Assembly (NCBI GenBank): GCA_964406895.1
Contig: CAYOTK010000002.1
Location: forward strand, 6,004-70,003
From: an uncultured Candidatus Saccharibacteria bacterium
GTDB lineage: Bacteria > Patescibacteriota > Minisyncoccia > Phycocordibacterales > PALSA-1337
DNA: 64,000 bases
Direction of reading: 5' to 3'
Shown here: one piece after another, positions 1-64,000 of the stretch
Position numbering within the stretch: the stretch's first letter is position 1
Layout: every line of letters begins with the position of its first letter
Position numbers and translations under genes: made by a program
Notes under the pieces: model-generated
Database searches by the model: none
Told to the model about the DNA's origin: nothing
What the model saw: only the letters and a program-made list of their open reading frames with translations

Positions 1-13
1 CTATGATTAAGTT

Positions 14-2317
14 ATGAATTTCGAACAAAGGGAAGAAAATAACCTTATGTTACCCACTGAAACCACCACTCAAAGACAGAAGGTTTTTATGATGGCCAGA
101 AAAGAAACCGGAGACCAAAAAATCCTAGAGCAATTTACACCCGAACAGCAAAGAGAAATAGAAAGTAAACAAAGAATTCTCTCATCCCTAGCTTATTTTA
201 TTGGTAAAGATTTTAGAATCCCGGTTGAGCTAAATGAACCTGGGCGGGGTTGGCACTGGGATTTTGAACATAATGTTATTCGGATTGATCCTAAAGATCT
301 TCTTGAAAAACCGATGGATTATCTTCGTTTCGTGATTGCCCATGAAGGTGGTCACCGGCGGATTTCTCGCACAGATTTTATCCCAGTCGAAGAGTGGGAG
401 CAACCGGGTTTTTCGGCTTTGATGAACGCGATTGAAGATCCCCGGGATAATAATTTTGTGGCGGAAAATTATCCAAGATTCAGAAAACAAATGGAATTCG
501 CCTATAATTTAGATGAAGAACTGGTAGCAAAAGCCAAAGCGGAAGCCAAAGGAAAGTTGGGTTATCAGCCTAGGTTTATGCAAGCGAGTTTTGAATATAT
601 AAAACAATGGTTTAACGAAAGACAGAATCGGGAAATGAAAATAAGTGAAGATTTGACCAAAGATGTTAAAGTGGTTTTGAGCAAAACTCTCAAAAGTGCG
701 CAAGACTCTTGGTGGCGATACCCAACTAAAAAAGAAGCAGATGAAAGTGAGAAGCTCATTGCCGATTACGCCAAAGTTTCCTACGAAATCAACCGTGATG
801 AAATTTGGCCGGAGTTTAAAAAGTTGGTTGCAATGGATATGCAGGATCAAAGAAGCCAGGAGTTTCTTAAAAATCAGCAAAAAGCTAGAGGTAAAGAAGG
901 TGGTTCGCCTGGTTTACCACAGGAGTTAAAAGAAAAATTGACTCTTGAAGAACAGAAGGCCTTGGAAGAGGCGCTTGATAAAGCCATTGAAGAAGCCAAA
1001 AAAAGACAGGAAGAAGAAAAGGCCAAAGCGGAAAAAACCAAAGAGGCAACGAGCGAAAAATCAGCTGATGGAGAAGAGGAAACACCCGGTTCATTCAGCG
1101 GAAAAAGTGATGATAAGGACGGAAAATCAGAATCAATGGAATCACAAGGGAAACCCGAAGAACAATCAGTCGATGGACAACCTGTTCCGATTAATCTGGA
1201 TTCATTATCCCCGGAGTTAAAAAATAAAATTAAGGAATATGTTGACTCCCTTCCAGAAGATAAGAAAAAAGAATTGACCGAAAAAGCCAAGAAAGCACTA
1301 AAAGAATTCGAGGACAAACTTAATGAAAAACTTCAAGGCAAGCTGATGGAAAATCCAGAAGAGAAAAAGACTGAAGATCAAAAAGCTCAAGAAACGACAA
1401 TCAGTGCTGGGGAGGCAGTGCGAACCGGCCCAAAAAGGGCGGGGGTTGTCGATATTGCCGGGCTAAAAACTTATAAAGAACGTCTTGAGAGAGAGATAAA
1501 TAAAGACGCCAATTTATATGAGGAAATGAGACGAGAGGTTCTGCTTTTGATTGATAAATTAGAGATGGAGTTGAGACAAATATTTGTTGCGCGCAAAACT
1601 CGGGCCTGGAAAACCGGTTTTGAAACAGGTAAAAGGATAGATATTAAGACCAGGATTCAAGAAAAAGCCCAATCTGTTCCTATAATGGAAAGCCGAGCCT
1701 GGCAGAAAAGAGAAGCGCCTCAAGAAAAAGATTACGCAATTTCTTTGCTGGTGGATTTATCCGGTTCCATGTGGCAAGATGATAAAATTAAGGAGACTTT
1801 TAAAGCGGTTGTTGTCCTTTGTGAAGTTTTGAATCGTCTATCTATTAATTTGGAGATTCTGGGTTTTAATGATCAAATGTACACTTATCAAGCCTTCGGT
1901 GAACAGATATCCAATAAAATCCGCGAATTGATGGGTGGTATGATTAAAGAAGTTGATGATAGTCGTTGCCATAGTTGCGGTAATGAACATAATGAAACTG
2001 ACTTGGGTTGGGCTACAGAAATGGCTTCAAAAAATCTGGCTAAACAAAAAGCCGATAACAAATTCCTTATCACCTTATCAGATGGAAAGCTGGAGGAATC
2101 CTCAAAACATCCTCGCGACAAATATAATTTAGAGGCAGTCATCAAAAAAACCGTTGAGGCTACGGATATAAATATTATCGGTTTGGGTGTTGGCCGGGGA
2201 ACTCAGGGAATGAGTGTCTACTATCCCAAAAGTATCGCCAATGTTCAGGTTTCTGAGATGGCCGAAAAACTTTCTGACCTTATCCGTGATGTAATTGCAG
2301 ATTATGATAAAATCTAA
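14..2317 (+). CDS. vWA-domain protein with N-terminal zincin-like HExxH (HEGGH) domain and K/E-rich coiled-coil linker; partner of downstream MoxR ATPase
   Basis: HEGGH motif (VIAHEGGHRR); long low-complexity K/E-rich segment; C-terminal vWA with intact MIDAS (LLVDLSGSMW ... ITLSDGK). Confidence 0.6.
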   Translation: MNFEQREENNLMLPTETTTQRQKVFMMARKETGDQKILEQFTPEQQREIESKQRILSSLAYFIGKDFRIPVELNEPGRGWHWDFEHNVIRIDPKDLLEKPMDYLRFVIAHEGGHRRISRTDFIPVEEWEQPGFSALMNAIEDPRDNNFVAENYPRFRKQMEFAYNLDEELVAKAKAEAKGKLGYQPRFMQASFEYIKQWFNERQNREMKISEDLTKDVKVVLSKTLKSAQDSWWRYPTKKEADESEKLIADYAKVSYEINRDEIWPEFKKLVAMDMQDQRSQEFLKNQQKARGKEGGSPGLPQELKEKLTLEEQKALEEALDKAIEEAKKRQEEEKAKAEKTKEATSEKSADGEEETPGSFSGKSDDKDGKSESMESQGKPEEQSVDGQPVPINLDSLSPELKNKIKEYVDSLPEDKKKELTEKAKKALKEFEDKLNEKLQGKLMENPEEKKTEDQKAQETTISAGEAVRTGPKRAGVVDIAGLKTYKERLEREINKDANLYEEMRREVLLLIDKLEMELRQIFVARKTRAWKTGFETGKRIDIKTRIQEKAQSVPIMESRAWQKREAPQEKDYAISLLVDLSGSMWQDDKIKETFKAVVVLCEVLNRLSINLEILGFNDQMYTYQAFGEQISNKIRELMGGMIKEVDDSRCHSCGNEHNETDLGWATEMASKNLAKQKADNKFLITLSDGKLEESSKHPRDKYNLEAVIKKTVEATDINIIGLGVGRGTQGMSVYYPKSIANVQVSEMAEKLSDLIRDVIADYDKI

Positions 2318-2329
2318 TATAATCAAAAC

Positions 2330-2758
2330 ATGACAAATGTCTCAAAAATGGCCTTATCGCAATTTTTAGCCAGAACCGAAGCCCAGAAGGATATTTCTTT
2401 AGTCATTGCTCAAGACCAAAAAGAACTCAATGAATTCAGTCTTTTTTTGAAAAATGAAGGATTTCAAGCGGCAGAAAATATTAGAACCCTTATCTCTTAT
2501 TTGAGCGACACTTCTAAGCCCGCCAGATTATATGTTTCGCCTAATAAAGATAACATCAAATCTTTCTATGATTTTCTAGTTCAATATCCAACCGGGCAAG
2601 TGGAGATTTTTGACAGTCAGGAAATGAAATCCAAGGTTTTTCAACCCGACTATAACAATTCTACAGTTGTGTTTCTTGTTTCCAAAAAAGACATCTCCGA
2701 ATTTCAGTCGAATAATTTTTCGCTTCTTCAATATGCCGGGATGACTTTTCAAAATTAA
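2330..2758 (+). CDS. hypothetical protein between vWA and MoxR genes
   Basis: 142-aa ORF tightly packed between two operon partners; no recognisable motif. Confidence 0.3.
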   Translation: MTNVSKMALSQFLARTEAQKDISLVIAQDQKELNEFSLFLKNEGFQAAENIRTLISYLSDTSKPARLYVSPNKDNIKSFYDFLVQYPTGQVEIFDSQEMKSKVFQPDYNNSTVVFLVSKKDISEFQSNNFSLLQYAGMTFQN

Positions 2759-2767
2759 TAAATTATT

Positions 2768-4849
2768 ATGAAAACCACAGAGCAACCCAATCCAGTTTTA
2801 TCAGAGGAAGCAATTGTTAAACCAGTTCAAGAGACCGAAACATCTGTCTCGTATTTAGGAGTGACTCTTGAGAAAGCAGAAAAAAAAGAAGGACGTTTTG
2901 TCCCTAAAAAAGAACAATATAAAGATTATATTAATGAAAAATTTTCTCTTGAGCTCCAGCAAAAGATAGCAATATCTTTTCTGGCCGGTGATCCAGTCCT
3001 GATTGAAGGGGGAACCAGTATTGGAAAGACCACGACAGTCAAAAAAATGTGCGCAGAACTTGGTTGGGAAGTCCATTATGCCAACCTTAACGGAGCGACC
3101 GATGTGCAAGATTTGATGGGTCGATATATTCCTAATCCGTTCAAGCTTGATCGGACGAAAATCTCCGATGAAAAATACGAAAAAATTATCAAAGAATGGA
3201 TAAATCACACCGCCGGAATGGATCCCTCCCTTTTGGAGGGTAAGGAATATATTTTTGCTGATGGAAAAGTGACCAGCGGCTTGCGTCAAGAAGAAGGAAA
3301 AGTAAAAGTAATTATTTTGGATGAGTTTAATGCTTCCGCTCCGAACATCCTTATTCGTTTGCACGAAGTGCTGGATGCCCTGGAACGCGGTGGCGATGTC
3401 ACTTTGTCCGAGGATGCCTCGGAAGTTGTTCCGGTCAGTAAAGGAAATACTAAAATAATTGCCTTAATGAACCCACCAGGCAAAGGCTATTTTGGCCGAG
3501 AACCACTGGATCCGGCCCAGCTTAGACGTTGGGTATATCAGAAAGAAGTGACTGAACTTCCTGGTGAGACTTTTTCATTCAGCACTAAAGCTCTTTTTGG
3601 CATACGGTCTGATATGCAAGAAATACCAGAGGATCTTTATCTTAAACCCCGTCAGTCAATCCTGCCGGCCGAACAACTTCAAGAAATCCCCGGCATTGAA
3701 GATATTTTAGCCAAATACGAAGAATTTCATAAAGCCGTTAAGGAATTGGTGGCCACACGAAAAATTGCCACCGATCAACCTCAGCCATTTACTTACGATG
3801 ATCGAGCGGAACCACGACGAGTTCGGGATTTTGTTTTGCGTTTTTATACGGGTGATCTGAATGAGACTTTCCAAGAGGCCCTGCGTTATTATTACCGGAA
3901 TAAGTTGGAAAGCGATGAGGATAAGAAAAAAATCGGTGAGCTTATTGACCATGTGATGCATGTTCCCAAAGAGGAGACAAAGAGAAAAGGGACGAAAAGA
4001 AAAAGCGATGAGAAAGCTAAAGAAGCTAAATCAGAAAATCCAGGCGAAGCCAAGGAAAAAATAGATGCGGAAGAATTGCTGGGTAAAACCGAAGAAGAAA
4101 TCAAAGTCATGAAAACAGCTTTGAGAAAAAAAAGAAAGGAAATTCTGGGTGAGTCTTCTGACTCCGTCATCTCCGTTGAATATAAAAGAAAGGACGAAAA
4201 AGGCGAAGTTGTCAATGAAATTATTAAAATTGATTTTCAAGAAAAACTAGATTCCGCGGTAGATTTTTACAAAAAGCACGATATAGAACTGCCAACAGAC
4301 TTTATTGAACAAATACAAGATATTTGGCAGAGAAATGTTGATAGTATGAAAGAAGCGATAGAAAAACAGGGTTTTGATGAGATATTGTTTATCCCCAGTG
4401 GCTTGGCCGTGCCGGACTTACATACAAAAATGTCGGCTGGATATGTTGGAACCTACCAGGGCGATTATTTTGAAGCGAACGGTTCCTTTTCTGGCGTTAA
4501 AGAAAAGACAAACGATTCAAGAATTATCTTGATTCACAAGAATAACGCTCAAAATTTAGCCGATCGACCAGAATTAAAAGAAACCCTGGGAAAAACCGCT
4601 GAATCTCTCATCAAGTCCGGAGAAACTCTTACTTTAACTGATTATCTCATCTATCAAAAGAAATATTTTGAAGAAACTGGCAAGCATTTAGATGCGAATG
4701 GTTGGACCTGTCTCCCTGGTTCTAGGTCTGGCTCCTTTGTTGTCTACGCCTACTGGGTCCCGGGTAATGGTCGGCTCGTTGTGAGCGCCTTTGCTTCGGA
4801 CGACTCGACTCCGTGGGTCGGTTGCCGCCCCTCCCGCTGTTTCCAATAA
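2768..4849 (+). CDS. MoxR-like AAA+ ATPase (AAA_5) fused to a ~230-aa C-terminal ligand-binding-like domain whose last ~40 aa form DGR variable repeat VR1
   Basis: Walker A GGTSIGKTTT, Walker B IILDEF, MoxR signature ALMNPPGKGYFGREPLDPAQLRRW; C-terminal half paralogous to CDS 5690..6718; ends ...GCRPSRCFQ. Confidence 0.7.
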   Translation: MKTTEQPNPVLSEEAIVKPVQETETSVSYLGVTLEKAEKKEGRFVPKKEQYKDYINEKFSLELQQKIAISFLAGDPVLIEGGTSIGKTTTVKKMCAELGWEVHYANLNGATDVQDLMGRYIPNPFKLDRTKISDEKYEKIIKEWINHTAGMDPSLLEGKEYIFADGKVTSGLRQEEGKVKVIILDEFNASAPNILIRLHEVLDALERGGDVTLSEDASEVVPVSKGNTKIIALMNPPGKGYFGREPLDPAQLRRWVYQKEVTELPGETFSFSTKALFGIRSDMQEIPEDLYLKPRQSILPAEQLQEIPGIEDILAKYEEFHKAVKELVATRKIATDQPQPFTYDDRAEPRRVRDFVLRFYTGDLNETFQEALRYYYRNKLESDEDKKKIGELIDHVMHVPKEETKRKGTKRKSDEKAKEAKSENPGEAKEKIDAEELLGKTEEEIKVMKTALRKKRKEILGESSDSVISVEYKRKDEKGEVVNEIIKIDFQEKLDSAVDFYKKHDIELPTDFIEQIQDIWQRNVDSMKEAIEKQGFDEILFIPSGLAVPDLHTKMSAGYVGTYQGDYFEANGSFSGVKEKTNDSRIILIHKNNAQNLADRPELKETLGKTAESLIKSGETLTLTDYLIYQKKYFEETGKHLDANGWTCLPGSRSGSFVVYAYWVPGNGRLVVSAFASDDSTPWVGCRPSRCFQ
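4730..4843 (+). repeat. DGR variable repeat VR1 (3' end of MoxR gene)
   Basis: ~115-nt match to the TR at 5118..5235; most mismatches fall on TR adenines; GC-rich 3' segment gccgcccctcccgc shared with TR (IMH-like). Confidence 0.7.
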
Positions 4850-5117
4850 TTAGGTAACTTGTAGCTTGGATTTTTGTATTTATTTTTTCTTTTTATTTTT
4901 AACTTCGGCGAGTATGGTTTGCGAGTTGGGAAGCAGACCTGCCGAAGCGCTCAAAAAAACTGAAGACAACCGCGGTAAGGTAATACCTTGCCATATTGTA
5001 AGGTTTTAAGTCGTGAGAGTGATAAGTTAAGGAAACAGCGGTTTTGGGTTGGGAAAGTTGTCCTAATAAATAGAGTCTGGTTTCCATGGATGTAAGGATA
5101 GCCTCAAGCTAAAAGAG

Positions 5118-5235
5118 GGTCGGCTCCAATGTTGTCTACGCCAACTGGAACCCGAGTGATGGTCAGCTCAATGTGAACGCCAATGCTCCGGACAACTCAA
5201 ATCCGAATATCGGTTGCCGCCCCTCCCGCCGTTTC
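5118..5235 (+). repeat. DGR template repeat (TR), rich in AAC/AAT codons
   Basis: Encodes N V V Y A N W N P S D G Q L N V N A N A P D N S N P N I; aligned VR1 and VR2 positions differ almost only where the TR has A. Confidence 0.7.
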
Positions 5236-5664
5236 TGTTTTAGTAATAGACTGTCCTATTTAAATGGCTTGGATGAATTTGTGAAAGAAGAATTAGGATC
5301 TAGGTTCTATATTCAATACAATGATGATTTTGTGATTTCGGATAATTCTAAATTGCGTTTAAAAAAATATTTGCCACGGATAAGAAAACTCTTGGAAGAA
5401 AAATTAGAACTGAAAATTCCGGCAGAAAAAACGTCTATAAGAAAATTGGAGTGGGAAGTGGATTTTCTAGGTTACATTATTTTGAAAGACGCTGTTTTGC
5501 TCAGAAATAAGACTAAAGGCAAAATTTTTGAGAGGTTGAATGAGAAAAATATCAGTTCTTATTTAGGCTTGTTAAAACATTGCAATTCTTATACTTTAAA
5601 ACAGAAGATCATTTCAAATTATAATAGTCAAATAAAGTCTTATGACTTTGAAGGTGATTTTTAA
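5173..5664 (+). CDS. reverse transcriptase, DGR-type, N-terminally truncated (end of motif 4 through motif 7 and thumb only); GTG start lies inside the TR
   Basis: FSNRLSYLNGLDEFVK (motif 4 tail), RFYIQYNDDFVI (motif 5 YxDD), LELKIPAEKTSIRK (motif 6), VDFLGYII (motif 7); a TAA stop lies in-frame just upstream of the TR, so no motifs 1-3. Confidence 0.6.
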   Translation: MNANAPDNSNPNIGCRPSRRFCFSNRLSYLNGLDEFVKEELGSRFYIQYNDDFVISDNSKLRLKKYLPRIRKLLEEKLELKIPAEKTSIRKLEWEVDFLGYIILKDAVLLRNKTKGKIFERLNEKNISSYLGLLKHCNSYTLKQKIISNYNSQIKSYDFEGDF

Positions 5665-5689
5665 TTTACAGTATGCTAGTATTTACGGT

Positions 5690-6718
5690 ATGAAATTTGA
5701 AGCCTTAAAGCCCAAAGGTGTTACGGAAGAACCTGAAGTTTCAGGACTCGAAGCTTTGTCGGAAGAGGAAAAACAAGAAAAAGTCGCTTTAATGAAAGAA
5801 CTTGAGAATCGTATTAAAGCTGTAGAAGCCGGTCTGGCAGACTTGCAAGATGCTGTTACTGAAGCAGAAAAAAGCAATGATTGGTCAAAGGTTTCGTCAC
5901 TAAAAAATATTTTGAAAAGTAAACTGGCGCTCGCCAAAACCGCTCAAAGAAAATTAGAAGGTCGAGAGGAAGAACTTACTATTTCTGCCGAATATAAGTA
6001 TAAAGATGAGAAAGGGAAGGAAATCGCGGAGACGATAGAATTGGATTTCGAAACAGAAATTTCCTCTCTGATTGATTTATACAAGAGGAATGGCATTGAA
6101 GTCCCCGTTGACTTTAAGGAACAAATGCAAAGTCTTTGGGAGAAAAATGCCGATGCTATGACGGAAGCCGTTGCCGAGAAAGGATTTGATCAGGTTTTGT
6201 TTATTCCGGAAAATCTGCCCAAACTCAAAGAGTTAGAGGTTAAAATGACCGCGGGTTATGAAAAAGAAAAAGGCAATAAGACTTATTGGTATATAAGTGC
6301 TGATGATATAAAAGAAACAGCGACAAGGGGAGCCAGAATCATTTTGGTTCACAAGGCTCCGGATTTGACCGCTCACCCAGAACTAAAGAAAACACTGAGC
6401 AAGGAATTCGGTGGAGAAAAAGAAAATGGGAAAGATAATAAAGCGGAGGATTTTATAAAAGACGGCGAATCTTTGACTTTGTCTGAATATTTGATTTTAC
6501 AGAGAGATGTTTTTGAGAAAACTGGTGTTCATCTGGATAGCAAACTAACACCTGATGGCGATTATATTTTCTGGACATGGCTTCCCGGTTCTCAAGTCGG
6601 CTCCTATGTTATCGACGCCGGCTGGAGCCCGGGTGGTGGTCGGCTCGGTGTGAGTGCCCGTGCTCCGGACTACTCGCAGCCGGCTATCGGTCGCCGCCCC
6701 TCCCGCTGTTTCCAATAA
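5690..6718 (+). CDS. stand-alone paralog of the MoxR C-terminal domain carrying DGR variable repeat VR2 (ORF track start 5642; a later Met nearer 5690 is more likely)
   Basis: Aligns over ~230 aa with the C-terminal half of CDS 2768..4849 (YKRKDEKGE.../YKYKDEKGKE..., LTLTDYLI/LTLSEYLI); ends ...GRRPSRCFQ. Confidence 0.6.
   Translation: MKFEALKPKGVTEEPEVSGLEALSEEEKQEKVALMKELENRIKAVEAGLADLQDAVTEAEKSNDWSKVSSLKNILKSKLALAKTAQRKLEGREEELTISAEYKYKDEKGKEIAETIELDFETEISSLIDLYKRNGIEVPVDFKEQMQSLWEKNADAMTEAVAEKGFDQVLFIPENLPKLKELEVKMTAGYEKEKGNKTYWYISADDIKETATRGARIILVHKAPDLTAHPELKKTLSKEFGGEKENGKDNKAEDFIKDGESLTLSEYLILQRDVFEKTGVHLDSKLTPDGDYIFWTWLPGSQVGSYVIDAGWSPGGGRLGVSARAPDYSQPAIGRRPSRCFQ
6595..6712 (+). repeat. 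DGR variable repeat VR2
   Basis: ~115-nt match to the TR with differences concentrated at TR adenines; the same ~50-nt 3' flank (ccaataattagRtaacttgtag..ttggatttt.gtatttatttt) follows both VR1 and VR2. Confidence 0.65.
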
Positions 6719-6940
6719 TTAGATAACTTGTAGTTTGGATTTTGTATTTATTTTCCTTTTTTTATCTTCGATTTTTTTAAAATACATCAGATGTGGTGGT
6801 TGCAAAACTCACAAGTGAATAAAAAGTCACCATATGTTTTATTTTAGAAAAGAATATAATATTTGCGTAAAGTTAAATAATAAAAAATGAAATATTTTGT
6901 TGGATATCTAGCGTCTGAAAAATTATGATAGTATTAATTC

Positions 6941-7438
6941 ATGCAAATCAAATCAACTCTCACCAATCGTTCAGGTCAAGTTTTGGATGTTACATACAAT
7001 GATATAAACGACGAATCAGAACTTGGAAATAGAAAGATAAATGGTGTTCACGCATATTGCTTCTGTGATGGCAAACTCGTTCTTGTTTACGCAGAGGAAA
7101 AGAAATATTGGTCTCCACCGGGAGGAGCCGTAGAAATCGGAGAAAGTATTCGCGAAGCAGTCACAAGAGAAGTCAAAGAAGAAACAAATATGCGCGTTAT
7201 TTCTCAAAAAATCATTGGATATCAAGAAGTCATCGAGCCAAAAGGTATTTCTGTTCAGACACGCTCCGTTTGTATTGTTGAGCCCTACGGACCTTTTGTT
7301 TCTGATTCTGATGGTGATATAACGAAGATTATGTTAATAGTTCCAAGTGATTATAAGAAATATTTTGATTGGGGAGAGATTGGGGATCACATTTTTAATA
7401 GGGCGATGGAAATTGTAAAAAACTATGAACATCTTTGA
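6941..7438 (+). CDS. Nudix hydrolase
   Basis: Nudix box GGAVEIGESIREAVTREVKEETN. Confidence 0.7.
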   Translation: MQIKSTLTNRSGQVLDVTYNDINDESELGNRKINGVHAYCFCDGKLVLVYAEEKKYWSPPGGAVEIGESIREAVTREVKEETNMRVISQKIIGYQEVIEPKGISVQTRSVCIVEPYGPFVSDSDGDITKIMLIVPSDYKKYFDWGEIGDHIFNRAMEIVKNYEHL

Positions 7439-7829
7439 TCAAGTAAAATCATTAAATCTACCACTAGGCCAATATGCAGTCGTTGGTGGTGGTGTTCTGG
7501 CCACTCACGGTATTCGAGATTTCAAAGATATTGATATCCTGATTACTAGAGAGTTGTTTGATGAATTGAAAAAGATAGGTTGGACAATAAAAGTGACGTC
7601 TGGGGGTTCAACTAATGTGGTAAATGGTATAGTAGAAGCCGGTCCAGATATTATTTATTGCAAGAATTATGAACCAGATATTGCGAAAGTTATAAAAGAA
7701 GCTGACATCATTAATGGTATTCCTTTTATGAATTTGCATGAACTGGTGAAATTCAAGAAGGCCTTAGGCAGAGAAAAGGATTTGGTTGATGTAGGGTTGG
7801 TGGAGGAGTATTGGGAGAAATTTTATTAA
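7425..7829 (+). CDS. minimal nucleotidyltransferase-fold protein
   Basis: VVGGGVLATHGIRDFKDIDIL fits the G[GS]...DxD NTase signature. Confidence 0.4.
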   Translation: MNIFDQVKSLNLPLGQYAVVGGGVLATHGIRDFKDIDILITRELFDELKKIGWTIKVTSGGSTNVVNGIVEAGPDIIYCKNYEPDIAKVIKEADIINGIPFMNLHELVKFKKALGREKDLVDVGLVEEYWEKFY

Positions 7830-7859
7830 TTTGAAAGATTAGTGTAATATAATTGTATT

Positions 7860-8297
7860 ATGGATTGTGCATTTTGCTCAAATAAAGAAGTTAAGGAACG
7901 TATAATTATTGAGAATGATTTTGCCTTTGCGTTTCCAACCAATACTCCGATTGTTCAGGGTCATATTTTAATTTGTCCTAAAAGACACATACAATACTAT
8001 GAAGATGCAACCGAGGAAGAGAAAAATTCTATTGAAGAACTAAGAATAAAAATACGAAGAGCTTTGATTAAAACTCTAAGTGCTCAAGGTTTTAATTGGG
8101 CTTGGAATGAGGAGAAAATCAGGGGTCATTCTGTTCCACACTTTCATCTTCATGTGGTACCAAGAAAAGAAGGCGATCAGGGTGTCTATCAATATGAACC
8201 AAGAGAATTTTTGTATCGCCCTTCACCTAGAACTTTAATAACACCAAATGATGAATTGATGAAGATTGTTCGGGTGATACAAGAGGCTATAAAATAG
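7860..8297 (+). CDS. HIT family hydrolase
   Basis: Histidine triad HFHLHVVPR. Confidence 0.75.
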   Translation: MDCAFCSNKEVKERIIIENDFAFAFPTNTPIVQGHILICPKRHIQYYEDATEEEKNSIEELRIKIRRALIKTLSAQGFNWAWNEEKIRGHSVPHFHLHVVPRKEGDQGVYQYEPREFLYRPSPRTLITPNDELMKIVRVIQEAIK

Positions 8298-8356
8298 TAA
8301 ATAAAGATTTCAAGGTGAAATAATAAATGATAACTTGTTATCCACACCCATAAATT

Positions 8357-8420
8357 GACTAATTCACTGAATTCGGTATAATTTGGTGATTCAATTCACT
8401 GAATTAGTCATAAAATGGTG
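8357..8420 (+). promoter_or_regulatory. sigma70-like promoter (TTGACT-16 bp-TATAAT) overlapped by two copies of an AATTCACTGAATT operator-like repeat
   Basis: ttgactaattcactgaattcggtataat followed by ...caattcactgaattagtca, directly upstream of CDS 8437. Confidence 0.5.
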
Positions 8421-8436
8421 AATTGATATAATATAT

Positions 8437-9570
8437 ATGACAATATATAGATATTTGCAGGACAAAATAAAGTCAAACATAGGAAAAAGAAAGATACAGA
8501 TAATCTATGGCCCAAGACAAGTGGGCAAGACGACGCTTGTAAAAGAGTTTCTATCTCTACCAAATAGTGTTTATTACAACTGCGATCAAGATGAAACGCG
8601 CCTACTTTTTGAAGAAGCAAATCTAGAAAAACTTGCTACTTTAGTTAAAAAATACGATACAGTTGTAATAGACGAAGCTCAAAAAGTTAATAACATAGGA
8701 TTATCATTAAAAATTATTTTCGATAATTATCCAGATAAAAATTACATTGTCACAGGATCTTCGTCATTCGATTTGGCAAAATCAGTGAGTGAACCTCTTA
8801 CAGGTCGATTTTTTTCTTATACCATGTTTCCAATAGCTGAGATAGAACTTGCAAAAAGTAAGAATCCGATCGAGCTTCGCGAATCACTTGAGAATCGTCT
8901 TATTTACGGTTCTTATCCAGAAGTTATTACCGCAATTGATCTTGAGACAAAAAAAGAAATAATAAAAAACATCACTGACAATTATTTGTTCAAAGACATT
9001 TTATCGCAGGGTGTAATAAGAAATCCTGATGATTTACGAAGATTACTGCAAGCCATAGCTTTGCAAAGCGGCAATGAAGTATCGCTTTCGGAACTAGCTA
9101 AAACTCTTGATCTTGACAAGAATACGGTAAAAAAATATTTAGAGATTTGTGAAAAGCTTTATATTCTTTTCTCATTATCGCCATATGTATCAAATAAGCG
9201 TAAATCAATATCAATGTTAAAGAAATACTTTTTTTATGACCTGGGAATAAGAAATTCTCTGATAAATAATTTTAATCCGATTGTAACGAGGAATGATGTT
9301 GGGTCGCTCTGGGAGAATTATATGATCTTAGAAAGATTAAAATACAATTCTGCAAGAAATTTTGACCCTATGTATTATTTCTTTCGCTCATATGAGATGC
9401 AAGAAATTGATTTGTTTGAGGATGAGGGTGGGGTACTTAATGGATATGAGTTTAAATTTTCAAAAGATGGAATAAATAAAGCGACTAAAGAATTATTTGA
9501 GAATGATATCAAAGGTAAGGAACTAAAGATCGTCAATAGGGATAATTATTCAGAATTTATTGGAACTTGA
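8437..9570 (+). CDS. AAA-family ATPase (DUF4143-type)
   Basis: Walker A GPRQVGKTTL, Walker B VVIDEAQ; length and layout typical of this family. Confidence 0.55.
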   Translation: MTIYRYLQDKIKSNIGKRKIQIIYGPRQVGKTTLVKEFLSLPNSVYYNCDQDETRLLFEEANLEKLATLVKKYDTVVIDEAQKVNNIGLSLKIIFDNYPDKNYIVTGSSSFDLAKSVSEPLTGRFFSYTMFPIAEIELAKSKNPIELRESLENRLIYGSYPEVITAIDLETKKEIIKNITDNYLFKDILSQGVIRNPDDLRRLLQAIALQSGNEVSLSELAKTLDLDKNTVKKYLEICEKLYILFSLSPYVSNKRKSISMLKKYFFYDLGIRNSLINNFNPIVTRNDVGSLWENYMILERLKYNSARNFDPMYYFFRSYEMQEIDLFEDEGGVLNGYEFKFSKDGINKATKELFENDIKGKELKIVNRDNYSEFIGT

Positions 9571-9776
9571 GAATAAGATGAAATAATAACCATGCGAATC
9601 GAGTCATACCTAGACATAACTCCGGAAGAAATTACGAGTAAGGCCCACAACATATGGTTAGGAATAAGTCTTGGAAATAAATATTTTACAAAAGAAAATA
9701 TTGAAAAATATTTGATGATGCAAAGGAAAAAATAATATGCGGAAAGATGTGTTATAATCCAAAATATTTATAAAAT

Positions 9777-10745
9777 ATGAATATCAAAGATTTGTTCAAA
9801 ATATTACATAGTTGGGAGTTCCCTTTACTATTGAAAAAATTGATTGAGATAAGTTTTTTCGATACTCTTCAAGAAGAACTTTCTCTGAATAAATTAAAAG
9901 ATATTTATCATTTTAAAGAAGACAAGATGCGGGTCTTATTAGATGTCCTCGAAAGTCATGGACTTATTAGTATTGAGAATGACAAAATCTCTCTTTCTGA
10001 ATTCTCGAAGAAATATCTCTTAAAAGATTCGAAATTTTACATTGGTTCATATATTGTGTGGAGAATTGAAGATTTGAAACACTGGGAAGTTAATATGTCT
10101 TCTGTTCTAAAAGGTAAAATGAAGACAGTTCATGGAGACTATCAGTATTTGGAATATACAGACAAGCACAAAGAAGCATTGGAGGGAATCGTGGTCGCTT
10201 GTTCCAAGGTTTATCCAGCTGAAGATTTTGCTCGCAAAATAAAAGATAATATTGTTATCAATGGGTCTCTGCTCGATTTGGGTTGTGGTACAGGATTTTG
10301 GGGATTGGCATTACAAAAAGAATTTCCAGACCTGAATTTAACCCTGTTTGATAGAGAAACTGATTTTATAAATATAAAAGAATCAGAATCAAATTTTAAA
10401 GAGAAGATATCAATAGTAAAAGGAGATATGTTTGAATCAGGTTCTCTTCCAAAGGCCAATAATGTTTTGGTTGCAAACGTCTTTATGGATTGGAGTGATG
10501 AGGTATTGATAAAAATGTTACAAAAGATAGTTAAAGAATGTAATCCTAATGTCTTATTGATTCATGAATTTGTCCTCGAGAAAGACATACCGTTTCTTAA
10601 TGAATATAATTTCTTTGCTCAGATGGAGACTCTGGGGAAGATTCGCAGTAAAGATTGGTGGTTTACTCAACTGAAGGTTTATTTCAAAAATATTGATTTT
10701 GTGCCATTAGAGTTTGGTTCGATGGCGATTATTTGTAGACAGTAA
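9777..10745 (+). CDS. class I SAM-dependent methyltransferase, O-methyltransferase-like, with N-terminal dimerisation/winged-helix region
   Basis: SAM motif I LLDLGCGTGFWG; preceded by an extended -10 tgttataat. Confidence 0.55.
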   Translation: MNIKDLFKILHSWEFPLLLKKLIEISFFDTLQEELSLNKLKDIYHFKEDKMRVLLDVLESHGLISIENDKISLSEFSKKYLLKDSKFYIGSYIVWRIEDLKHWEVNMSSVLKGKMKTVHGDYQYLEYTDKHKEALEGIVVACSKVYPAEDFARKIKDNIVINGSLLDLGCGTGFWGLALQKEFPDLNLTLFDRETDFINIKESESNFKEKISIVKGDMFESGSLPKANNVLVANVFMDWSDEVLIKMLQKIVKECNPNVLLIHEFVLEKDIPFLNEYNFFAQMETLGKIRSKDWWFTQLKVYFKNIDFVPLEFGSMAIICRQ

Positions 10746-10882
10746 GATTGGTGTGCAATAAAACCATAAGAGGTTGAATGTGCCTTTTTGTATGTTGACA
10801 TATACACATTACGCATGTTACAACAGATTTGGTTTAGTGAAGTGGTAACAGTAGACAATCACGCAAAAACGAAAGGTAACAC

Positions 10883-11335
10883 TTGAAATACATTATAACG
10901 CACGGTGACAAGGAAAAGGGGCCGGATCCCGAACTGCACATTTTAGGAATCGCTCAGGTCGCCGGCTTGACCGTCCCTGAAGACGTCACGAACGTGATCG
11001 TCGGTACCGGACGTCGTTTCATTCAGACATGGGATACCGTCAAAAAATCCAAGACTCTGAACGTTGCGGTGAGGTACTCTCCGCTCTGCGGCTCCGCCGA
11101 CAGTGGCGAGAAGAGCGAGACCAGTTTCATGGTCACTCTCGCTGATGGAACCAGCGTGGGGATTGGTGACTACGTCGGTCTCATCGGTACTCCCGGGGTC
11201 GACCTCAAGTCTTGGTTGGACTCCTTGCCGGAGGGCACCCTCCTCATCGCCGGCCGAGAATTTCTCGGTGCCATCGGATACACTGAGGGAAAGACCGGCA
11301 CCCTCTACAAGTACAGTGAGGGCCGGATTGTGTGA
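10883..11335 (+). CDS. hypothetical protein in a GC-rich island (weak SixA / histidine-phosphatase-like N-terminus with THG in place of RHG)
   Basis: MKYIITHGDK... resembles the start of SixA-type phosphatases; local GC is far above the flanks. Confidence 0.3.
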   Translation: MKYIITHGDKEKGPDPELHILGIAQVAGLTVPEDVTNVIVGTGRRFIQTWDTVKKSKTLNVAVRYSPLCGSADSGEKSETSFMVTLADGTSVGIGDYVGLIGTPGVDLKSWLDSLPEGTLLIAGREFLGAIGYTEGKTGTLYKYSEGRIV

Positions 11336-11473
11336 GAACACGGGGCTGCGCTCGCCGAATACCGGCGGGTCGCGGCCCTTTTTGATTTTACTGACACTTC
11401 CAAAGATTATTCTGAACTAGTTTGAAAAATTAAAACTGTACTACTTTTCCCAAAAATATGTTAAATTTTATAT

Positions 11474-13894
11474 ATGAAATACACCAAATTATTTCGTGAA
11501 TTAAACAGGAATGATGCGTCAATAGCAGGAGGAAAGGGCGCGTCTTTGGGAGAAATGTTAAATGCGGGCATACCTGTTCCTGATGGTTATGTGGTACTTT
11601 CCACCACCTTTGATAAATTCATTGAAGATACTGATTTGGTTCAAGAAATAGACGCAATTTTAGACAGTGTGGATCACAAAGAAATTCATACTGTAGAGGG
11701 TGCATCCGAGAAAATAAAAGGTCTCATTTTGTCGCGTGAAATGCCTCACGATATAGCGGAAGAAATAAAAACAAATTTCAAAAGTTTGGATACGAAGTTT
11801 GTTGCCGTTCGTTCCTCAGCTACAGCAGAAGATGGTGCTGAACACGCTTGGGCAGGACAGCTCGAATCATATTTGAATACGACCGATAAGGATTTGTTAG
11901 ATAAAGTCAAACATTGCTGGGCTTCACTTTTTACACCTCGCGCTATATTTTATCGTTTCGAGAAAGGCCTACACTCAACCAGGATATCCGTAGCAGTTGT
12001 GGTACAAAAGATGGTCGAATCAGAAGTTTCCGGCATTGCATTCTCGGTACATCCTGTGACTGAAGATCGCAATCAGTTGATCATTGAAGCGGGCTTCGGG
12101 CTGGGTGAAGCAATCGTCTCTGGTTCTGTAACGCCTGATAGTTATGTGGTCGAGAAAACTCCAAGAAGAGTGATCGACAAAAATATAAGCACACAAGAAA
12201 GAGGTTTATTTAGAGTTGAGACGGGTGGTAATGAATGGAGAACAATCAATGAACCGATGGCCTCGTCACAAGTTTTGGATGAGAAACAAATTTTTGATCT
12301 TTCAGAAATTATAGTTGGTATTGAGAATCACTATGGTTTTCCTTGTGATATAGAATGGGCATACGAAAAAGGTAAGTTTTATATTGTGCAAAGTAGGCCA
12401 ATTACGACGTTGAGTGCAATTGTAGAAAAAAAAGATTTGGCAGACGAATATCTTGAACGCATTGGAAATCGGAAATTGTATCCTCCATTGAACGGTTATT
12501 CTGCATTTTTGCAGGGATCAGAATATAATATCGAAAAGTATTTTGGCAAATGGTATGAAAATAAAGTAAGATATGATTTTTTTCTCCACATGAAAGACGG
12601 GTATTCGCAAGTTTGGTTACCAGAAGACGATATTCGAGGTGCTTCTGACTTTGGGCTACGAGAATACCTGAATAAATCAAAGTCATTTGATCGTAGAATT
12701 GATTTTATGGATGAAAGCATAAAATATATTGATAAGATATATACACAATATACTTACGAAAAGATTGATGGAACAAAGTTGGACAAACTATTCTTATTGG
12801 TAAATGAAGTTAGAGACATTATTTGGGATGTAAACGCCGCTGTATCATTTTCTATCTTTTTTGATAAGAAAATGTGTGAAAATATTCTTATTGATGAAAA
12901 GTACCCGATCACCTCAAATGAAATTGATATTTTGTGGGATAAGGCTGTGACGCCAGCATTTGAATCGTTCGACAAGGTTCAACTCTGTCATTTGTTGACC
13001 TTGATGAGTAAGCCTAGTAAATGGGAATCAGTTTTAGAGGAATGCCAGTATTTTTTGACAGATTATCATTCAGCCAAGACTTTATCAGAAATTGAAAAAG
13101 CATTGAAAGAAAGATATAAGAAATATATTGATGAACCAGGAAGCGTGAAAGAGACTCTCAAAACTGAGACTGAAGAAGTGGCCAGAATGATTTCTGAACA
13201 TAAAAAATGGCTATATACATTGCCGGAAAATGAAAAGAAAATTGCAAATTATCTTCAAACTGTGATGAAGGTCAGGGATAGAAGAAAGAACTTCTTTGCT
13301 AAAGGTATGACAATAATGTACAGAGTGGCAGAAAAAGTTTTCAGAGAAGCTGGTGTAGATCGAAATCTTATTCCTTATTATACAATCCGTGAACTTCTTA
13401 ATGGTGTCGATTATTTGAAATCTTCTGTTGATGATTTGAAAGATAGAAAAAACGGTTTCCAATGGCTCGTGCCGTATTCTGATCAACCAAAAAAGCAAAA
13501 TATAAATATTGATAGTGGAATACAAAAAATCAATAATTATTTCAAGGAGTGTCATTTAAGTGACAATAATTCCAGTGAAATTCAAGGTCAATGTGCTTAT
13601 AAAGGTGTTATTAAAGGTCGTGTTCGAATAGTATTGAATGTAAATTCGAATCATGGTTTTTCTGATGGTGAAGTGCTTGTTGCGGGAATGACTCGACCGG
13701 AGTATGTTCCGTTGATGAAAAAAGCTGCGGCAATCATTACAGACGAAGGTGGAATTACATGTCACGCTGCAATCGTTTCCCGCGAACTCAAGAAACCCTG
13801 CATTATCGGCACAAAGATCGCCACCAAAGTCCTGAAAGACGGCGATATGGTAGAGGTGGATGCGGATAAGGGGGTGGTAGTTATTCTTAAATAA
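11474..13894 (+). CDS. PEP-utilizing enzyme, PEP synthase / rifampicin phosphotransferase-like (ATP-grasp PPDK_N domain + central domain + C-terminal phosphohistidine swivel domain)
   Basis: N-terminus IAGGKGASLGEMLNAGIPVPDGYVV (PPDK N-terminal domain); C-terminus GGITCHAAIVSRELKKPCIIGT (PEP-utilizers mobile-domain His motif). Confidence 0.75.
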   Translation: MKYTKLFRELNRNDASIAGGKGASLGEMLNAGIPVPDGYVVLSTTFDKFIEDTDLVQEIDAILDSVDHKEIHTVEGASEKIKGLILSREMPHDIAEEIKTNFKSLDTKFVAVRSSATAEDGAEHAWAGQLESYLNTTDKDLLDKVKHCWASLFTPRAIFYRFEKGLHSTRISVAVVVQKMVESEVSGIAFSVHPVTEDRNQLIIEAGFGLGEAIVSGSVTPDSYVVEKTPRRVIDKNISTQERGLFRVETGGNEWRTINEPMASSQVLDEKQIFDLSEIIVGIENHYGFPCDIEWAYEKGKFYIVQSRPITTLSAIVEKKDLADEYLERIGNRKLYPPLNGYSAFLQGSEYNIEKYFGKWYENKVRYDFFLHMKDGYSQVWLPEDDIRGASDFGLREYLNKSKSFDRRIDFMDESIKYIDKIYTQYTYEKIDGTKLDKLFLLVNEVRDIIWDVNAAVSFSIFFDKKMCENILIDEKYPITSNEIDILWDKAVTPAFESFDKVQLCHLLTLMSKPSKWESVLEECQYFLTDYHSAKTLSEIEKALKERYKKYIDEPGSVKETLKTETEEVARMISEHKKWLYTLPENEKKIANYLQTVMKVRDRRKNFFAKGMTIMYRVAEKVFREAGVDRNLIPYYTIRELLNGVDYLKSSVDDLKDRKNGFQWLVPYSDQPKKQNINIDSGIQKINNYFKECHLSDNNSSEIQGQCAYKGVIKGRVRIVLNVNSNHGFSDGEVLVAGMTRPEYVPLMKKAAAIITDEGGITCHAAIVSRELKKPCIIGTKIATKVLKDGDMVEVDADKGVVVILK

Positions 13895-13895
13895 A

Positions 13896-14981
13896 ATGTC
13901 ATTAGAAAAACAACAAAAAATGGATGAAAAATGGCTTATTCCTCGAAAACGCTATGTTCCTTGTGTCTGGCCGTTCCATACTTATTGGGCATGGCCTGTA
14001 CACAAATATTTTGGTGTACCCACTACGGGAAAAGTTTTAAGTATTTGGGAAGATGGTGATTATACTGTGGTTTTTGATAAACATAAAACTGGTATAGATT
14101 TGGGAAATGCAATCACTGATAAGATTCTTACAGAGAAAAATGATTTAATAGGTTTTAGAGAGAAAGGCATTAAGGCAGGGGAAAATACAGTAATTTTTTG
14201 CAAGGAATTTTCCAAAAAATCAGAAAATTCATCTATTTCTGAATTTGTTGATTTTCTGAATGGATTCACCGAAAAGTATATAGTCATCATGAGAGATAAT
14301 ATGCATTACTGGGTAATGGGATCACCAATCATAGAAAAAATGATTCGTAACAATCTGTCGACTTTTGATGCAAATATCATAGATGAGATTTTTCACATAA
14401 TGGCTGTACCAATCGAAATGTCATATAGTAGCCTCATTGATTCAGAGTTGAAAAAGATATGTGATATGGCTCGACAAAATGGCATAGGGTTAGTCAAGGG
14501 AGACATAAAAAACTTCTCGCATAAATATTTTTGGTTCCCATATGAATATGTTGGACCTGGGATTTGGGATGATAAAACTGTGACCGGTCTAATCGAAACA
14601 GATATAAAAAAAGGTTCAAGCAATCATGTTGGTGCATCTGGTAGTGTAGAATTACAAAAAGAATGTGTCAAAAAATACTCTTTATCCCAACAAATAGTCG
14701 AATTATTCAAAATTCTTCAAACACTAGCCTTAATGTCTGATGATCGTAAAAGATATAACTCTGAAATATGTTATTATTTAAATGGAGTAATTTTCCCAAA
14801 TCTGGCAAAGAAGCTCGGTATAACTAGAGAGGAGGCTTTATATGTAGATCATGAATTCTTATCTTTATTTGAGAAAGATTCAATAACGTTCAGAAAACGA
14901 CTTAATAAAAGAACCGAGATGTTGGTAGAAATTACCGAAGATGGTGTTTATTCATGGTACGAGGGTAAAGAGGAATGTTAA
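13896..14981 (+). CDS. central (substrate-binding-like) domain paralog without swivel domain; apparently split from the next ORF
   Basis: Stop overlaps the start of the next ORF (taaatg); together the two ORFs reconstitute the central + His-domain architecture of the neighbouring paralogs. Confidence 0.4.
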   Translation: MSLEKQQKMDEKWLIPRKRYVPCVWPFHTYWAWPVHKYFGVPTTGKVLSIWEDGDYTVVFDKHKTGIDLGNAITDKILTEKNDLIGFREKGIKAGENTVIFCKEFSKKSENSSISEFVDFLNGFTEKYIVIMRDNMHYWVMGSPIIEKMIRNNLSTFDANIIDEIFHIMAVPIEMSYSSLIDSELKKICDMARQNGIGLVKGDIKNFSHKYFWFPYEYVGPGIWDDKTVTGLIETDIKKGSSNHVGASGSVELQKECVKKYSLSQQIVELFKILQTLALMSDDRKRYNSEICYYLNGVIFPNLAKKLGITREEALYVDHEFLSLFEKDSITFRKRLNKRTEMLVEITEDGVYSWYEGKEEC

Positions 14982-15347
14982 ATGTTATTAGATTCATTGG
15001 ATATTCACTTGAAAGTTGATGATAATATAAGAGAGATCAAGGGTCAGGTTGCTTTTAAAGGAAAAGTGATTGGCAAAGTCAGGATTTTGAAGACATCACA
15101 CGTTGATGATTTTGAAGAGGGAGATATTATAGTAACAGGCATGACAACACCAGATTTTGCACCGCTCATGAAAAAGGCTTCCGCGATTGTGACAAATGAG
15201 GGCGGTATCACATGTCATGCGGCTATAGTTTCTAGAGAATTGAAAATACCCTGTGTAATCGGCACAAAAATTGCTACTCAAGTTTTCAAAGACGGCGATA
15301 TGGTAGAGGTGGACGCGGATAAGGGGGTGGTGAAAATAATAAAATAA
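14982..15347 (+). CDS. stand-alone PEP-utilizing phosphohistidine swivel domain (121 aa)
   Basis: GMTTPDFAPLMKKASAIVTNEGGITCHAAIVSRELKIPCVIGTKIATQVFKDGDMVEVDADKGVVKIIK. Confidence 0.6.
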   Translation: MLLDSLDIHLKVDDNIREIKGQVAFKGKVIGKVRILKTSHVDDFEEGDIIVTGMTTPDFAPLMKKASAIVTNEGGITCHAAIVSRELKIPCVIGTKIATQVFKDGDMVEVDADKGVVKIIK

Positions 15348-15375
15348 TATGAATTTAAAATATTAATCTACTAAC

Positions 15376-16701
15376 ATGATTTTACCAAAAGAAAAATATC
15401 AAAAGACAGTCAAGAGACCGTATCCGCCATTATTGGGATCATTGGTGATTCAGGGTATAACGGATACAAAAGTTTATGACGGTTTTTTTTCTGTTCCGTT
15501 CGCCAGAAAGGATTCGGTCTTGTGTGACGGAGCTTGGTATAACAATGGTGAGGCGGAGGATTATGGTCGTGAATTGATATCCAAAGAATGGAATAATCAA
15601 AGTTCAATTGATTTCCTTTCAAAAGAGTGTCGTCGTAGGGAAAAAATTCTATTGGATTCAACAGACAAATCATTTGAAGTATATTCAAAAGCCTTTGAAA
15701 ATTATATGGTTGCACTCACTCTTGTATATTTGGCTGAAGTGCCTTTTTTCAATAAACTTAAAGAGATGCTTATGGAAAATTCGGATGAAATGCAGGCTAA
15801 GGAGTTGCTTGAGATTCTAAATACTCCATTTGAGGATAATTATCACAGAAAAGAAGAGTATGATTTGATTACATCGAATAATTTGACTGAACACGTAAAG
15901 AAATATGAATGGTTTCTTTCAAGATATGGTGCAGATGTGATTTATACAGTAGATAAGGCAAAGGAAAGATTATTATCTTTAGACAAGGATTTTTTGAGCA
16001 AATACAATATTTTAAAAGAGGAAGTTAAGACGGCAATAAAAAAAGCCAAGAACATTGTTGGGCAACAAAACAGTTATTTGGTTGACGGCCTACAATTCAT
16101 TGTTTTTTACAGAACACACAGAACTGATGTTATTAGTAGATCAATATTCATGCATAAAAAAGTATTGAATGATATTGCAAAAGCAAATTCATTGTTATAT
16201 GAAGATATTTTGTTTTGTCTTGAAGCTGAATTGATAAAAAAATCTATTCCCAGCGTAGATACAATTCAGGAAAGAAAAAAAGGTTATGTTATATATTCAG
16301 AAAATGGCCATATTATTTGCAAAATTGGTAAAGAGTTTGAAGATATAAGACGTGGCCTTGAAGACGATATTCAGACAGTGACTGAGTTGCGCGGTAATAG
16401 CGCTTCCAAAGGTAAATCTGTCGGAAGAGTTAAAATTATTAATAATTCTTTAGATTTTTCCAAAATAAATGATGGAGATATTTTGGTATCAAGCATGACT
16501 ACTCCTGAAATGGTTCCGATAATGAAAAAGTCATCTGCCTTCGTAACAGATGAAGGCGGCATAACTTGTCATGCGGCTATTGTTGCACGCGAACTTAAAA
16601 AACCCTGCATTATTGGCACAAAGATCGCCACCAAAGTCCTGAAAGACGGCGACATGGTAGAGGTGGATGCGGATAAGGGGGTGGTAAAAATAATAAAATA
16701 A
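15376..16701 (+). CDS. swivel-domain paralog: variable central domain + C-terminal PEP-utilizing His domain, no ATP-grasp domain
   Basis: ...ERKKGY... then MTTPEMVPIMKKSSAFVTDEGGITCHAAIVARELKKPCIIGT; no PPDK_N motifs. Confidence 0.65.
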   Translation: MILPKEKYQKTVKRPYPPLLGSLVIQGITDTKVYDGFFSVPFARKDSVLCDGAWYNNGEAEDYGRELISKEWNNQSSIDFLSKECRRREKILLDSTDKSFEVYSKAFENYMVALTLVYLAEVPFFNKLKEMLMENSDEMQAKELLEILNTPFEDNYHRKEEYDLITSNNLTEHVKKYEWFLSRYGADVIYTVDKAKERLLSLDKDFLSKYNILKEEVKTAIKKAKNIVGQQNSYLVDGLQFIVFYRTHRTDVISRSIFMHKKVLNDIAKANSLLYEDILFCLEAELIKKSIPSVDTIQERKKGYVIYSENGHIICKIGKEFEDIRRGLEDDIQTVTELRGNSASKGKSVGRVKIINNSLDFSKINDGDILVSSMTTPEMVPIMKKSSAFVTDEGGITCHAAIVARELKKPCIIGTKIATKVLKDGDMVEVDADKGVVKIIK

Positions 16702-16702
16702 T

Positions 16703-18205
16703 ATGAATTATAAAAATGACAAAAGAATATTAAATGTTCAAAGCTCATATTCAAAAGAGCAAATACAGGAGGTCTTAAAAAGAACATGGTTTAAGGTTGT
16801 GCGAAGAGAAAATACCCCTCTATGGGAATCCCTGATTCAAGCTGGAGGAGCTTTGAGCCGTGAAGATATCGGATTTGAGAATCCTATGTCAGATCTTTAT
16901 GCTCTTGATTATGACAAATATGCGGCCGAGGACGATTTTAAGGAATTAAAAAGACAATTTATCGAGGCTTGCAAAAATGATTCCAATTTTTTAACAAATT
17001 TTTTCAAATACCTTGAGGATAAATGCAAGGAATTTGATGATTTTGTTTTGCAAAATGAAATAAATGAGTGGGGTAAGTTGGATAACAAAGAACTTGGTTT
17101 TATTTACGACAAATTTGCAAATTTTTCCTTAGAAGTTTTGATTTTTTTGTGGCCTCCACTTGGACCAGAGGAGTGGATAGTTGAAAAGATATCTAGTGAA
17201 CTTTCGAAACGAATTGATCCAGTTAATCAGTATAATGATAATCAAAAAGCTTTTGACATATTAATTTCTTCTGAAATTCCTTCATTAATTCAAGAACGAG
17301 AGTTTGAGATTCTTAAACTTGCTACGAAGGTAGGGGATATCAATAAAATTCCTGAGTTTAAAAATGAAATTGAGTTAGTTTATCGAAGATATGCTTGGAT
17401 AAACGATCATTCTTTGAAATTTGAGTTTGAAAGCTACATACATTTTGAGGAAGAATTAATTCAGGTCTTAAAAAATAATCCTAAAGAAAAACTTTCTCGA
17501 ATTAACGCTGAAAAAGAGAGTAAAAAGAAAGAAAAAATGGCTCTTTTGAATAATCTTAATCTTGGGAAAGATATTGAAAACTATATATACCAAGCATCAC
17601 ATTTACCACACTGGAGATTTCTTAGAACCGAAAAAAGCGTCGAAGCGGCGTATCGCTTGAGCGGAATGTTCAGGGAGTTAGAAAAAAGATTAGGTATAGA
17701 TCCTCTCTTGGCTTATTATTGGGAAATTGGACAGCTTCTGGATGGACAGAATGTTAATAAAGAAAATATTGAAGCTAGAAAAAACGGATATGGACTTATT
17801 ATTAGCACTGATCATATTGCTGACCTAGATACTGCATCAAGAAAAGTCCTAAAAGATGGAATCGAAAGTAAAATTGAATTGGGGAAAGTTATTAAAGGCA
17901 ATGTGGCGTGCAGAGGGTTTGTGAAGGGTAGGGTTAGAGTTCTTCATACTGTTAAAGGATTATCTACCTTTAAAGATGGTGAGATCCTTGTGACATCAAT
18001 GACAACTCCTGAATTTGTGCCAATTATGAGGATGGCTATTGCTATTATTACAGATGAGGGCGGAATAAGTTGTCATGCGGCCATTGTCTCTCGTGAGCTA
18101 AAGGTTCCATGTATAATTGGTACCAAAGTTGCAACTAAACTTCTGAAAAGCGGAGATAATGTAGAGGTTGATGCAAATAAGGGAATCGTAAAAATAATAA
18201 AATAA
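16703..18205 (+). CDS. swivel-domain paralog (central domain + PEP-utilizing His domain)
   Basis: ...ARKNGY... TDEGGISCHAAIVSRELKVPCIIGTKVATKLLKSGDNVEVDANKGIVKIIK. Confidence 0.65.
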   Translation: MNYKNDKRILNVQSSYSKEQIQEVLKRTWFKVVRRENTPLWESLIQAGGALSREDIGFENPMSDLYALDYDKYAAEDDFKELKRQFIEACKNDSNFLTNFFKYLEDKCKEFDDFVLQNEINEWGKLDNKELGFIYDKFANFSLEVLIFLWPPLGPEEWIVEKISSELSKRIDPVNQYNDNQKAFDILISSEIPSLIQEREFEILKLATKVGDINKIPEFKNEIELVYRRYAWINDHSLKFEFESYIHFEEELIQVLKNNPKEKLSRINAEKESKKKEKMALLNNLNLGKDIENYIYQASHLPHWRFLRTEKSVEAAYRLSGMFRELEKRLGIDPLLAYYWEIGQLLDGQNVNKENIEARKNGYGLIISTDHIADLDTASRKVLKDGIESKIELGKVIKGNVACRGFVKGRVRVLHTVKGLSTFKDGEILVTSMTTPEFVPIMRMAIAIITDEGGISCHAAIVSRELKVPCIIGTKVATKLLKSGDNVEVDANKGIVKIIK

Positions 18206-18207
18206 AC

Positions 18208-19206
18208 ATGACCAAACTTCATGAGCTTGTTCATCTCAGTGCACCACTAGTTTTTGCAGACTTGTTTACCGTTTGTGAAGGTGGTAGTCAATTCTTCTGG
18301 TCAAAAGAAAAAAGTCCAGAGGGTGTTGGGTGTTTGGCGTATAGAAAAAAAGATTTAGTATATTTTTATTACAATCCAGAATTAATTGATTGGAAAATGA
18401 CTGAGTCTAGTAAATTTGATGAGCAGATTTTACTTCAGAAATCTTCAGATGCCTTCAGTAAAATCAGGGAAATATTGATTAAAGAAAACCCCCTCAATAG
18501 AGAACAGTTAAAAGAATTTATCCCAGAAGTAATTTTATTCTGGAAATGGTTCGATGGTATCTGGTGGAGAATTGAATTTGCTGAAAAAAACAAAATCGAT
18601 TATGGGAATTTGATGTCACTTAGAAAAGAAACTGAATATTTCGTTCCTAGTCTTCGATTGGTAATTAGAAAATCATTCAAGGAGATTTTGGACAAAAGAT
18701 ACGAGCAGTATATTGATGTTCTTAGATTAAACGAGGTGCTTGAATCAAAATTACCCTCAATTGAAGAGTTAAATTCGAGACTCGAGAGTTATGTTGTTAT
18801 AAATGGGAAATTATTTAACAACATTGAGAGTGCACTGAAGGAATTTGATTTTGATATGCCGTTAGATGAGGTTGATCTTAATAGTAAAGAACTTCATGGA
18901 CAGTGTGCTTTCCCAGGCAGAGTCAAATCCAAAATAAAGATTGTTAATTCTGTTGACGATTTACACAAGTTTTCATCTGGCGATATTATTGTTTCTAGTA
19001 CTACAACACCAGATTTTCTTCCAATCATGAAGATATCAAAAGCCATAATTTCTGAACATGGTGGAATAATATGTCATGCAGCGATAACTTCTCGAGAACT
19101 AAAGATTCCATGTGTCGTCGGCGTTAAAAATGCAACAAAGATTCTAAAGGATGGTGACATGGTAGAAGTTGATGCGGATAGGGGGATTGTTAAGATAATA
19201 AAATGA
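18208..19206 (+). CDS. swivel-domain paralog (short central domain + PEP-utilizing His domain)
   Basis: SEHGGIICHAAITSRELKIPCVVGVKNATKILKDGDMVEVDADRGIVKIIK. Confidence 0.6.
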   Translation: MTKLHELVHLSAPLVFADLFTVCEGGSQFFWSKEKSPEGVGCLAYRKKDLVYFYYNPELIDWKMTESSKFDEQILLQKSSDAFSKIREILIKENPLNREQLKEFIPEVILFWKWFDGIWWRIEFAEKNKIDYGNLMSLRKETEYFVPSLRLVIRKSFKEILDKRYEQYIDVLRLNEVLESKLPSIEELNSRLESYVVINGKLFNNIESALKEFDFDMPLDEVDLNSKELHGQCAFPGRVKSKIKIVNSVDDLHKFSSGDIIVSSTTTPDFLPIMKISKAIISEHGGIICHAAITSRELKIPCVVGVKNATKILKDGDMVEVDADRGIVKIIK

Positions 19207-20492
19207 TAGACAAAAAATTAAAATTCAATATGCCTGTGTTGACGTATTTTTATAGTCCTGTAATGGAGGCAGCAAAGATCAAATATAAAAACGAATATAT
19301 TGTAGGAAAATGGTTTGTTCGATGTTCAAAAAATAAAGGATTTACTGGTGCTCTAGCCTTTGATAGCACATTTCTTGAACCGGGAAGAAGGTTTTTGAAT
19401 TTGCTCGACACTGATTTTGAGTTTGGTGATTATCTATATAACTGTTGCAAACAAGTTTCTCAAACAGCAGATAAACTTCAAACTATTTATATTAGCGATT
19501 TAACAAATAATAAAATCTCAAATTTAGATCTTTTTTATCCAGATTATAAGAAGGTATTTTCATTAGCGGTTGGATTTGGTTATTCCCTAGATTTTGCATT
19601 TGACGAATATATTAAAAAAAATAATATTAACCCATCAAATCTAGAGTCGGTTGGACTGTCATTCCAAAATCTAGAAAAAAATGAATTAAGAAAGATATTT
19701 CTTGAAAAAGATCAGGCGGAATTTGATAACAAAATGCGAGAACACATATTAAAATATTCGTGGCTTTTAAATAATTATGCTGGTGAACATTTGATTACAA
19801 AGGATTATTTTTTGAATAGAAAATCAGAGGTTTTAAATCATTCCTTTGTGGAAGATATAACAAAAAACTCTCAACCAAAAAATATCACTGAATGGATATC
19901 TTTCTTAACTTACGTGCGAGATGAAAGAAAGAGACTCAATCTTATAGCCACAGGACTCCTTGATCGATATTTGAAAAACGAATGTAGTAAATTGAATATT
20001 TCTAGAGACACTGCTGTTCTTTTAACAGTAGAAGAATTTGAAAAATTTAAAGAAAACATCAGTTTGATCCCTGAACGATTAGAAAGATTCATTAAGATCA
20101 CGCATGAGGGCTTGATAGATGTTTCTAGAAAAGAATGGGATGAAGCTTTCAAAGAAGAACTTATAACGTCAAGTGAAATTAGAGGTCAGATTGCTTCTAA
20201 GGGCACAGCTACAGGAAAAGTAAAAATTATTATTAATCGAGAGGATTTCGATAAATTACAAAATGGAGAAATTATTGTTGCTTCAATGACAAGACCAGAA
20301 TTTGCTCCTATTTTGAATAGATGTTCTGCTATAATAACAGACGAAGGAGGTGTCACTTGCCATGCAGCGATTGTAGCCAGGGAATTAAATATTCCTTGTA
20401 TTATTGGAACTCAAATAGCTACTGAGGTTTTGAAAGACGGCGATATGGTAGAAGTGGATGCGGATAAGGGTATTGTTAAGGTTATTATATAA
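19203..20492 (+). CDS. swivel-domain paralog (central domain + PEP-utilizing His domain)
   Basis: TDEGGVTCHAAIVARELNIPCIIGTQIATEVLKDGDMVEVDADKGIVKVII. Confidence 0.65.
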   Translation: MIDKKLKFNMPVLTYFYSPVMEAAKIKYKNEYIVGKWFVRCSKNKGFTGALAFDSTFLEPGRRFLNLLDTDFEFGDYLYNCCKQVSQTADKLQTIYISDLTNNKISNLDLFYPDYKKVFSLAVGFGYSLDFAFDEYIKKNNINPSNLESVGLSFQNLEKNELRKIFLEKDQAEFDNKMREHILKYSWLLNNYAGEHLITKDYFLNRKSEVLNHSFVEDITKNSQPKNITEWISFLTYVRDERKRLNLIATGLLDRYLKNECSKLNISRDTAVLLTVEEFEKFKENISLIPERLERFIKITHEGLIDVSRKEWDEAFKEELITSSEIRGQIASKGTATGKVKIIINREDFDKLQNGEIIVASMTRPEFAPILNRCSAIITDEGGVTCHAAIVARELNIPCIIGTQIATEVLKDGDMVEVDADKGIVKVII

Positions 20493-20500
20493 TTTATTTT

Positions 20501-21532
20501 ATGTGGAAAAAACTTGTAACAAGAGAATCGACATTCATTGAACGAACATTAAGGTTTGATGGATATTATGAGTTTCTGCCAAATCCATTTACCGTAAAAC
20601 AAAAGGATTTGTTGGCTATTTATAAGAATGGAATGACTACCCAATATGTCCAAACTGATGATTTTGAATCAAAGCTTGATTTTTTAAAACATGACTTGCA
20701 TGAAATCGGTTTTGAAAAAATAATAAATAAATGGGACTATATTTTTTATCAACTGGATGAGGTCTCACAAAAGCTAGCTAAGTCAGGTTTAATTGCTGAT
20801 TTGATAAGTTTCGGAAAATACTATAAACAATCTCGTGCAATTATTCTTTACGCATTTAATCTGGCTAAATTATTGAAAGGAGAGAATGAAAAAGATTCAA
20901 GGATAGATATATTGCAAAAGTACTATGATGAAGCCGAGGTTAAAAGTAGTAGATCTTGGTTAAAGATTCACCCTTTTGTTGAAAACATAAAGCATAAAAT
21001 GGCAGTTGGTGATGAAATTTATTCATATTCATTTGAGGAATTTTGTAATTTTTTATCAACTGGTGTAAAGATTGATAAAAAGATTCTTCGTGAACGAGAG
21101 GAATTATCAGTTATTTTAATTGATAATTATAAATATAATATTTACTTTGGAAGTGAGGCAGTAAAGATAATTAATACATTAAATATTGAGGATGACATTA
21201 TTACAGCTGGGGCTGAAATTAGTGGTACGGTTGTCTATAAAGGAAAAGTTTGTGGACGCGCAGTTATTATAAAATCAAAAGAAGATTATAAAAATATTCA
21301 AGACGGAGATGTATTGATTACTACAATGACTGATCCGTCAATGGTCAGTTATTTATCAAAAGTCGTCGCCATAGTTACGGATGAAGGCGGAATATTATGT
21401 CACGCATCTATTATTTCGCGAGAAATGAGAATACCATGTGTTATTGCGACAAGGTATGCTACTAGGGTTTTGAAAGAAGGCGACATGGTAGAGGTTGATG
21501 CGGATAAGGGAGTGGTGAGGATTATTAAGTAA
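20501..21532 (+). CDS. swivel-domain paralog (central domain + PEP-utilizing His domain)
   Basis: TDEGGILCHASIISREMRIPCVIATRYATRVLKEGDMVEVDADKGVVRIIK. Confidence 0.65.
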   Translation: MWKKLVTRESTFIERTLRFDGYYEFLPNPFTVKQKDLLAIYKNGMTTQYVQTDDFESKLDFLKHDLHEIGFEKIINKWDYIFYQLDEVSQKLAKSGLIADLISFGKYYKQSRAIILYAFNLAKLLKGENEKDSRIDILQKYYDEAEVKSSRSWLKIHPFVENIKHKMAVGDEIYSYSFEEFCNFLSTGVKIDKKILREREELSVILIDNYKYNIYFGSEAVKIINTLNIEDDIITAGAEISGTVVYKGKVCGRAVIIKSKEDYKNIQDGDVLITTMTDPSMVSYLSKVVAIVTDEGGILCHASIISREMRIPCVIATRYATRVLKEGDMVEVDADKGVVRIIK

Positions 21533-21547
21533 TATAGTTTAATTATT

Positions 21548-22426
21548 ATGACTATTGAAACACAAGAAGTTTTTGAAAGAAAAGAAAAAGGTAGTAATGT
21601 CGAAGTTCTTGTTAGATTTATGCGACATGGCGAACGCGATAAGGTGGGTAATCTTATAGATCTCGGTAGACAAATAACAAGACAACAAGCCGCAAATGAT
21701 GCAGAAAACATGGACAATGATTTTGATGCAGTCAAGGCTATTGGATCAGATGCTGGACCGAAAGGATCAACAAATATGGAAAGAGCCTTAGAGACAGCAC
21801 ATATTTATGCACAAGAAATAGCTGGTGACGATGCATTTAAAACACGAGTTAACTCTGTGTTGAGTTATGAGACATTAAAAAATCCCGTTCCTTATAACCA
21901 CGTTGAGATATACAATGCGAATTTACCGGCTAATTTCGAGTCTTTAAGAGGAGATGAATATGTACAGGCCGCAAAAAGGGCACAAAGTGCAGTTATAAAT
22001 CATTTGCTATCTCTCAACACTCCTGAGGCAAAAGTTTTTATAGATGAAGTCGCTGGAGCGTTCGCTCTTGTCATAGAACATTATATAGAGGTTGCAAAAA
22101 GGATAAATTCTGAATCAAAAGTACTAATACCCGCTGGTACTCATGGTGGTCTCATGGAGCTTTTGTTAAAAGAGGCTTTGGTCAGAGTTGATGGGGAAGG
22201 TAATAAAATTGTTGGTTTTAAAAATATTGATGAAATAGGTGGCGAATTCAATCCTTCAGAATCGTATGATGTTGATATTAGAACTGATGAGAAAGGCGAT
22301 ATTCTTCCTTTGAAAGTCTATTTTACTTCTCAATCTAGACCAAAAGGAGATATGTTTCTGGATTTAGACAAATTACACGCACTCAGTGAGTATTACAGGA
22401 GTATACATAAAGATGAAATCAGATAA
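21548..22426 (+). CDS. histidine phosphatase superfamily protein (phosphoglycerate-mutase-like) embedded in the swivel-domain array
   Basis: N-terminal RHGE-type motif VRFMRHGERDKVGNLIDLG. Confidence 0.5.
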   Translation: MTIETQEVFERKEKGSNVEVLVRFMRHGERDKVGNLIDLGRQITRQQAANDAENMDNDFDAVKAIGSDAGPKGSTNMERALETAHIYAQEIAGDDAFKTRVNSVLSYETLKNPVPYNHVEIYNANLPANFESLRGDEYVQAAKRAQSAVINHLLSLNTPEAKVFIDEVAGAFALVIEHYIEVAKRINSESKVLIPAGTHGGLMELLLKEALVRVDGEGNKIVGFKNIDEIGGEFNPSESYDVDIRTDEKGDILPLKVYFTSQSRPKGDMFLDLDKLHALSEYYRSIHKDEIR

Positions 22427-23831
22427 AATAAAACCAAATTGGCTAAAAGTCGTCTCATTTAAGACCGAGCTTCTTTCTGAATATTTGATTCATAAGGGGT
22501 ATAGGGAAGATCTGCCAAAATTATTACCCCGAATCGGTTTGTTGAGAAATCGTATGATTATCGACAACGATATTTATGTGGACTTGAATGAGGTTAATGA
22601 AGTATCAAAAATTTTATCTAAAGATTTAATTTCTTATGCTGACGAAGCCTATTCTGCTATTGAGGCGCAGTCTACAAAATTACTTATTATTTCCAATAAG
22701 ATTAGAAAGAGTGATATTTTTTCATTTTCCAATCAAGATTTAATAGATTATTTGAAAGATTTTTTCGCTGAGTACAAATGTGCTCTTGGTGCAATTGGAA
22801 TTCCAACCATTATTGATCTGACTATAGAACCGAAAATAAAAGAATATTTAAGAACTTCCGAAATTAAAAATGTCGACGAAGCTTTTGGTGTGCTTGCTAT
22901 TTCAGAAAGAACCATAGCAACAAATCAAGAATCTATGGATCTTATTGATATTGCAATTGAAAAGAGTAGCGATAGAGATTTTGTAAATTGCGTAGAAAAA
23001 CACAATCAAAAATATGGCTGGTTGCACTCGACATTGTTTTTGGGTGATGAGTATACAGAGTCAAAAATAGTCGATGAAATAAACAGTATTGGCAATCCCA
23101 TTATAGAAAAAGAACATATTATTGGTGAACGCAGAAGACAAATTGCTGAAACAGAAAATATGATTGAGCGCATATCGTCTGAAGAGGGAAAATCTCTCGC
23201 AAGATTCTTTCAGAAGGCGGTATATTTTCGAACTGCACGGCTCGAATGGCTGAATCAGGCCTGTTTTGCAATGCGTCCAGTAATGAACGAGATTGCTTCT
23301 AGACTAAAAATCAACTTTGATGACCTTATTTATCTTTATCCGGAGGAAATATATAAATTACTATCTCAGCCATCTTTATTAAATAAGGAGGTTATAAATG
23401 AGCGTAAAAAAGGTTATGCTTTTATCTCAGATGATAGTCATGAATATGCTCTGTTCACCGGACAGCATCTCATGGAATGGAAAGAAAAATTTTCAGTTAA
23501 AATAGACATGGGCGTAATCAAAGGGACCGTTGCATGCAAGGGCAAAGTAAGGGGTCGCGTTGTTCTGATGAAAGATCGCTCAGAATTAAGTAAGATTCAT
23601 TTTGGAGATATTATGGTTACACCACTGACTACACCTGATTTTGTTGTTGCAATGAAGAAATCAAGTGCAATTGTTACAGATCTTGGAGGAATGACTTCTC
23701 ATGCCGCTATTGTTTCTCGTGAATTGGGAATTCCTTGTATTGTGGGAACGAAGAATGCAACAAGAATTTTGAAAGACGGTGACATGGTAGAAGTAGATGC
23801 GAATAACGGAGTCGTAAATATTCTTAAATAA
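22413..23831 (+). CDS. swivel-domain paralog (central domain + PEP-utilizing His domain); ORF track start is 22386, Met at ~22413 is more likely
   Basis: ...ERKKGY... TDLGGMTSHAAIVSRELGIPCIVGTKNATRILKDGDMVEVDANNGVVNILK. Confidence 0.65.
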   Translation: MKSDKIKPNWLKVVSFKTELLSEYLIHKGYREDLPKLLPRIGLLRNRMIIDNDIYVDLNEVNEVSKILSKDLISYADEAYSAIEAQSTKLLIISNKIRKSDIFSFSNQDLIDYLKDFFAEYKCALGAIGIPTIIDLTIEPKIKEYLRTSEIKNVDEAFGVLAISERTIATNQESMDLIDIAIEKSSDRDFVNCVEKHNQKYGWLHSTLFLGDEYTESKIVDEINSIGNPIIEKEHIIGERRRQIAETENMIERISSEEGKSLARFFQKAVYFRTARLEWLNQACFAMRPVMNEIASRLKINFDDLIYLYPEEIYKLLSQPSLLNKEVINERKKGYAFISDDSHEYALFTGQHLMEWKEKFSVKIDMGVIKGTVACKGKVRGRVVLMKDRSELSKIHFGDIMVTPLTTPDFVVAMKKSSAIVTDLGGMTSHAAIVSRELGIPCIVGTKNATRILKDGDMVEVDANNGVVNILK

Positions 23832-23832
23832 A

Positions 23833-24519
23833 ATGAAAAAAGTACTTATAACAGGTGGTAGTGATGGACTTGGAAAAATGCTGGCGAAGATTCTTGTTTC
23901 GAGCAAGAAGTACAAAGTTATTATTCTTTCTAGGGATGAAAAGAATACAAAGCAAGTTGCAAAACAGATTGGTTGTGATTATGTTGTTGCTGATGTTGCT
24001 GATTATTCACAGGTCAAATCTGCTATTTCTAAAGTCATGAATAAGCACGAATCTATCGATTGTCTCGTAAATAATGCCGGGGTTTGGATTCAGGGCCCAT
24101 TGGAATCAAATGATCCAAAAGAAATTGAAAAAGTTATGAGAATAAATTCAATTGGAGTAATAAATATAACGCACGCAGTTCTTCCTTTCATGAAAAAAAT
24201 AAAGTCTGGAAGAATTATTAATGTAATATCGCAGGCTGGTCTATATGGAAAATCAGAGCGTAGTGTTTATACTGCTTCAAAGTTTGCCATAACTGGACTT
24301 ACAAAGGCAATGGATTTGGAGCTCTCACCCTTCGGTATTTCTGTGGTTGGTTTTTATCCAGGTGCTATGAAGACTGACTTTTTTGCAAAAGTTAAAATTA
24401 ATAAAGATATGTCCGGTTATATGGATATAAAAGACGTGGCGAATGCGCTTAAGTTTATCATTGAAATTCCTGAAGGTTTGACAGTGCCAGAATTTGGATT
24501 GAGGTCATTGAAACAGTAG
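23833..24519 (+). CDS. short-chain dehydrogenase/reductase (SDR)
   Basis: NAD(P)-binding ITGGSDGLGK, catalytic YTASK (YxxxK). Confidence 0.7.
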   Translation: MKKVLITGGSDGLGKMLAKILVSSKKYKVIILSRDEKNTKQVAKQIGCDYVVADVADYSQVKSAISKVMNKHESIDCLVNNAGVWIQGPLESNDPKEIEKVMRINSIGVINITHAVLPFMKKIKSGRIINVISQAGLYGKSERSVYTASKFAITGLTKAMDLELSPFGISVVGFYPGAMKTDFFAKVKINKDMSGYMDIKDVANALKFIIEIPEGLTVPEFGLRSLKQ

Positions 24520-24715
24520 GGCGGTAATATTTTATTTGTTTTTGGATTTTGAGTAATAATTTTGAAAGGTAAAAAAGAGAATTTATAATATAAAAAGAAA
24601 AGGGTGCCTTAGGTAGTTAACCGTTTGGACCCCTTTTCGTCTGAATGTCTATATGTTAGCAGATTAAGATTAATTGTCAACATTACCATTTTTAACTATG
24701 CTATAATACCCCTCC

Positions 24716-25531
24716 ATGTCCACCTCACCCAACGACCACACCATAACAGTTTCAAACTTATCCAAAACCTTCAATGGCACATTCGTAGCCGTGAATGATG
24801 TCAGTTTCGAAGTGCCCAGTGGTTCGACTTTTGCATTCTTGGGACCAAACGGAGCGGGCAAGACGACGACGATCAAGATGCTCACTACACTTCTCCAGCC
24901 AAGTTCAGGCACAATATCTGTGAATGGTTATGATCCAGTCAAACACCCATCAGAAGTCAGAAGGTCATTTGGTATAGTTTTCCAAGATCCATCACTCGAT
25001 GATGAACTCACCGCTTATGAAAATATGTTTTTGCATGCCGGTTTGTATGGTGTCCCGAGAAATGAAACGAAAGAATCGATTGAGAAACTCTTGAATTTCG
25101 TCGAGCTTTGGGATCGCAAAGATAGTTTGGTAAAAACTTTTTCCGGAGGAATGAAAAGGCGTTTGGAAATAGCGCGTGGATTACTACATACGCCGGCGGT
25201 TTTATTCTTAGACGAGCCGACAGTAGGACTCGATCCACAGACTCGCAATCATATCTGGCAGTACATAAAGAAATTGAACAAAGAGAGAGGACTAACGGTT
25301 TTCTTCACGACACATTATATGGACGAAGTAGAGCGTGTGGCAGATAGGGTCGCTATAATCGATCATGGTAAGCTCATCGCAAATGATACCGTGCAAAATA
25401 TTATAAGCAAGGCAAATGCTACGACTCTAGAAGAAGCATTCATCAAACTCACTGGCCATGAAATGCGCAATGAAGAGGCGAGTGCAGTCGATAGTATGAG
25501 GCAGATGCGCAAGGTTTGGGGTAGAAGATAA
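24716..25531 (+). CDS. ABC transporter ATP-binding protein (ABC-2 type)
   Basis: Walker A GPNGAGKTTT, signature FSGGMKRRLEIA, Walker B LFLDEPTVGLD; extended -10 tgctataat at ~24694. Confidence 0.8.
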   Translation: MSTSPNDHTITVSNLSKTFNGTFVAVNDVSFEVPSGSTFAFLGPNGAGKTTTIKMLTTLLQPSSGTISVNGYDPVKHPSEVRRSFGIVFQDPSLDDELTAYENMFLHAGLYGVPRNETKESIEKLLNFVELWDRKDSLVKTFSGGMKRRLEIARGLLHTPAVLFLDEPTVGLDPQTRNHIWQYIKKLNKERGLTVFFTTHYMDEVERVADRVAIIDHGKLIANDTVQNIISKANATTLEEAFIKLTGHEMRNEEASAVDSMRQMRKVWGRR

Positions 25532-25535
25532 AAAC

Positions 25536-26294
25536 ATGCAAACAAATACATTTTATGCAATTTACATATTGTGGCTACGACAGATAAAGCGCTATTTCCG
25601 CTCCAAGTCGAGAATAATAGGCTCCCTCGGTCAACCAATACTTTTCCTTGTGGCGCTCGGCTTCGGTCTCAATTCTGTTTTCAAAGCTTCAGGCGAAGGC
25701 AACTATATACAATTCCTTTCCCCAGGAATAATTGCTATGAGCATTTTATTCACGGCAATTTTTTCTGGAATAGAAATCATTTGGGATAGGCAATTTGGTT
25801 TCCTGAAGGAGACTCTGGTCGCGCCTGTTTCTAGATTTACAATTATGTTTGGTCGTACGCTCGGTGGTGCAACGGTTGCATCATTCCAAGGAATTCTTGT
25901 TCTCATTATTTCTGTTTTGATTGGCTTCAGACCAGAATTGTCTCTCGTTATTCCTGCCATTATATTCATGGTTCTTATTGCTTTCGTCTTTACCGCTCTT
26001 GGTACCGCTATCGCTTCTATCCTAGAAGACATGCAAGGTTTCCAACTCATCATGAACTTCGTAGTCATGCCTGTTTTCTTCCTTTCCGGCTCGCTCTTTC
26101 CGCTCGACACAGCGCCGTCAGTGCTCAAATGGATAGCGACTTTCAATCCTCTGACTTATGGTGTTGATGGTCTGCGTTCTGCTCTCATAGGTGTTTCGCA
26201 TTTCAGTGCGTGGACTGATTTTGCCGTTCTCATAATAGTTGCAACACTATTCGTTAGTATCGGGGCGTGGTTGTTTTCGAAGATTAAGGTGTGA
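25536..26294 (+). CDS. ABC-2 family transporter permease
   Basis: ~6 predicted TM helices; immediately downstream of the ATPase. Confidence 0.65.
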   Translation: MQTNTFYAIYILWLRQIKRYFRSKSRIIGSLGQPILFLVALGFGLNSVFKASGEGNYIQFLSPGIIAMSILFTAIFSGIEIIWDRQFGFLKETLVAPVSRFTIMFGRTLGGATVASFQGILVLIISVLIGFRPELSLVIPAIIFMVLIAFVFTALGTAIASILEDMQGFQLIMNFVVMPVFFLSGSLFPLDTAPSVLKWIATFNPLTYGVDGLRSALIGVSHFSAWTDFAVLIIVATLFVSIGAWLFSKIKV

Positions 26295-26295
26295 T

Positions 26296-26332
26296 TTATT
26301 ATCGAGGTCGGACCTTTTAGAGGTCCGACCTC
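26296..26332 (+). terminator. perfect 12-bp stem hairpin (cgaggtcggacc ... ggtccgacctcg) after the ABC permease; probable terminator
   Basis: Inverted repeat read directly; the GGTCCGACC motif recurs twice more at 26392..26420. Confidence 0.45.
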
Positions 26333-26429
26333 GTATGATACTTTGACATCACAGTCCGTTGTGATATTATTATTTCTTATTATTCTAATATAGGTCCGAC
26401 CTTTTGAAGGTCCGACTTCTAACTAAAAA

Positions 26430-28259
26430 ATGCAAAAAAAGGAAAATAAAGGTTCTGAGGCAAAGAACCTCCGTAATTTTTTTAATTTATTTGTGAATAT
26501 TTATAGAATATTCATGATGGCATTTCGATTTATGCCGTGGCATACCGTAGGCATGATATTGCTTACAATTGTAATTGGTGCAACTCCAATATTTGCTTTC
26601 AAGGCAATGGGTTCACTTATCGATACAATAATCGCAGGAGCAAAAAGTGGAATTCTTGGTGCTGTGTGGGTATCACTTCTCGTTTATGCTGTGCTTAATA
26701 TCTTGCCTGCGCTAGCTTCAAATACTAGAAGATTTGTTGAGAGAGTTTGGTATATGCGCTTGCAAGATTATTTTGATCTTATGACTTTGAAAAAAAGGGG
26801 TAGTTTTGATATCGCTCAATTTGAGGATACAAAATTTTTGGACTTTATGCAGAGAGCATTCAATCAAAGTTACTACCCATTGTTAAATATCCTGGATGGT
26901 TCAATAGACTTAATGCAATACGTAGTGGGTATTCTTGTTGGTTCTGTTGCTGCCTTTGTCATCGATTGGCAAGTATTCGTGCTAGTAATAGTTACAGCAA
27001 TACCAACTTTTGTTATAGAGGTTAAGTATGGTACTCAGATATGGCATCTTTTTTACAAGAATAGTCCTGAACAAAGAAGGAGTCAGGATTTGAGAAGATT
27101 TTTCTCAACAGGAAATAAATATTCAGTTATAGATGGCAAACTTTATCAAGTCGGTGAGAAATTTTTGAAAATCATAAAAAAGATTCAAGAAGACTTTACA
27201 AACTCGCAACTGAAAACTGAAAATAGAAAAACCGCATATTCCATAATTGCCACAATAATTGCTGGAGTCGGTCTCTTCGTAGGTACAGCAATGATAATAA
27301 AGAGCGCAATTGCAGGAGTGATCGCTATCGGTACTGTTGTTTATGCATTTCAGACACTCTCAAGAGTTAGTGGACAAGCACAACAATTGTTAAATCAAAT
27401 TGCAAAAATGATGGAAAGAAATCTTTACGTCACCGACATATTCAAGGTAATAGATATGAAACCATCATTAGTTAGACCAAAAAATCCCAAGAAGCTCAAT
27501 CTTGAAATCGCTCCTCATATAGTTTTTGAAAATGTATCATTCAAATATCCGAGTCAAGATAAGTATGCTCTCAAAAATGTTTCCTTGGAAATTAAATCAG
27601 GTGAGAAATTGGGTCTAGTTGGAAATAACGGTTCTGGCAAATCAACTATTGTTAGATTGCTTCTTAGGATTCATGACCCGAATGAAGGGCGAATACTCAT
27701 AAATGGTACTGATTTGCGAGAATTGGATCTCAACGAATGGTGGAGTTATTTGGGCGTTTTGCTTCAAGATTTCATCACTTACAATTTCAGTGTCAAAGAA
27801 TCAGTTGCAGTTGGTAGAAGTGATAAAAACATAGATATGGATACAGTCGAGAAGGCAACCAAGCAAAGTACGTCTAATTCATTCGTGGATAAACTAGAAA
27901 AGAAATATGATCATATGATAGGCGTGGAATTCGGCGGTATAGAACCATCGAAAGGTCAGAGACAGAAACTAGCAATCGCGCGCGCTTTGTATCGCACACC
28001 TCATCTGCTCATACTTGATGAACCGACCGCATCGATTGATTCTGAGTCTGCCTCTATCATATTCAATGAAATAGAATCTTTACCAGAGAATACTTCGGCC
28101 ATTTTGATATCGCACAATTTTGCCACAATCAAGAGAGCTTCGAAGATAATTGTTTTGGAGAATGGTTCAATCAGGGAACATGGAACACATGAAGAACTGG
28201 TCAATAAGAATGGTGTTTATGCCGAAGCCTTCAATAAGCAAAAGAAGGAGTTTGAGTAA
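26430..28259 (+). CDS. ABC exporter, fused transmembrane + ATPase (type I exporter, MsbA/bacteriocin-exporter-like)
   Basis: N-terminal TM domain; Walker A GNNGSGKSTIV, signature-like KGQRQKLAIARAL, Walker B LILDEPTASID. Confidence 0.75.
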   Translation: MQKKENKGSEAKNLRNFFNLFVNIYRIFMMAFRFMPWHTVGMILLTIVIGATPIFAFKAMGSLIDTIIAGAKSGILGAVWVSLLVYAVLNILPALASNTRRFVERVWYMRLQDYFDLMTLKKRGSFDIAQFEDTKFLDFMQRAFNQSYYPLLNILDGSIDLMQYVVGILVGSVAAFVIDWQVFVLVIVTAIPTFVIEVKYGTQIWHLFYKNSPEQRRSQDLRRFFSTGNKYSVIDGKLYQVGEKFLKIIKKIQEDFTNSQLKTENRKTAYSIIATIIAGVGLFVGTAMIIKSAIAGVIAIGTVVYAFQTLSRVSGQAQQLLNQIAKMMERNLYVTDIFKVIDMKPSLVRPKNPKKLNLEIAPHIVFENVSFKYPSQDKYALKNVSLEIKSGEKLGLVGNNGSGKSTIVRLLLRIHDPNEGRILINGTDLRELDLNEWWSYLGVLLQDFITYNFSVKESVAVGRSDKNIDMDTVEKATKQSTSNSFVDKLEKKYDHMIGVEFGGIEPSKGQRQKLAIARALYRTPHLLILDEPTASIDSESASIIFNEIESLPENTSAILISHNFATIKRASKIIVLENGSIREHGTHEELVNKNGVYAEAFNKQKKEFE

Positions 28260-28285
28260 AACATTTCTCGGGGTATAATAAGGAC

Positions 28286-29023
28286 ATGTCTACAAACAAT
28301 TTTTGGTCACGAGTACCAGCACATTCTATTATTTCTGGTGCAGTTATTATTAGTGCCCTTATATGGGGAATGTTTTATTATCAGTCCGCCAAACTTTCTT
28401 CAGGCAGAGATGTATTGTCTGTTACCGGTTCGGCCAAAACAAAAGTTACTTCAGATGTAGCCAAGCTCACGCTTTCTACTATCCATGTCACATATGGCAG
28501 ATCTCTCGCTACAGGCAATCAGGCAGTTTCTCGTGACGTTGAACTCATAAAATCTCTGGTGAAGAGCAAGGGATTCAAGGATACTGATATGACTATTACA
28601 CCTGTCTATATGGATCAAGTCTATGAGTCCAATCAACCAGTCGATCCAAAATACAATTTGAGACAAACTATTATCATCCAATCATCTGACATTCAAAAAA
28701 TCACTGATATATCAAAAGCCGTTCCTACTCTTTCTTCTCAGGGCGCTATAGTGTCAGTTCAATCCTTGGAATATTATTATTCCAAATTACCAGAATTGAG
28801 AGTCAAACTTCTTTCTTCTGCAATCAAAGATGCTGAAGCTAGAGCAAAAAGTATAGTCGAAAGTACCGGTCGAAAGGTCGGCAGTATTCGTTCGGCTTCG
28901 AGTGGTGTTGTCCAGGTCCTACCAGTAAATTCAGTAGAAATATCAGATTATGGTTCGTATGATACTTCGTATGTCGACAAGGATGTTATGGTTACAGTCA
29001 AGGCTACATTTGGTCTAAAATAA
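28286..29023 (+). CDS. SIMPL/DUF541-like secreted or periplasmic protein
   Basis: N-terminal TM/signal then ~220-aa domain whose size and pattern resemble SIMPL (26-kDa periplasmic immunogenic protein) family. Confidence 0.35.
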   Translation: MSTNNFWSRVPAHSIISGAVIISALIWGMFYYQSAKLSSGRDVLSVTGSAKTKVTSDVAKLTLSTIHVTYGRSLATGNQAVSRDVELIKSLVKSKGFKDTDMTITPVYMDQVYESNQPVDPKYNLRQTIIIQSSDIQKITDISKAVPTLSSQGAIVSVQSLEYYYSKLPELRVKLLSSAIKDAEARAKSIVESTGRKVGSIRSASSGVVQVLPVNSVEISDYGSYDTSYVDKDVMVTVKATFGLK

Positions 29024-29041
29024 AAAATTTATATAAGCATT

Positions 29042-29935
29042 ATGATCGTATTGCTTAGAAAACTTGCAATAACAATAATATTATTAGCTGTAGTTACAGT
29101 CATATCATATGGTTTTTTGACCTTGTCGAAACAAGATGAACAAGCCAGTTTGAGTTTGAAAGATAATAAGAAAGCATTGGATCAATCTCATACAAGGATT
29201 TCATCAGAAGTTCAAGGAATTATTGATTCCGAGACAAAAAGACTACAAGAAGAGAAGGTTAAACTTGATGAATTGAGAAAGCAATATTCATTCTATGGTG
29301 AAGCTGATACAGAATTGGCAAATCAAGTAGTATCTCTTGGTACAGAAATCATAGAAAAAACCAAGAATTTTGCACCGAAGGAAAATGAAATTTCTGATAC
29401 CAAGAATAAGGTCGAGGAATTATTAGAAAAAATTAAGATTTACAACGAAGTTGCAGAAAGCGATAAGAAAATTATTCGTGACTATATAAGTGAGCTACAA
29501 TCATGGTCCAATAATATCACTCCGACAAATTCAGGTCTGACACAGACAGAAATAAATAAAGAGAAAAGTACAATCAGTATTCTTGCCAAGGAAGCAGAAA
29601 AAACCTTCCAAGATATCGTTAAATACGAGAATATCCTAAAGCAGGAAGAAAAGATTAATAATATAGTCGAGAATATAGAGGAATTGAAAAATACGACTAC
29701 GAATTCAGGCACAAATACAAATGAAAATCCAGCACCTAATACCTCGACCGATAATAGTAGTTTAGACACTAGCACTAGTTCAAGTCAGGTAGAATTTCCT
29801 GGATATTCTTACGAATCAAGCGTATATACAGATGATGCGCCTAAGAATGGTTTGGTGCCGGTTATATTCTTTACAAATAAGAAAAGCGCTGATACTAGTA
29901 GTAAACCTGATATTCTTCAAGGTTCTGATCTCTAA
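29042..29935 (+). CDS. membrane-anchored coiled-coil protein with S/T/N-rich C-terminus
   Basis: N-terminal TM helix, long E/K-rich coiled region, low-complexity tail. Confidence 0.3.
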   Translation: MIVLLRKLAITIILLAVVTVISYGFLTLSKQDEQASLSLKDNKKALDQSHTRISSEVQGIIDSETKRLQEEKVKLDELRKQYSFYGEADTELANQVVSLGTEIIEKTKNFAPKENEISDTKNKVEELLEKIKIYNEVAESDKKIIRDYISELQSWSNNITPTNSGLTQTEINKEKSTISILAKEAEKTFQDIVKYENILKQEEKINNIVENIEELKNTTTNSGTNTNENPAPNTSTDNSSLDTSTSSSQVEFPGYSYESSVYTDDAPKNGLVPVIFFTNKKSADTSSKPDILQGSDL

Positions 29936-29940
29936 TATTA

Positions 29941-30971
29941 TGTTTTATAGAAAAATTCTAAAACCAATATTGTTCAAGTTTGATCCAGAAAGTGTACATG
30001 ATTTCTTCGTGAGTTCTGGAATATTCTTCGGGAATAATCCGATAACTCGATCTCTGATCAAGCTTGCTTATGGTTATTCGAATCCCAAACTTACCAAAGT
30101 CGTAGATGGTATCACATACAAAAGCCCCGTTTTGCTTTCTGCAGGTTTTGATTATAATGCAAAACTTTTCAATATTTTGCCATGCATAGGTCTCGGTGGA
30201 GAAGAGGCGGGTTCTGTCACAGCTAGACCTTGCGAAGGGAATCCAAAACCGCGTCTTACCAGATTGCCTTTGTCAAAAAGTATTCTTGTAAATAAAGGTC
30301 TCAGAAATGATGGTGTTGAGGCAATCATTGCTAGATTGAAAAAAGCCAAAAGACAGAAAGATTTTGTTTTGGGTATAAGTATTGCAAGGACGAATGATAT
30401 AAAATGTTCTTCAGTAGAAGAAGGTATTGCTGATTATGTTTATTCTTTCAAGAGGTTGAATGAAGAGAATGTTGGAGATTATTATACTATCAATATTTCT
30501 TGCCCGAATGCATTCGGTGGAGAAGCCTTTATAACCGCTCCACTATTGACTCAGTTACTATCTTCACTAAAGAAAATTCCGTGTAACAAGCCTGTCTATA
30601 TCAAAATGCCTATAAATATTCCTTGGTCTCAGTTCCAGTCTCTACTTCAAGTAATCGATGAATATGGCATGAATGGCGTAGTCATAGGTAATCTGAACAA
30701 GGATTATGAGAGACTAGATCATAGGCATGAAGCGCCCCGAGAATATTGTGGTGGACTTTCTGGCAAACCTTGCCTTCATCTTTCTACGGAACTTATTCAA
30801 AAGACCAGAGAATTATACGGCAAACGTTTTACTATTATTGGTGTCGGAGGTGTTATGTCTCCAGAAACTGCAAAAGAAAAATTTGATGCTGGCGCAGATC
30901 TTATTCAGTTGATTACTGGAATGATATATGAGGGCCCAGGACTTATAAAAAAGATATTGAAAAGTATGTAA
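29941..30971 (+). CDS. pyrD: dihydroorotate dehydrogenase (quinone-type)
   Basis: GFDYNAKLF...GLGGEEAGSVTARPCEGNPKPRLTRL and IIGVGGVMSPETAKEKFDAGADLIQLITGMIYEGPGL; start taken at MFYRKILKPILFKFDPE. Confidence 0.75.
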
Positions 30972-30984
30972 TTTCAATTTTAGT

Positions 30985-31200
30985 ATTCGTCCTCGGTCAG
31001 CTCCTGTGTATTTTTGTAAAGTTTCGAATAATCCACGAAGAATGTACGGGAGAATTTTCCAAATGCCGGCTGAAGCCGTGGAAGCCGGCTTTTGTGAAAA
31101 TTCCCGTACATGATGAGTGGAGTTCGAAACTTTACAAAAATACACAGGAGCCGCCCTCAAACGAATACGGTTCTGACTCTGACGAATACGGATGCTGTTC
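30985..31200. repeat. large nested palindrome (~200 nt; 28-bp perfect outer stem ctcctgtgtatttttgtaaagtttcgaa / ttcgaaactttacaaaaatacacaggag with inner inverted repeats)
   Basis: Read directly; lies between pyrD and gap. Confidence 0.6.
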
Positions 31201-31286
31201 GTGACTAATACAGACAATTCACCAAGCATTGTACACAAATATTCATACATGATGTTATAATACGTACATAAATAATATTAAAAAAT

Positions 31287-32318
31287 ATGAAAAAAACACG
31301 CGTAGCAATAAATGGTTTCGGAAGAATCGGTAGAGCATTTCTTAAGGTTGCAAGAGAAAGGGAAGAGATAGAAATAGTTGCTGTCAACGATCTAGGCGAC
31401 ATAAAGAATTTTGCATACTTACTCAAATACGATACAGCTTATGGCGTCAGCAATTTCGATGTTAGTGTAGATGAATCAACTAGTTCTCTCGTCATTTCTG
31501 GTCAAAAAGTCAAATTCATAAGCGAAAAAGATCCAACCAAGCTTCCTTGGAAAGATTTGAATATTGATGTTGTTGTCGAGTCCACAGGTCTTTTCACTTC
31601 TTCAGAGAAAGCGCAAGCACATATAGATGCGGGTGCAAAGAGAGTTGTCGTAACTGCTCCTGTCAAAGATTCTCCAGAATCAAAAGTCAAAGGCGCCACA
31701 ATACTCATGGCTATGAATGAAAACGCGCTCCAAACATGCTCTATTTCTTCTAACGCTTCTTGCACAACCAATGCCGGCAGTCCTCTAATTGCTATTTTGG
31801 ACGAGACGATTGGGGTAGAAAAAGCTCTTCTCAATACTGTCCATGCATATACAGCTTCACAGGCTCTAGTCGATGGTCCCTCCAAGAAAGATTTCCGTGA
31901 GGGTCGTTCAGCTGCTCAAAATATCGTACCATCATCGACAGGTGCAGCTATTGCAGTTACGCAAGTCATGCCACATCTAAAAGGTTTATTCGATGGTATA
32001 TCAATACGCGTGCCAGTAGTCACCGGTTCAATTGTCGACGTCACTTTTGTTTCCAAGAAGGCAACTACAGTCGAAGAAGTAAACTCAATCCTGAAAAAGG
32101 CGGCTGGCGAAGAGCGTTGGAAAAATATTTTTACAACAACAAATGAGCAACTTGTTTCTCATGACATAGTCGGCAATCATCACGCTTCCATTGCGGATCT
32201 TTCTTTCACGCGCGTGGTTGGTGGAAATTTGGTTAAAGTTTTGGCTTGGTATGATAATGAGATGGGGTACACATACACCCTCGTAAATCATGTCATTGCT
32301 GCAGGTAGATTAGTCTAA
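31287..32318 (+). CDS. gap: glyceraldehyde-3-phosphate dehydrogenase
   Basis: N-terminus RVAINGFGRIGR; active-site SNASCTTN; C-terminus WYDNEMGYT. Confidence 0.9.
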   Translation: MKKTRVAINGFGRIGRAFLKVAREREEIEIVAVNDLGDIKNFAYLLKYDTAYGVSNFDVSVDESTSSLVISGQKVKFISEKDPTKLPWKDLNIDVVVESTGLFTSSEKAQAHIDAGAKRVVVTAPVKDSPESKVKGATILMAMNENALQTCSISSNASCTTNAGSPLIAILDETIGVEKALLNTVHAYTASQALVDGPSKKDFREGRSAAQNIVPSSTGAAIAVTQVMPHLKGLFDGISIRVPVVTGSIVDVTFVSKKATTVEEVNSILKKAAGEERWKNIFTTTNEQLVSHDIVGNHHASIADLSFTRVVGGNLVKVLAWYDNEMGYTYTLVNHVIAAGRLV

Positions 32319-32345
32319 AAATCCAGACTTCTAAAATTCAATAAG

Positions 32346-32378
32346 TTTAAAGACCTAGTAAATCTAGGTCTTTTTTGT
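32346..32378 (+). terminator. rho-independent terminator after gap
   Basis: aagacctag taaat ctaggtctt followed by tttttt. Confidence 0.6.
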
Positions 32379-32462
32379 ACCTAGGCTCGTCTACCAAAGG
32401 TCGAAATTTATTAACCAAAGAATCATTGCCCTTACGAGGGATCAGCCGATGTACAACGGCAG

Positions 32463-32792
32463 ATGCTACCAATGAAAAATAAACCTAAAAACACTAGAGC
32501 AGTTACCTATAGAAGATATGGCATCCCCGCCCTCATCCTCGAAGGAAAATGGCTCACAGCAAAATATCGATTGAACATAGGTGATGTTATCGATATAGAT
32601 TATCAATCTAAAGAAATTCGACTACGGAAGAACCCATCTCTTAGTAAGGAGCGACAAGCCATGCTCAGAGAGAAAGCAGAAATCCGCAGACGGAGAATCA
32701 CGGGATACGCACATGAAAACACAAGCACAAATGAAAGCATTGGCCAGAGAAGCATTGAAACTAGTGAAGGACAGAGCGCCGTCGATAGTTGA
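32463..32792 (+). CDS. phage early protein, hypothetical (possible small DNA-binding regulator)
   Basis: First ORF after the gap terminator; basic, 109 aa. Confidence 0.25.
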   Translation: MLPMKNKPKNTRAVTYRRYGIPALILEGKWLTAKYRLNIGDVIDIDYQSKEIRLRKNPSLSKERQAMLREKAEIRRRRITGYAHENTSTNESIGQRSIETSEGQSAVDS

Positions 32793-33006
32793 TGAGCGGA
32801 TCCTTCCTGAAGCACTAGACGAGGTAGCCCATTACACGGGCGAACTTATGGGTAAGCTAACTAACCTCGATGCTGAAGATGACAAAGCTATAACTATGGC
32901 TCATGGAATCATCTATGACGGATTGCTAAGTGAGATCATCGGTCAGACCACAAAAGTTCAGCTTACCGCAGCAGACAAAAGAATTACTAAATTATTCAAA
33001 AAATAA
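32713..33006 (+). CDS. phage hypothetical protein
   Basis: 97-aa ORF, no recognisable motif. Confidence 0.2.
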   Translation: MKTQAQMKALAREALKLVKDRAPSIVDERILPEALDEVAHYTGELMGKLTNLDAEDDKAITMAHGIIYDGLLSEIIGQTTKVQLTAADKRITKLFKK

Positions 33007-33084
33007 AATCTCCCCGCGAGGAGAGATAGGATTCGTAAGATAAATCCATTCTCTCAAATACCTCTCGGGAAGTCAATAACCAAA

Positions 33085-34230
33085 ATGAACACACAAAATT
33101 TAACAACAGGTAAGCCAAGGGTGCAAGATAACTTCTTCGCATTGATTGGCAACACCAAGCCCTACTTCAAGGCAGCCTTCGAAGGCTTCGCTGGAACGGG
33201 TAAGACCTACACAGCAGCGAAAGTTGCCATAGGTCTACATAAGAGAGTCGGATCAAAGAAACCAGTCATCATCTTCGACACCGAGAAAGCGGCTAAGTTC
33301 CTCAAATCCATGTTCGCAGCGGAAGGGATCGAGGTACTGGTCCGCGAATCAAAATCCCTTGCCGACCTCAAGGAAACGATGACCCGCATGAGAGAAGGCG
33401 CAAGCGACGTTCTCATCATCGACTCAATCAGTCATGTCTGGGAAGACTTCCTCAAGTCATACGCAGAGAAGGTCAGACGCACTAGATTGGAATTCCAAGA
33501 CTGGGGTGTGATCAAGCCGACATGGAAAACAGAATTCTCCGATGTATTCGTCCGCGATCCCTACCACATCATCATGACAGGTCGTGCCGGCTATGAGTAC
33601 GAAAATGAGATCAACAAGGAGACTGGCAAAAGAGAGATCTACAAATCGGGAATAAAGATGAAGGTCGAGGGAGAGACAGCCTACGAGCCTGATCTCCTTG
33701 TCCTCATGGAACGCATGCAGGAGATGGAAGGAGGTTCGATCAAGAAGGTAACAAGACAGGGCATTGTCATCAAAGACCGCTCAACAGTAATCGATGGCAA
33801 GGTATTCGAAAATCCTGACTTCAAGGACTTCGCACCGGCAATTGACGTGATGCTAGAAGCTCCCGAAAAGCTCGAAACTACCGCAGAACGTGATGCGGGA
33901 ACGCTCTTCCGAACAGAGGAAGAAAAGTACGAGTGGAAGCAGATGAAGAAGCGATGGCTCGAGGAGATCGAGAATTATCTCGTCTCCGTCTGGCCAGGAC
34001 AATCTGCCGACCAGAAGAAGCTCAAAATCGACGCAATCAAATACGCATTCGATACCATGAGTTGGACGGTAGTCGAATCATTGCGACCTGAAGCATTGGA
34101 AGCTGGATTCAAGAGAGTCCAGGACTTCGTGCAGAAGCATATTCAGATACAAGCTGCGGAGGTGAAACAAGCGGAACCAAAGGTCGAAAAGCCAGCCAAG
34201 AAAACAGAGGCCAAGGCAAAAACAAAATAG
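33085..34230 (+). CDS. phage P-loop ATPase (AAA_24 / Sak4-like recombination-replication ATPase)
   Basis: Walker A EGFAGTGKTYTA near the N-terminus, Walker B VLIIDSIS; phage replication module context. Confidence 0.45.
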   Translation: MNTQNLTTGKPRVQDNFFALIGNTKPYFKAAFEGFAGTGKTYTAAKVAIGLHKRVGSKKPVIIFDTEKAAKFLKSMFAAEGIEVLVRESKSLADLKETMTRMREGASDVLIIDSISHVWEDFLKSYAEKVRRTRLEFQDWGVIKPTWKTEFSDVFVRDPYHIIMTGRAGYEYENEINKETGKREIYKSGIKMKVEGETAYEPDLLVLMERMQEMEGGSIKKVTRQGIVIKDRSTVIDGKVFENPDFKDFAPAIDVMLEAPEKLETTAERDAGTLFRTEEEKYEWKQMKKRWLEEIENYLVSVWPGQSADQKKLKIDAIKYAFDTMSWTVVESLRPEALEAGFKRVQDFVQKHIQIQAAEVKQAEPKVEKPAKKTEAKAKTK

Positions 34231-34343
34231 AGAGAAAGCGCTGACTTTGGCCGCTGACTCAGTCCTCGCCGCAGCGGCACGAGGATTGAGATCAGAAGGC
34301 CAAGGGAAGATAACGCCTACCGGCGCTTTCTTTCTTCATCAAA

Positions 34344-34910
34344 ATGGAAGAACACAAAAAATACAATTTAATACCGAATAGCACTCAGTTACCAAATATT
34401 CTTCTCGACAAAATTATTCCTCTTATTCCTGAAGCTGAAGCACGATGCTTAATTTACATATGCCGTCGCACCTTTGGTTTTCAAAAGGAGTCGGATCGCA
34501 TTAGTTTTTCGCAATTTATGGAAGGGATCAAGGACCGGAGAGGTGTAGTTCTTGATTATGGCACTGGATTGTCCCGCCAGTCAGTCTCACAAGGGCTCAA
34601 AAATCTGGTCCGTGCAGGGGCAGTCATTTCAATCAAAAACAGCAAAGGGAATTTCTATAAAATTAATCTTGAAATGGCTGTGGATAAAGTAGTCAATCTA
34701 GTAGACCAGTCTAGAAAATTGACCAAAAGTGGTCTAAAGAATAGACCAAAATCGGTCTACCTAGTAGACACACAAAACCAAGGAAACAAAGAGAAACCAA
34801 GTATTAGGGGTTCGACAGATCCACCTGTGGATAACCGCCCTGAGTTTTTGAGACTCAGGGCAGATCTCATTGATAAACTTTTATTAAAAAATACTAATCA
34901 AAAATCATGA
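34344..34910 (+). CDS. phage replication-associated protein (winged-helix, replisome-organiser-like)
   Basis: Position and size; basic C-terminus. Confidence 0.25.
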   Translation: MEEHKKYNLIPNSTQLPNILLDKIIPLIPEAEARCLIYICRRTFGFQKESDRISFSQFMEGIKDRRGVVLDYGTGLSRQSVSQGLKNLVRAGAVISIKNSKGNFYKINLEMAVDKVVNLVDQSRKLTKSGLKNRPKSVYLVDTQNQGNKEKPSIRGSTDPPVDNRPEFLRLRADLIDKLLLKNTNQKS

Positions 34911-35320
34911 AGCAATTCTCATTCACCATAGAAGGTAACCAGGATGATCGACTTGGAAATGCCATACCAAAGATCAGAAAAACATACCGACAGCAATGGA
35001 CACCCGAAGCCCAGAGATATACAGCATGGAAGGGATACGTACAAGAAGCATTTCTTCGGTCACTTGTAGATATAGATTTCAGAGTTCACATAAGATTTCA
35101 GCGTCTAGTAAAGAAGCCAATAAAGCTTGCTGAGGGTGAAAAAGCTGTAATGGATATCCGCATTTTCTGGAAAGACGAGACGCACGGCGATCCTGAAAAT
35201 ATATTCGGCTCAATTACAGATGCACTTTTCTACAACGACAAATACCTCGATGGTTCATTCAAAAGTGAACTCGCAAAAGATGGTAAGGGTCGAGTAGAGA
35301 TAATTATCAACTTAAATTAA
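34907..35320 (+). CDS. phage hypothetical protein
   Basis: 137-aa ORF, overlapping stop/start with neighbours. Confidence 0.25.
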   Translation: MKQFSFTIEGNQDDRLGNAIPKIRKTYRQQWTPEAQRYTAWKGYVQEAFLRSLVDIDFRVHIRFQRLVKKPIKLAEGEKAVMDIRIFWKDETHGDPENIFGSITDALFYNDKYLDGSFKSELAKDGKGRVEIIINLN

Positions 35321-35704
35321 ATGACAATGACATCAGAACAAACAAAAGTAATCAAAGATAAATTTATTCAGGAACTCAATGAACAGATTTGGCGCAAGAA
35401 AATGAACATCGCCTTTGACCTCGGTAAAATCCCAGATATCGAAAAACTCCGCGACGACAGATTCAAGGAACTTGATGGTCTTAATGCCGATCTAAAGCTC
35501 ATTGATCCTTCTGACACTACAAAGCAGAGTCGAGTAAAGAGAAAGGATTTAGAAAAGAAAATAGCATTAGCCGAAGACTTCACCTTGAAGTGTGATGAGA
35601 CAATCGTGGTTATTAGAGACAATACAAATAAGGAAAATGAAAAGGTCGATCAATTACTCGCAAGAATTAAATTTGCCGAAGATTATGGAATCGACAAAAA
35701 TTAA
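35321..35704 (+). CDS. phage hypothetical protein
   Basis: 127-aa ORF. Confidence 0.25.
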   Translation: MTMTSEQTKVIKDKFIQELNEQIWRKKMNIAFDLGKIPDIEKLRDDRFKELDGLNADLKLIDPSDTTKQSRVKRKDLEKKIALAEDFTLKCDETIVVIRDNTNKENEKVDQLLARIKFAEDYGIDKN

Positions 35705-36968
35705 AATCACTGAATTAAGACGTGCTGAGTATAACCCACGTATCATGCCTGAAAATGAAATGTCAGCACTCAAGACAAGTATCAAGACCTTCGGCTTTGT
35801 CGAATCGGTCGTTGTGAATACTCACACCTGTGACCAATGTGGTGACCGAAAATGGGTACTGGTAGGGGGTCATCAGCGAACTACCGCTGTAGAGGGGCTT
35901 GTAGCCCAAGGTGAGCCTATAAGGGGTATAGAAACCAATGATGGAGTCACTCTTATTCCAGCTAATCTGGTGGATCTGCACCTTCCAGAAGAAAAGCTTC
36001 TCAATCTCGCTCTCAACAAAATCAAGGGAAAATGGGACGAGAAAAAACTCTTTGAAATTATTGTGGAGCTTAAGGAATCACCATCAATTCCTGCTTCAGG
36101 ATTCAGAGATGATGAAATTAGTCGGATACTAGATCAGACACTTGATGATGAGGAAGAAGATGAAGGAGATGAAGACGAATTAAATAAGGAACCAATATCG
36201 AAGCTTGGAGAAATCTATGAATTAGGGTCCCATAAGCTTATCTGTGGCGACTCAACGGATCCCGAGGTCTATAAAAAACTTCTCGGGGATGAAAGAGCTG
36301 ATATGGTATTTACTGATCCGCCATACAATGTGAACTATAAAAGTAGAGGAAATAAACTAAAAGAGGAGGGTAATGAATCAATCAAAAATGACAACATGGA
36401 TGACAATCAATTCCGAGCATTCATTGATTCCGCTTTCTATGCATTATTTATTAGTACAAAAGAAGGTGCATCATTTTACATCTGCTCTGGCTGGAGCTCA
36501 TATCCGCAATTTCTTGAAAGCATGCTAAAGCATGGCTTCCAACACTCTGGGGTAATTATCTGGGTTAAGAATGTACCTTCTATGGGATGGAATGATTATC
36601 GCTACAAGCATGAATGGATTGCTCGCGCAATTAAACCTGATCCTAAAACTGCCAAGGGAATCATTTATGGTTGGAAAAATGGCACTCATAAATTCTATGG
36701 GGACAATGAATTCGATGTCTGGGAAATGCCGAGAAAGGCAGTCGCCCGCTACCTGCACCCGACTGAGAAACCTGATTGGCTTGCCATGAGGGCACTTCGT
36801 AACTCAACCAAAAGGAATGACATTGTTCTAGATCCATTCGGTGGGTCCGGTAGCACAATGGCTGCGGCTGAAAAGGTCGGTCGCCGAGCATACATGATCG
36901 AACTTGATCCGAAGTTCTGCGATGTTATACGCAATAGATGGGAGAGAATTAATAAAATAAAGCAATGA
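35685..36968 (+). CDS. ParB-like nuclease N-terminal domain fused to DNA N6-adenine/N4-cytosine methyltransferase
   Basis: ParB-N-like VLVGGHQRTTA; MTase motif IV VFTDPPYNV; acidic linker; start taken at MESTKIKITELRR. Confidence 0.65.
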   Translation: MESTKIKITELRRAEYNPRIMPENEMSALKTSIKTFGFVESVVVNTHTCDQCGDRKWVLVGGHQRTTAVEGLVAQGEPIRGIETNDGVTLIPANLVDLHLPEEKLLNLALNKIKGKWDEKKLFEIIVELKESPSIPASGFRDDEISRILDQTLDDEEEDEGDEDELNKEPISKLGEIYELGSHKLICGDSTDPEVYKKLLGDERADMVFTDPPYNVNYKSRGNKLKEEGNESIKNDNMDDNQFRAFIDSAFYALFISTKEGASFYICSGWSSYPQFLESMLKHGFQHSGVIIWVKNVPSMGWNDYRYKHEWIARAIKPDPKTAKGIIYGWKNGTHKFYGDNEFDVWEMPRKAVARYLHPTEKPDWLAMRALRNSTKRNDIVLDPFGGSGSTMAAAEKVGRRAYMIELDPKFCDVIRNRWERINKIKQ

Positions 36969-38092
36969 GGTACTTCAGTCTCTTCTCGGGAATTGGAGGC
37001 TTCGAACTCGGTATACACAACGCATATGTGGAAACAGTTAACAGAAAGAAGGACAGAGGAGGCAAAGCGACTCCGAAGACTCGGGGTGGTAAAGGATACA
37101 AGAAATCTGAAAAAGCTGGTCCCGAGAGAGGACTATCTTGCAAACACCATCACTGCGACGGCTTACGACAAGAATCGCTTGCTTGCGTGGGTTACTCCGA
37201 GATCGACAAACACGCAATCAGAATTTATGAAAAATATTTCAAACACACAAATTATGGAGACATCAGAAAAATCAAACCAAGAAAACTGCCAGATTTCGAC
37301 TTACTCATTGGAGGTTTTCCTTGCCAATCTTTCTCTATTGCCGGCAAGAGAAAGGGCTTTGAAGACACTCGAGGGACATTGTTCTTTGAGATTGCTCGCA
37401 TTGTCGCTGCCAAAAGACCACGGCTTCTACTCCTTGAGAATGTTAAGGGGCTTCTCTCTCACGAAACGGGGCGTACCTTCGGCATTATCCTCCGCACACT
37501 GGATGGTCTTGGGTATAACCTCCAATGGCAGGTGCTTAACAGCAAGAATTTCGGAGTACCACAGAACAGAGAGAGGGTCTTCATTGTTGGACATCTTAGA
37601 GACACACCCAGACCGGAAGTATTTCCTCTCTGCCAAAACAACAGCGAGAATATTATCTTACCGACCATTACGACACGTGTTACCGCAGACTCGAACGGAA
37701 CTTATGTTGGTAAAAGATCGACACATAAAGACCTGAAATATATTGGTGCAGTCATGAGCGAGAAGAACAAGAAGTGGCTCGATGATGGAAAACAGCTTAG
37801 TCGAAACTTTCCCCAAGGGAGCCGAATATATGATGCAAAAGGCATAGCTACAACTCTCGCAAGCCAGGCAGGAGGGTTGGGAGCGAAAACAGGACTTTAT
37901 GCCGTCAAAGGTTTGCAAAAGATACGTCGTCTTACGGCAAAGGAATGCGAAAGATTACAGGGGTTTCCTGATGATTGGACTCTAGGGACAAGCGATACCC
38001 AACGGTACAAATGTCTAGGGAATGCAGTCACAGTAAATGTCGTTCAAGCAATTATAGAAAAGCTTGTATTTACAAAGGTTAAATTAAAATAG
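36965..38092 (+). CDS. DNA cytosine-5 methyltransferase
   Basis: Motif I FSGIGGFELG, motif IV GGFPCQSFSIAGKR, motif VI ENVKGL. Confidence 0.85.
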   Translation: MRYFSLFSGIGGFELGIHNAYVETVNRKKDRGGKATPKTRGGKGYKKSEKAGPERGLSCKHHHCDGLRQESLACVGYSEIDKHAIRIYEKYFKHTNYGDIRKIKPRKLPDFDLLIGGFPCQSFSIAGKRKGFEDTRGTLFFEIARIVAAKRPRLLLLENVKGLLSHETGRTFGIILRTLDGLGYNLQWQVLNSKNFGVPQNRERVFIVGHLRDTPRPEVFPLCQNNSENIILPTITTRVTADSNGTYVGKRSTHKDLKYIGAVMSEKNKKWLDDGKQLSRNFPQGSRIYDAKGIATTLASQAGGLGAKTGLYAVKGLQKIRRLTAKECERLQGFPDDWTLGTSDTQRYKCLGNAVTVNVVQAIIEKLVFTKVKLK

Positions 38093-38108
38093 ATACGAAT
38101 AGATACGA

Positions 38109-38702
38109 ATGAAAATATTGCAGCCACAAGAAGAAAAAATAAAGCTCGCAATACGTGACGCTATTGCGGTTGACCCCTTGATATCCATATCGAGGCTTCA
38201 AGATGTATTGTTCAAAAAAGGCTTCAAGACAGCAGGGAATCAAAACCTTGCATGGCACTATATTGCAAAGGTTGTAAGAAAGATAAATCGTGAAGCCATT
38301 GAAAGAGTTGATCGGCAACAAATTACCGAAAGGTTGGCACAGAGTAAAGAGAGATATAGGCTTGTGTTCGACAGACTGATGCGTATTGCTTTTTATACTG
38401 ATGATCTTAAACAGGAAGGAATGCTACCTCCGAGCTACAAGGATCAAATATCTGCTCTTAACTCGATTGTTCGGCTAGATATTGCAATCTTAAATGCGGA
38501 AATGGATGCTGGGATTTTTGAACGTCATCTAGGGACTCTCGAGGTTGATAAAAGAAACAAGCCGATACCTAAAGAAGTAAGAGATCGAATCAGACAAGCG
38601 ATGATCAATTGGGGAATGATGTCAGATGTAATTAATAATCAAAATGCAGTCGATGCAAAACCTACCACAGCACTCGTGGTTCGAAACCAATCATCTTTAT
38701 GA
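38109..38702 (+). CDS. putative terminase small subunit
   Basis: 197-aa ORF immediately upstream of and overlapping the terminase large subunit. Confidence 0.3.
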   Translation: MKILQPQEEKIKLAIRDAIAVDPLISISRLQDVLFKKGFKTAGNQNLAWHYIAKVVRKINREAIERVDRQQITERLAQSKERYRLVFDRLMRIAFYTDDLKQEGMLPPSYKDQISALNSIVRLDIAILNAEMDAGIFERHLGTLEVDKRNKPIPKEVRDRIRQAMINWGMMSDVINNQNAVDAKPTTALVVRNQSSL

Positions 38703-40089
38703 TGATTATGAGACGAGAAAAGCGATGGCAAAAACGCTTAAGGGTTTTTGTATTGTCTACTTGCCACACTATCTGACTATCGCCCCTGCTGATTTCCACG
38801 ATGAGCTTCTCACAACACTAGGTGATCACAAACAAAAGATGATCGAGGTCTTGGGATTTAGAGGAAGTGCAAAATCAACCTTCGGGTCCCTTGCTCTGCC
38901 ATTATGGGCTGCACTTGAGCATCCTAACTTATATCCATTCATCATTCCGATTGCTGATACAGGACTTCAGTCTGCCATAAACATCGCAAACATAAAAGAA
39001 GAACTTGAGAATAATCTGCTTATCATGCAGGACTACGGAAAGATCACTGGAAAATTCGGTGAAGATTTCAGTCTTGAGAGTGAGGAAGAGTGGCAAGCGA
39101 AGAACATGCTTCTTTCAAATGGAGTACGCATACTTGCGCGCTCAAGAGGCCAGAAAGTAAGAGGACTTAGACATCGTCAGGACAGACCAAGTCTTGTGAT
39201 TATTGATGATCCAGAAGATTTAGAGTGGGTTCGTACCAAAGAGAATAGAGATAAAACAGAAAGATGGCTTAGAGGAGAAGTAATTCCCGCGATCGATGAA
39301 GCAAAAGGAAGATTAGTTGTCATTGGAAATCAGCTTCATACAGATGCACTCATGGCTAGACTTGCAAAATACAAAGCCTTCAAACACCTAGAGTATTCAC
39401 TTGTAAAAAATGGGAAAACAACATGGGAAGCAAAGTATCCTACAAAACAAAATCTTGATGATCAGCGTGATAAAGTTGGGGCGACTGCTTGGCAGCGAGA
39501 ATATCTACTGAAAATTGTTCCCGAGGAAGGAGCTGACATCAAAGAGGAATGGATACACTACTACGATGTCGAACCACCAGAGATTCAAACAGGATTATCA
39601 GGAACCGGTGTCGACCTAGCAATCAGCAAGAAAGAAACTGCTGACTGCACATCAATGGTTTCAGGCACTTCGTTTGTAAAGGACGGCATACCAAAAATCT
39701 ATATCAAGCCAAACCCTATCAATGCCCGACTCTCATTCTATGAGACGATTGAGACAACTAAAGCGATGGCAACTGCAAATCCATTTTCAATCTTCTTCGT
39801 AGAAAATGTTGCATATCAGAAAGCGGCAATAGAGGAAATGGAACGTGCACTCTTGCCAGTGATTGCAATGATGGCTGGAGGTGACAAGAGGGCTCGTCTT
39901 CGTGCGGTTGCCGTTTACATTCAAAATGGAACAGTAGTATTTCCTCGCTTTGGTTGTGAAGATCTTATTATTCAACTTCTTGGATTCGGAATTGAAGAAC
40001 ACGACGACCTCGTCGATGCGCTCGTGTATCTCATTCTCGGTTTAGTACAGCAGGGAATGCAGAATCCTGAAGTAATCGGACTTATATGA
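38644..40089 (+). CDS. terminase large subunit
   Basis: ATPase motifs GFRGSAKST / VIIDDPED and a C-terminal nuclease-like region; sits before the portal. Confidence 0.65.
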   Translation: MQSMQNLPQHSWFETNHLYDDYETRKAMAKTLKGFCIVYLPHYLTIAPADFHDELLTTLGDHKQKMIEVLGFRGSAKSTFGSLALPLWAALEHPNLYPFIIPIADTGLQSAINIANIKEELENNLLIMQDYGKITGKFGEDFSLESEEEWQAKNMLLSNGVRILARSRGQKVRGLRHRQDRPSLVIIDDPEDLEWVRTKENRDKTERWLRGEVIPAIDEAKGRLVVIGNQLHTDALMARLAKYKAFKHLEYSLVKNGKTTWEAKYPTKQNLDDQRDKVGATAWQREYLLKIVPEEGADIKEEWIHYYDVEPPEIQTGLSGTGVDLAISKKETADCTSMVSGTSFVKDGIPKIYIKPNPINARLSFYETIETTKAMATANPFSIFFVENVAYQKAAIEEMERALLPVIAMMAGGDKRARLRAVAVYIQNGTVVFPRFGCEDLIIQLLGFGIEEHDDLVDALVYLILGLVQQGMQNPEVIGLI

Positions 40090-40268
40090 TACCCACCAGA
40101 ATATTAAAAGAGTTAACAAAAGAATGGCAGGATATCATGGAGCTTGCAGATAAAATTCCGCATGGGCAGATTGTGCTTCGAGTAAATGAAAAGAAAATAA
40201 CGTTGATAGAATATACGGTCCAAAAGAAACCAACAGATCCGAATGATTTTGAGGTAAGAGGGCTGTAA
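40086..40268 (+). CDS. phage hypothetical small protein
   Basis: 60-aa ORF with stop/start overlap to terminase. Confidence 0.2.
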   Translation: MIPTRILKELTKEWQDIMELADKIPHGQIVLRVNEKKITLIEYTVQKKPTDPNDFEVRGL

Positions 40269-41039
40269 TTGTGTACAACTATATTGTTGACTTCTAAAAT
40301 ATGCTATAATAGCGACAGTATTCTTATCTCTTCGGAGTACGATAGTGAAAAGAAGGGGGTCAGCATTCGAACAAAATGCTTTTGAAATATTTAGTGGTAA
40401 GCATTTTGGGGAAGGAAACTTCTCCAAGGTCAAACTTGAGGGTTAACTCCCAGAGTGCTGACCACTGAATAATTCCTAAGCACAAGTCCGAGGTGGTTTA
40501 TAAGATTAATTTGGCGGGAAATATAGTCTGAACTTCGACCAACGGAATCATCAGCCGTGACGACCTACACCTCAGTAGGTAAAGGCATTATATAGATGGT
40601 TAATTTTAACGAGCATGTCAGAAAGACAATCTAGGCTCGCCGGACGTGATAAGTATGGCCAATTTGAATCAGTCAAAGAGGCTAAAGAGAAGAAAAGTTC
40701 TACTGTAGAGCATCTTCCTCTTCCAGGTTACGGCGACGCAAAAAAAGACAAATAATATTTGTCGTAGGGAAAATGAAAACCGCCCCTGCAAAGCAAGAAC
40801 GGTTTTCGATCAAATGTAAGTAATCTTACAAGCAAGACATCCTAGGAGGGATGTTTTGCTTTATAATTATAACTCGCGATAGAAAGATACCCTAACAAAA
40901 AATGGGGAAAAGTCAATAAAACCGTGATACTGTCGATTTATCCACACCCTATCTGGTGTTTGTGTCTGGGGACCGCTATACTTTTATAGTACCTTTCACA
41001 ATTTTTTAGTTTGTATAGTCTGACTGGATACCCCAGAGG

Positions 41040-41097
41040 GCTTGTGATGTAAGTCTTTTTCTCACGAAGAAGGTTTGCACCACAAGCCCTCTTTTTT
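41040..41097 (+). terminator. rho-independent terminator upstream of portal gene
   Basis: agggcttgtg ... cacaagccct followed by cttttttatt. Confidence 0.5.
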
Positions 41098-41103
41098 ATT
41101 TAC

Positions 41104-43299
41104 ATGAATATTTTCGATAAAACATTAAACCTCATAGGACTTGAACGCAAAGGATTAAATCTCCCACTTGCTTCTGGTCTTTCAAACGATGATCCGTTCA
41201 CTCTTTGGAGTCGCTCAAGGAAAGTCTCGATTGATAAAGCCATGGGTACATACAATGCATGGACCTATGCTGCCATTCGTGCAATCGCAGAGGAACTTGC
41301 AAAAATATCATTCCGACTTTTTCAGGTTAATAAAGACGGTGTGCATGAGGAAATATTTGATCATGAACTTCTTGACTTACTTGATGGAGTTAATCCTTTT
41401 CAAACTGGATATGAACTTCGATATCTCACTGGCGCACACCTAGAACTAACTGGAAATTCATATTGGCTTCTTGATGGTGTTGAAAAAGATACTGATAAGC
41501 CAAAAGCAATATTTCTTTTGAATCCTCGGTACACTAATCCTGTTCCTGCGCCTCTCCCAGAATTTATCAAAGGATACAGCTACTCAATCGATGGAAAAAC
41601 AGTCACCTACAAACCTGCACAGATTCTTCATCTCAAATATCCCGATCCTAATGATCCATATCAAGGTGTGGGTACGGTACAGGCAATACTAGATTGGATT
41701 GAGTCAGACAATTTTGCATCGGAAGTAAATCTTAACTACTTCAAGAATGGCGCACGTCTCGGTGGACTCTTAAGTTCTGACAATGCAATAACTGATGCAC
41801 AAATGAAGGTACTTCGCGCCTCATTTGAAAATCTGTACAAAGGTGCAGGCAATGCATATCGAGTGGCAGTACTTCCAAAAGGAGTGAAATATGATGAAGC
41901 ATCAAGTAACCCAAAGGATATGGATTTTGCCAATCTTCAACAGGTCATGCGAGACAAAATACTTGCAGGCTTTCGTGTACCAAAAACAATTCTTGGTGGA
42001 TCAGAATCAGAAACTAATAGAGCTACAGCTGAAACCTCAAATTATGTTTTTGCTGCTCGAACAATCAAACCAAAGATGGAAATGATCGTACAACAGCTAA
42101 ATGAATTCCTTGTACCTCGATACGGTGACAATTTGTACCTAGATTTTGTAGATCCGGTCCCTGAAGACAGACTCCAAAAGACTGAGGAGATGAAAGCTGC
42201 TCTTGCAGGACAGCCTGTAATGAGTGTTAACGAAGCTCGAGAAGAATATTTCGGTCTTGATGGAATTGATAATGGGGAAAGTGTGATGACTGATTTTTCA
42301 AAGGTTGCCCTTGGTAAGCCGAAGCCGAAGTCAGTCACCCGCACTGGTAGAAAAACAAGCACGGCAGACAAGAAACCTTCGACTCGGGGTGCAAAGAATA
42401 CAAAAGCACGAAAAGTTATGTCTGAAGAAATTGCAAAACGAGTGGCTGATTCCATTGATGCAAGTAAAAAGCAATTTGAAGAAGTAAAGCAGAAAGCTCG
42501 CAAGGATTTATCAAATCTATCTCACGCTGAATATGAAGTTCTTTATAAAGGTTTTGTTCTTCGAGTTACTCGCTATGAGAATTTAATGATCGAGGGGATC
42601 AAGAAGTTTAACAATGATCAGAAAGCAGTGGTTATCGCAAATCTAAACAGATTCTTTGATAAGAAGGGCTGGAAAATAGTTGCGGAGGATATATTTAATC
42701 GTGAGACGTGGGTAGGTGCAATGATTGATCTCTCCAATCCAATACTAACAGATCTATATACAAATGAAGGAGCTGAAGCAATGCAACTTCTTGGTTCAAG
42801 CGGTTTCAGGCTCACATCTGAAGTACGTCTCGCTCTTGAACGTGCAATGAGACTTCTCTCAGAAAGCTACAACGATACAACAATGGGACTTTTGGAAGAT
42901 GGAATTGAGGAAGGTTTGGCCGAAGGTGCGTCACTTCCTGATCTTACAAACAAAATCTCAAACATTTATGCATTCAGCGACGAAGTTCGTGCTGCTCAAG
43001 TTGCCCGCACAGAAACATTCAGAATAGCCAACGACTCCACGAAAGAAGCGTGGAAACAAACTGGAGTTGTAAAGACCATCAAGTGGTACACAGCAGCTGA
43101 TGAGATGGTCTGCCCGTGGTGCGAGAACATGAACGGCAAGGTGATCAGTATAGATGACAATTTTTATAACAAAGGTGATACCCACACAGGCGCTGACGGA
43201 TCACAGCTTGATATTTCATACAGCGATGTTGGATCTCCGCCACTCCATGTGAGCTGCAGGTGCTACACGAGGCCTGAGGAAATAAGTATTGATGGGTAA
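41104..43299 (+). CDS. portal protein fused to MuF-like head morphogenesis domain
   Basis: 731 aa; position after terminase; C-terminal region with CPWC...C.C zinc motif typical of MuF/gp7 family. Confidence 0.55.
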   Translation: MNIFDKTLNLIGLERKGLNLPLASGLSNDDPFTLWSRSRKVSIDKAMGTYNAWTYAAIRAIAEELAKISFRLFQVNKDGVHEEIFDHELLDLLDGVNPFQTGYELRYLTGAHLELTGNSYWLLDGVEKDTDKPKAIFLLNPRYTNPVPAPLPEFIKGYSYSIDGKTVTYKPAQILHLKYPDPNDPYQGVGTVQAILDWIESDNFASEVNLNYFKNGARLGGLLSSDNAITDAQMKVLRASFENLYKGAGNAYRVAVLPKGVKYDEASSNPKDMDFANLQQVMRDKILAGFRVPKTILGGSESETNRATAETSNYVFAARTIKPKMEMIVQQLNEFLVPRYGDNLYLDFVDPVPEDRLQKTEEMKAALAGQPVMSVNEAREEYFGLDGIDNGESVMTDFSKVALGKPKPKSVTRTGRKTSTADKKPSTRGAKNTKARKVMSEEIAKRVADSIDASKKQFEEVKQKARKDLSNLSHAEYEVLYKGFVLRVTRYENLMIEGIKKFNNDQKAVVIANLNRFFDKKGWKIVAEDIFNRETWVGAMIDLSNPILTDLYTNEGAEAMQLLGSSGFRLTSEVRLALERAMRLLSESYNDTTMGLLEDGIEEGLAEGASLPDLTNKISNIYAFSDEVRAAQVARTETFRIANDSTKEAWKQTGVVKTIKWYTAADEMVCPWCENMNGKVISIDDNFYNKGDTHTGADGSQLDISYSDVGSPPLHVSCRCYTRPEEISIDG

Positions 43300-43320
43300 T
43301 TAATAAAAATAAATAAAATT

Positions 43321-44433
43321 ATGAAAAAAGAAGCAACATTTCAAAAAATAAATAACGAAATTCTCGAGAAGGTCTCATTGGCATTAGCCACAAAGGAATT
43401 TAAAGATGCGATCGAGAAGACTAAGGCGGCAACCGACTCAGGAACATTCGAAGTCATCATCTCCACAGCTGATGAAGATCGCCAGGGCGAGGTTATCAAC
43501 CAAAGCGGATGGGATTTCACGAACTACAAAAATAATCCTGTCGTTCTATGGGGTCACAACTATTATGAACTTCCAATCGGAATAACTGATGAGATTTTTA
43601 CTAACGATAAGGGTCAGACGATTGCAAAAGGACGATTCGCTCCCGAAGAGGCCAATCCTTTTGCACAGCAAGTGCGCAGACTTTATGATGCGAAGATCGT
43701 AAAGACAACTTCGGTTGGATTCATTGCTCGGGAAATGGAAGGCAATGTGATTACAAAAGCAGAATTGCTTGAGTTCTCATTCGTTCCGGTCCCTGCAAAC
43801 CCTATGGCTCTCTCTCTTGCAAAGGAATTGAACCTAAATACAACAGAGCTCATTACAAAAGGACTCTTTGTAAAAGCAGAACCGCAGGAAGGTGATCCGT
43901 GTACAACGGACGACGACAAGGAAGGCACGATGCTTCCTGATGGTTCGGGGGCATTAGTCTGCACGATAAAGGAGGAGGCGAAAGCTGAGGCTCCCGGAGA
44001 TTCGGGTGCGGAAGCAGATACTGAGCTTGTTCAGAAAGTCGGTGCTGAACTTGCAACGATACAGTCCGAAACCGACAGTTCAATCATTGCGCACTCGAAG
44101 GCGATCATCGAACTCATTAATTCAGAGGAAGATTCCGATGAGAATGAAAAGACAGCACGAGTGCGACAACTGATGAGTCGCACAAAAATCAAAATAGCCA
44201 TCAATGGCATGAAAGCCACAATCGCCGCCTTAGAGGAACTCCTCGAGGGTGCCGAAGGGAAGGAACATCTCGATGGAGATGCCCTGAAGAAAAGGTCGAA
44301 TGCCGCAGGGTCGGAAGTCATCGAGGCTTTAAAGAGCTTCAATGCAAACCGCCAGGTCTTGCGGATGATCAACAACATTACGAGCGAAGCGTTGAGAAAA
44401 ATCAACGATAACACCGCTCGTGACACAAAATAG
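43321..44433 (+). CDS. prohead protease (HK97 family) with C-terminal scaffold-like coiled-coil
   Basis: N-terminal similarity pattern of HK97 prohead proteases (FEVIISTADEDRQGEVI...WGHN) and an E/A-rich C-terminus. Confidence 0.55.
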   Translation: MKKEATFQKINNEILEKVSLALATKEFKDAIEKTKAATDSGTFEVIISTADEDRQGEVINQSGWDFTNYKNNPVVLWGHNYYELPIGITDEIFTNDKGQTIAKGRFAPEEANPFAQQVRRLYDAKIVKTTSVGFIAREMEGNVITKAELLEFSFVPVPANPMALSLAKELNLNTTELITKGLFVKAEPQEGDPCTTDDDKEGTMLPDGSGALVCTIKEEAKAEAPGDSGAEADTELVQKVGAELATIQSETDSSIIAHSKAIIELINSEEDSDENEKTARVRQLMSRTKIKIAINGMKATIAALEELLEGAEGKEHLDGDALKKRSNAAGSEVIEALKSFNANRQVLRMINNITSEALRKINDNTARDTK

Positions 44434-45619
44434 TATGGATCAAAAACAATTGGAATTGATCAAGAGCCAGCTTCAGACCGCCGTTGAGGAGGTCATGGAG
44501 AAGCGTCTCGGCGAAGCTGTGTCGCCTCTCGTTGCCAAGGAAACTCGTGCAATCGTGGAGAAGATGCAGATGGAGCGTGCAATTTTCGGCAAGGATATGA
44601 CTGGTCTCTCAGGAGAGCAGAAGTCTCAGTTTGTCGACGTTGTCCGTGCCGCCGCAGGTCTCAAGGTCAAGGCAAATGAAGCGTTGATCTCCGAACAAGA
44701 TAACCGTGGAGGCTATCTTGTTTCCAAGGAAGTCGAAGCCGCAATTCTTAGAATCGCAGCTTCCGTCGGTCTTGTGATGAGCCAAGCTCAGAAGTGGCCT
44801 ATGGGCACTGATGAGAAGGCTATCCCAAGTTACACCGGTGCTTTTCTTGAAGGAGAATTCCTCGGCGTTGATGCAGCTGGCTCTGTTACCGGAATTACAT
44901 TCGGTGCGGCCAATCTCATCGCCAAGAAATGGCAGCTCGCTTTCGTGGTCGGAAACGACCTCTTAGTCGACGCTGACGTTCAGCTTGCGGATTGGTTGCT
45001 TGCTCTTGGTGGCGAAGCACTCGCTAACATGACAGACAAGCAGGGATTGGTTGGTACAGGAGCTCCGTTCGTCGGAGTCTTGAATCATCCTGACGTTACT
45101 GTATTTACGCTTGCATCCGGCAAAGACACCTTTGCTGAATTTGATGCAGTCATTGATACAGCTGACACAATCGCACAGGTTGAGGAATCAGTGCTTGATG
45201 GTGCTGCGTGGTATATGAACCGCACAGTCTGGGCAAAGATTCGCACACAAAAGGATACAGCGGGAGCATTTATCTTGCCTCAGGCAGGAGCTGTTTCTGC
45301 GGGTGTTCTTGCGAATAACCCAACGGGTGGAGGTATCAAGCCTATGGGAGAGCTTGGTGGCTTCCCAGTCTTTACCTCAAAGCACTTGCCTGCAAACAGC
45401 GCGACTGCCGTTTCGACGAAGTACATCGTCTTTGGAAACTTGAAGGCTCTTGCCTTCGGTGAAAAGGGCGAGATGACCGTGTCACAACACGAGTCAGGTA
45501 CCTTCGGAGGAAAGGAAATTGCGCTTGCCGATCAGAGAGCACTCGTTTACAAGAAACGTGTGGCTTTGGTCGTGGCGCTGCCTGCGGCATTCGTGGTCGT
45601 GAAGACCGCAGCGTCATAG
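44420..45619 (+). CDS. major capsid protein (HK97 fold)
   Basis: 399 aa directly after the protease/scaffold; A/G/V-rich composition. Confidence 0.55.
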   Translation: MTQNSMDQKQLELIKSQLQTAVEEVMEKRLGEAVSPLVAKETRAIVEKMQMERAIFGKDMTGLSGEQKSQFVDVVRAAAGLKVKANEALISEQDNRGGYLVSKEVEAAILRIAASVGLVMSQAQKWPMGTDEKAIPSYTGAFLEGEFLGVDAAGSVTGITFGAANLIAKKWQLAFVVGNDLLVDADVQLADWLLALGGEALANMTDKQGLVGTGAPFVGVLNHPDVTVFTLASGKDTFAEFDAVIDTADTIAQVEESVLDGAAWYMNRTVWAKIRTQKDTAGAFILPQAGAVSAGVLANNPTGGGIKPMGELGGFPVFTSKHLPANSATAVSTKYIVFGNLKALAFGEKGEMTVSQHESGTFGGKEIALADQRALVYKKRVALVVALPAAFVVVKTAAS

Positions 45620-45700
45620 TTCTTTCTCTGATTTTGTTTTTGCTTTCATTCCGGAAGGTAAAAACAAATATCAGATTTTATCAATTAAGCAATATAACGT

Positions 45701-45979
45701 ATGAGCGATACAAAAAAATATACTGTCATTCGTCCGATCGGATTCAATGGGGATCGTCTTGAAAAAGGTGCGACTGTGAATCTTACGGATGAAGAAGCAG
45801 CAAACATTGGTCCCGATGTGGAGCTCGCCCACGCTCAAACCGAGCAAATTGAACCTCCAAAAGAGGAAGGGGCGAGTGAGCGTACACCTGCTCCATCTAC
45901 GGATGGAAATGGTGAGGGTTCCTTTGAAAAGGAGCCAGGTCAAGCGACCGACCCTGCCAATGAGAGTCACCAGGATTAG
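45701..45979 (+). CDS. phage hypothetical protein (head module)
   Basis: 92-aa ORF. Confidence 0.25.
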   Translation: MSDTKKYTVIRPIGFNGDRLEKGATVNLTDEEAANIGPDVELAHAQTEQIEPPKEEGASERTPAPSTDGNGEGSFEKEPGQATDPANESHQD

Positions 45980-46049
45980 TAACGTAACTCTTTTCGAGAA
46001 ATCGTTTTCTTGTTGAGACGGAATCGTCCGATTCTAACTCAAGTCGAAC

Positions 46050-46511
46050 TTGAAAGGGCTGACAAGCCAAAAGAGAAACATCACAACTATGCGTTCAGTA
46101 TACGATGCGATCAAAGTAGTGAAAGGAATAGATCCGATTGCGCAAGCAGCTGCGGAAAAACTTTCCGCTGCGATCGATACGCTTGGTTACAACAGTGCGC
46201 TCATTGAAGTGAATTGCGGTGCGGCAACAGGTACACCGGATTCATATTCAGTAGCGTGCAAGGTTACGGAATGTGCCACTTCAGGCGGTTCCTATGCCGA
46301 TATAAGCGGAGCGACAGCTACGCTTGCGGCTGACGGAAAGCATGCCCAGATTCGAGTCGAAGGACTCGGTACATCTCGCTTGCGATACCTGAAGATCAGT
46401 TTGACTCCTGCATTTGTTAATGGTACATCACCGAAGGCACTTATCGGAGCGACTGCTCTCCTCGGACGTGCGTTCAAGGAGCCAGTGGACAACAGCGCAA
46501 CCGCTGCTTAA
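46050..46511 (+). CDS. phage head-associated protein (possible decoration/Ig-like)
   Basis: 153 aa, Ala/Gly/Thr-rich. Confidence 0.25.
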   Translation: MKGLTSQKRNITTMRSVYDAIKVVKGIDPIAQAAAEKLSAAIDTLGYNSALIEVNCGAATGTPDSYSVACKVTECATSGGSYADISGATATLAADGKHAQIRVEGLGTSRLRYLKISLTPAFVNGTSPKALIGATALLGRAFKEPVDNSATAA

Positions 46512-46574
46512 GTTCCAGCCACTTTCTCTCACGCAGGTGGGAGAAAGAAGCGGGGATTTAACCCGAAATATTAT

Positions 46575-47198
46575 ATGGCAGAAGCATTACTTTCATATGC
46601 ACTTACAACCGTAGCTCGAGTAAAAACTCGACTCACTATCACCGTGTCTACTCATGACACGATACTGTTGTATTTGATTAATAGTGTGACTGACTTCATT
46701 GAAGGCGAATGCAATCGCCATTTCAAAGTAGCTGTTTGTACCAATGAACTGTATTCAATACCGTCTAATGGCAATGGATTTCTTGCATTGAAGCAATTTC
46801 CAGTTTCTGCCATTTCATATATTCAATTCAGAGCTGGTACAAAAAGCAATCCGAATTGGACTGATTTCATGGCAGATGATTGGGAACTTTTAGATGATGG
46901 ATCATCGGGCATCATTGAGTTCCGTGGTGGTCTTATTCATGGGACAAACAGCATTCGCGCAACATATACAGCGGGCTATAAATTTAACTTCGTCAATTAC
47001 GGAGACAATAGTACGCATACCTTACCAGCTGATCTTACCGATCTTGCAGAGCGGATGGTCGTCAAGCTCTTCAAGAGACGAGAATCGGAAGGGAAGTCGA
47101 GAGAGGACTTCAACGGCGGGTCGATCACATGGAAGGATCTTCTTAATTCAGAAGATATTGAGACAATTAATAAATATCGAAAAGTTAATTTTTTCTAA
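46575..47198 (+). CDS. head-tail connector (gp6-like)
   Basis: Position and size after the capsid module. Confidence 0.35.
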   Translation: MAEALLSYALTTVARVKTRLTITVSTHDTILLYLINSVTDFIEGECNRHFKVAVCTNELYSIPSNGNGFLALKQFPVSAISYIQFRAGTKSNPNWTDFMADDWELLDDGSSGIIEFRGGLIHGTNSIRATYTAGYKFNFVNYGDNSTHTLPADLTDLAERMVVKLFKRRESEGKSREDFNGGSITWKDLLNSEDIETINKYRKVNFF

Positions 47199-47202
47199 AC
47201 AT

Positions 47203-47589
47203 ATGGCTGGAGATTTCAGAATAGAAATACAAGGACTTAAGGAGCTAAACTTCGCTTTTAGGAATTACCCAAAAATTTCCGAACCAATATTCCAGAAAGC
47301 GGTAATGGCAACAGGTGCCATCTTTGCGAAAAATACTTTGAAGGATAATCCAGTCCCATGGAGAACAGGAAATCTCTTGCAGTCGTTCAGATATAAAACA
47401 GGAAGGCTTCAAGCTGCATGGTACCCAACAGCTCACTATGCAATATTCGTTCACGACGGTACGAAATATATAAAAGCCAATCCCTTCATGCTGAAGATCA
47501 TAAAGAAAGCGGAGCCTGAGATTAATAAAATATTTAGGGAAGCCCAAGACATGGTGAATAAACAGATCGCAAATCAAACACGACTATGA
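47203..47589 (+). CDS. HK97 gp10-like head-tail adaptor
   Basis: Starts MAGDFRIEIQGLKELNFAFRN...; the longer ORF 46894.. overlaps the connector in another frame and is probably an artefact. Confidence 0.35.
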   Translation: MAGDFRIEIQGLKELNFAFRNYPKISEPIFQKAVMATGAIFAKNTLKDNPVPWRTGNLLQSFRYKTGRLQAAWYPTAHYAIFVHDGTKYIKANPFMLKIIKKAEPEINKIFREAQDMVNKQIANQTRL

Positions 47590-48023
47590 CAGCAATCGTA
47601 ACAACAATAAAAAATGCAGTTAAGGTAAAACTCGATTCCCTCGTACCAATAACTCTTGGTCAGGTCATTGTCGATGATTTCAAGCAGGATGGATTTGCAT
47701 ACAAAGACATAGGTACTTTTCCTGCTGCAGTACTTGCTTCTCCTTCACTTGAAGGGGTTGCTGAAACCAATCGCGATAATCTTCGTACTCACAATTTTAC
47801 AATCGGAATTATCCAAAAAGGTGAGAATGTGGTCTCTGCAAATGATATCGAGGAGCTTATGGAAAAAATAATAAACACTTTTGATGAAGACCCGACACTT
47901 GGTGGTGCAGCAAACGGTGGATGTTACCCCTCCTCTTCAACACCAGAAGCAATATCGTCGGTCGACGGTAGCTTCGTGGTCTTTACGGTCACACTGAAGG
48001 CTAGAGCAATTAAAAGTATTTAA
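47586..48023 (+). CDS. tail completion/terminator-like protein
   Basis: Position. Confidence 0.3.
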   Translation: MTAIVTTIKNAVKVKLDSLVPITLGQVIVDDFKQDGFAYKDIGTFPAAVLASPSLEGVAETNRDNLRTHNFTIGIIQKGENVVSANDIEELMEKIINTFDEDPTLGGAANGGCYPSSSTPEAISSVDGSFVVFTVTLKARAIKSI

Positions 48024-48031
48024 AAAAAATT

Positions 48032-48232
48032 ATGCAAAAAATATCAAAAAACAAAATGATAGATGGAGAAGGAGTTAAGGATAAGGCACTCGAGGAATAT
48101 TTCTTTTCAGGAGGACTCGAATATGAGCCACAAACCATATCAGCTGAAAACGAAGCAGAAGCAGAAAAGATATGGATAGAAACGAGAAAGAAAGTCGATA
48201 AATCATTAGAAACCAATAATATAAATCAATAA
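48032..48232 (+). CDS. phage hypothetical small protein
   Basis: 66-aa ORF. Confidence 0.2.
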   Translation: MQKISKNKMIDGEGVKDKALEEYFFSGGLEYEPQTISAENEAEAEKIWIETRKKVDKSLETNNINQ

Positions 48233-48233
48233 C

Positions 48234-49223
48234 ATGTCAAAAGGAATAGGAAGATTAATACAGTTTGGAATAGCAAAAGAAACGGTCCGTGGTACACCCG
48301 AAACCACCGCAACATATTGGATACCGTTTTCTGAATTTGATCTCAATGAGAAATTTACTCTCATAAACGACGAACAGTCGAGAGGGATTATTGAAGACAC
48401 AGTCGGTCAGAGTAAGGTAAAGGAATGGAGTGAGGGATCAGTCAAAGCTCCAATTGGAGATAAGCATTTTGCTCTTATATTGAATGCTATTCTCGGCTCA
48501 CTCTCTACAGGTGCAAATACTGACCCATCGGGAACAGTTAAGGATCACACAATCACAGTAGCCCAAAGCTCGCAACATCAAGCACTTTCGCTTTTTGTTG
48601 ACGATCCTCTGGCTGCTCAGGACTACAAGCATGGAAACGGTGCAATCTCATCTCTTGAAATAAATTATGAACTTAATAAATATCTAGAATATGCATTGAA
48701 CCTAAAAGCCAAGAAGGGGTTGACTGCAACACTTACACCATCAGTCACAACAGAAAATAGATTTTTACCACAGCATGTAGTGTTCAAACTTGCGTCTACA
48801 TACGCAGGACTCAGCGCTGCATCAGCCATGAACATACGATCGCTTTCATTGAAAATTGAACAGAATATCGAAGACGATGATGTACTTGGAAGTGTTGCTC
48901 CTGGCGACTTCTTGAATAAGCAATTCGTAATTACTGGAACACTTGAAGCTCTCTGGCAGAACGAAACTGATTACAAACAGGCAGCATTAGCAACGACTGC
49001 CAAGGCCATGAGAATAGATCTCAAGAATACCGATGTGACGATAGGGACGGCAGCCAATCCTGAAATTCGCATTGATCTTGCAAAAGTCACCTTCAAGGAG
49101 ATAACAAGACAGGTAAAGATCAACGATCTTGTTCGTCAGACACTCTCCTTCAAAGCCACCTACAGTATCTCTGATACCCTCATGGTCTCAGCATTAGTAA
49201 CCAACCTCGTAACCTCATATTAA
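48234..49223 (+). CDS. major tail protein
   Basis: 329 aa; immediately upstream of the tail chaperone / tape-measure pair. Confidence 0.45.
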   Translation: MSKGIGRLIQFGIAKETVRGTPETTATYWIPFSEFDLNEKFTLINDEQSRGIIEDTVGQSKVKEWSEGSVKAPIGDKHFALILNAILGSLSTGANTDPSGTVKDHTITVAQSSQHQALSLFVDDPLAAQDYKHGNGAISSLEINYELNKYLEYALNLKAKKGLTATLTPSVTTENRFLPQHVVFKLASTYAGLSAASAMNIRSLSLKIEQNIEDDDVLGSVAPGDFLNKQFVITGTLEALWQNETDYKQAALATTAKAMRIDLKNTDVTIGTAANPEIRIDLAKVTFKEITRQVKINDLVRQTLSFKATYSISDTLMVSALVTNLVTSY

Positions 49224-49227
49224 TCAC

Positions 49228-49575
49228 ATGGAAAGAGAAACAATAAAAATTACAACGCCAGAAGGAAAGGAATTAGTCATCAAAACTTACATGAATGCAA
49301 AGGAGAGGAATGCTATCAAGTCGGCTTTTCTTGAAGGTATAAAAATAGACCCGAATAATATCGCCAAAAAAGAAAACGGCGAAATCTTACAGGAATGCGA
49401 TGCCTCGATAATGCTCCGAGCTGAGAAAAGGATGTTTGAGCAATTGATAGTCTCCTACGCTGGCAGTTCTGAGAATATGGGCGACCGTATCGAGCAGGCG
49501 TCTCCCAAGGAGTACGACTTTGTCGTTGATGAGTTGAATAAAATATCGACGGGAAATTTCGAGAAGGCGAAGTAA
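49228..49575 (+). CDS. tail assembly chaperone (G); a -1 frameshift at GGGAAAT (49551..49557) would extend it to 49772 (GT-like product)
   Basis: Canonical X_XXY_YYZ slippery heptamer G_GGA_AAT in the 0 frame; the -1 frame stays open to a TAA abutting the tape-measure start. Confidence 0.55.
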   Translation: MERETIKITTPEGKELVIKTYMNAKERNAIKSAFLEGIKIDPNNIAKKENGEILQECDASIMLRAEKRMFEQLIVSYAGSSENMGDRIEQASPKEYDFVVDELNKISTGNFEKAK

Positions 49576-49772
49576 CCTATGCGTGGGAGAGATACTTCGC
49601 CGGACTGAAAACTTCTCTCACAGATGATATGGCTCGGGCGATTATTTGTAGAGAGATGAAGTGGACATGGCATGAGTACGACGAGCAACCCGCAGGATTC
49701 ATAGACATTATAGTAGAAATGCTCAAGGCCGAGAGCAGGGAGATGGAAAGAAAAAGCAAGAATATAAAATAA

Positions 49773-51125
49773 ATGGAATCAACAAGCAAACTACAAATAT
49801 TGGTGCAACTCAGAGATGAAGCCTCGACAGCAATTCGAAGTTTGTCAAATAGCCTTTCCGACATGAGCGGCCAGTTCGGTTTTGCTGGAGACAAGGTCGG
49901 TGCTCTTGCTGGCGTTCTTCAGACGATTGGCGCTGGAGCAATTCTGAAGACGGCCATAGGAGACTTCGCTGAAGCAGAAGTGCAGATGACACGATTCGAC
50001 GCCATTATAGCTACTCTACCTCCTAATCTTCAGGCTCTACGCGGACAGATTCTTGCTCTTTCTGATGAAGCACTTTCGAAGTTTGGATTTGATAACGAAG
50101 AAGCGGCCGTATCGATAGCCAGATTGCTTCAAGCAACTCAGAACGGTCCGTTCGCCTTTCAGGCATTTTCTGCTGCTATGGATTTAGCCAGATATAAAGG
50201 CATTGGTCTTGAGGAAGCCACGCAGGCATTGATTCTTGCCTTCCAAGGAAACGCTCGTCTCCTAAAACAATTCGGAATTGAAGTTGATGATCATGCATCA
50301 AAAGAAACGATACTGGCGGCAATTATGAAAACAGTTCAAGGACAGGCAGGTGCATATTCGCAAACACTTCAAGGTCAGCTCGACATAACGAAACAGCTTG
50401 GCAAGGAGGGATCGGAATCATTGGGAGGACTATTCGCTCCGGCAATTGAGATGGTCACTCAAGGTTTACAAAATTGGGTAGCGGCGCAAGGAGGTATAAA
50501 CAAATTTCTGGAAGAACACAGAACATTGCTCATAATTGTGGGAAGTCTCCTAACTGCTCTATTTGTCGCTGGACTTATAGTGGCCATAGCGGCAGCGCTC
50601 ACATTCCTCGGACCACTTGGACTTATCATAGCCGCTATTGCCGCTGTAGGTGCCGCAATAGTTTTCTTCTATACGCTCTGGGCGACACAGTGGGAAAACA
50701 TCAAGGGAGTATTTCTTGCGGCATGGAACGGTATCAAGGATTTCTTCATGTCGATATGGAATGAAATTGTGAATCTTTTCAATGAAGGTATAGAGAAAAT
50801 AAAGAGCGCGATTGTTTCGGTTCAAAGTGCGTACAGATCGGTTGTCTCTGCGATATCGGCTCCAATAACAGCTACGGTGAATGCCGTAAAGACGGTAGTT
50901 TCAAAATTTGCTGAAGGTGGAATTGTGAATGGTCCTACATTGGGGTTAGTGGGTGAAGCTGGTCCCGAGGCAATCATCCCATTAAGCAGACTGGGTAGTA
51001 CGGGAGGAATAACAATAAATCTGAAGGGCGACTTCTATACATCAACGGAAGTTGCCGAGGAATTCGGAAATGAATTGGCTCGAATTATCAAGAATCAGAT
51101 AAATCTCGGCGGAATCCGAGCATAA
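49773..51125 (+). CDS. tape measure protein (short, 450 aa)
   Basis: Follows the chaperone frameshift pair; helical, A/L-rich with an internal hydrophobic stretch. Confidence 0.55.
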   Translation: MESTSKLQILVQLRDEASTAIRSLSNSLSDMSGQFGFAGDKVGALAGVLQTIGAGAILKTAIGDFAEAEVQMTRFDAIIATLPPNLQALRGQILALSDEALSKFGFDNEEAAVSIARLLQATQNGPFAFQAFSAAMDLARYKGIGLEEATQALILAFQGNARLLKQFGIEVDDHASKETILAAIMKTVQGQAGAYSQTLQGQLDITKQLGKEGSESLGGLFAPAIEMVTQGLQNWVAAQGGINKFLEEHRTLLIIVGSLLTALFVAGLIVAIAAALTFLGPLGLIIAAIAAVGAAIVFFYTLWATQWENIKGVFLAAWNGIKDFFMSIWNEIVNLFNEGIEKIKSAIVSVQSAYRSVVSAISAPITATVNAVKTVVSKFAEGGIVNGPTLGLVGEAGPEAIIPLSRLGSTGGITINLKGDFYTSTEVAEEFGNELARIIKNQINLGGIRA

Positions 51126-51129
51126 TCAC

Positions 51130-52542
51130 ATGGCATTGATACTTAAGATAAACAACATAGACAGAACAGACCATGTGAAATGGGATACATTGGTTGTGAC
51201 TGAGGTTTTGTCCAAGGAAGTTGATCGGTTGGAGTTTCAGATCATGAAGACACCGGCTAAAACGATACCTTCTGTAAATGACGATGTAACACTTGAAGAA
51301 AATGGGACGAAAATATTTGGTGGAGTAATTACTGAAAGGAATCAAATAATAAAAGGTGGACTTCTCATTGCATTTGATATTCGTTGCAAAGATTATTCTC
51401 AGTATCTTGATAGGAAAGTAGTGGTCAGGAATTACACAAATGTTACTGCGCGCTCAATTGTGCTTGAACTGGTCTCTATATATACATCTGGGTTCACGAC
51501 AAGCAATGTGGCTCAAACAACTCCATCGGTGGGATCAATCAAATTCAACTACGAGCAGGTCACAAGATGCCTTACACAACTAGCTGATCAGATAGGCTGG
51601 GACTGGTATGTCGATCCTGATAAGGACATTCACTTCTTTGATAGCGAGAATCTCTCGGCACCCTTTGAGCTTTCTGATACTGGGGACAAGTATGAGTGGA
51701 ATTCTCTGGAGATAAATAACACGATCACGCAGATAAAGAATTCTGTGTATGTGAGAGGTGGTGAATACAAAAAGACGATTATTGAAGCAAACGCTCAAGA
51801 CATATTTGTAGCTGATGGTGTGCAGAAAGTTTTTCCCCTTTCATATAAGTACGACAATATCACGGTCAAAGATAACACGACAGTAAATACTGTCGGCACT
51901 GATCAGCAATCGAATCCTGCCATGGTTGATGTGCTCTACAACTTCAATGAGAAATTTATCAAGTATACGAATGCTCCAGTCTCTGGACATACCATTAAAG
52001 TTTTTGGTGATGCATATATTCCAATTATTGCCCAAGTACGCGATCAAATATCGATAGCTACCTACGGAGAATACCAGGCTGCTGTAATCGACAAGAGTAT
52101 TACTTCGATCAATGAAGCTCAAACTAGGGCACAAACTGAGCTCAAAAAATATGCTGAGTCGGTATATGAAGCTTCATTTAAGACAATTCAAACTGGATTG
52201 AAAGTTGGACAGAGGATCAGAGTGTACAGCCAAATCAGAAATATTGATAAGACATTCAAGATCAATAAAATCACGGGAAAAGTTCGAGACAGCGTATCTA
52301 TGGAATACACGGTTTACCTCATTGCTTCAGGACAGGTTTCATTTACAGATATCATGGTCGATCTTCTGACTGGCAACAAGAAGAATATTACTATCGCTTC
52401 AAACGAGGTACTACAGCGTCTTGAAATATTCGCCGAATCTGCCGACACGAGTGATTCAGTAACAGCCAGTAAAGCGACTGGTCCGTATAAATGGGGACCC
52501 GATCCTAATGCCCTAGTCTGGGGGCTCGGCACATGGGGTTAA
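51130..52542 (+). CDS. distal tail / baseplate protein
   Basis: Position after the tape measure. Confidence 0.35.
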   Translation: MALILKINNIDRTDHVKWDTLVVTEVLSKEVDRLEFQIMKTPAKTIPSVNDDVTLEENGTKIFGGVITERNQIIKGGLLIAFDIRCKDYSQYLDRKVVVRNYTNVTARSIVLELVSIYTSGFTTSNVAQTTPSVGSIKFNYEQVTRCLTQLADQIGWDWYVDPDKDIHFFDSENLSAPFELSDTGDKYEWNSLEINNTITQIKNSVYVRGGEYKKTIIEANAQDIFVADGVQKVFPLSYKYDNITVKDNTTVNTVGTDQQSNPAMVDVLYNFNEKFIKYTNAPVSGHTIKVFGDAYIPIIAQVRDQISIATYGEYQAAVIDKSITSINEAQTRAQTELKKYAESVYEASFKTIQTGLKVGQRIRVYSQIRNIDKTFKINKITGKVRDSVSMEYTVYLIASGQVSFTDIMVDLLTGNKKNITIASNEVLQRLEIFAESADTSDSVTASKATGPYKWGPDPNALVWGLGTWG

Positions 52543-52551
52543 TCAAATTAT

Positions 52552-53037
52552 ATGAATACACAAACAGAAAAAATACAACCAAAAGGGAAGTTTCGAATCA
52601 TTACTACAAAGGCTGGTACGGACAGTATTCTTCGTCTAAGCGAATGGTACTCAAATTTGATAATGCTTGGATCAAATACAGGTAAGACCCTGATACTACA
52701 AAGATTAGCTAGCGTTAACACATATTCATTAAATCTTACTCATGCAGATATGGGTACAGGTAACAATCCTCCGAATGCTTCAGATGTGTCTCTCCAGACT
52801 CCGCAGGCTCGTGCCGCGGTAGGATCTGGTTCAGTTTCTGGAGCAATAGCAACTATGCAATTTTTCTTTGCTGACAATGTTCTTCCGAACGGAACATACA
52901 CGGAATTCGGATCATTCGTTGATGGAAGCTCTGGTACAAGCACGGGAAAAATATTTAATCGCGCTCTCTTCGGTGTTCCATATACCAAAGGAAGCGGAGA
53001 GGACACGACAATAGAATTGCAGATATCAATTAACTAA
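52552..53037 (+). CDS. tail/baseplate-associated protein
   Basis: Position. Confidence 0.25.
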   Translation: MNTQTEKIQPKGKFRIITTKAGTDSILRLSEWYSNLIMLGSNTGKTLILQRLASVNTYSLNLTHADMGTGNNPPNASDVSLQTPQARAAVGSGSVSGAIATMQFFFADNVLPNGTYTEFGSFVDGSSGTSTGKIFNRALFGVPYTKGSGEDTTIELQISIN

Positions 53038-53038
53038 C

Positions 53039-54070
53039 ATGACAATACAGCAAGGACAACAAGCAGTGGCAGCAGATTTCGTCAGTACATCTGGCGGTGC
53101 TGGTGATGCTGGCAAGGTGTCGAAATTAAACTCAAGTGGAAAGATTGATAATTCATTTCTTACTGTGAAATTCGGAGGCACAGGTGCTGATGGATCGCTC
53201 TCAATATCTTCGGGAACGACTACTATTAATCTTGGAGGTGTTTCTGTAGTTGTGAAGAATTACACCTCAATCTCAATTACTGGAACAGGTAAACTTGCAT
53301 TCACAAATCCAAATGCGAACGGGACATTTGTTGTCTTGAAATCTCAGGGCGATGTAACGCTGACATCATCGACTGCTCCAATGATTGATTGTAGAAATAC
53401 TGGTGGCGCAGGTGGAGCAAGTGCAGCAGGAAGCATCGGTACACTATCCTATATAACTGGCAATAGCGGGCATTTCGCGCAGATATCTGCATTGCAAACT
53501 AATGCTGGCGAAGGTGGGTGGGTTCATAATCCGTCGGTAGGTGGTGCTATACCAACAGTTTTCGGAATCTCTGCAAATATCTTCTCATATATTTTATCGA
53601 AGTTTAATTTTCTAGCATTTGCAGGTGCAGGTGGCGGTGCCGGCGGAGTGAGCACGGGCAACGCTGGATCATTCAATGGCAATACTGCGGCTGGCGGTTC
53701 AGGTGGAGGTGCACTTCTCATTGAATGTGGAGGTGCATGGAACTTTACCACAGCGGGTGGCATCTCTGTAGCTGGATCTGCTGGGAGTAATGGAAATTCA
53801 GGAGGAGGTGGTAACACAACTGTAGCTGGAGGTGGAGGTGGTGGCGGAGGTTTCGGTCTTGTCTTGTATAACATTCTGACTGCCAATTCTGGAACCTTTC
53901 TATGTGCTGGTGGTGGAGGTGGTACTGCCTCGATGAGCTCCGGTGGTGCAGCCTTCGGGGGTGCCGGCGGTGGGAGTGTATTCAATGCAGGTGCAAACGG
54001 AGGATATTATAACGGAGGTGCCGGCGGTAACGGTTTTTCATTAGTAACTCCTAATACAGAATTTATATAA
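53039..54070 (+). CDS. tail fibre protein, Gly-rich, paralog 1
   Basis: Conserved fibre N-terminus MTIQQGQQAVAADFVSTSGGAGDAGKVSKLNSSGKIDNSFL; poly-Gly GGxGG repeats. Confidence 0.5.
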   Translation: MTIQQGQQAVAADFVSTSGGAGDAGKVSKLNSSGKIDNSFLTVKFGGTGADGSLSISSGTTTINLGGVSVVVKNYTSISITGTGKLAFTNPNANGTFVVLKSQGDVTLTSSTAPMIDCRNTGGAGGASAAGSIGTLSYITGNSGHFAQISALQTNAGEGGWVHNPSVGGAIPTVFGISANIFSYILSKFNFLAFAGAGGGAGGVSTGNAGSFNGNTAAGGSGGGALLIECGGAWNFTTAGGISVAGSAGSNGNSGGGGNTTVAGGGGGGGGFGLVLYNILTANSGTFLCAGGGGGTASMSSGGAAFGGAGGGSVFNAGANGGYYNGGAGGNGFSLVTPNTEFI

Positions 54071-54076
54071 CTATCA

Positions 54077-54232
54077 TGCAAGACAAAGAAATCATATATG
54101 AATTGAGATGCGTAGTCTGCAGGAAAATCTGTGGCACGGTTTCATTCCCTTCAGGCTCAAAAGTCGATTTGAATGAACTATATCTTAAGCATCTGACTCT
54201 ATGCGACGAGCATGTACTTAAAGGGAAATAAC
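54077..54232 (+). CDS. small zinc-ribbon protein (51 aa, CxxC...C..H) between fibre paralogs
   Basis: Translates to MQDKEIIYELRCVVCRKICGTVSFPSGSKVDLNELYLKHLTLCDEHVLKGK; absent from the ORF track because it is below 60 aa. Confidence 0.3.
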
Positions 54233-54234
54233 AT

Positions 54235-55272
54235 ATGTCAATCCAACAAGGACAACAAGCGCTAGCATCTGATTTCATTGCAAGTTCTGCAGGAGTTGGA
54301 GATGCTGGAAAAGCACCTAAACTAGATTCAAACGGAAAATTAGATAAGTCTTTCCTTATGAGGGGAGAATTTGGAGACGGCTCTGATGGTGATGTCACAA
54401 TTTCTTCTCCAACCACTCTGACAAGAGATATGTATTACAACAATCTAACAGTAAATAACACATTAAGTACGGCAAACTTTAAGGTTTTCATCAAAGGCAC
54501 TCTATCAGGTAGTGGAACAATTCAATCAAATGGCAACACTGGTGGTGGTGGAGGGACAGGTGCAAATGGTGGCGCTGGAGGCGGAGGAGCTTCAGCAATT
54601 TCAGGATATTTTGTCTCAATCGGTGGGAACAATGGAGGTGCTGGTGGGTTCGGGGCTGGGATCGCAGGGAATGCTGGATCTGCTGTAACTGTTGCACTTG
54701 GAACTATAGGAAAAAATGGTGGCCAAGGTGGGTCGGGTGGTGCTGGAGCTGGAGGAATAGGTGGAATCGGAGGCGGGGTCACTCCTCCAGATACGAAATT
54801 CAAAGTTTTCTATCACAACACTATATTGGGAGTTGATCTGACATCAGCATCAATATTTGCAAAGTATAAAGACAACGGAGCCGCAGCTGGTGGCGGTGGA
54901 GGATCTGGTAATGGAGGTGCACGCGAAGGAGGTGGTGGCGGGGGTGGAGGAGGTGAAGGCGGTTTTGTGTGGATCATGGCAAAAATCTGGAGCGGTACAG
55001 TTACATTGAAAGCGGTAGGTGGAAATGGTGGTGATGGTGGGCCAGGAAGGCTGGATGATGGGAATGTTGGTGGAGGTGGAGGCGGTGCAGGCGGAAATGG
55101 AGGTCTCGTGGTTGTCATTTATTTAATAAAAACATGGACAGGAAATTATGTTCTGACTGGTGGCTCTGGCGGAAACGGAGGTTCTGGACATGGCACAGGC
55201 ACTTCAGGCTCTGTAGGAAATGCTGGTGCATCAGGGACATCACATGAAATTTTGTGCACATCATTAACATAA
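54235..55272 (+). CDS. tail fibre protein, Gly-rich, paralog 2
   Basis: N-terminus MSIQQGQQALASDFIASSAGVGDAGKAPKLDSNGKLDKSFL. Confidence 0.5.
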   Translation: MSIQQGQQALASDFIASSAGVGDAGKAPKLDSNGKLDKSFLMRGEFGDGSDGDVTISSPTTLTRDMYYNNLTVNNTLSTANFKVFIKGTLSGSGTIQSNGNTGGGGGTGANGGAGGGGASAISGYFVSIGGNNGGAGGFGAGIAGNAGSAVTVALGTIGKNGGQGGSGGAGAGGIGGIGGGVTPPDTKFKVFYHNTILGVDLTSASIFAKYKDNGAAAGGGGGSGNGGAREGGGGGGGGGEGGFVWIMAKIWSGTVTLKAVGGNGGDGGPGRLDDGNVGGGGGGAGGNGGLVVVIYLIKTWTGNYVLTGGSGGNGGSGHGTGTSGSVGNAGASGTSHEILCTSLT

Positions 55273-55281
55273 TTTATAACT

Positions 55282-56403
55282 ATGTCGATTCAACAAGGAC
55301 AACAAGCGGTAGCATCAGATTTCATAGCATCAACAGCTGGTGCTGGTGACGCAGGTAAGGCTCCGAAACTCAATTCGAGTGGAAAACTTGATGGGTCATT
55401 TATAAATGATTTATTCGGTGGAACTGGTAGCGGGTCAGACGGTGATGTCACAATCACGTCGCCTACAACTCTCACTAGAGACATGTTCTATAACAACCTC
55501 ACAGTGAACGAGACCCTCACGACCGGAGGATTCATGATCAGAGTAAAGGGAACCATCTCTGGAACTGGTGCAATAAAATACCCTGATGGAAACAACGGAG
55601 GTACTGGCGGAAACGGAAGTAGTGGTGGTGGAGCAGTTTCAGGCGGTGGTGGTGGAGGTGGGGGTGCCGCTGTTTCAAACTGTAGATTTTCAAATATTTC
55701 AGGACAAAATGGCGCGGGTGGAGGTAGTGGCGCTCCAAATACAGGTGGAGATGGTGGAACTGGAACCAACTCAACCAAATCTGTCGGAGTCAATGGTGTT
55801 GGAGGAGGATCAGGCGGACATGGCTCCTCATACAACAACGGAAGCGCTGCTGGCGGAGGAGCCGGAAGTGGCGGCGGAGCGGCATCAAAAACTCTAACTC
55901 CTGGTCGACTCATATCCGTGCTTCTTCTCGGTAATGATTTACTTTTGAATGGTTCGCAATCTTCATATGACGGATCAGCAGGATCAGGTTCAGGTGGAGG
56001 CGGTGGAGGAGGTAACTCATCAGGAGGAAATAACGGTGGTGGTGGAGGAGGAGGTGGTGCAGGAGCTTCAGGTGGTCTCGTATTTATCATCGCAAAGATA
56101 TGGGCAGGTACCTTCACTATTCGAGCTGTTGGCGGAAACGGAGGTAACGGAGGAACTGGTGGTACCGGTAGCTCTGGAGGCCAAGGGTCCGCAGGTGGCG
56201 GAGGTGGAGGTGGGGGTGGTGGATCTGGTGGAGCTTCTATTGTTGTCTATTCTACAAAGACATGGACGGGCAGTTATGTGCTTACTGGGGGATCGGCAGG
56301 TGGTGCTGGTAGCGGAGGGGGATCAGGATCAGCTAACGGAAGTGCTGGAACGGCTGGTGCGACTGGTACAAGTTATGAAGTTCAATCAACAGTTTTATAT
56401 TAA
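55282..56403 (+). CDS. tail fibre protein, Gly-rich, paralog 3
   Basis: N-terminus MSIQQGQQAVASDFIASTAGAGDAGKAPKLNSSGKLDGSFI. Confidence 0.5.
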   Translation: MSIQQGQQAVASDFIASTAGAGDAGKAPKLNSSGKLDGSFINDLFGGTGSGSDGDVTITSPTTLTRDMFYNNLTVNETLTTGGFMIRVKGTISGTGAIKYPDGNNGGTGGNGSSGGGAVSGGGGGGGGAAVSNCRFSNISGQNGAGGGSGAPNTGGDGGTGTNSTKSVGVNGVGGGSGGHGSSYNNGSAAGGGAGSGGGAASKTLTPGRLISVLLLGNDLLLNGSQSSYDGSAGSGSGGGGGGGNSSGGNNGGGGGGGGAGASGGLVFIIAKIWAGTFTIRAVGGNGGNGGTGGTGSSGGQGSAGGGGGGGGGGSGGASIVVYSTKTWTGSYVLTGGSAGGAGSGGGSGSANGSAGTAGATGTSYEVQSTVLY

Positions 56404-56412
56404 AGAAAATGC

Positions 56413-56601
56413 ATGGAAAAAAGAATAGAAAAAATTGAGTTGGATATCAAAGAAATCAAGGACAACCACTTGAGCCATATTGAAGAGGATATTGCGGTCG
56501 TAAAGACAAACCAGCAATGGCTCATGAAGTTCTTCTGGATTGTTGCTACAGCATCGGTTGCCGGATTAATCACCGGAATTATTAATTTAATGATTAGATA
56601 A
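56413..56601 (+). CDS. small membrane protein (holin-like or lysis-associated)
   Basis: 62 aa, coiled N-terminus plus one C-terminal TM helix. Confidence 0.3.
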   Translation: MEKRIEKIELDIKEIKDNHLSHIEEDIAVVKTNQQWLMKFFWIVATASVAGLITGIINLMIR

Positions 56602-56605
56602 ATTT

Positions 56606-57661
56606 ATGAATGAACAATTTTCAACAGGCGCTATTATTTCACCACCTGACTATCGAGACGTATATGTTGCTTCCGCAGTAGCCGAAGCACTTCCAGCACG
56701 AATACAACTTCCTCCTACACACAAAACGGCACTCGCATCTCCCATGATGCAAGCACTCGTGCCCGCATGCGTATCGCATAGTGCCGTAGATACTCTTAAA
56801 CTCTACTGGCTCAGGAAAACAGGGAAGATGATCGATTTCTCTCCTCGCTTTCTCGATATACTCGCAAAACGATTTGATCTTCAGGATCGAGCAATGGGTG
56901 GAACTTATCCCCGTCTCGTGTTTAAACTCGCAGTTCTCTATGGCTGTGCCACAACCGCAACTCTTCCAAACGATACCTCGCTGTCGGTTCTTGAATATCG
57001 AAACGACAACAAACTTACCAAAGAAGTTTTTAATGAAGCAGCTAAGTATAAAATTCCCGGCTACGTTTCTGTCCCTCTCGATTTTCAAAGAACACGAGAA
57101 GCTATATATCTTTATGGTGCAGTTTCTGCACTCTTTGAAATTGGTAACGAATTATGGACTCCATCGTGGGCAGATAAAGATATAGATCCACTTCGAATAC
57201 CAAAAACTATAGTTTCAGGACATCAGATGACCCCTTTCGGTTGGGAAGACGATACCTATAACGATCTTCAGAACGAATGGAGCGATTTATGGGCAAATTA
57301 CGGTAGAGCGAAATACGATCCGAAGGCGTGGTCTCCATATATCATCGAGCAATGGGCGGTTGCGGAGATTCCGCTGAATGTTCAGGACTTCCTCAAGGCA
57401 CTTCCGTCACCAAACGCATTTCACTACAACTGGCAAAATAATCTTGCTCTTGGCGATAATAATGACGATGTGAAGTTCGCACAGATTGCATACATGATAC
57501 TTGGTTTCCTATTACTTATACCTGCTGATCAGCTTGGCATCTTCGGTCCGAAGACGGCAGCTGCGAATGCTAAGTATCAGCAAGCTCATCGCATACAGCC
57601 TTCGCCGAACCATATCGGTCCGCAGACGAGGGCGGCTCTCAATACAGAGTTTGCTATTTAA
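56606..57661 (+). CDS. endolysin: N-terminal putative peptidase/amidase domain + C-terminal peptidoglycan-binding domain (PG_binding_1-like)
   Basis: C-terminus LGIFGPKTAAANAKYQQAHRIQPSPNHIGPQTRAALN fits the PG-binding repeat pattern. Confidence 0.5.
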   Translation: MNEQFSTGAIISPPDYRDVYVASAVAEALPARIQLPPTHKTALASPMMQALVPACVSHSAVDTLKLYWLRKTGKMIDFSPRFLDILAKRFDLQDRAMGGTYPRLVFKLAVLYGCATTATLPNDTSLSVLEYRNDNKLTKEVFNEAAKYKIPGYVSVPLDFQRTREAIYLYGAVSALFEIGNELWTPSWADKDIDPLRIPKTIVSGHQMTPFGWEDDTYNDLQNEWSDLWANYGRAKYDPKAWSPYIIEQWAVAEIPLNVQDFLKALPSPNAFHYNWQNNLALGDNNDDVKFAQIAYMILGFLLLIPADQLGIFGPKTAAANAKYQQAHRIQPSPNHIGPQTRAALNTEFAI

Positions 57662-57679
57662 TAATTAATATCAAAAACA

Positions 57680-57859
57680 ATGAACACAATATTCACATCA
57701 GCATCAAAAGTCGTATTCATCCTTATGACCTTGGCGACGATCGCAGGTCTTTTTCTGGGGAGAGTTGATCCAAAGGATTTCATGATCTTGGCATCAATGG
57801 CCTTCTCGTTCTACTTTGCCAGCAAGGGGGAGACGAGTCAGCCGTTTGCGGGGAAGTAG
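57680..57859 (+). CDS. small 2-TM protein (holin candidate)
   Basis: Translates to MNTIFTSASKVVFILMTLATIAGLFLGRVDPKDFMILASMAFSFYFASKGETSQPFAGK. Confidence 0.3.
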   Translation: MNTIFTSASKVVFILMTLATIAGLFLGRVDPKDFMILASMAFSFYFASKGETSQPFAGK

Positions 57860-58024
57860 TTATCGGAGCAACAGCCTGTCGCGCTGTGATTAAAGTCCTA
57901 ATTGAGGCTTTTTCAGGCACAATTGATAATCCATTATCGGGTTAAAATAGCCCATGAAATAAGGGTTTTGTGGCTAACTTGTGGTTATTGTTGCTATATA
58001 TGTTAAAAACTGATAAAATCTAGG

Positions 58025-59131
58025 TTGTTAGAAATTAACAGTAAATATATGGAAGATAACAGCCGAAAATTTGATCACAGAATTAAAAATCCCGATTCAC
58101 ACATTGTTGCTTTTTTGGCAGCGATTGATGAAATCAAGGGAGCTTTTCGTGTTGGTCTTCGCATGACGCCTCAAGCTATCACAAATCTACATAAGTCGGT
58201 ACTTGTAACTTCTGCCGGTGCTTCTACACGTATCGAGGGAGCAAAGCTTTCTGATGAAGAGGTGAAGGAAATCATGGAAGGATTTTCAATACAAAAATTC
58301 TCCGATCGAGATTCGCAGGAAGTGCAGGGCTATCTCGAGACACTAAAAAATGTTTTCGACAATTATAAAGATTTGCCATTGCGAGAGAGCATCATCACTT
58401 CTCTCCACAAAGAACTTCTAAAGTATTCAAACAAGGATGATCTACATCGTGGAGAATACAAGCATAAAGAAAATCTTGTCGGTGTTCTCGATGCCAAAGG
58501 AAATGTGGCAAAGATTATGTTTGAAACCACGCCAGCATATCTTACACAAAAAGAGATGACTGAGCTCGTAGAGTGGACACAAGAAGCACTGGAAAAAGAA
58601 CGCTTCCATCCGCTCCTCATTATCGCTAACTTTATCATTGAATTTCTGAAGATTCACCCATTCGAAGATGGTAATGGTCGTATTTCGCGTGTCCTCACGA
58701 ATTTGCTCCTACTTCGACAAGGCTATTCATTTGCACAATATGTCTCACATGAGCAGATCATAGAGCAGCGTAAGGATCAATACTATCTTGCACTCCGATC
58801 ATCTCAGGCGACATTCAGAAGTCAGACTAAGCCTGAAGGACAAGAAGAAACAATTTCACCATGGCTCAATTTCTTCTTCTCAGTTGTGAAAGAGCAGGCA
58901 GACAAGTCAATCGTGCTTGTAGAAGAAGAAACCCATGAAGATACAATGTCGCCGAAGCAAAATGAGGTCTTGGAATATCTATCCAAGGTAAAAGAGGCTG
59001 GTCCGGCCGAAATTGTCAGAGAGACTGGAATTATGATGCCATCCGTTCGAAAATCACTTGAACGGCTTGTTGAGCTTGGCAGGGTAAAAAGAATTGGCAG
59101 AGGTCGAGCAACTAGATATGTAAAAATATAA
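58025..59131 (+). CDS. Fic/Doc family protein (class II, internal inhibitory motif) with C-terminal winged-helix
   Basis: Fic motif HPFEDGNGRISR; upstream SxxxEG (STRIEG) inhibitory motif. Confidence 0.8.
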   Translation: MLEINSKYMEDNSRKFDHRIKNPDSHIVAFLAAIDEIKGAFRVGLRMTPQAITNLHKSVLVTSAGASTRIEGAKLSDEEVKEIMEGFSIQKFSDRDSQEVQGYLETLKNVFDNYKDLPLRESIITSLHKELLKYSNKDDLHRGEYKHKENLVGVLDAKGNVAKIMFETTPAYLTQKEMTELVEWTQEALEKERFHPLLIIANFIIEFLKIHPFEDGNGRISRVLTNLLLLRQGYSFAQYVSHEQIIEQRKDQYYLALRSSQATFRSQTKPEGQEETISPWLNFFFSVVKEQADKSIVLVEEETHEDTMSPKQNEVLEYLSKVKEAGPAEIVRETGIMMPSVRKSLERLVELGRVKRIGRGRATRYVKI

Positions 59132-59133
59132 AT

Positions 59134-60777
59134 ATGGCCAAAGATTATTCACAAATGAGTAAGGAAGAATTGCTTAATGTCATCGAAAAAATTGAAGCCC
59201 GAAAGAAATACGGGCTTATCTGGGACGAGGAAAAAGTAAAAGAGCAGTTTGAGAAAGATGCTCAAAATGCGTTGCCGGTCCTGAAGGAAATCAAAGGTAA
59301 AGAGATTAGGGACAAGGACGAATCAAAGCCGATCAATATTATGATTGAGGGAGACAACTACCACGCTCTTTCAGTTTTGAATTTTACTCATCAAGGCAAG
59401 GTTGATGTGATTTATATTGATCCCCCATATAACACTGGAAATAGAGACTTTAAATACAATGATAGTTATATCGATGAGGAAGATACTTATCGTCACAGCA
59501 AATGGTTATCATTCATGGCTAAGAGATTGAAGCTTGCAAAAGGTTTGCTTTCAAAAAATGGAATTATCTTTATAAGTATCGACGACAATGAACACGCTCA
59601 ACTCAGACTTCTATGTAATGAGATTTTCGATGAAAGAAACTTCGTAGGTACAGTCACCTGGGAAAAAAGAACCAAAGCTCAAAATACAGAAACGGCAAAG
59701 GAGATGTTTCAATCTAAGACTGAATATATTTTAGTCTTCAAAAACGATCTTGATAAAGTCAGGTTTAAACTAGAAGTAAGTGGAGAGAAAATCTACGATC
59801 TTGAGGATGAGAAAGGTCTTTATAGGTTGAAATTGGTCGAGGAAATGTCTGCGCTCGGTATGCGCGGTAGAGAGACTATGGTGTTTCCAATAGAAGATAT
59901 TACGCCTAGAAAAGGATACCAATGGAAAATAGGTAAAGATCAGATAGAAAAATATAAGGCAAAAAATGCTATTCAAATTATTGATGGTAAACCTTACATT
60001 AAGATTCGGCCAGAGGAAGAAACTAATCAAAAATTCTTACCGTTTTGGTCACACTTTTTTGACAAGGATACATACGGAACATCTGAAAGAGGTAAATCGG
60101 AATTATCAAAGATCTTAGGTGGAAATGGTCATGAGTTTGAAACAGTAAAACCTATAAATCTCATTAAAAAATTACTTTTTCACATAAACAAAAATGACGG
60201 TATTGTTTTAGATTTTTTTGCGGGATCTGGTACTACGGGGCACGCGGTTCTAGAAATGAATAAACAGGATGGTGGAAGCAGAAGGTTTATTCTCTGCACT
60301 AACGATGAAGGTAAAATTGCCACAGGCATCTGTTATCCAAGAATAGAGAAAGCTATATCTGGATACAAGGATAAAGATGAGAAAATTCAAGGTCTTGGCG
60401 GCTCATTAAAATATTTCAAAACAAAATTTGTAAAAAACACTTCGAATCCAGACGACGCTAAGAAAAAGATCACCGAGGAATGTACGGAAATGTTGTGCCT
60501 GCGCGAGAATATCTTTGATGAGATAAAAACCAAAAATGAATACAGAATATTCCAACGTGGCAATAAAATTCTCGCTGCGTATTACGCACTTGAACGTGCT
60601 GATCTCAAAGACCTGAAGAAGGAGCTGGATAAACTTGAGGGAGATAAGGTTCTCTATTGCTTTACCCTTGACCCCCTCGGTCTTGATAAGAAGGACTTCA
60701 AAGGTTGGGACAATGTAACGCTTGAGCCTATTCCGCAGAAAATCTTAGACGTCTATAAACAAATTTATGAGTATTGA
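59134..60777 (+). CDS. type III restriction-modification system methyltransferase (Mod, N6-adenine)
   Basis: DVIYIDPPYNTGN (motif IV); SAM-binding-like region LDFFAGSGTTG. Confidence 0.7.
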   Translation: MAKDYSQMSKEELLNVIEKIEARKKYGLIWDEEKVKEQFEKDAQNALPVLKEIKGKEIRDKDESKPINIMIEGDNYHALSVLNFTHQGKVDVIYIDPPYNTGNRDFKYNDSYIDEEDTYRHSKWLSFMAKRLKLAKGLLSKNGIIFISIDDNEHAQLRLLCNEIFDERNFVGTVTWEKRTKAQNTETAKEMFQSKTEYILVFKNDLDKVRFKLEVSGEKIYDLEDEKGLYRLKLVEEMSALGMRGRETMVFPIEDITPRKGYQWKIGKDQIEKYKAKNAIQIIDGKPYIKIRPEEETNQKFLPFWSHFFDKDTYGTSERGKSELSKILGGNGHEFETVKPINLIKKLLFHINKNDGIVLDFFAGSGTTGHAVLEMNKQDGGSRRFILCTNDEGKIATGICYPRIEKAISGYKDKDEKIQGLGGSLKYFKTKFVKNTSNPDDAKKKITEECTEMLCLRENIFDEIKTKNEYRIFQRGNKILAAYYALERADLKDLKKELDKLEGDKVLYCFTLDPLGLDKKDFKGWDNVTLEPIPQKILDVYKQIYEY

Positions 60778-63112
60778 TCTTAAACCATATCAAGAAAAAG
60801 CGGTCGATAAGCTGATCGAGACAACGGTCAAGTTTCTTTCGTATGACGGTCCTGGGGAGCTTTGTGTGTTCCAAGCACCCACTGGATCGGGTAAGACCGT
60901 GATGATGGCAAAATTTATCGAAGGTATTATCAAGGAGCTACCACAGGAAGATTTCTGTTTCGTTTGGATGAGTATTGGCAAGGGCGAACTTCACCTTCAG
61001 AGTAAGCATTCACTTGAAAGGATATTTGGTGGTTTTCCACGGGTAGTTTCAGTCGAGGAAGAATTCAGTGGTGGTCGCGAGCGTATCGTACAAAATGAAG
61101 TCGTCGTGGCTAACTGGGAGAAGCTTCGAACCAAGGATCGGGCATCCGGTGACTGGAAAAACCTCGTCATGAAGGATGGAGAAAAGCTCAACTTCCGTGA
61201 TGTTCTAGAGAAGACTCGAGAACAGCGAAAAATCATCCTCGTCATCGATGAGAGTCATGTAAGCGCCGATACCGCTCGCGCAAACGAGCTCCGTGAGCTT
61301 ATCAGTGCCGATGTGACTATTGAAATGAGTGCCACTCCACGTCGAATGCAGGAGGATCTAGGATTCATTCAGAAAGTGATAAGGGGTAAAGGCGAAGCTG
61401 GCTATGTTATGGTTGAACCGAAGGATGTAATAGATGAAGGAATGATCAAGAAGGAATTGATCATTAATGAAGATATTGGAAAGATTGCTGCCTCAGAAGA
61501 TGATTCACAGACGACAGTTCTCGAAGCAGCATATCGAAAGCGATTGGAGCTTAAGAAAGCTTTTGAAAAGGAAGGGTCGGACGTCAATCCCTTAGTCTTG
61601 GTACAAATACCAACAGCTGAAGCCGGTGATCAGAAAATTGATGCCGTAAAAAAGTTTTTGGCTGAGAAGAATATCACTGAGCGCAAAGGGAAATCAGGAA
61701 ACGGCAAACTTGCCATCTGGCTTGCCGAAGAAAAATCAGAGCTGATTGACTGGGTGTCGGAGCTGGACAACGAAATAGAATTTTTGATATTTAAACAAGC
61801 TATCGACACAGGCTGGGACTGTCCTCGTGCACATATTCTCGTAAAATTCCGTGAGACTCACAGCATTCCGTTCGAGATACAGACAGTCGGTCGTATACTG
61901 CGTATGCCGGAACAAAAGCATTACCAGAATGAGATACTTAATCGTGGCTACATTTACACGAACCTCAAGTCTATCGAGGTAAAAAAGGAAGAATACAATC
62001 CGAACATTATTAAGCACTTGCGGGCGGTGCGGACACCAGATTACAAACCAATCAAGCTCGAGTCGTATTATAAAACTCGCGCTGATTACGGTGACGTGAC
62101 ATCAAGCTTTAATCCTGTATTCGCGAAAGTTGCAGACGCCTATTTTGGTCTGAAGAGAGGTGATCCCGAGGAATCTATAAAGGTGATTGAAAAGGCTGGT
62201 ATTGATATGAATATTAAAAAATACCAACAAGAGCTTATAGCAGATACACATATTGATGCCAAAACATTTGACGGTATAGAAGGTAATATTTCAGCTGATG
62301 CAATGGCCAAGCTTTCAGTTGCCGCTGGCGAGCTACAACTTTTCTTTGAGCAGACTATCAAAAATAACCTTGGATCATTCAGGAATGTGAAGCGCTCGGT
62401 CCCAACCGTGAAGACGGCTATCTATTTGTGGTTCAGAAAGACTATAGGATCAAAGGAATGGGATGACGAAATGTTCATGACACAGAAGATATTCATGCAT
62501 GACAAGAATCGTGGTATTTTCGAGCACATCCTTTCTGAGGCCATAGATCAATACAAAGGAGTAAAGGAAGTGGAGGTCCGGGAGCGCGTCGAGGAAAGTG
62601 AACAATTCTACACCTTCGAACTCAGACCCGAGCAATTTTACAATGAACATGCAGACGAGACCGTGAAGGCTAGAAATTACGCATATGAGCCTTGTTATCT
62701 CAATGTCGACCGTTCACAGCCTGAGAGGGCGTTCGAGGCCTTTCTGGCCACGAATTCGGCCAAAATCGATTGGTGGTGGAAGAACGGGGAGAACAAATTG
62801 GACTATTTTGGCTTGAAATACGAGTATCAGGGCAGTATTTACACTTTCTATCCAGACTACCTAGTAAAGCTCGAAGATGGTCATATTGGCATTTTTGAGG
62901 TGAAGGAGTCGAACGATCGTGATGGCTTAAGTTACACAAAAGCAAAGGCTGAAGCATTGCAAAAATATCTAGCCCAGCAAAAGAATAAAAAGCTTTTCGG
63001 CGGTATTGTCGTTGAGCACAACAAGTCGTGGTTGATCAACAGTAATTCAAAATATAATTGGGAAAAGTGTGAGAAGGAAGATTGGGATGATTGGGATATA
63101 CTGAAATTCTGA
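60767..63112 (+). CDS. type III restriction enzyme Res subunit (SF2 helicase + endonuclease)
   Basis: Motif I FQAPTGSGKT, motif II VIDESH; overlaps the end of the Mod gene. Confidence 0.7.
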   Translation: MSIDLKPYQEKAVDKLIETTVKFLSYDGPGELCVFQAPTGSGKTVMMAKFIEGIIKELPQEDFCFVWMSIGKGELHLQSKHSLERIFGGFPRVVSVEEEFSGGRERIVQNEVVVANWEKLRTKDRASGDWKNLVMKDGEKLNFRDVLEKTREQRKIILVIDESHVSADTARANELRELISADVTIEMSATPRRMQEDLGFIQKVIRGKGEAGYVMVEPKDVIDEGMIKKELIINEDIGKIAASEDDSQTTVLEAAYRKRLELKKAFEKEGSDVNPLVLVQIPTAEAGDQKIDAVKKFLAEKNITERKGKSGNGKLAIWLAEEKSELIDWVSELDNEIEFLIFKQAIDTGWDCPRAHILVKFRETHSIPFEIQTVGRILRMPEQKHYQNEILNRGYIYTNLKSIEVKKEEYNPNIIKHLRAVRTPDYKPIKLESYYKTRADYGDVTSSFNPVFAKVADAYFGLKRGDPEESIKVIEKAGIDMNIKKYQQELIADTHIDAKTFDGIEGNISADAMAKLSVAAGELQLFFEQTIKNNLGSFRNVKRSVPTVKTAIYLWFRKTIGSKEWDDEMFMTQKIFMHDKNRGIFEHILSEAIDQYKGVKEVEVRERVEESEQFYTFELRPEQFYNEHADETVKARNYAYEPCYLNVDRSQPERAFEAFLATNSAKIDWWWKNGENKLDYFGLKYEYQGSIYTFYPDYLVKLEDGHIGIFEVKESNDRDGLSYTKAKAEALQKYLAQQKNKKLFGGIVVEHNKSWLINSNSKYNWEKCEKEDWDDWDILKF

Positions 63113-63118
63113 AAATGT

Positions 63119-63784
63119 ATGGCAACAAAGAAGTACCAAAAAGCAAGAAAAAAGATTCCAGCGGCAATTCAAAGAATTGTTAAAGTTGAAGCGAGACACA
63201 GCTGCATTGTTTGTAAAGTTATTAATGCTTTAGAGCTACATCATATCGATGGTGACAGAGAAAATAATAATTCAGAAAATATTGCTTGCATTTGCGCAAA
63301 TTGCCATACTCGAGCTGAGAACGGGGAAATTACTCGTATCGAACTAAAACAATATAAAGAAAAAGCTCAGGAGGAGGATGAGACTATTCGAAAACTGAAA
63401 CAGGAACTTGCCTATTATGGTAGAGGCACTTCTACGATTTCTGTCTCACAAAGTTTCAATCAAATAAAAATCAAGTACGAAAATATACTCCGTGATTTCT
63501 CTGACAAGATGATTTTTTATCAAAGTTTTATTTATTTGGCATCACCATTCTTTCTTGATCAAAGAGGGGATCGAACTAGAGAGATTATCAGAGAATTATT
63601 GGGAGTAAACCTAGAGGAAGAAAAAACAATTCTTTCTCATTTGAGATCAGCTGGGCTTTTAGATATTACCGGCGAGCTAGCTTCGCTTAAATACAAGGCG
63701 GACGCAAAGGTTGCGCTTAACGAGCTTATAGATACAGGTCGTATCGATCTGGATAAAACAACCCATCTTTTTGTAAATATATGA
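63119..63784 (+). CDS. HNH endonuclease domain protein
   Basis: CIVCKV...LHHIDGDRENNNSENIACICANCH (HNH Cys/His pattern). Confidence 0.55.
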   Translation: MATKKYQKARKKIPAAIQRIVKVEARHSCIVCKVINALELHHIDGDRENNNSENIACICANCHTRAENGEITRIELKQYKEKAQEEDETIRKLKQELAYYGRGTSTISVSQSFNQIKIKYENILRDFSDKMIFYQSFIYLASPFFLDQRGDRTREIIRELLGVNLEEEKTILSHLRSAGLLDITGELASLKYKADAKVALNELIDTGRIDLDKTTHLFVNI

Positions 63785-64000
63785 AAGATCAAAAGCAAAT
63801 TTTATCAAAATTAATGAGCCTCGATAATGCCAACGCTGACAAATATCTAGCGAAATTTGTCGATGAGCTTTTTGAAAAAGTTCGTGTTGCTTCTAATAAT
63901 GAAGAAGTCCTAAAATACCTGGATATTTTGGAAGAATTTCTTTACAAGGTTCCAAAACAGAGTGCTCTAATTATTCAGCATGTTATTGATCATCCTCTAG
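63781..64000 (+). CDS. hypothetical protein, 3'-truncated by window end
   Basis: Open frame from the ATG at 63781 to the window end. Confidence 0.2.
   Translation, partial: MKDQKQILSKLMSLDNANADKYLAKFVDELFEKVRVASNNEEVLKYLDILEEFLYKVPKQSALIIQHVIDHPL

What the first reader, a model, noticed from the sequence alone, without database searches (positions are those of the whole stretch)
14..6718. The DGR targets sit on a vWA-HExxH / MoxR AAA+ pair, a candidate NTPase system with a hypervariable sensor
VR1 is the C-terminal ~40 aa of a MoxR-type ATPase that carries an extra ~230-aa domain. The MoxR call rests on Walker A/B motifs and ALMNPP...LDPAQLRRW. The partner gene 14-2317 encodes a vWA domain with intact MIDAS plus an N-terminal HEGGH zincin-like module and a K/E-rich coiled-coil. 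A second gene (5690-6718) encodes a free-standing paralog of the MoxR C-terminal domain and carries VR2. vWA-MoxR modules have been proposed as NTP-dependent conflict/signalling systems. DGR targets fused to NTPases or peptidases have been noted in other lineages, but I do not recognise a DGR-diversified MoxR with a metallopeptidase-vWA partner as described. Inference: the variable CLec-like C-terminus is a ligand/invader-recognition surface gating a protease-coupled ATPase.
Basis: partly seen in the sequence, partly recalled or inferred. Interest (0 to 1): 0.8.

Follow-up and report, generated by a model that had tools for sequence, protein, structure and literature searches.

The report
Common CPR ATPase DGR cassette, disabled
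This is one copy of a gene cassette common in Patescibacteria (CPR) bacteria, in which a retroelement rewrites the binding tip of a motor ATPase that pairs with a protease-like partner; in this genome a deletion has broken the rewriting machinery.

Summary
- Gene 14-2317 encodes a zincin-like HExxH module, a K/E-rich linker and a MIDAS vWA domain of the CobT/Midasin/NorD type.
- Gene 2768-4849 is a motif-intact AAA_5 ATPase, closer to Midasin/CobS than to MoxR proper. It ends in an FGE/C-type-lectin-fold domain carrying VR1.
- Gene 5690-6718 is a free paralog of that domain carrying VR2.
- TR (5119-5235) differs from both VRs almost only at adenines.

- The DGR is dead here. A 976-bp microhomology deletion removed avd and about 208 RT codons, and the VRs have begun to drift.
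- A conserved 142-aa gene (2330-2758) is a third component.
- The architecture is not rare. In 73 species-level genomes, mostly labelled Patescibacteria, the vWA gene preceded the ATPase in 59/59 loci and the small gene in 58/59. Wherever a DGR was detected, a VR lay in or just after the ATPase gene.

Published work already calls CLec-AAA-ATPase fusions the commonest CPR DGR target and describes DGR-linked MoxR-vWA conflict systems. I found no description of the zincin-vWA and 142-aa partners.

All proteins look cytosolic. The sensor-gated protease mechanism is plausible but untested. Verdict: a new member of a known kind, of moderate interest.

The parts
14..2317 (+). ORF1, 767 aa: zincin-like module, K/E-rich linker and MIDAS vWA domain. 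Predicted cytosolic.
   Evidence: Pfam CobT_C 29.7 bits against cut-off 21. The PDB profile search hits CobT, the Midasin MIDAS domain and NorD. 579 homologues at 54-95% identity, named Patescibacteria where a source names them. No TM helix or signal peptide.
131..883 (+). Zincin-like N-terminal domain (aa ~40-290). HEGGH is at nt 341-355; the candidate third ligand E141 (motif NAIEDPRDNNF) is at nt 434-436.
884..1513 (+). K/E-rich, length-variable linker (aa ~291-500).
   Evidence: 18% K and 18% E. Mostly gapped or variable in the family alignment. Aligns with the acidic linker that precedes the Midasin MIDAS domain.
1691..2314 (+). vWA domain with a MIDAS motif. DLSGS is at nt 1754-1768; D663 and D690 are also invariant.
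2330..2758 (+). ORF2, 142 aa: conserved third component of unknown fold (motif YDFxVQYPTGQVEIFD).
   Evidence: Present between the vWA and ATPase genes in 58 of 59 surveyed loci. Alignment. No hit in Pfam, NCBIfam, PADLOC, PHROGs or PDB.
2768..4849 (+). ORF3, 693 aa: AAA_5 ATPase, K/E linker and CLec-fold domain ending in VR1.
2945..3967 (+). AAA+ core and lid (aa ~60-400). Walker A is at nt 3011-3034 and Walker B at nt 3308-3325.
   Evidence: Pfam AAA_5, E = 2.6e-10. Catalytic motifs are invariant. Best PDB matches are Midasin AAA modules and CobS. About 65% identity across CPR homologues.
4130..4846 (+). C-terminal alpha/beta plus FGE/C-type-lectin-fold domain (aa 455-693).
4727..4843 (+). 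VR1 (ORF3 aa 654-692), with a GC-rich IMH-like 3' end.
5119..5235 (+). Template repeat (TR). Adenines lie mostly in AAY codons.
5257..5263 (.). Junction of the 976-bp deletion. It lies between two TATTTAA microhomologies and removed avd and RT codons 1 to ~208.
   Evidence: The window aligns to relative L002 as 2-5263 to 7235-12496, then 5257-6881 to 13473-15101. In L002 the missing stretch holds bAvd (123 aa, minus strand) and the 5' part of a 343-aa RT.
5264..5664 (+). Reverse-transcriptase remnant: the YxDD motif and thumb only.
   Evidence: RVT_1 profile positions 134-205 of 205, 29.7 bits. Matches the C-terminal parts of group II and DRT RT models. No other RT-like ORF in the 64 kb.
5690..6718 (+). 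ORF5, 342 aa (358 aa from the ATG at 5642): coiled-coil N-terminus plus a free-standing paralog of the ORF3 C-terminal domain.
   Evidence: 46% identity, E = 2e-67. 29 homologues, all ~300-360 aa. A free second target is seen in many related loci.
6596..6712 (+). VR2 (ORF5 aa 303-341).

Best explanation
The region is one copy of the commonest DGR cassette of Patescibacteria (CPR).

Shown
- It is an operon of three predicted cytosolic proteins:
  1. a zincin-like HExxH module joined by a K/E-rich linker to a MIDAS vWA domain of the CobT/Midasin/NorD type;
  2. a conserved 142-aa protein;
  3. a catalytically intact AAA_5 ATPase (Midasin/CobS-like, 'MoxR-like' in the broad sense) whose C-terminal FGE/C-type-lectin-fold domain ends in the DGR variable region.
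- These are followed by TR, avd, RT and a free-standing second CLec target.
- In a sister strain this DGR is active. ATPase variants are identical over 653 aa and differ at up to 13 of the last 40 residues.
- In this window a 976-bp microhomology deletion removed avd and the RT N-terminus. Both VRs are therefore fixed and have started to accumulate non-adenine substitutions.

Inferred
- The ATPase ring displays CLec binding sites whose specificity was written by mutagenic retrohoming (about 10^14 possible variants).
- Binding of a cytosolic ligand, most plausibly a phage or other invader protein, is coupled through the usual AAA_5-MIDAS partnership to the zincin module of the vWA protein. That module then cleaves the bound ligand or an effector.
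- The free CLec paralog would widen or modulate recognition.
- I put about 0.35 on this sensor-protease step and about 0.9 on the anatomy.
For: - A-specific TR/VR mismatches.
- Domain calls.
- Invariant catalytic, MIDAS and HExxH residues.
- CLec fold and zincin-like fold.
- The intact cassette in relative L002 and the exact deletion.
- Non-A mismatches are 0/84 and 1/84 in the intact relative against 3/83 and 5/83 here (p = 0.02).
- Sister-strain variants show 0 differences outside the VR and 1-13 inside it.
- Survey of 73 species genomes: vWA upstream in 59/59, small gene in 58/59, RT in 34/48. A TR>VR pair was called at the end of the ATPase ORF in 26/48, and every other detected pair had a VR in the same region.
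- No TM helix or signal peptide.
- Literature: a CLec-AAA-ATPase fusion is the commonest CPR DGR target, and DGR-linked MoxR-vWA-peptidase conflict systems exist.
Against: - No experiment or tool result shows ligand binding, proteolysis or any coupling between the proteins.
- There is no PADLOC defence-system hit apart from a weak ATPase match.
- The trio is unusually conserved for a conflict system, at 55-70% identity across CPR lineages.
- About 30% of surveyed loci have no DGR nearby, so the module also works, or persists, without diversification.
Confidence: 0.6

Rival explanations
1. The trio is a housekeeping remodelling or assembly chaperone, not an immune sensor. It would work like CobS-CobT, NorQ-NorD, CbbQ-CbbO or Midasin. 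The CLec domain would be a substrate adaptor, and the DGR would tune it to changing host or self proteins. The zincin module would process the client.
For: - The closest solved relatives are CobS/CobT, NorD and Midasin, and the PHROG hits are phage CobS/CobT families.
- Sequence conservation across CPR lineages is very high.
- 14 of 48 loci have no RT or TR yet keep intact genes.
- Some family members carry non-CLec C-termini such as repeat domains.
- There are no defence-library hits.
Against: - Within-strain hypervariation is confined to the 40-aa VR, which fits a fast-changing ligand better than a fixed client.
- No CobN, NorB or Rubisco-type client gene was seen next to the trio in the gene tables of the six related loci examined.
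- The CobS equivalog model scores 16.5 bits against a cut-off of 558.
Confidence: 0.25
2. The variable proteins mediate cell-surface attachment of the episymbiont to its host or to particles. This is the general role often proposed for cellular DGR targets.
For: CPR bacteria are largely episymbionts. Roux et al. discuss attachment roles for cellular DGR targets.
Against: - ORF1, ORF2, ORF3 and ORF5 have no signal peptide or TM helix; the maximum Kyte-Doolittle 19-residue mean is <= 1.57.
- An AAA+ ATPase fusion needs cytosolic ATP.
- Roux et al. note that CPR clade-2 targets typically lack TM domains.
Confidence: 0.05
3. The cassette is a phage or mobile-element module: a CobS/CobT-like auxiliary gene pair with a phage DGR. 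It would serve the element rather than the cell.
For: - PHROG matches to phage CobS/CobT-like families.
- Integrase, recombinase, transposase or phage genes lie near several related loci.
- In this strain the cassette is flanked by direct copies of a 134-aa gene.
- There is a prophage-like block elsewhere in the window.
Against: - Only 3 loci were found in 2.9 million viral contigs, against 73 in species-level cellular genomes.
- The immediate neighbours in the window are ordinary cellular genes: NUDIX, HIT, a methyltransferase and a PPDK-like gene.
- The prophage-like block starts about 26 kb away.
Confidence: 0.1

Closest known systems
[quoted passage not shown] 2017 Nat Microbiol, as summarised in Dore et al. 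2024, PMC10907252; Wu et al. 2018, PMC5758913, report 'Midasin'-type AAA in CPR UVR4 targets)
   Same: Same lineage and same architecture: an AAA_5 ATPase with a C-terminal VR, and a DGR with avd on the opposite strand. Homologues number in the hundreds. The window's gene is a member of this class.
   Different: In this copy avd and the RT N-terminus are deleted. I found no description of the strictly conserved upstream zincin-vWA gene and 142-aa gene in the papers I could read. Paul et al. 2017 itself is not held, so I could not check it.
VMAP and iSTAND MoxR-vWA ternary conflict systems with DGR-diversified FGS/CLec domains (Kaur et al. 2020, PMC7159879; Dore et al. 2024)
   Same: A MoxR-clade AAA+ plus a vWA partner, a peptidase and a DGR-diversified CLec domain. 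The components are predicted to be largely cytosolic. A sensor-transducer-effector logic has been proposed.
   Different: - There the CLec is fused to the vWA protein; here it is on the ATPase.
- There the peptidase (trypsin or caspase type) usually sits on a separate VMAP protein; here a zincin is fused to the vWA N-terminus.
- No VMAP or iSTAND protein is recognisable, and the third gene is an unrelated 142-aa protein.
- Those systems occur in multicellular bacteria (DGR clade 5); this one is in CPR (clade 2 per Roux et al. 2021).
AAA_5-MIDAS remodelling pairs: CobS-CobT, NorQ-NorD, CbbQ-CbbO, and Midasin/Rea1
   Same: These are the best sequence relatives of both the ATPase and the vWA domain, including the charged linker before the MIDAS domain.
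   Different: There is no CobN, NorB or Rubisco client gene. The curated CobS model is far below its threshold. The zincin module and the DGR-diversified CLec domain are extra.
CLec-fold DGR variable proteins Mtd (BPP-1), TvpA (Treponema denticola) and TaqVP
   Different: Mtd is a phage tail-fibre tip and TvpA a surface lipoprotein. Here the domain is cytosolic and fused to a motor ATPase. It also has an extra N-terminal alpha/beta subdomain.
Minigluzincins (selecase, jannalysin, abylysin) and M48/M56 zincins (Ste24, BepA, BlaR1)
   Same: A three-stranded sheet, an HExxH helix and a following helix carrying a conserved Glu. These are the top structural matches.
   Different: The scores are weak and there is no sequence-family membership. 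The domain is about 250 aa with additional helices. Activity is unknown.

Membership tests
Diversity-generating retroelement (DGR) | A TR/VR pair whose mismatches fall at TR adenines | tested here: met
   VR1: 18/25 A against 3/83 non-A. VR2: 17/25 A against 5/83 non-A. p ~1e-10 to 1e-12.
Diversity-generating retroelement (DGR) | A complete DGR-type reverse transcriptase encoded near the TR | tested here: not met
   Only RVT_1 profile positions 134-205 of 205 remain. There is no other RT in the 64 kb. The relative L002 has the full 343-aa RT. The element here is a decayed DGR.
Diversity-generating retroelement (DGR) | The accessory variability determinant (Avd) | tested here: not met
   The bAvd gene present in L002 and in most related loci lies wholly inside the 976 bp deleted here.
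Diversity-generating retroelement (DGR) | A conserved GC-rich IMH at the 3' end of the VR, with a variant copy at the TR | tested here: met
   GCCGCCCCTCCCGC occurs exactly three times in the window, at the 3' ends of VR1, TR and VR2. Just downstream, both VRs share a C>T difference from the TR. No stable downstream hairpin was found.
Diversity-generating retroelement (DGR) | The VR lies in a C-type-lectin/FGE-fold (or Ig-like) ligand-binding domain | tested here: met
MoxR-clade (helix-2-insert) AAA+ ATPase, AAA_5 type | An AAA_5 domain above Pfam threshold with intact Walker A, Walker B, sensor and Arg motifs | tested here: met
   40.9 bits against cut-off 22. Invariant G82-T89, D185, E186, N235 and R253-R254.
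MoxR-clade (helix-2-insert) AAA+ ATPase, AAA_5 type | A genomically coupled vWA/MIDAS partner | tested here: met
   The vWA gene lies upstream in 59 of 59 loci with enough sequence.
MoxR proper (MRP subfamily, Pfam AAA_3) | A match to the AAA_3/MoxR model | tested here: not met
   Only AAA_5 was reported at E <= 0.01. The best solved relatives are Midasin and CobS.
Aerobic cobaltochelatase CobS-CobT | Equivalog-level match to CobS | tested here: not met
   TIGR01650 scores 16.5 bits against a cut-off of 558.55.
Aerobic cobaltochelatase CobS-CobT | A CobN partner gene nearby | not tested
   No explicit CobN search was run. None of the ten ORFs scanned in window 1-10.7 kb and no gene in the tables of six related loci carries a CobN-type annotation.
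vWA domain with MIDAS | DxSxS plus downstream acidic or Thr ligands; a Pfam vWA-family match | tested here: met
   D581, S583, S585, D663 and D690 are invariant. CobT_C is above threshold. The profile hits CobT, Midasin and NorD.
Zincin (gluzincin-like) metallopeptidase | HExxH plus a third zinc ligand on the next helix | tested here: met
   H110, E111, H114 and E141 are invariant. The motif HEGxH...[IL]E[DE]xxxN persists at ~30% identity. The helices are placed as in zincins.
Zincin (gluzincin-like) metallopeptidase | A significant fold or profile match to a peptidase family | tested here: inconclusive
Zincin (gluzincin-like) metallopeptidase | Peptidase activity | not testable with these tools
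   Needs biochemistry.
VMAP ternary conflict system (Kaur et al. 2020) | A VMAP protein with an N-terminal peptidase, cyclase or EAD domain as the third component | not tested
   The third gene is a 142-aa protein with no match in Pfam, NCBIfam, PADLOC, PHROGs or PDB. None of these libraries was checked to contain a VMAP profile, so this was not tested directly. At 142 aa it is unlikely to combine an N-terminal effector domain with a VMAP domain (my inference).
VMAP ternary conflict system (Kaur et al. 2020) | The effector/FGS (CLec) domain fused to the vWA component | tested here: not met
   The CLec domain is fused to the ATPase. The vWA protein carries a zincin-like module instead.

The most novel reading that the evidence does not exclude
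The strictly conserved trio (zincin-vWA, 142-aa protein, AAA_5-CLec ATPase) is a CPR-wide cytosolic surveillance machine with reprogrammable specificity. The DGR writes the recognition site directly onto the motor ATPase. Ligand capture then drives MIDAS-mediated hand-over to a built-in metalloprotease. That would make it an antibody-like, ATP-driven targeted-proteolysis system in bacteria that largely lack other defences. It would also explain what the most abundant class of CPR DGRs is for. The operon-level partnership (zincin on the vWA protein, plus the 142-aa third component) was not described in any paper I could search.
Probability: 0.2. Interest if true: 0.8.

Novelty: new member of a known kind. 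Interest (0 to 1): 0.4.

Why it matters
CPR/Patescibacteria carry a large share of cellular DGRs, and what their targets do is still open. Roux et al. note that CPR targets typically have no recognisable domain.

This work shows that the ATPase-CLec target nearly always sits in one fixed three-gene module, with a MIDAS-vWA protein bearing an invariant HExxH site and a 142-aa partner. All of these proteins look cytosolic. That turns the question into concrete experiments: complex formation, ATPase-coupled proteolysis, and ligand capture by VR variants.

The window also gives a natural 'off' allele. A clean deletion of avd and the RT N-terminus sits beside a sister strain with a visibly active DGR. 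Comparing the two would show what happens to a target once diversification stops.

For the scan itself, the finding is real, but it is a member of an already reported class, not a new kind of system.

Tried and rejected
- Second RT or TR in the window: I looked for YxDD motifs in six frames, the IMH sequence, and blastn matches to the TR. None was found.
- Family for the HExxH domain: there was no hit in NCBIfam or PADLOC. The PHROG matches cover only residues 286-752, the linker and vWA part. Relaxed Pfam over 38 members also gave nothing for the N-terminal domain.
- The AlphaFold-database Foldseek library was unavailable.
- ORF2: no hit in any library or in the PDB.
- Cruciform or hairpin downstream of VR1, VR2 and TR: the folds were no better than shuffled sequence, z 0.1-0.5.
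- Paul et al. 2017 could not be read by DOI or PMC id. Its content is cited only through Dore et al. 2024.
- The source NCBI contig (107,679 bp) could not be retrieved.
- Phage origin: rejected as the main explanation. Only 3 viral contigs carry the ATPase.
- Assembly artefact for the deletion: considered unlikely. The same junction is in the Logan contig, and it lies between 7-bp microhomologies. The two assemblies may, however, share reads.
- tRNA and Rfam scans of the window were empty.

Full report
OBSERVATION

The ORF map shows four co-directional genes: 14-2317 (767 aa), 2330-2758 (142 aa), 2768-4849 (693 aa) and 5642/5690-6718 (358/342 aa). Between the last two lies a 163-aa ORF, 5173-5664.

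Repeat finding and alignment give a three-member family: 4727-4843 (VR1), 5119-5235 (TR) and 6596-6712 (VR2).
- In the 108-nt core, 18 of 25 TR adenines are changed in VR1 against 3 of 83 other bases.
- For VR2 the figures are 17 of 25 against 5 of 83. Fisher p values are 4e-12 and 7e-10.
- Nine of the adenine-bearing TR codons are AAY. The 16 adenine-containing codons (one of them silent) allow about 10^14 protein variants.
- The GC-rich 14-mer GCCGCCCCTCCCGC occurs only at the 3' ends of the three repeats.

The DGR signature is therefore real and far beyond chance.

THE PROTEINS

ORF3
- It has a Pfam AAA_5 domain (40.9 bits, cut-off 22).
- Walker A, Walker B, sensor-1, the Arg residues and sensor-2 are invariant in the family.
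- Its best solved relatives are the AAA modules of Midasin, and CobS. No AAA_3 (MoxR proper) match was reported. 'MoxR-type' is right only in the broad helix-2-insert-clade sense.

The ORF3 C-terminal domain
- Residues 455-693 were modelled with 36 homologues at pLDDT 89 and pTM 0.88.
- VR1 covers model residues 200-238, the last strands.
- Variable codons alternate with invariant W, P, G, L, V and A. This is the pattern expected for one exposed face. I could not compute accessibility because the coordinates are not exposed.

ORF5
- It is 46% identical to ORF3 residues 445-693 (E = 2e-67).

ORF1
- It has a CobT_C-type vWA domain. Its profile hits CobT, the Midasin MIDAS domain with its charged linker, and NorD.
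- D581-x-S583-x-S585, D663 and D690 are invariant.
- The N-terminal ~250 residues have no Pfam model, even at relaxed thresholds in 38 members.
- H110, E111, H114 and E141 are invariant. The motif HEGxH...[IL]E[DE]xxxN persists in relatives down to ~30% identity; 94 of 101 full-length proteins keep it.
- The AF2 model (pLDDT 81) has a small sheet, an HExxH helix and a following Glu-bearing helix.
- I accept 'zincin-like' at moderate confidence. Activity is untested.

Localisation
- None of the four proteins has a signal peptide or TM helix.

- The ORF after the TR matches only RVT_1 profile positions 134-205 of 205 and the C-terminal parts of other RT models. There is no other RT in the window.
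- A 94%-identical relative from a JGI metagenome (L002) has the full cassette: vWA, 142 aa, ATPase, TR, bAvd (minus strand), a 343-aa RT, then target 2.
- Alignment shows the window lacks L002 positions 12497-13472 (976 bp). The junction lies between two TATTTAA microhomologies. The deletion removes all of avd and RT codons 1 to ~208.
- An identical junction is present in a Logan assembly.
- Non-adenine TR/VR mismatches are 0/84 and 1/84 in the intact relative, but 3/83 and 5/83 in the window (p = 0.02). This fits decay after inactivation.
- Each strain's VRs follow its own TR at strain-specific non-A sites, so homing continued after the strains split.
- The intact DGR is active. Seven ATPase sequences from different metagenome contigs are identical over residues 1-653 and differ at 1-13 of the last 40 residues. 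The free target shows the same pattern.

HOW COMMON IS THE ARCHITECTURE?

- The ATPase has more than 400 database homologues of about 640-790 aa, roughly 65% identical in the first 400 residues. Nearly all end in VR-like sequence of five or more distinct classes.
- ORF1 has 579 homologues at 54-95% identity.
- Gene tables for six related loci, covering all five VR classes, show the same order: vWA, ~135 aa, ATPase, then (where the contig continues) avd on the minus strand, RT and a second target.
- A scan of one genome per species returned 73 loci. Their record titles name many CPR lineages, plus some non-CPR or unclassified labels on metagenome bins.
  - The vWA gene is upstream in 59 of 59 loci with 4 kb or more of upstream sequence, and the small gene in 58 of 59.
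  - Of 48 loci with a complete ATPase ORF and at least 3.5 kb downstream, 34 have an RT.
  - In 26 of those 48 my script called an adenine-biased TR>VR pair at the end of the ATPase ORF. The few further pairs it found have a VR in the same region, in loci where the ATPase frame appears interrupted.
  - Fourteen of the 48 loci have no RT within about 7 kb, and 13 of these have no TR/VR pair either, yet most keep full-length ATPase ORFs. Loss of diversification, as in this window, is therefore recurrent.
- Only 3 loci were found in 2.9 million viral contigs.

LITERATURE

- Dore et al. 2024 (PMC10907252) state, citing Paul et al. [quoted passage not shown] They suggest the ATPase transduces signals detected by the C-terminal region.
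- The same paper and Kaur et al. 2020 (PMC7159879) describe DGR-linked MoxR-vWA-VMAP 'ternary conflict systems'. In those, the CLec/FGS domain sits on the vWA protein and the peptidases are mostly trypsin- or caspase-like. Kaur et al. left CPR organisms out of their multicellularity assessment because no information exists for them.
- Wu et al. 2018 noted a 'Midasin' AAA motif in one class of CPR targets.
- The preprint version of Roux et al. 2021 says CPR clade-2 targets typically lack TM or recognisable domains.
- I found no paper describing the zincin-vWA or 142-aa partners in CPR. Paul et al. 2017 is not held.

MECHANISM

Shown:
- the parts, their conservation and their order;
- the fold of the variable domain;
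- DGR activity in the sister strain and its loss here;
- predicted cytosolic location.

Inferred from the established behaviour of AAA_5-MIDAS pairs (CobST, NorQD, CbbQO, Midasin) and of CLec-fold variable proteins (Mtd, TvpA):
- the ATPase oligomer displays DGR-written binding sites;
- a bound cytosolic ligand is handed, through ATP-driven interaction with the MIDAS partner, to the zincin module for cleavage, or else triggers cleavage of an effector;
- ORF2 is an obligatory adaptor or regulator;
- the free CLec paralog broadens or competes for recognition.

A conflict or anti-invader role is my preferred reading (about 0.35 for the specific sensor-protease step). The reason is that variation is confined to the binding site within a single strain.

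The main rival is a chaperone or assembly role with a tunable adaptor (0.25). It is favoured by the high conservation, the CobS/CobT/NorD kinship and the many DGR-less loci. Surface adhesion is disfavoured by the lack of export signals. A phage-borne module is disfavoured by the viral-contig scan.

VERDICT

The particular copy has a dead DGR.

The locus is a new member of a known kind. The residual novelty is the conserved zincin-vWA/142-aa partnership. It deserves a targeted follow-up because it offers a concrete handle on the function of the commonest CPR DGR targets. Interest 0.4.

Noticed in passing
window 11474-23831: A PPDK_N + PEP-utilizers gene (806 aa) is followed by at least six consecutive same-strand genes. 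Each of these ends in a PEP-utilizers 'swivel' domain (PF00391, E 1e-23 to 1e-27), and their N-terminal parts have no Pfam match. This is a tandem array of swivel-domain paralogs of unknown role.
   Followed up: no
window ~33000-46000, with further phage-sized ORFs to ~60000: A prophage-like block with higher GC (0.43-0.50 against 0.33-0.40). It holds an AAA_24 ATPase, N6/N4 and C5 DNA methylases, a portal + Mu-F fusion (41104-43299) and an HK97-type capsid (44420-45619). A ResIII helicase lies at 60767-63112.
   Followed up: partly
window 6941-7829; L001 3-146; L002 6315-7162 and 15226-15727: The DGR cassette is bracketed by direct copies of a 134-aa gene (PHROG 12854-like, no Pfam hit). The adjacent NUDIX gene is downstream of the cassette in the window but upstream of it in the sister strain. 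This suggests recombination between the flanking repeats, or insertion of the cassette into this locus.
   Followed up: partly
window 2768-4849, aa ~126-147: This ATPase and its close relatives carry a ~22-residue insertion (LDRTKISDEKYEKIIKEWINHT) within the AAA+ core that most family members lack.
   Followed up: no
related proteins P0010, P0081, P0117; loci L041, L042, L065, L079: Some members of the same ATPase family have non-CLec C-termini. Examples are repeats of the type 'LAGLDSDRAW.REKLL' and a 1131-aa form. The C-terminal module of this ATPase has therefore been swapped during evolution.
   Followed up: no
L061, L074, L077, L080 (VR at ~6290-6470) and L031 (VR at 5252-5367): In several genomes an extra VR-bearing target gene sits between the vWA gene and the small gene, upstream of the ATPase. 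One TR then serves two or three targets.
   Followed up: no
L007 14691-15860; L008 15918-18370; L005 1163-2119: Some related cassettes lie next to phage or mobile-element genes: an SU10-type major capsid protein, Phage_rep_O plus a serine recombinase, and an rve integrase.
   Followed up: partly
window 8437-9570: An AAA_14 + DUF4143 ATPase gene is conserved downstream of the cassette in both strains. It lies next to a HIT-family gene (7860-8297) and an O-methyltransferase (9777-10745).
   Followed up: no

Follow-up and report, generated by a model that had tools for sequence, protein, structure and literature searches.

The closest described kin of the locus reported here are the diversity-generating retroelements (DGRs) of the Candidate Phyla Radiation (CPR) set of Wu et al. 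2018 (PMC5758913) and of DGR clade 2 of Roux et al. 2021 (PMC8144416), likewise from CPR hosts. Wu et al. left open the fold of one class of variable region (VR), termed UVR4 (PMC5758913), and dropped over half of their candidate DGRs, on account of premature stops, truncations or poor matches between template repeat (TR) and VR. Two other systems are relevant to the comparison: the DGR of Bordetella phage BPP-1 (mtd-avd-TR-brt; PMC6182149; bioRxiv 10.1101/2023.10.23.563531), and the MoxR-vWA ternary conflict systems (Kaur, Burroughs, Iyer and Aravind 2020, PMC7159879). Here, we analyzed a 64,000-nt stretch of DNA (the window) from an uncultured Candidatus Saccharibacteria bacterium (GCA_964406895.1, CAYOTK010000002.1:6004-70003). 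Its element belongs to a known kind of DGR, and in all likelihood the locus is a chromosomal CPR-type DGR recently disabled by a 983-bp deletion, that is, a relic and not a working mutagenesis machine. The features of the locus are as follows, in window coordinates.

14 to 2317, plus strand: vWA-domain protein, 767 aa, with Pfam CobT_C/VWA at residues 564-754
2330 to 2758, plus strand: p142, a small conserved protein of 142 aa between the vWA and MoxR genes
2768 to 4849, plus strand: target gene 1, a MoxR-type AAA+ ATPase, with Pfam AAA_5 at residues 77-254
4727 to 4843, plus strand: VR1, with the IMH block at 4824-4837, then TGTTTC
4844 to 4899, plus strand: VR1 3' flank, comprising the stop codon, AATTAGGTAACTTGTAGCTTGG and a T-rich run
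4901 to 5118, plus strand: non-coding leader directly 5' of TR, with helices H1-H10, conserved in 8 lineages
5119 to 5235, plus strand: TR, with 25 A, 8 AAY codons, the IMH* block at 5216-5229, and C5230
5256 to 5263, minus strand: avd remnant, the stop codon plus about 2 codons, aligned to avd of L012 (423-794, minus strand) and to L011
5257 to 5263, no strand: deletion junction, a single TATTTAA where intact relatives have two copies 983 bp apart
5257 to 5664, plus strand: reverse transcriptase (RT) remnant, codons ~209-343 of a 343-aa DGR-type RT
5687 to 6718, plus strand: target gene 2, the paralog, whose ORF is readable also from 5642
6596 to 6712, plus strand: VR2, with the IMH block at 6693-6706
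6713 to 6768, plus strand: VR2 3' flank, homologous to 4844-4899

A repeat search of the window returned three ungapped 117-nt copies (4727-4843, 5119-5235 and 6596-6712), at 79-80% identity, with the middle copy as reference. We counted substitutions by the base of the middle copy, which has 25 A and 92 non-A positions. This tabulation gave a strong A bias, with p about 1e-10. VR1 is changed at 18/25 A and 7/92 non-A positions (Fisher one-sided p = 2e-10), and VR2 at 17/25 and 6/92 (p = 6e-10). Three of the seven non-A differences of VR1 lie at the 5' edge (5119-5121), and another is the IMH*/IMH marker at 5230. The base bias is absent when either flanking copy serves as the template, and hence the middle copy is the TR. 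Nearly all TR adenines (24 of 25) occupy the first or second codon position in the VR reading frames, and the TR translation, VGSNVVYANWNPSDGQLNVNANAPDNSNPNIGCRPSRRF, contains eight AAY codons. Each VR lies at the 3' end of its target ORF, ending 6 nt short of the stop codon. The 64 kb contain exactly three occurrences of the GC-rich block GGTTGCCGCCCCTCCCGC, compared to an average of 0.01 in shuffled sequences. All three copies contain the IMH/IMH* block GCCGCCCCTCCCGC; the next six bases are CGTTTC in TR and TGTTTC in both VRs. The distinction between C (TR) and T (VR) just after the GC-rich block holds for 17/17 VRs from 9 lineages; C5230 is a universal TR-specific base, and every VR has T there. 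The first-pass annotation had placed the three copies within 1-3 nt of these coordinates, and its hand counts of adenine-specific versus other differences (18/4 and 19/6) are near those measured (18/7 and 17/6). Its calls of an AAY-rich template, a shared GC-rich IMH-like block and two target genes, which are paralogs, were likewise borne out. The three repeats are a real DGR template and two variable regions, in a Saccharibacteria-like genome.

In the product of target gene 1, the AAA_5 domain is followed by a charged linker and, at the C terminus, by a variable domain whose end is VR1. Over the C-terminal ~250 aa, this protein is about 50% identical to its paralog, the product of target gene 2, where a coiled coil at the N terminus precedes the same variable domain, here with VR2 at its C-terminal end. 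In AlphaFold models (pLDDT 84.5 and 88.3), the C-terminal domain matches FGE/C-type lectin folds, including the DGR variable proteins TvpA, Mtd and TaqVP; the variable domain thus models as the C-type lectin/FGE fold looked for in a DGR target. A MoxR AAA+/vWA gene pair is evident, with AAA_5 in gene 2768-4849 and VWA/CobT_C in gene 14-2317. The vWA gene is a conserved upstream partner of the MoxR-type target, being found also in L005, L008, L009, L015 and L020. The intervening p142 gene is syntenic in L008, L009, L017, L020 and L025-L030, and its product contains no known domain according to Pfam, NCBIfam and PADLOC. As seen in the repeat search and in an alignment of nine VR 3' flanks, one flanking sequence is common to VR1 and VR2 and absent after TR. 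This flank, which has no significant hairpin, is a candidate target-recognition or terminator element.

Intact cassettes, all with an Avd recognized as Pfam bAvd, are present in eight related lineages, and these relatives are Candidatus Saccharibacteria MAGs. Their gene order, which represents the ancestral layout, is vWA, p142, MoxR-AAA+ target (VR1), ~215-nt leader, TR, avd (minus strand), RT, paralog target (VR2), and their RTs are 289-345 aa in length. Avd of the sister lineage matches Pfam bAvd and NCBIfam DivGenRetAVD. The sister RT has LGNITSQ in motif 4. Among solved structures, this RT comes closest to 8ub7_A (E = 3e-31), with group II and retron RTs ten orders of magnitude behind. 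Diversification is live in the sister lineage, represented by L003 and L012. The two differ at 17 of 1744 nt, with 15 of the 17 differences inside VR2 and 13 of those 15 at TR adenines.

Alignment with the closest relatives, which are 90-95% identical at the nucleotide level, shows that 983 bp are missing from the window, and we mapped this deletion to the base against L011, L012 and L020. In L012, positions 1-430 correspond to window 4834-5263 and positions 1407-3035 to window 5257-6881; L011 and L020 give the same junction. A 7-bp direct repeat, TATTTAA, marks both ancestral ends of the deletion. The deletion took out RT codons 1-208 together with avd, of which only the last codons remain, and left the leader, TR, the two VRs, their IMH elements and the two target ORFs intact. 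What persists of the RT is the last 135 of about 343 codons, encoding the end of motif 4, motifs 5-7 and the thumb, without motifs 1-3 and the DGR-typical LGxxxSQ of motif 4. Full RTs of L012 and L009 match the window only from 5257 on (tblastn), and of the 205 positions in the Pfam model RVT_1, the 163-aa ORF at 5173-5664 matches no more than 134-205. This ORF is a chance in-frame fusion of TR to the RT remnant, its first 28 residues being TR read through. Hence, the RT ORF that the first-pass annotation reported 3' of TR does exist, as a C-terminal fragment rather than a complete enzyme. That annotation had recorded RT "motifs 4-7" without drawing the consequence, truncation. No adjacent full-length DGR-clade RT (motifs 1-7, [I/L]GxxxSQ) was found in the window. 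Avd is also absent (tblastn, 64 kb), and besides the remnants no further RT or Avd is encoded in the 64 kb searched, which are part of a contig of at least 107 kb in a fragmented genome. At residues invariant in all relatives, the RT remnant carries two changes seen only in the window, R to Q in RYNDD and G to E in WGVDFLGY. Its dN/dS is still low, at 0.09-0.14, which fits a recent deletion and is no independent proof of relaxed selection.

Covariation supports a structure in which roughly 215 nt upstream of TR form RNA pairing with both TR ends. The leader model has 64 pairs and is 96.8% paired. Double-sided changes are seen for 19 pairs, whereas shuffles yield 10.5 ± 2.0 such pairs and slid controls 1-4. 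The invariant leader segment GAAACAGC is predicted to pair with the extreme TR 3' end GCCGTTTC (helix H7, 5032-5039 with 5228-5235). This pairing would set an invariant A against C5230, the sole base separating TR from every VR. A second predicted helix (H11, 5115-5124 with 5216-5225) would clamp the TR 5' edge onto the GC-rich IMH* block. Downstream of TR, no conserved RNA structure was found in the Saccharibacteria DGR family. Because the conserved structure is upstream of TR, with none downstream, the deletion removed no recognizable RNA element. It is conceivable, if doubtful, that in this family the RNA scaffold that primes and bounds cDNA synthesis is permuted relative to Bordetella, with an upstream structured leader instead of a downstream spacer. 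Were this so, the deletion would have taken protein genes only, leaving a complete, trans-mobilizable template RNA and making the locus a natural non-autonomous DGR. At the level of the family, the covariation-supported leader RNA provides a testable priming model for CPR DGRs.

Going by the Bordetella phage paradigm, RT-Avd of the intact element would bind the leader-TR RNA, which would then be reverse transcribed with random misincorporation opposite adenines. The cDNA would then take the place of a target gene's 3' end, in either of the two genes, as far as the GC-rich IMH, and homing would recode about 12-13 surface residues of the C-terminal C-type lectin/FGE-fold domain. In the window, as the sequence shows, deletion between the two TATTTAA copies has removed nearly all of avd and the first 208 RT codons, and the cassette alone could presumably no longer diversify VR1 and VR2.

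The cassette was active in the window lineage after its split from the closest relatives, since both VRs hold window-specific non-adenine states of TR. VR1 of the window shares non-A states with the window TR at positions 6, 33, 45, 67, 74, 99 and 102, and VR1 of the sister shares those of the sister TR. Window and sister VR1 are 25.6% divergent against a background of 4-6%, and window VR2 differs from that of L003 at 30/117 positions against a background of ~7%. In addition, T-to-G changes form a secondary mutational signature in the family, with enrichment at TA dinucleotides. Some non-A changes (T to G) are evidently made by the element itself. Five non-A changes in the window VRs are transitions: G40A and C70T in VR1, and G16A, C60T and T97C in VR2. 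Comparable non-A events number 5 in the 2 window VRs versus 4 in 15 VRs of intact cassettes (binomial p = 0.002), an excess that involves small numbers, 5 events in 2 VRs. T97C adjoins the IMH and would be overwritten there by any further homing. The cassette is now non-autonomous and probably frozen. Most likely, the variable proteins are fixed in their last state and are starting to drift.

Several other readings of the locus can be considered. The copies might be plain paralogous repeats, or tracts of gene conversion, in whose origin no retroelement took part. In favor of this, the targets are paralogs and the VR 3' flanks are homogenized past the TR homology. However, the middle copy is non-coding and lies within a conserved RNA leader beside an RT, the adenine-specific differences run in one direction only, and the same pattern recurs in 9 lineages and 17 VRs, so we give this reading virtually no credence. 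The view implied by the first-pass annotation, of a complete, working DGR with the 163-aa ORF as its RT, is barely tenable. The ORF does keep motifs 6-7 and, as YNDD, the YxDD box. However, motifs 1-3 and most of motif 4 are missing from it, and with them the fingers, part of the palm and the first catalytic aspartate. Moreover, the start of the ORF is simply in-frame TR, and 8/8 intact relatives have an RT of the full 289-345 aa together with Avd. The DGR signature itself stands, supported by the repeats and by the full RT and Avd of the relatives; a working cassette is unsupported.

It is very improbable that the deletion is an assembly or binning artefact and that the real genome keeps an intact avd-RT. 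The window does come from a metagenome-derived contig, and repeats at this locus do give doubtful joins in other contigs (L013, L017), but the 7-bp junction repeat is far shorter than assembler k-mers, and lineage-specific decay is seen in the RT remnant and both VRs. In addition, contig L010 of an independent Logan assembly is 100% identical over window 1-7707, junction included, such that two assemblies agree base for base across 7.7 kb. One caveat here is that the window and L010 were probably assembled from the same reads; the agreement therefore excludes an assembler-specific error and not a minority population variant. Beyond this other assembly, a second genome with the deletion was not found. 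A further alternative, which we consider unlikely, is that the element is non-autonomous yet active, with RT-Avd encoded elsewhere in the genome acting in trans on the leader-TR RNA. Such rescue is mechanically conceivable, as the deletion spared the leader, TR, the IMH elements and both target ORFs and cost no recognizable RNA element. Several DGRs occur in about 10% of completed DGR-containing genomes (Wu et al., PMC5758913), and our search reached 64 kb of the larger contig. On the other hand, RT and Avd are both missing from those 64 kb, Bordetella RT-Avd is strictly specific for its own flanking RNA (PMC6182149), and both VRs keep transitions that homing would erase, T97C beside the IMH among them.

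The original DGR call was right in kind, and to annotate this locus as an active hypermutation system would be wrong. Together, the window and its 94%-identical intact sister constitute a clean natural knock-out. The pair shows a route of DGR loss, microhomology-mediated deletion, and the first steps of decay, in which ordinary transitions appear in VRs where homing would normally erase them. For the family as a whole, these results address a question that the 2018 survey had left unsettled: in AAA-ATPase-linked CPR targets, the variable domain models as a C-type lectin/FGE fold. They also link MoxR-vWA modules with DGR-diversified binding domains in ultra-small CPR bacteria. The combination of MoxR-vWA and a diversified domain suggests an intracellular, possibly anti-invader, sensing role.

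How does this element compare with known systems? As in CPR DGRs, the cassette genes are avd, TR and RT only, with avd inverted relative to RT, a core seen in the relatives, and multiple targets with C-terminal VRs accompany an AAY-rich template. The fusion of AAA_5 (dynein/midasin/MoxR clade) to a variable domain resembles CPR DGRs with Midasin/AAA targets (UVR4, avd-TR-RT B3 architecture). Identity with VR class UVR4 is likely, the two having been compared by description and not by sequence; relative to UVR4 in Wu et al., the domain here models as an FGE/CLec fold. Unlike CPR DGRs, the window copy is without avd and two thirds of RT. With BPP-1, the element shares adenine-specific transfer from TR to VR, a 14-nt GC-rich IMH with an IMH* that differs from it, RT plus Avd (in relatives), and a CLec-fold target with a C-terminal VR. 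In BPP-1, an essential structured RNA (Sp) lies downstream of TR, whereas here the conserved structure is upstream, with none downstream, and no GC-rich hairpin follows the IMH. Also unlike BPP-1, this is a cellular element with two cytoplasmic-looking targets, not a phage tail fibre, and the window copy has lost its proteins. The likeness to the MoxR-vWA conflict systems (PMC7159879) lies in a MoxR AAA+ gene that adjoins a vWA gene, the pair being coupled to a DGR-diversified FGE/CLec-fold (FGS, FGE-sulfatase/CLec) domain. In those systems, the variable domain is usually on the vWA protein, VMAP is the third component, and multicellular cyanobacteria or proteobacteria serve as hosts; in the present locus, the domain sits on the MoxR ATPase and a free-standing coiled-coil paralog, in an ultra-small CPR bacterium. 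No VMAP, iSTAND, FtsH or beta-propeller third component and no vWA-fused FGS was found at the locus, where the third conserved gene is p142, without a recognizable domain. Finally, the window is a degenerate DGR of the kind that Wu et al. dropped. What sets it apart is that the lesion can be placed at single-base resolution, that the state before it is known, and that so little time has passed that one can still recognize the RNA, TR and both VRs.

The first-pass annotation had described a diversity-generating retroelement (DGR) with two target genes, and a repeat search of the window returned one ungapped 117-nt repeat family with its three copies where that annotation had placed them: two variable repeats (VR1 and VR2) and, between them, the template repeat (TR).

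Layout of the cassette in the window
14-2317, +, vWA gene
2330-2758, +, gene for p142, a small 142-aa protein
2768-4849, +, target 1, MoxR-type AAA+ gene
4727-4843, VR1, at the 3' end of target 1
4901-5118, leader, structured ncRNA 5' of the TR
5119-5235, TR
5173-5664, ORF of 163 aa, 3' of the TR
5687-6718, +, target 2, coiled-coil paralog
6596-6712, VR2, at the 3' end of target 2

Substitutions were counted per base identity of the middle copy, which has 25 A and 92 non-A sites. Relative to VR1, 18/25 A sites and 7/92 non-A sites are changed (Fisher p = 2e-10); relative to VR2, the counts are 17/25 and 6/92 (Fisher p = 6e-10). The adenine-specific differences noted in the first-pass annotation are thus borne out by tabulation per template base. 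This bias is absent when either flanking copy serves as template, identifying the middle copy as the TR. Nearly all TR adenines (24/25) fall at codon position 1 or 2 in the target frames, and the TR translation, VGSNVVYANWNPSDGQLNVNANAPDNSNPNIGCRPSRRF, contains 8 AAY codons, as expected of the AAY-rich template reported earlier. The GC-rich block said to be common to all copies, GGTTGCCGCCCCTCCCGC, does occur three times in the 64 kb, compared to a shuffle mean of 0.01.

The reverse transcriptase (RT) annotated immediately 3' of the TR fared less well. An RT-derived ORF is there (5173-5664), but it is only a stump, matching positions 134-205 of the 205-position RVT_1 model, and its first 28 residues are an in-frame reading of the TR. 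Related contigs were reached via database homologs of this ORF. Two of them, L011 (ENA ERZ19028406) and L012 (JGI 3300045398), carry a minus-strand avd (accessory gene) and an RT of 342-343 aa between the TR and the paralog gene, and their paralog proteins are 84-86% identical to that of the window. In L012, avd occupies 423-794 and the RT gene 783-1814. Window 4834-5263 aligns to L012 1-430 (94% identity) and window 5257-6881 to L012 1407-3035 (90% identity), with the 7-nt TATTTAA (5257-5263) matching L012 at both ends. The two alignments, sharing this heptamer, indicate that 983 bp lying between 7-bp direct repeats were deleted from the window, with loss of RT codons 1-208 and of all of avd except the stop codon and ~2 codons. 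Contig L020 (JGI 3300045395, 13.8 kb) aligns without gaps to window 2-5263 (94.2% identity), the alignment ending exactly at the deletion junction; its overlap with L012 is 100% identical, so the two together give a complete intact sister locus. Over window 1-7707, which spans the junction, a Logan contig (L010, SRR12487045) matches at 100% identity, and a 7-bp repeat is too short to mislead an assembler there. An exact search of JGI metagenome contigs for the junction gave no match and hence no second sample with the deletion. Searching the window by tblastn with the full RT and Avd of L012 and L009 revealed no further copy of either; the idea of a split RT, its N-terminal half encoded at another place in the window, was rejected because these full-length relatives found nothing. 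Two replacements in the RT remnant are unique to the window, R to Q in RY(N/A/C/T)DD, a box that is otherwise invariant, and G to E in WG(V/I)DFLGY. The dN/dS of the remnant (0.09-0.14) is still low, which makes the deletion recent when set against the 5-6% by which the window has diverged from the sister.

The gene order (vWA) - p142 - MoxR AAA_5 target/VR1 - leader+TR - avd(-) - RT - paralog/VR2, with a leader+TR interval of about 390-490 nt, was found in eight lineages (L008; L009 with L015 and L016; L011; L012/L020; L025; L026/27; L028/29; L030/31). Named records among these relatives are Candidatus Saccharibacteria MAGs. The sister Avd has a precomputed Pfam bAvd match and scores 63 bits with NCBIfam DivGenRetAVD, under the 80-bit cut-off. 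Motif 4 of the sister RT reads LGNITSQ, and among solved structures its best sequence match is 8ub7_A (328 residues, titled 'Reverse transcriptase', E = 3e-31), presumably one of the cryo-EM series on Bordetella phage bRT-Avd-RNA; RTs of the group II and retron types match at 1e-20 or weaker. VRs of the relatives differ from their own TR at 9-18 adenines and 0-5 other sites, leaving out position 112, which is C in every TR and T in 17/17 VRs. We read this position as a conserved marker distinguishing IMH* from IMH, the GC-rich blocks at the 3' ends of TR and VR.

Several relatives show irregularities of their own. The L003 RT has an in-frame TAG at 173-175, L003 outside VR2 being otherwise 99.9% identical to L012; L001 (122-433) holds a 103-aa RT stump near the contig end; L005 (8810-8823) has two targets 12 nt apart without TR, avd or RT between them; L017 (2500-2640) joins a MoxR-VR gene straight to the VR2 downstream region, by recombination or as an assembly chimera across the repeat; and L008 (5444-6324, ~9030) has two inserted ORFs between VR1 and leader and a 1-nt deletion in VR2. 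Non-adenine TR-to-VR changes in the intact relatives are mostly T-to-G (15/19), and the same sites recur in independent lineages: TR positions 19, 84 and 90 (window 5137, 5202 and 5208) and their equivalents in L008, L012, L026, L028 and L030. The T is followed by A at 9/17 distinct sites (counting the window's three), versus 13% of all TR thymines. This appears to be a secondary error signature of the RT clade.

About 215 nt 5' of the TR are conserved even across lineages with only about 45% protein identity. For the eight lineages, RNAalifold predicts a leader of several helices, with two further long-range helices closing around the TR.

Helices of the leader and TR clamps (5' strand / 3' strand, window coordinates)
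H1, 4903-4910 / 4940-4947
H4, 4948-4952 / 5017-5021
H5, 4956-4961 / 5002-5007
H6, 4966-4969 / 4996-4999
H7, 5032-5039 (GAAACAGC) / 5228-5235 (GCCGTTTC, last 8 nt of the TR)
H8, 5040-5049 / 5101-5110
H9, 5050-5054 / 5061-5065
H11, 5115-5124 (5' edge of the TR) / 5216-5225 (GC-rich IMH* block)

Over leader and clamps, 64 pairs were counted; 96.8% of cells are paired, and 19 pairs are changed on both sides, compared to 10.5 +/- 2.0 in shuffles (0/500 reach 19) and 1-4 with partners slid. One caveat here is that the structure was derived from the same alignment on which it was tested, and hence the slid control favours it; nevertheless, the excess of compensated pairs is large. One H11 pair divides the lineages evenly, with G-C in four and A-U in four, and H7 has one compensatory change, G-C to A-U, in L025. 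Within H7, the invariant A5037 stands opposite C5230, the base that sets the TR apart from every VR; the leader strand GAAACAGC is the exact reverse complement of the VR version, GCTGTTTC. The structure is visible only through the eight-lineage comparison, as a single-sequence fold of 4850-5260 was no better than shuffles (z = -1.17). No conserved structure was seen 3' of the TR in intact relatives (consensus energy -0.56 kcal/mol), where conservation is explained by opposite-strand avd coding. Rfam returned no meaningful family (4600-7000 at E <= 1; whole window at gathering thresholds), and ARAGORN no tRNA in the window.

Divergence between the window and L020 is 4.4-6.4% in the genes and leader and 25.6% in VR1, where 18/30 differences lie at TR adenines. 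Seven non-adenine positions (6, 33, 45, 67, 74, 99 and 102) distinguish the window TR from the sister TR, and VR1 of each lineage carries the state of its own TR at 7/7 of these, so TR-to-VR transfer went on in the window lineage after the split. VR2 differs between the window and L003 at 30/117 positions, compared to about 7% elsewhere. L003 and L012, which represent two samples of a single study, show 17 differences in 1744 nt, 15 of them in VR2 and 13 of those at TR adenines; judging by these two contigs, diversification is visibly live in the sister lineage. The 693-aa sister MoxR/VR1 protein (P0036) is identical in five contigs (L020-L024), which come from two sequencing runs and three JGI samples, yet two of these samples differ in VR2 (L003, L012). 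The two targets of one DGR seem to be diversified at unequal rates in that lineage.

The present state of the window element is another matter. Its VRs contain five transitions at non-adenine sites (G40A and C70T in VR1; G16A, C60T and T97C in VR2), versus four comparable events in 15 VRs of intact cassettes (binomial p = 0.002). These transitions, the loss of the protein genes and the replacements in the RT remnant indicate that the element is probably inactive now, and the cassette is very probably a cis-disabled DGR relic. An earlier reading, in which loss of a downstream spacer left the TR RNA dead in trans as well, was revised, since the conserved RNA of these Saccharibacteria DGRs lies upstream and is intact. 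With its RNA component complete, the window could on structural grounds be complemented by another RT-Avd, but continued diversification in trans is unlikely: T97C adjoins the IMH of VR2, where a new homing event would overwrite it. A relic disabled in cis remains our preferred account.

In target 1, a MoxR-clade AAA+ ATPase (AAA_5) is followed by a charged linker and, at the C terminus, by a domain of about 250 aa; a vWA protein is encoded upstream. Target 2 is a paralog of this C-terminal domain placed after a coiled coil. AlphaFold2, run on a 27-sequence alignment, modelled the paralog with pLDDT 84.5 (88.3 for the C-terminal 249 residues, pTM 0.89).

Structural matches of the C-terminal domain model, with match-list values
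CarF, 7.1
OvoA, 7.1
pFGE, 7.0
TvpA (DGR variable protein), 6.6
Mtd (DGR variable protein), 5.2
TaqVP (DGR variable protein), 4.5

Further down the list are many animal C-type lectins. No obvious signal peptide or membrane segment was found in either target on reading the sequences by eye. PADLOC made no defence-system assignment for the vWA, p142 and paralog proteins, and gave the MoxR protein a weak mad8 match only. We infer that the targets would act inside the cell as variable binders coupled to an ATPase, and that they may sense invading elements.

Folded as DNA, the 3' flanks of VR1, of VR2 and of the VRs of relatives resembled shuffles (z -1.35 to +0.18), with neither hairpin nor cruciform 3' of the IMH; the L008 and L009 flanks have a weak AT-rich stem of 5 bp, which showed no covariation and was dropped as evidence. 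The ~55-75 nt after the VR stop codons are near-identical between both targets within a genome (window 4844-4899 and 6713-6768; L009 6258-6335 and 8994-9070) and partly conserved between lineages (TAGnTAnCTTnTAnCTT, then a T-run). The TR has no such flank, and the coding DNA further upstream is dissimilar between the targets. The flank may serve in target recognition or as a terminator, with gene conversion keeping its copies alike. A NUDIX gene and a 134-aa ORF 3' of VR2 (window 6920-7831) have a second copy, about 87-95% identical, directly upstream of the vWA gene and before window position 1 (L010 1-137; L020 4252-5164). A direct repeat of about 0.9 kb thus flanks the whole ~7.7-kb DGR block and may mark a segmental duplication or mobile block. 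Further on, a tandem and palindromic repeat at 8356-8421 (TGACTAATTCACTGAATT / AATTCACTGAATTAGTCA, 18 nt, 94% complementary, 19 nt apart) lies directly upstream of an AAA_14/DUF4143 ATPase gene (8437-9570) and looks like an operator. Local GC at 10883-11420 is 0.46 versus ~0.33 around it, with overlapping long ORFs on both strands (10883-11335 +, 10943-11341 -, 11103-11420 +) and no Rfam or tRNA match; this may be a foreign or mis-framed segment.

Collectively, the two-target DGR of the first-pass annotation stands as a CPR-type DGR with all cis elements, though a disabled one, both trans factors being missing. Inactivated DGRs are common; Wu et al. (2018) discarded more than half of DGR candidates for stops, truncations or poor repeats (PMC5758913). 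What goes beyond routine here is a base-precise natural knock-out paired with an intact sister, a model-based assignment of the AAA-linked CPR variable domain to the C-type lectin/FGE fold, and the leader RNA upstream of the TR. CPR DGR targets matching Midasin AAA ATPase form class UVR4 of Wu et al. (2018; PMC5758913), its fold left open, and MoxR-vWA conflict systems with DGR-diversified FGS domains have been described in multicellular bacteria (Kaur et al. 2020, PMC7159879). The essential Bordetella RNA (Sp) lies 3' of the TR (PMC6182149), whereas in the window family the conserved structure is upstream. Bordetella Sp residues 47-56 pair with TR 117-129, and priming occurs from Sp A56 (PMC6182149; bioRxiv 10.1101/2023.10.23.563531). 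By analogy, we hypothesize that H7 could be an equivalent template-primer duplex, with which its polarity is compatible. Initiation just 5' of H7, the first templated base being predicted at about TR position 109 (window 5227), would also account for the failure of the C/T marker to pass into VRs.

Follow-up and report, generated by a model that had tools for sequence, protein, structure and literature searches.

In DGRs of the BPP-1 type, the RNA flanking the template repeat (TR) is needed for cis-primed cDNA synthesis by RT-Avd (PMC6182149; bioRxiv 10.1101/2023.10.23.563531). RNA both up- and downstream of the TR is required for cis-primed cDNA synthesis in the prototype DGR, and an Avd-binding stem-loop just 3′ of the TR has been predicted widely, CPR bacteria included (bioRxiv 10.1101/2023.10.23.563531). 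Cellular DGRs restricted to CPR bacteria form a known clade, named 'DGR clade 2' (Roux et al., 2021; PMC8144416). Schillinger et al. (2012; DiGReF) reported truncated RT genes in elements which keep the adenine signature, and interpreted these as recent inactivations; multi-target DGRs and remote variable regions (VRs) are known as well (PMC3521204).

The locus described here covers positions 2768–6718 of a 64-kb stretch of DNA (the window; 64,000 nt) and is a DGR with two targets. Like clade 2 DGRs of Patescibacteria/CPR, it shows adenine-specific TR/VR mismatches and has its VRs at the 3′ ends of the targets, and the C-terminal half of its RT is homologous to full-length RTs with a GNxTSQ motif (E-values down to 1e-34); the relatives found were nearly all Patescibacteria MAGs. 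Unlike clade 2 elements, however, it is short of about 212 N-terminal RT residues and avd is missing, and for these reasons the element should be unable to act alone. Components and logic are the same as in the DGR of Bordetella phage BPP-1 (mtd-avd-TR-Sp-brt), but in the subclade of the window avd is located downstream of the TR on the opposite strand, which makes the RNA 3′ of the TR antisense avd, and a structured RNA of about 225 nt is found upstream of the TR. The DiGReF cases are similar in that the RT was shortened by a mutation event with the TR/VR adenine signature still visible. Those cases are transposon insertions, nonsense mutations and frameshifts, whereas the window carries what appears to be a microhomology deletion of about 0.94 kb, which also removed avd and set the RT remnant in frame with the TR, and for which both parents are known. 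The features of the locus are as follows.

2768–4849, plus strand: DGR target gene 1, MoxR-like AAA_5 ATPase of 693 aa with a C-terminal variable region
4730–4843, plus strand: VR1, 114 nt aligned to the TR, at the 3′ end of ORF 2768–4849
4900–5125, plus strand: structured non-coding RNA (predicted), about 225 nt, between VR1 and TR
5122–5235, plus strand: template repeat (TR), a repeat of VR1 and VR2 with A-biased mismatches
5173–5664, plus strand: 163-aa ORF, consisting of a TR-encoded N-terminus, an antisense-avd remnant and an RT remnant
5236–5263, minus strand: avd 3′ remnant with 3′ flank, stop codon and the last 1–2 codons
5256–5258, minus strand: stop codon of the avd remnant (CTA on the plus strand)
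5257–5263, no strand: deletion junction, 7-nt microhomology TATTTAA present in both parents, one copy in the window
5257–5664, plus strand: RT remnant with the end of motif 4 (YLNGLD), motif 5, motifs 6–7 and thumb
5317–5328, plus strand: motif 5, YNDD
5642–6718, plus strand: DGR target gene 2, 358 aa, with a C-terminal module common to target 1
6599–6712, plus strand: VR2, at the 3′ end of ORF 5642–6718

The AAA_5 domain of target 1 was detected with Pfam (E-value of 2.6e-10), and the name 'MoxR-like ATPase' is that of one JGI cluster member of this protein. No Pfam domain was found over the C-terminal VR region of the targets. Compared with the sister population introduced below and with the VRs left out, dN/dS is 0.19 for target 1 and 0.31 for target 2. 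Both VRs are placed C-terminally, with 6 nt between the VR end and the stop codon. The near-repeat of TR and VRs bears the adenine signature of DGRs: among the 22 mismatches of VR1 to the TR, 18 concern TR adenines and 4 concern other positions (5158, 5188, 5208 and the IMH-type position 5230), and among the 23 mismatches of VR2 the numbers are 17 and 6 (the latter at 5134, 5137, 5178, 5202, 5215 and again 5230), in a TR with 25 adenines among its 114 bases (22%). A GC-rich VR 3′ end of the IMH type is present, as both VRs end in CCCTCCCGCTGTTTC and the TR ends in CCCTCCCGCCGTTTC; the single C/T difference, at 5230, is identical in the window and the sister loci.

Some further observations concern the surroundings of the targets. 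Target 1 is located in an apparent operon (14–4849) together with a CobT-like VWA protein (14–2317) and, directly upstream of the MoxR-like AAA_5 ATPase, a 142-aa ORF (2330–2758); a DGR is paired with a VWA protein in the related loci L084 and L085, too. Approximately 55 nt 3′ of each target stop codon (4844–4899 and 6713–6768; …TAATTAGGTAACTTGTAGCTTGGATTTTTGTATTTATTTT…) are conserved between both window targets, and the same sequence also follows the VR ends in L085, L086 and L001. It could be a homing-site element, a terminator or a promoter.

The first-pass annotation had described an RT reading frame which begins inside the TR and lacks motifs 1–3, and this description was confirmed in most respects. 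An in-frame TAA is found ten bases upstream of the TR (5110–5112), the first start codon after it is the GTG at 5173 within the TR, and the frame is open from there to 5664, giving the 163-aa ORF, whose predicted N-terminus is TR-encoded. The gene call of NCBI and Logan is shorter, with a predicted product of 131 aa starting from TTG at 5269 (P0001). The absence of motifs 1–3 agrees with the Pfam result, in which only positions 134–205 of the 205 positions of RVT_1 were matched (ORF residues 30–103, 29.7 bits against a cut-off of 29.6), and the upstream spacer, said to be full of stops, has them in all three forward frames between 4850 and 5121. One detail has to be corrected. The frame had been read as passing from the TR into the tail of motif 4 and then motifs 5–7; the RT content stands, but 'FSNRLS' (5236–5256) is no motif 4 tail, because the same bases in the sister contig L112 adjoin an intact minus-strand avd, of which they form the 3′ flank and the stop codon. 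The RT-derived sequence begins at 5257 (Y-L-N-G-L-D).

The RT remnant represents about the last 36–40% of a DGR RT of approximately 330–340 aa. When nine full-length RTs were used as tblastn queries, only their residues from about 207–226 to the end aligned, to window positions 5257–5625 (E-values to 3e-26), and with ten longer relatives the C-terminal third alone aligned, again to 5257–5625. The nine full-length queries gave no other RT match in the 64 kb at E ≤ 10, and avd is absent from the 64 kb, since no tblastn match better than E = 0.5 was obtained with two Avd queries; an accessory avd (bAvd, PF22296) beside TR and RT is, therefore, lacking in the window. Nor are all palm motifs of a DGR-clade RT present, as the deletion took the GNxTSQ motif together with all RT sequence 5′ of it; a motif of the GNxTSQ type is kept in the sister L001 (MHLGNITSQ) and in relatives. 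The retained half of the RT is clearly of DGR-RT ancestry. The remnant (408 nt) is without internal stop codon, and its dN/dS against L001 is 0.15, which is no higher than in neighbouring genes (0.19–0.31).

The sister population was reached via the protein cluster of target 1 (contigs from JGI 3300045395, 3300045384 and 3300045398, and from Logan SRR23702483 and SRR23702481); L001 and L002 come from the same population. Between window and sister, dS ranges from 0.14 to 0.20 in five genes (about 0.17). The contigs L112 and L114 agree with the window over VR1, spacer and TR and over a further 28 nt, bar scattered substitutions. These 28 nt read TGTTTTAGTAA[T/G]AGAC[T/C]GTCCTATTTAA, with two bases differing between the window and L112/L114. 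Past this point, L112 and L114 run on as GATTTCTAGTATATTTTATCCAGCC; read as its reverse complement, this sequence encodes the avd C-terminus GWIKYTRNLK*. The avd of L114 gives a match to PF22296 (bAvd), if a weak one. The window continues past the switch point as ATGGCTTGGATGAA, and this is the RT sequence of L001 (AATATT-TATTTAA-ATGGCTTGGACGAA). From 5257 to the RT stop codon, L001 and the window are 94.6% identical at the nucleotide level, with no homology upstream, where L001 has RT motif 3 (ILKCDVRKYF) and the motif 3–4 linker, both missing in the window.

The ancestral layout, both parent sequences and the microhomology are directly visible. At the switch point, the left parent L112 reads GTCC-TATTTAA-GATTTC and the right parent L001 reads AATATT-TATTTAA-ATGGC, and the window junction is GTCC-TATTTAA-ATGGC. 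Since TATTTAA is present at this point in both parents, the deletion was probably microhomology-mediated. In eight intact spacer-bearing loci, 941–964 nt separate the TR end from the motif-4 codons (F-A-N-I-Y-L); by analogy with these loci, the two TATTTAA copies would have been 931–954 nt apart and about 0.93–0.95 kb would have been removed, comprising all of avd and roughly RT codons 1–212. Along with the RT N-terminus, the deletion thus took the entire minus-strand avd, which is sited between TR and RT in intact relatives. Of the explanations offered initially, a deletion fusing the TR to the RT is corroborated by the recovery of both junction parents from the sister, with a 7-nt microhomology at the breakpoint. 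A long direct repeat driving recurrent deletion was also considered and rejected: in intact single loci, the longest exact match between TR flank and motif 4 is just 6–8 nt, and as such matches are not clearly above those of random windows, only short microhomology is supported.

Two observations on the sister are added here. Its RT has an in-frame TAG in the motif 3–4 linker (L001:173–175 and L002; …NSFK*ESIALGDCLAEPVGMHLGNITSQ), and its VRs are nonetheless in step with its TR (0–1 non-A mismatches). The TAG could be a very recent nonsense mutation, be subject to readthrough or reflect a strain mixture; given this codon, the RT may have been failing already ahead of the deletion. Further, between the TRs of the window and the sister (L112:10355–10468) there are 10 differences in 114 positions (8.8%), 7 of which are at non-A sites, against 12 in 268 positions (4.5%) for the adjoining structured spacer, which indicates that the TR evolves faster than the neighbouring RNA.

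The spacer of the metagenome contig L084 aligns well with window positions 4900–5120, and a pattern derived from it recovered 18 more metagenome loci. In at least 13 spacer-bearing loci a common layout is seen: a target gene ending in a VR, the spacer RNA, a TR of about 115–120 nt, a minus-strand avd and a full-length RT. The avd of intact loci encodes 123 aa and its stop codon abuts the TR end; the RT is on the plus strand, overlaps the 5′ end of avd with its own 5′ end, aligns to residues 15–334 of the reference, and is followed by one or more further targets. In most of the 80 genomic relatives, the RT is encoded by a single open frame of 330–360 aa, with about 205–225 residues upstream of the point where homology to the window starts. 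A family of naturally short or split RTs was, therefore, rejected, even though all 119 protein matches were ≤250 aa; the restriction to short matches is a search bias caused by candidate selection and short contigs.

L084 itself has almost the same TR-RT fusion as the window, and its RT C-terminal half is 52% identical to that of the window. A conserved, functional TR-RT fusion shared with L084 was rejected, as the 94%-identical sister of the window keeps a full RT and avd. By eye, the RT half of L084 is more like the full-length proteins P0007–P0009 than like that of the window; with the sister intact, this points to independent deletions in the window and in L084. In L084 (300–500), avd and the RT N-terminus have been lost with end points nearly those of the window. 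The left side of its junction ACTGCGTTTCGCGAATATTTATCTCAAT corresponds to an avd 3′ end (compare L102, ATACTGCGTTTCGCGAATATC) and the right side to RT motif-4 codons (compare L099, TTCGCGAATATTTATCTCGAT), and the two readings coincide in the crossover overlap TTCGCGAATATTT, which gives the avd 3′ end when reverse-complemented and the RT codons F-A-N-I when read directly. From these comparisons with relatives, L084 appears to carry a deletion scar.

A different deletion, which removed the 5′ ends of both genes, is present in the Hainich H43 groundwater contigs L088 (1969–3529), L105 and L108; the L088-type allele retains avd residues 49–123 and the RT from residue ~154. Loss of avd and RT by deletion looks common in the subclade, with the proviso that the sampling favours deletion cases, as loci were retrieved via RT C-terminal homology and the spacer. 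Downstream on the same contig, L088 contains a second complete avd (2930–3289, minus strand) and the start of a second RT (3348–3527); it thus has two adjacent DGR cores, of which one is broken. Other damage was seen as well: in L085 (3860–4785) the RT has a frameshift near residue 85, the spacer RNA is absent and the TR starts 33 nt after a VR; in L102 (2346–3286) the RT frameshift is near residue 175; and in L012 (5899–6366) the RT is present from residue ~179 to its end only, with no N-terminal half in the 5.9 kb upstream.

Simple-repeat tracts, either (GA)10–14 or G10–12, were noticed in the motif 3–4 linker of 7 of 91 related RTs, where the background density would predict about 1. In five of the seven (L010:5900–5920, L061:5910–5935, L071:972–1000, L040:5937–5948 and L058:5920–5929) the tract is the exact site of a reading-frame change; the loci L005 and L011 are in frame. 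The tracts could be due to slipped-strand on/off switching of the RT, or to slippage in sequencing or assembly. Among the top-ranked results of a literature search, none linked DGR RTs to SSR phase variation. If biological, the tracts may amount to on/off phase switching of a hypermutation enzyme, possibly of more value than the RT remnant.

The spacer between VR1 and TR is best described as a structured RNA. RNAalifold, applied to 15 loci, predicted 48 base pairs, 22 of which have compensatory changes; 95.7% of the cells are paired, compared to 36–47% with partners slid, and the observed values were reached by none of 500 shuffles. A covariance model (R1) scores the window copy with 204.5 bits and the copy of the sister L112, which is outside the training set, with 206.1 bits. 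Copies are located at L112:10133–10358, L084:86–323 and L088:1640–1854 and in L094–L111. With the same model the RNA was found in this subclade only; neither L085 nor any of 80 other CPR DGR loci gave a copy. No Rfam family matched the spacer RNA; the region 4700–5700 gave two chance-level matches (E-values of 0.19 and 0.33). The spacer probably forms the 5′ part of the DGR template RNA. An origin as degraded RT or avd coding sequence was rejected, since tblastn gave zero matches and the region is a structured RNA. A covariation-supported RNA upstream of the TR which is absent from Rfam could matter more than the truncated RT.

Taken together, we consider it very likely that this DGR lost its enzymatic core in a single deletion and is an ordinary decaying element. 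The ancestral order would have started with a target and its VR, followed by a structured RNA of about 225 nt and the TR; avd, encoded on the opposite strand, would have ended directly at the TR, and a divergently oriented full-length RT and a further target would have come next. Slippage or microhomology-mediated end-joining would then have occurred between two TATTTAA copies. The first of these is 22 nt past the TR, in the last codons and stop codon of avd, and the second is within motif 4 of the RT, at the codons Y-L-N. The RT would have lost its fingers, motifs 1–3 including the catalytic Asp of motif 3, and the (I/L)GxxxSQ signature of motif 4. The leftover RT codons presumably came to be in frame with the TR by a one-in-three chance, which would have created the 163-aa ORF starting from GTG. 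The remnant should be unable to polymerise, and with Avd and the RNA downstream of the TR also lost, the element would no longer be autonomous, leaving both VRs frozen and drifting.

The element appears to be inactive at present. Non-A mismatches and derived substitutions are few in number, but they point in the same direction: without the IMH-type position, the VRs of the window have 3 and 5 non-A mismatches to their TR, compared to 0 and 1 in the sister against its own TR, and of 8 amino-acid differences between the remnant and L001, 4 affect positions at which 15 outgroups show no variation or only chemically similar residues (R to Q immediately before YNDD; L/I/V to S; F/Y to L; in GVDFLG, G to E), with the derived state always in the window. 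Of the RNA 3′ of the TR, only 28 nt survive in the window. The window VRs show 10–12 non-A mismatches to the sister TR, but only 4–6 to their own TR; as they share the non-A states of the window TR, homing still worked on the window branch after the two TRs had diverged, and was lost later. On the other hand, spacer RNA and TR are undamaged in the window, and the spacer scores as in intact loci. A dN/dS of 0.15 without internal stop codon implies either that the deletion is recent relative to the divergence or that the remnant is partly constrained; low dN/dS, open frame and intact spacer fit a deletion which is young compared to the separation of the window lineage from its sister. One possible constraint is that the remnant contains signals for the expression of target 2; the ORF of this target overlaps the 3′ end of the remnant. 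The population could also contain an intact allele. Both VRs are traversed unbroken in two assemblies, which is a further indirect sign of inactivity. A decaying DGR had been among the initial suggestions, and the deletion, the loss of avd, the excess of non-A mismatches and the derived RT substitutions all speak for it.

Alternatively, the cassette of structured RNA, TR and two VRs may still be in use, with a second complete DGR elsewhere in the genome providing RT and Avd in trans. In favour of this, the score of the spacer RNA matches that of intact loci (204.5 versus 206.1 bits), the TR retains its 25 adenines, both target ORFs are intact and under purifying selection, and L088 pairs a truncated avd and RT at the TR with a second complete avd and the start of an RT downstream; DGRs with several targets and remote VRs have precedents as well (PMC3521204). 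However, a second RT or avd was not found in the 64 kb, VR1 and VR2 have 3 and 5 private non-A mismatches (versus 0 and 1 in the sister), the sequence 3′ of the TR, where the prototype has its priming and Avd-binding RNA, is deleted bar 28 nt, and two assemblies cross both VRs without breaks. We therefore regard supply in trans as unlikely. It is marginally less likely still that the cassette is an orphan serviced in trans and that deletions from avd to motif 4 are a recurrent route to RT-less satellite cassettes in CPR bacteria; if this were true, the deletions of the window and L084 would have turned autonomous DGRs into RT-less satellites, arising independently.

Two other explanations are very improbable. 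In the first-pass annotation it had been proposed that the N-terminal half of the RT is encoded elsewhere, in which case C-terminal palm and thumb would form a working subunit of a split RT. An open remnant ORF with a pairwise dN/dS of 0.15 and a first protein search which gave only relatives ≤250 aa would agree with this, but the list of short relatives results from search bias, most of the 80 genomic relatives having one frame of 330–360 aa, and the RT is one contiguous gene in the sister lineage. The junction, moreover, is a deletion scar, the substitutions of the window affect invariant residues beside the catalytic YNDD and in GVDFLG, and the recommended search for an N-terminal RT fragment or a second complete RT found neither within the 64 kb (tblastn). 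About equally improbable is an artefact or chimera of assembly, the real genome having an intact avd-RT at this place. Metagenome assemblies do get broken or mis-joined by DGR repeats and strain mixtures; however, L003, an independent Logan assembly (SRR12487045), shows 100% identity with the window along 7,707 nt, a stretch which takes in the junction as well as both VRs, the shared repeat of 7 nt is too short to collapse a de Bruijn/k-mer assembly, and both sides of the junction belong to the same lineage, with window-specific substitutions on each. The preferred reading, hence, remains loss of the enzymatic core in a single deletion.

The finding is a decayed DGR resolved to the base, of a kind already known and with a mechanism which is not new, and the value of the RT remnant itself is mainly one of annotation: the ORF should be annotated as the RT pseudogene remnant of a disabled DGR, neither as an RT nor as a hypothetical protein, and the two targets should be treated as frozen variants. 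Sister and window form a natural before-and-after pair, the sister with the intact layout and VRs in step, the window with the deletion and VRs starting to drift. This pairing provides a rough clock for DGR decay in CPR bacteria.

Follow-up and report, generated by a model that had tools for sequence, protein, structure and literature searches.

The closest described relatives of this locus are the two-component dikinases HpeHI of Rhodococcus, CreHI of Corynebacterium, the phenylphosphate synthase PpsAB of Thauera/Aromatoleum and AcvAB of Sphingobium, which occur as 1:1 pairs in aromatic-catabolism clusters beside carboxylases. The H/A subunit of PpsAB, CreHI and HpeHI is composed of a rifampin-binding-like domain and a swivel domain that must be charged by a separate ATP-grasp protein. 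The chemistry proceeds via a phosphohistidine (His~P), and the H subunit alone carries out the second transfer (PMC12167813). A three-domain order of ATP-grasp, central domain and swivel is featured in Rph (Listeria RPH-Lm; 5FBS/5FBT/5FBU/5HV1) and in the "PEP synthase-like" PRK06241 proteins. In Rph, Arg117 and Thr136 contact the nucleotide phosphates, and Arg666, Glu667 and Lys670 form the phosphotransfer site (PMC4844700). The prodiginine ligases PigC, RedH and HapC have an Rph-like domain order, with PigC-type enzymes being single-chain. PEP synthase and PPDK carry a homologous ATP-grasp (PPDK_N) and a homologous swivel (PEP-utilizers), the latter in a central position.

Within the 64 kb stretch of DNA analysed here (the window), which comes from an ultra-small bacterium of the Patescibacteria/CPR, positions 11474–23831 encode one full-length Rph-like protein, six proteins consisting of a helical domain and a swivel, and one split unit. 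The ORF map places 11 genes of the + strand in tight succession with intergenic gaps of -14 to +28 nt. This close spacing fits co-transcription, and a single operon of approximately 11474–24519 is proposed. A helical central domain plus swivel unit without an ATP-grasp is termed S, an ATP-grasp gene A and a phosphatase-like gene P. The genes are as follows:

g1, 11474..13894, + strand: 806 aa; ATP-grasp, helical central domain and His swivel (PPDK_N and PEP-utilizers)
g2, 13896..14981, + strand: 361 aa; S-type central domain; a TAA at 14979-14981 separates it from the swivel
g3, 14982..15347, + strand: 121 aa; swivel of the g2/g3 unit (PEP-utilizers, E 1.4e-27)
g4, 15376..16701, + strand: 441 aa; S-type, Rph-RD-like central domain and swivel
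g5, 16703..18205, + strand: 500 aa; S-type unit, swivel alone in Pfam
g6, 18208..19206, + strand: 332 aa; short S-type, central domain of ~215 aa, Pfam swivel E 6e-24
g7, 19203..20492, + strand: 429 aa; S-type unit, swivel alone in Pfam
g8, 20501..21532, + strand: 343 aa; short S-type, helical-bundle central domain and swivel
g9, 21548..22426, + strand: 292 aa; P component, putative divergent member of the histidine-phosphatase superfamily
g10, 22413..23831, + strand: 472 aa from the ATG at 22413; Rph rifampin-binding-like domain and swivel
g11, 23833..24519, + strand: 228 aa; short-chain dehydrogenase (adh_short, E 7e-53)

The tblastn search identified one PPDK_N-type ATP-grasp and eight His swivels in the window, which, together with Pfam, confirms an array of one full-length enzyme and ATP-grasp-less paralogs as given in the preliminary description. 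The search covered 64 kb of the genome, so a further ATP-grasp, such as that of a PEP synthase, may be encoded elsewhere. Pfam analysis of g3, g4, g5, g6, g7, g8 and g10 identified a C-terminal PEP-utilizers domain alone (E 1e-23 to 1e-27), g2 had no Pfam match, and the PEP/pyruvate-binding TIM-barrel (PF02896) was found in 0 of the 10 array proteins. The neighbouring genes encode an O-methyltransferase, an SDR and ABC transporters; neither a carboxylase nor any aromatic-pathway gene lies nearby.

The g1 product has the ATP-grasp, central and swivel architecture originally assigned to it. PPDK_N spans aa 17-321 (E 3e-96, profile positions 3-320 of 328), and the ATP-grasp region of aa 1-321 corresponds to nt 11474-12436. 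PEP-utilizers, carrying GGITCHAA, spans aa 730-800 (E 2e-25), and PEP-utilizers_C is absent by Pfam. PEP synthases are the best sequence matches both of this ATP-grasp and of every swivel. Alignment with residues 4-322 of Rph-Lm (E 4.5e-62) shows that Arg117 is kept and Thr136 is replaced by Ser, and in the central domain a VRDRRK motif sits at the position of Rph Arg666/Glu667/Lys670. This central domain reached an hhalign probability of 59% against the g10-family central profile and is 26.5% identical (E 2e-20) to that of an S-type protein from the relative L011. Scores against NCBIfam models fall under the cut-offs for both RIF_Ptrans_rph (349 bits against 999) and PEP synthase (454 against 598). 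The PigC/RedH profiles also match g1 and reach into the g4 and g10 central domains, but at ~70-320 bits against cut-offs of 1300-1350 and with no pigment pathway context. A fusion protein in locus L002, which carries two S modules and lies upstream of a g10 ortholog, shares 76% identity with g1 in the ATP-grasp.

Presence of the catalytic His in all copies had been named as a point to check, and it is indeed kept, within the motif GG-x-x-[CS]-H-A-[AS], in eight of eight swivels. The swivels were also described as near-identical, which holds for the last ~20 residues, with identity over the full 121 aa being 38-62%. Identical swivel residues use the same codon ~0.3-0.5 of the time in most pairs, and the swivels are, judging from their sequences, kept by protein-level selection. 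The central domains of the window paralogs are nearly unalignable, and conserved swivels combined with divergent central domains fit a common docking partner and different ligands. The (E/A/D)RK(K/N)GY motif, attributed earlier to each of the six paralogs, is clean in g1, g4, g5 and g10 and degenerate in g2, g6, g7 and g8. By alignment, g1, g4, g5, g7 and g10 share an R-x-x-R/K block; the R-x-x-R block is missing from g6 and the Arg motif from g8.

A relationship among the central domains, also anticipated in the preliminary description, was recovered for most units but not for g6 and g8. Against the g10-family central profile, hhalign gave 98.5% for g4, 97.5% for g5 over nearly the entire central domain, 89% for g2/g3 and 83% for g7. 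The alignments place YRTHR of g4 at the Rph Arg666/Lys670 position and identify WRFLR in g5 and VRDER in g7. For g6, the NCBIfam Rph-like profiles (PRK06241) reach ~60 aa upstream of the swivel, and its central domain gave no hhalign signal against the g10-family profile. The central domains of g6 and g8 have no established link to the Rph domain and their N-terminal parts are not detectably related to the others, so that these two may not be enzymes of the Rph-like type, with the central helical bundle of g8 being conserved in its orthologs. The 121-aa ORF g3 had been read as a stand-alone module, which does not hold: the g2/g3 split is a single in-frame CAA to TAA difference from the 98.8%-identical relative L011, where the counterpart has CAA at the stop codon position and is an intact 483-aa gene. 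The g3 ATG directly follows the TAA, and AGAGGAA is located just 5' of it. Orthologs of g4 and g5 were not found in L011, and g7 is 39% identical to its positional counterpart there; the array interior differs between the two strains despite 92-97% nucleotide identity in the flanks.

The best-conserved unit is g10, with an ORF that begins at a GTG at 22386 and an annotated ATG start at 22413. Its 39 homologs measure ~430-490 aa and carry PF00391 alone. The rifampin-phosphotransferase likeness proposed at the outset is borne out by its AF2 model (pLDDT 92.9), which matches Rph-Lm (5fbu) across the RIF-binding and swivel domains with a Foldseek E of 5e-16 and a TMq of 0.62, at an identity to Rph of ~15-17%. 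Residues R273 and R276, invariant in the g10 family, align with Rph Arg666 and Lys670, and the position of Glu667 is occupied by Thr.

The array is interrupted by g9 (21548-22426), which is not a swivel protein and went unmentioned in the preliminary description. There are at least 134 homologs of ~290 aa, and the few matches with an organism name belong to Patescibacteria. Invariant in the family are R26-H27-G28, R79, E82 and H199. The g9 protein had no Pfam match even at E 10, the g9-family profile had no PDB match, and three of 48 family members touched PF00300 at E values of at least 0.03. The family HMM matches the P proteins of loci L031 and L007 (5e-10 and 2e-10), and these score 26.7 and 30.3 bits, above the PF00300 (His_Phos_1) cut-off of 21.7. 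Through these two P proteins, and thus transitively, g9 is a candidate member of the histidine-phosphatase superfamily. SixA, a phosphohistidine phosphatase, is one of the superfamily's members. Besides the window array, at least six other related loci contain a divergent gene of this kind, with P genes located within the arrays of L051, L031, L023, L007 and L015 and adjoining the L002 pair.

A survey of related genomes, as called for in the preliminary description, shows that the expansion recurs. Patescibacteria and DPANN MAGs contain arrays of 5-12+ swivel-only genes, and arrays that lie wholly inside a fetched locus have exactly one ATP-grasp gene. The contained arrays are, in gene order, ten S genes and A in L014, nine S genes and A in L030, A and seven S genes in L031, A and five S genes in L051, and four S genes, A and three S genes in L037. 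The stand-alone ATP-grasp gene of related arrays encodes ~310 aa, and its ratio to swivel genes is 1:5 to 1:10. Locus L048 contains two ATP-grasps. The 21 kb of L005 include 12 S genes and lack an ATP-grasp, this array running off the locus. In other loci the modules are fused: a 3761-aa ORF in L013 comprises one ATP-grasp and eight swivels, the L045 fusion joins A to four swivels, and those of L002, L015, L029 and L047 join A to two. Central domains within one array are at most 32.5% identical (162 proteins, 44 loci). Orthologs across genomes are well conserved, and each tested paralog has conserved orthologs. Within the family, 138 of 150 best representatives are shorter than 700 aa, the ATP-grasp-less length class. 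One L007 array member carries a fused MerR DNA-binding domain, and PTA and PGM/PMM genes are located inside arrays of other genomes.

The operon of approximately 11474-24519 probably encodes a hub-and-spoke battery of small-molecule dikinases, a reading we hold with some confidence and in which g1 would be the hub, supplying phosphate to every other swivel as well as to its own. The N-terminal ATP-grasp of g1 would bind ATP and pyrophosphorylate the conserved swivel His, the gamma-phosphate would leave as Pi and His~P would remain. It would act in cis on the g1 swivel and in trans on g2/3, g4, g5, g6, g7, g8 and g10. Each charged swivel would then swing back to the helical domain of its own unit. 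In this domain, similar to the rifampin-binding domain of Rph, an Arg/Lys pair equivalent to Rph Arg666/Lys670 would place the phosphate for transfer to the bound acceptor. We infer a different acceptor for each unit, as expected because the central domains are anciently diverged, and g9 would dephosphorylate the product or an intermediate, or reset His~P. Trans-phosphorylation by the single full-length enzyme, raised in the preliminary description, is strengthened by the one-ATP-grasp arrays and the fusions in relatives, and the interpretation given there is partly supported. Its premise that all known members of the family carry their own ATP-binding domain is incorrect, as PpsAB, CreHI and HpeHI are two-component (PMC12167813).

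The g2/3, g4, g5, g7 and g10 units resemble the H/A subunit of those enzymes in combining a RIF-binding-like domain and a swivel His without an ATP-grasp, and related arrays likewise have a stand-alone ATP-grasp gene. The locus differs in that one ATP-grasp is present for seven acceptor units (eight swivels), or for up to 10-12+ elsewhere, and in that the window ATP-grasp shares a polypeptide with an acceptor unit. It also differs in its Patescibacteria/DPANN hosts and its embedded histidine-phosphatase-like gene. While g1 shares the domain order of Rph, PRK06241 and the prodiginine ligases, an ATP-grasp is missing from seven of the eight units, and the array swivels are C-terminal rather than central as in PEP synthase and PPDK. 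Two-component dikinases are already known, and it is the one-to-many layout that looks new.

Because g1 joins its ATP-grasp to an acceptor unit, the ATP-grasp might serve that unit alone. The S proteins could then be true dikinase acceptors charged from outside the window, by a PEP synthase/PPDK, a stand-alone ATP-grasp or a PTS-like donor, and g1 a self-contained Rph-like enzyme that merely adjoins them. This fits the complete acceptor module of g1, the 64 kb of visible genome and the 12 S genes of L005 with no ATP-grasp in the 21 kb fetched. We consider it unlikely, since contained arrays elsewhere have exactly one ATP-grasp gene, at the edge or inside, single polypeptides fuse one ATP-grasp to two, four or eight S modules, the g1 ATP-grasp has its 76%-identical counterpart in such a fusion, and all the genes here form one tight operon. 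Similarly improbable is that at least some of the proteins without an ATP-grasp, and perhaps all, are regulators or phosphoryl buffers, akin to PPS-like regulators or a phosphorelay, whose swivel His~P signals, competes for or throttles the hub and is reset by g9 as a phosphohistidine phosphatase. The lack of the phosphotransfer Arg block in g6 and g8, the MerR fusion in L007 and the recurrence of the P gene in arrays would agree with this, and a PPS-like regulator, PspR, is described in Haloferax (PMC10948481). Against it, most units retain the Rph-type phosphotransfer residues, the modelled g10 fold is that of an enzyme's substrate-binding domain, and the characterised relatives are all enzymes (PMC12167813). 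It would also be hard to explain why a minimal genome needs at least seven sensors in parallel.

The battery might instead run in the reverse, ATP-forming direction, with host-derived phosphorylated compounds charging the swivel His and the ATP-grasp making ATP from AMP and Pi/PPi. PPDK-type enzymes are reversible, the hosts are inferred to be energy-poor symbionts, and PTA and PGM/PMM genes occur inside arrays of other genomes. This direction is nonetheless very unlikely, as the ATP-grasp is nearest to the PEP synthase and Rph types, which are water dikinases, and the described Rph reaction releases Pi by hydrolysis (PMC4844700). Least credible of all is an array of decaying tandem duplicates of g1 that lost the ATP-grasp and persist as pseudogenes or neutral remnants, the degenerate array that the preliminary description had itself considered. 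The premature stop in g2/g3 and the extreme divergence of the central domains would be expected from decay, but that stop is not present in the sister strain L011 and all other reading frames are intact. The idea is further contradicted by the conservation data: the catalytic His is in all eight swivels, g10, g8 and g9 have conserved orthologs with many invariant residues, and the ATP-grasp-less length class dominates the family.

Recurrence of the same layout in CPR bacteria and DPANN archaea suggests an undescribed multi-substrate phosphorylation battery. More tentatively, the two groups may share an undescribed modular system in which one ATP-grasp charger serves up to a dozen exchangeable, strain-variable acceptors, encoded as an operon or a giant polypeptide, with a dedicated histidine-phosphatase-like partner. 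If so, genome-reduced episymbionts would phosphorylate a broad and fast-changing panel of host-derived or host-made small molecules, either nutrients that are trapped or toxins and antibiotics that are inactivated.

The final gene of the proposed operon, g11, begins 1 nt past the g10 stop codon and is missing from L011, making it a strain-specific operon passenger. A promoter-like and a terminator-like site are located 3' of g11, at 24562-24647.

The operon at 11474-24519 is composed of 11 genes (g1-g11), all on the + strand and separated by intergenic gaps of -14 to +28 nt. The ORF map, Pfam and tblastn bear out, with small corrections, the preliminary description of an array made up of one full-length enzyme and swivel-domain paralogs that lack an ATP-grasp domain.

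Genes of the operon (window positions)
g1, 11474-13894, +: 806 aa; complete PPDK_N ATP-grasp at aa 17-321 (Pfam, E 3e-96) and C-terminal PEP-utilizers swivel at aa 730-800
g2, abutting g3, +: 361 aa; no Pfam match
g3, abutting g2, +: 121 aa; swivel only
g4, +: 441 aa; C-terminal swivel alone (Pfam)
g5, +: 500 aa; C-terminal swivel alone (Pfam)
g6, +: 332 aa; C-terminal swivel alone (Pfam)
g7, +: 429 aa; C-terminal swivel alone (Pfam)
g8, +: 343 aa; C-terminal swivel alone (Pfam)
g9, 21548-22426, +: 292 aa; non-swivel gene that breaks up the array
g10, ATG at 22413, +: 472 aa; C-terminal swivel alone (Pfam)
g11, 23833-24519, +: short-chain dehydrogenase (SDR)

The approximately 400 residues between the ATP-grasp and swivel domains of g1 have no Pfam match, and sequence searches of Pfam, NCBIfam and the PDB with g2 returned no match. 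The Pfam swivel hits in g4-g8 and g10 have E-values of 1e-23 to 1e-27. Across the whole 64-kb window, tblastn identified one ATP-grasp and eight swivels, which are 38-62% identical to one another over 121 aa. The preliminary description had asked whether every copy keeps the catalytic His, and this residue is present in all eight within the motif GG-x-x-[CS]-H-A-[AS]. [quoted passage not shown] The assignment of g1 as a PEP synthase is ruled out by the absence of a PEP-utilizers_C domain and by scores under the NCBIfam cut-offs. Within the array, predicted promoters and terminators were no more frequent than expected from shuffled sequence.

The preliminary statement that known members of this family carry their own ATP-binding domain fails, as PpsAB, CreHI and HpeHI are two-component dikinases, with a homologous pathway in Sphingobium (PMC12167813). 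[quoted passage not shown] The H/A subunit has the same architecture as g4, g5, g7, g10 and the split unit g2/3, and g1 shares the architecture of Rph. The system belongs with the two-component and Rph-like dikinases and is not categorically new. It differs from the 1:1 two-component dikinases in having one ATP-grasp for at least seven acceptor units (central domain plus His swivel), in an ATP-grasp that is fused to a single acceptor unit or to many, in an embedded phosphatase-like gene, and in its other hosts, with no aromatic-catabolism genes. No description of a one-ATP-grasp, many-acceptor arrangement in CPR or DPANN was found in the literature searched, although coverage was incomplete and an earlier account is possible.

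The central domains are nearly unrelated by BLASTP, the top pair being g4 and g10 (27% identity, E 7e-12). The g10 central domain as query returned 39 proteins of ~430-490 aa, all of which contain PF00391 alone and are metagenomic, the sole organism-named one being from a Patescibacteria MAG. An alignment of 34 of these homologs exhibits many invariant central-domain residues. The AF2 model of g10 derived from it (pLDDT 92.9, pTM 0.90) has full-length structural matches only to Listeria Rph (5fbu, 5fbs, 5fbt and 5hv1; E ~5e-16, TMq <=0.62), and its other matches are to the swivel alone (TMq ~0.2). In the RIF-binding domain, Arg666, Glu667 and Lys670 make up the phosphotransfer site, and the Arg666Ala and Glu667Ala substitutions abolished inactivation (Stogios et al., PMC4844700). 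The g10-family profile aligns to residues 605-866 of the Listeria enzyme; Arg666 and Lys670 correspond to the invariant R273 and R276 ('YFRTARLEW'), and the ERKKGY motif of the preliminary description corresponds to Rph 'NARKRDF'. An R-x-x-R/K block is aligned by MAFFT in g1 (VRDRR), g4 (YRTHR), g5 (WRFLR), g7 (VRDER) and g10 (FRTAR), is changed in g2 (SDDRKR) and is absent from g6 and g8. The proposed comparison of the central domains with Rph links g10 through its model, and g4 (98.5%), g5 (97.5%), g2/3 (89%) and g7 (83%) through profile-sequence comparison with the g10 family (hhalign); the g1 central domain is weaker (59%), and g6 and g8, the latter also when its N-terminal half was compared, gave no significant hhalign match. 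Searched by phmmer with the g10 central domain as query, a set of 1.84 billion cluster representatives returned 693 matches at E <= 1e-3. Among the best 150, 138 are under 700 aa and therefore without an ATP-grasp, and the long proteins often contain two to four matching stretches each.

A scan of GTDB species genomes identified more than 596 relatives, and about half of the 80 best loci are arrays or pairs. By the taxa labelled in the records, the relatives include Patescibacteria (Moranii-, Buchanan-, Uhr-, Nealson-, Taylor-, Komeili- and Magasanikbacteria, Paceibacterota, Saccharibacteria and Woesebacteria) and DPANN archaea (Woese-, Nano-, Iain-, Micr- and Pacearchaeota, including one single-cell genome), and a few are labelled as other taxa. 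The expansion, for which a survey of related genomes had been proposed, thus recurs in both groups. Exactly one ATP-grasp gene is present in the arrays that lie wholly within a locus (L014, L030, L031, L051 and L037), and central-domain identity within a locus is never above 32.5% (162 swivel-only proteins, 44 loci).

Arrays, pairs and fusions in other genomes
L014: ten acceptor units + ATP-grasp gene (313 aa)
L030: nine acceptor units + ATP-grasp gene (314 aa)
L031: ATP-grasp gene (316 aa) + seven acceptor units
L051: ATP-grasp gene (314 aa) + five acceptor units
L037: four acceptor units + ATP-grasp gene (344 aa) + three acceptor units
L005: at least 12 tandem swivel-only genes
L007: six swivel-only genes and, closing the array, a stand-alone ATP-grasp gene
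L002: pair of a 1114-aa ATP-grasp protein and a g10 ortholog
L013 (Woesearchaeota MAG JAFGGS010000004.1), 2999-14284: one unbroken 3761-aa ORF with one N-terminal ATP-grasp and eight swivels
L045 (Nanoarchaeota): 2019-aa ORF with one ATP-grasp and four swivels
L002, L015, L029 and L047: one ATP-grasp and two swivels

One module of the L013 protein is close to g10 (44% identity, central-domain HMM E 1.5e-139), and the gene is flanked by a pyruvoyl-dependent arginine decarboxylase and tRNA synthetases. That one ATP-grasp works with several acceptor modules has its strongest indirect evidence in these fusions, and they strengthen the core inference of the preliminary description, which named the single full-length enzyme, or something else, as the source of trans-phosphorylation. 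A 548-aa member of the L007 array (11407-13053) is composed of an N-terminal MerR-type DNA-binding domain, a central domain and a swivel, a hint of a role in transcriptional regulation for some members of the family. At L009 (10001-12106), a distant g10 homolog (494 aa) stands alone between dnaK and dnaJ and is followed by a 205-aa protein with only a faint HD-domain match (E 0.12). Genes inside related arrays encode an APH-family small-molecule kinase, a phosphate acetyltransferase, a phosphoglucomutase/phosphomannomutase and a hexapeptide-repeat transferase (L021 15379-16356; L025 1917-2891; L052 6564-7895; L030 15027-16160), and these are possible, if anecdotal, hints to substrates.

The g9 gene product has more than 130 homologs of ~290 aa without Pfam annotation. 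The few organism-named homologs all belong to Patescibacteria, and two homologs are labelled 'phosphatase PhoE' by JGI. The residues R26-H27-G28, R79, E82 and H199 are invariant in the family, a pattern that we take to be the catalytic core of the histidine-phosphatase superfamily. No match to g9 emerged from direct searches of Pfam, NCBIfam and the PDB, and only three of 48 family members touch PF00300, weakly. The g9-family HMM matches array-embedded genes of L051 (E 2e-92) and of L007, L031 and L023 (~1e-9 to 1e-10), with the L007 and L031 proteins above the Pfam His_Phos_1 cut-off; more His_Phos_1 genes lie within the L015 array and adjoining the L002 pair. The phosphatase-like partner, found in several arrays, is therefore a recurring part of the system, and its gene usually adjoins a g10-type unit.

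In the best-supported reading, which we judge reasonably probable, the operon encodes a dikinase battery of hub-and-spoke type. The g1 ATP-grasp would load phosphate onto the His of all eight swivels, the one in g1 included, each charged swivel would hand its phosphate to an acceptor held in its own divergent Rph-like domain, and g9 would take the phosphate off a product or reset the phosphohistidine. Here we infer the trans-charging, the distinct substrate of each unit and the g9 role. Charging of the swivel-only proteins by a donor outside the window is an unlikely source of phosphate beside the single ATP-grasp gene of each complete array, and regulatory or buffering roles, considered especially for g6 and g8 with their missing arginine block, are about equally unlikely for the swivel-only proteins as a group. 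That the battery runs in reverse and makes ATP is very doubtful, and the conservation data contradict the least credible alternative, a decaying array. The g8, g9 and g10 orthologs are conserved with many invariant residues, so that a degenerate pseudogene array, named in the preliminary description as a refuting outcome, is ruled out.

The genomes of Patescibacteria and DPANN archaea are very small, and the majority of the genes specific to these lineages lack an assigned function. Approximately 12-13 kb of one operon is spent here on a single enzyme system, and relatives devote at least 20 kb or one 3761-aa protein to it. If one ATP-grasp charges many modules, the battery would take the two-component dikinases beyond their 1:1 pairing to one ATP-grasp serving many acceptors. 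It would also suggest that phosphorylated metabolites or inactivated toxins, large in number and so far unexplored, occur where symbiont and host meet. The array proteins are soluble and modular, and the hypothesis is therefore directly testable in vitro.

The same codon is used at ~0.3-0.5 of identical swivel residues in most pairs (maximum 0.62, g1-g4), and most pairs are 60-71% identical in nucleotide sequence along their final 210 nt. The swivels are therefore old copies held similar at the protein level, and recent tandem duplication or wholesale gene conversion is ruled out as the source of their likeness for most pairs. The exception is the 3' ends of g1, g3 and g4 (13775-13894, 15228-15347 and 16582-16701), which are 78-89% identical over 120 nt, compared with 65-76% over the last 120 nt of other pairs, and which include a 38-nt exact run common to g1 and g4. 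This resembles a local gene-conversion tract and is an apparent trace of local exchange among the three swivel ends.

The flanks of the array in the sister strain (L011) are 92-97% nucleotide-identical to the window. The g4-g7 central-domain region (15355-20250) can be aligned with L011 4307-7835 in the swivel-coding segments only, and L011 has genes of 356, 429 and 466 aa in its place. The g1, g2/3 and g8 products are 98-99.6% identical between the strains, g10 is 79% identical, g7 is 39% identical to its positional counterpart, and the SDR g11 is missing from L011. The array interior is therefore replaced from one close strain to another, and the breakpoints fall at the conserved swivel segments, a pattern that suggests cassette exchange through recombination there. 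Interior turnover with conserved flanks is characteristic of loci where selection shifts, for instance on host range, defence or resistance; it hints at a changing set of targets and does not tell nutrients from toxins.

The split unit g2/g3 differs from an intact 483-aa gene of L011 (98.8% identical) by one in-frame CAA->TAA change. The g3 ATG immediately follows the g2 stop and is preceded by a purine-rich AGAGGAA, and the g3 swivel could therefore still be produced. The split is nevertheless a nonsense variant of very recent origin or else a variant of the assembly, and the 121-aa ORF, which the preliminary description called stand-alone, is not a module built that way by design.

Directly 3' of the operon (24716-28259) are an ABC ATPase and ABC-2 permease followed by a second ABC-ATPase protein (609 aa); the link to this transporter is conserved in L011 alone and is absent from the more distant relatives compared. 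Immediately upstream of g1 are an O-methyltransferase gene (9777-10745) and an unannotated 150-aa ORF (10883-11335), the latter also found upstream of the g1 ortholog in L011. Nearly all sizeable ORFs of the window (1-64000) are on the + strand, the GC skew is positive throughout, and no tRNA genes were found within it. A prophage-like block at ~33085-50000 encodes two DNA methyltransferases, a Sak4-like annealing protein and an O-like protein of replication initiation. Also encoded there are the large terminase (38644-40089), a portal protein fused to Mu F (41104-43299), a head protease with the major head protein (43321-45619), a minor tail protein and a head-tail adaptor.
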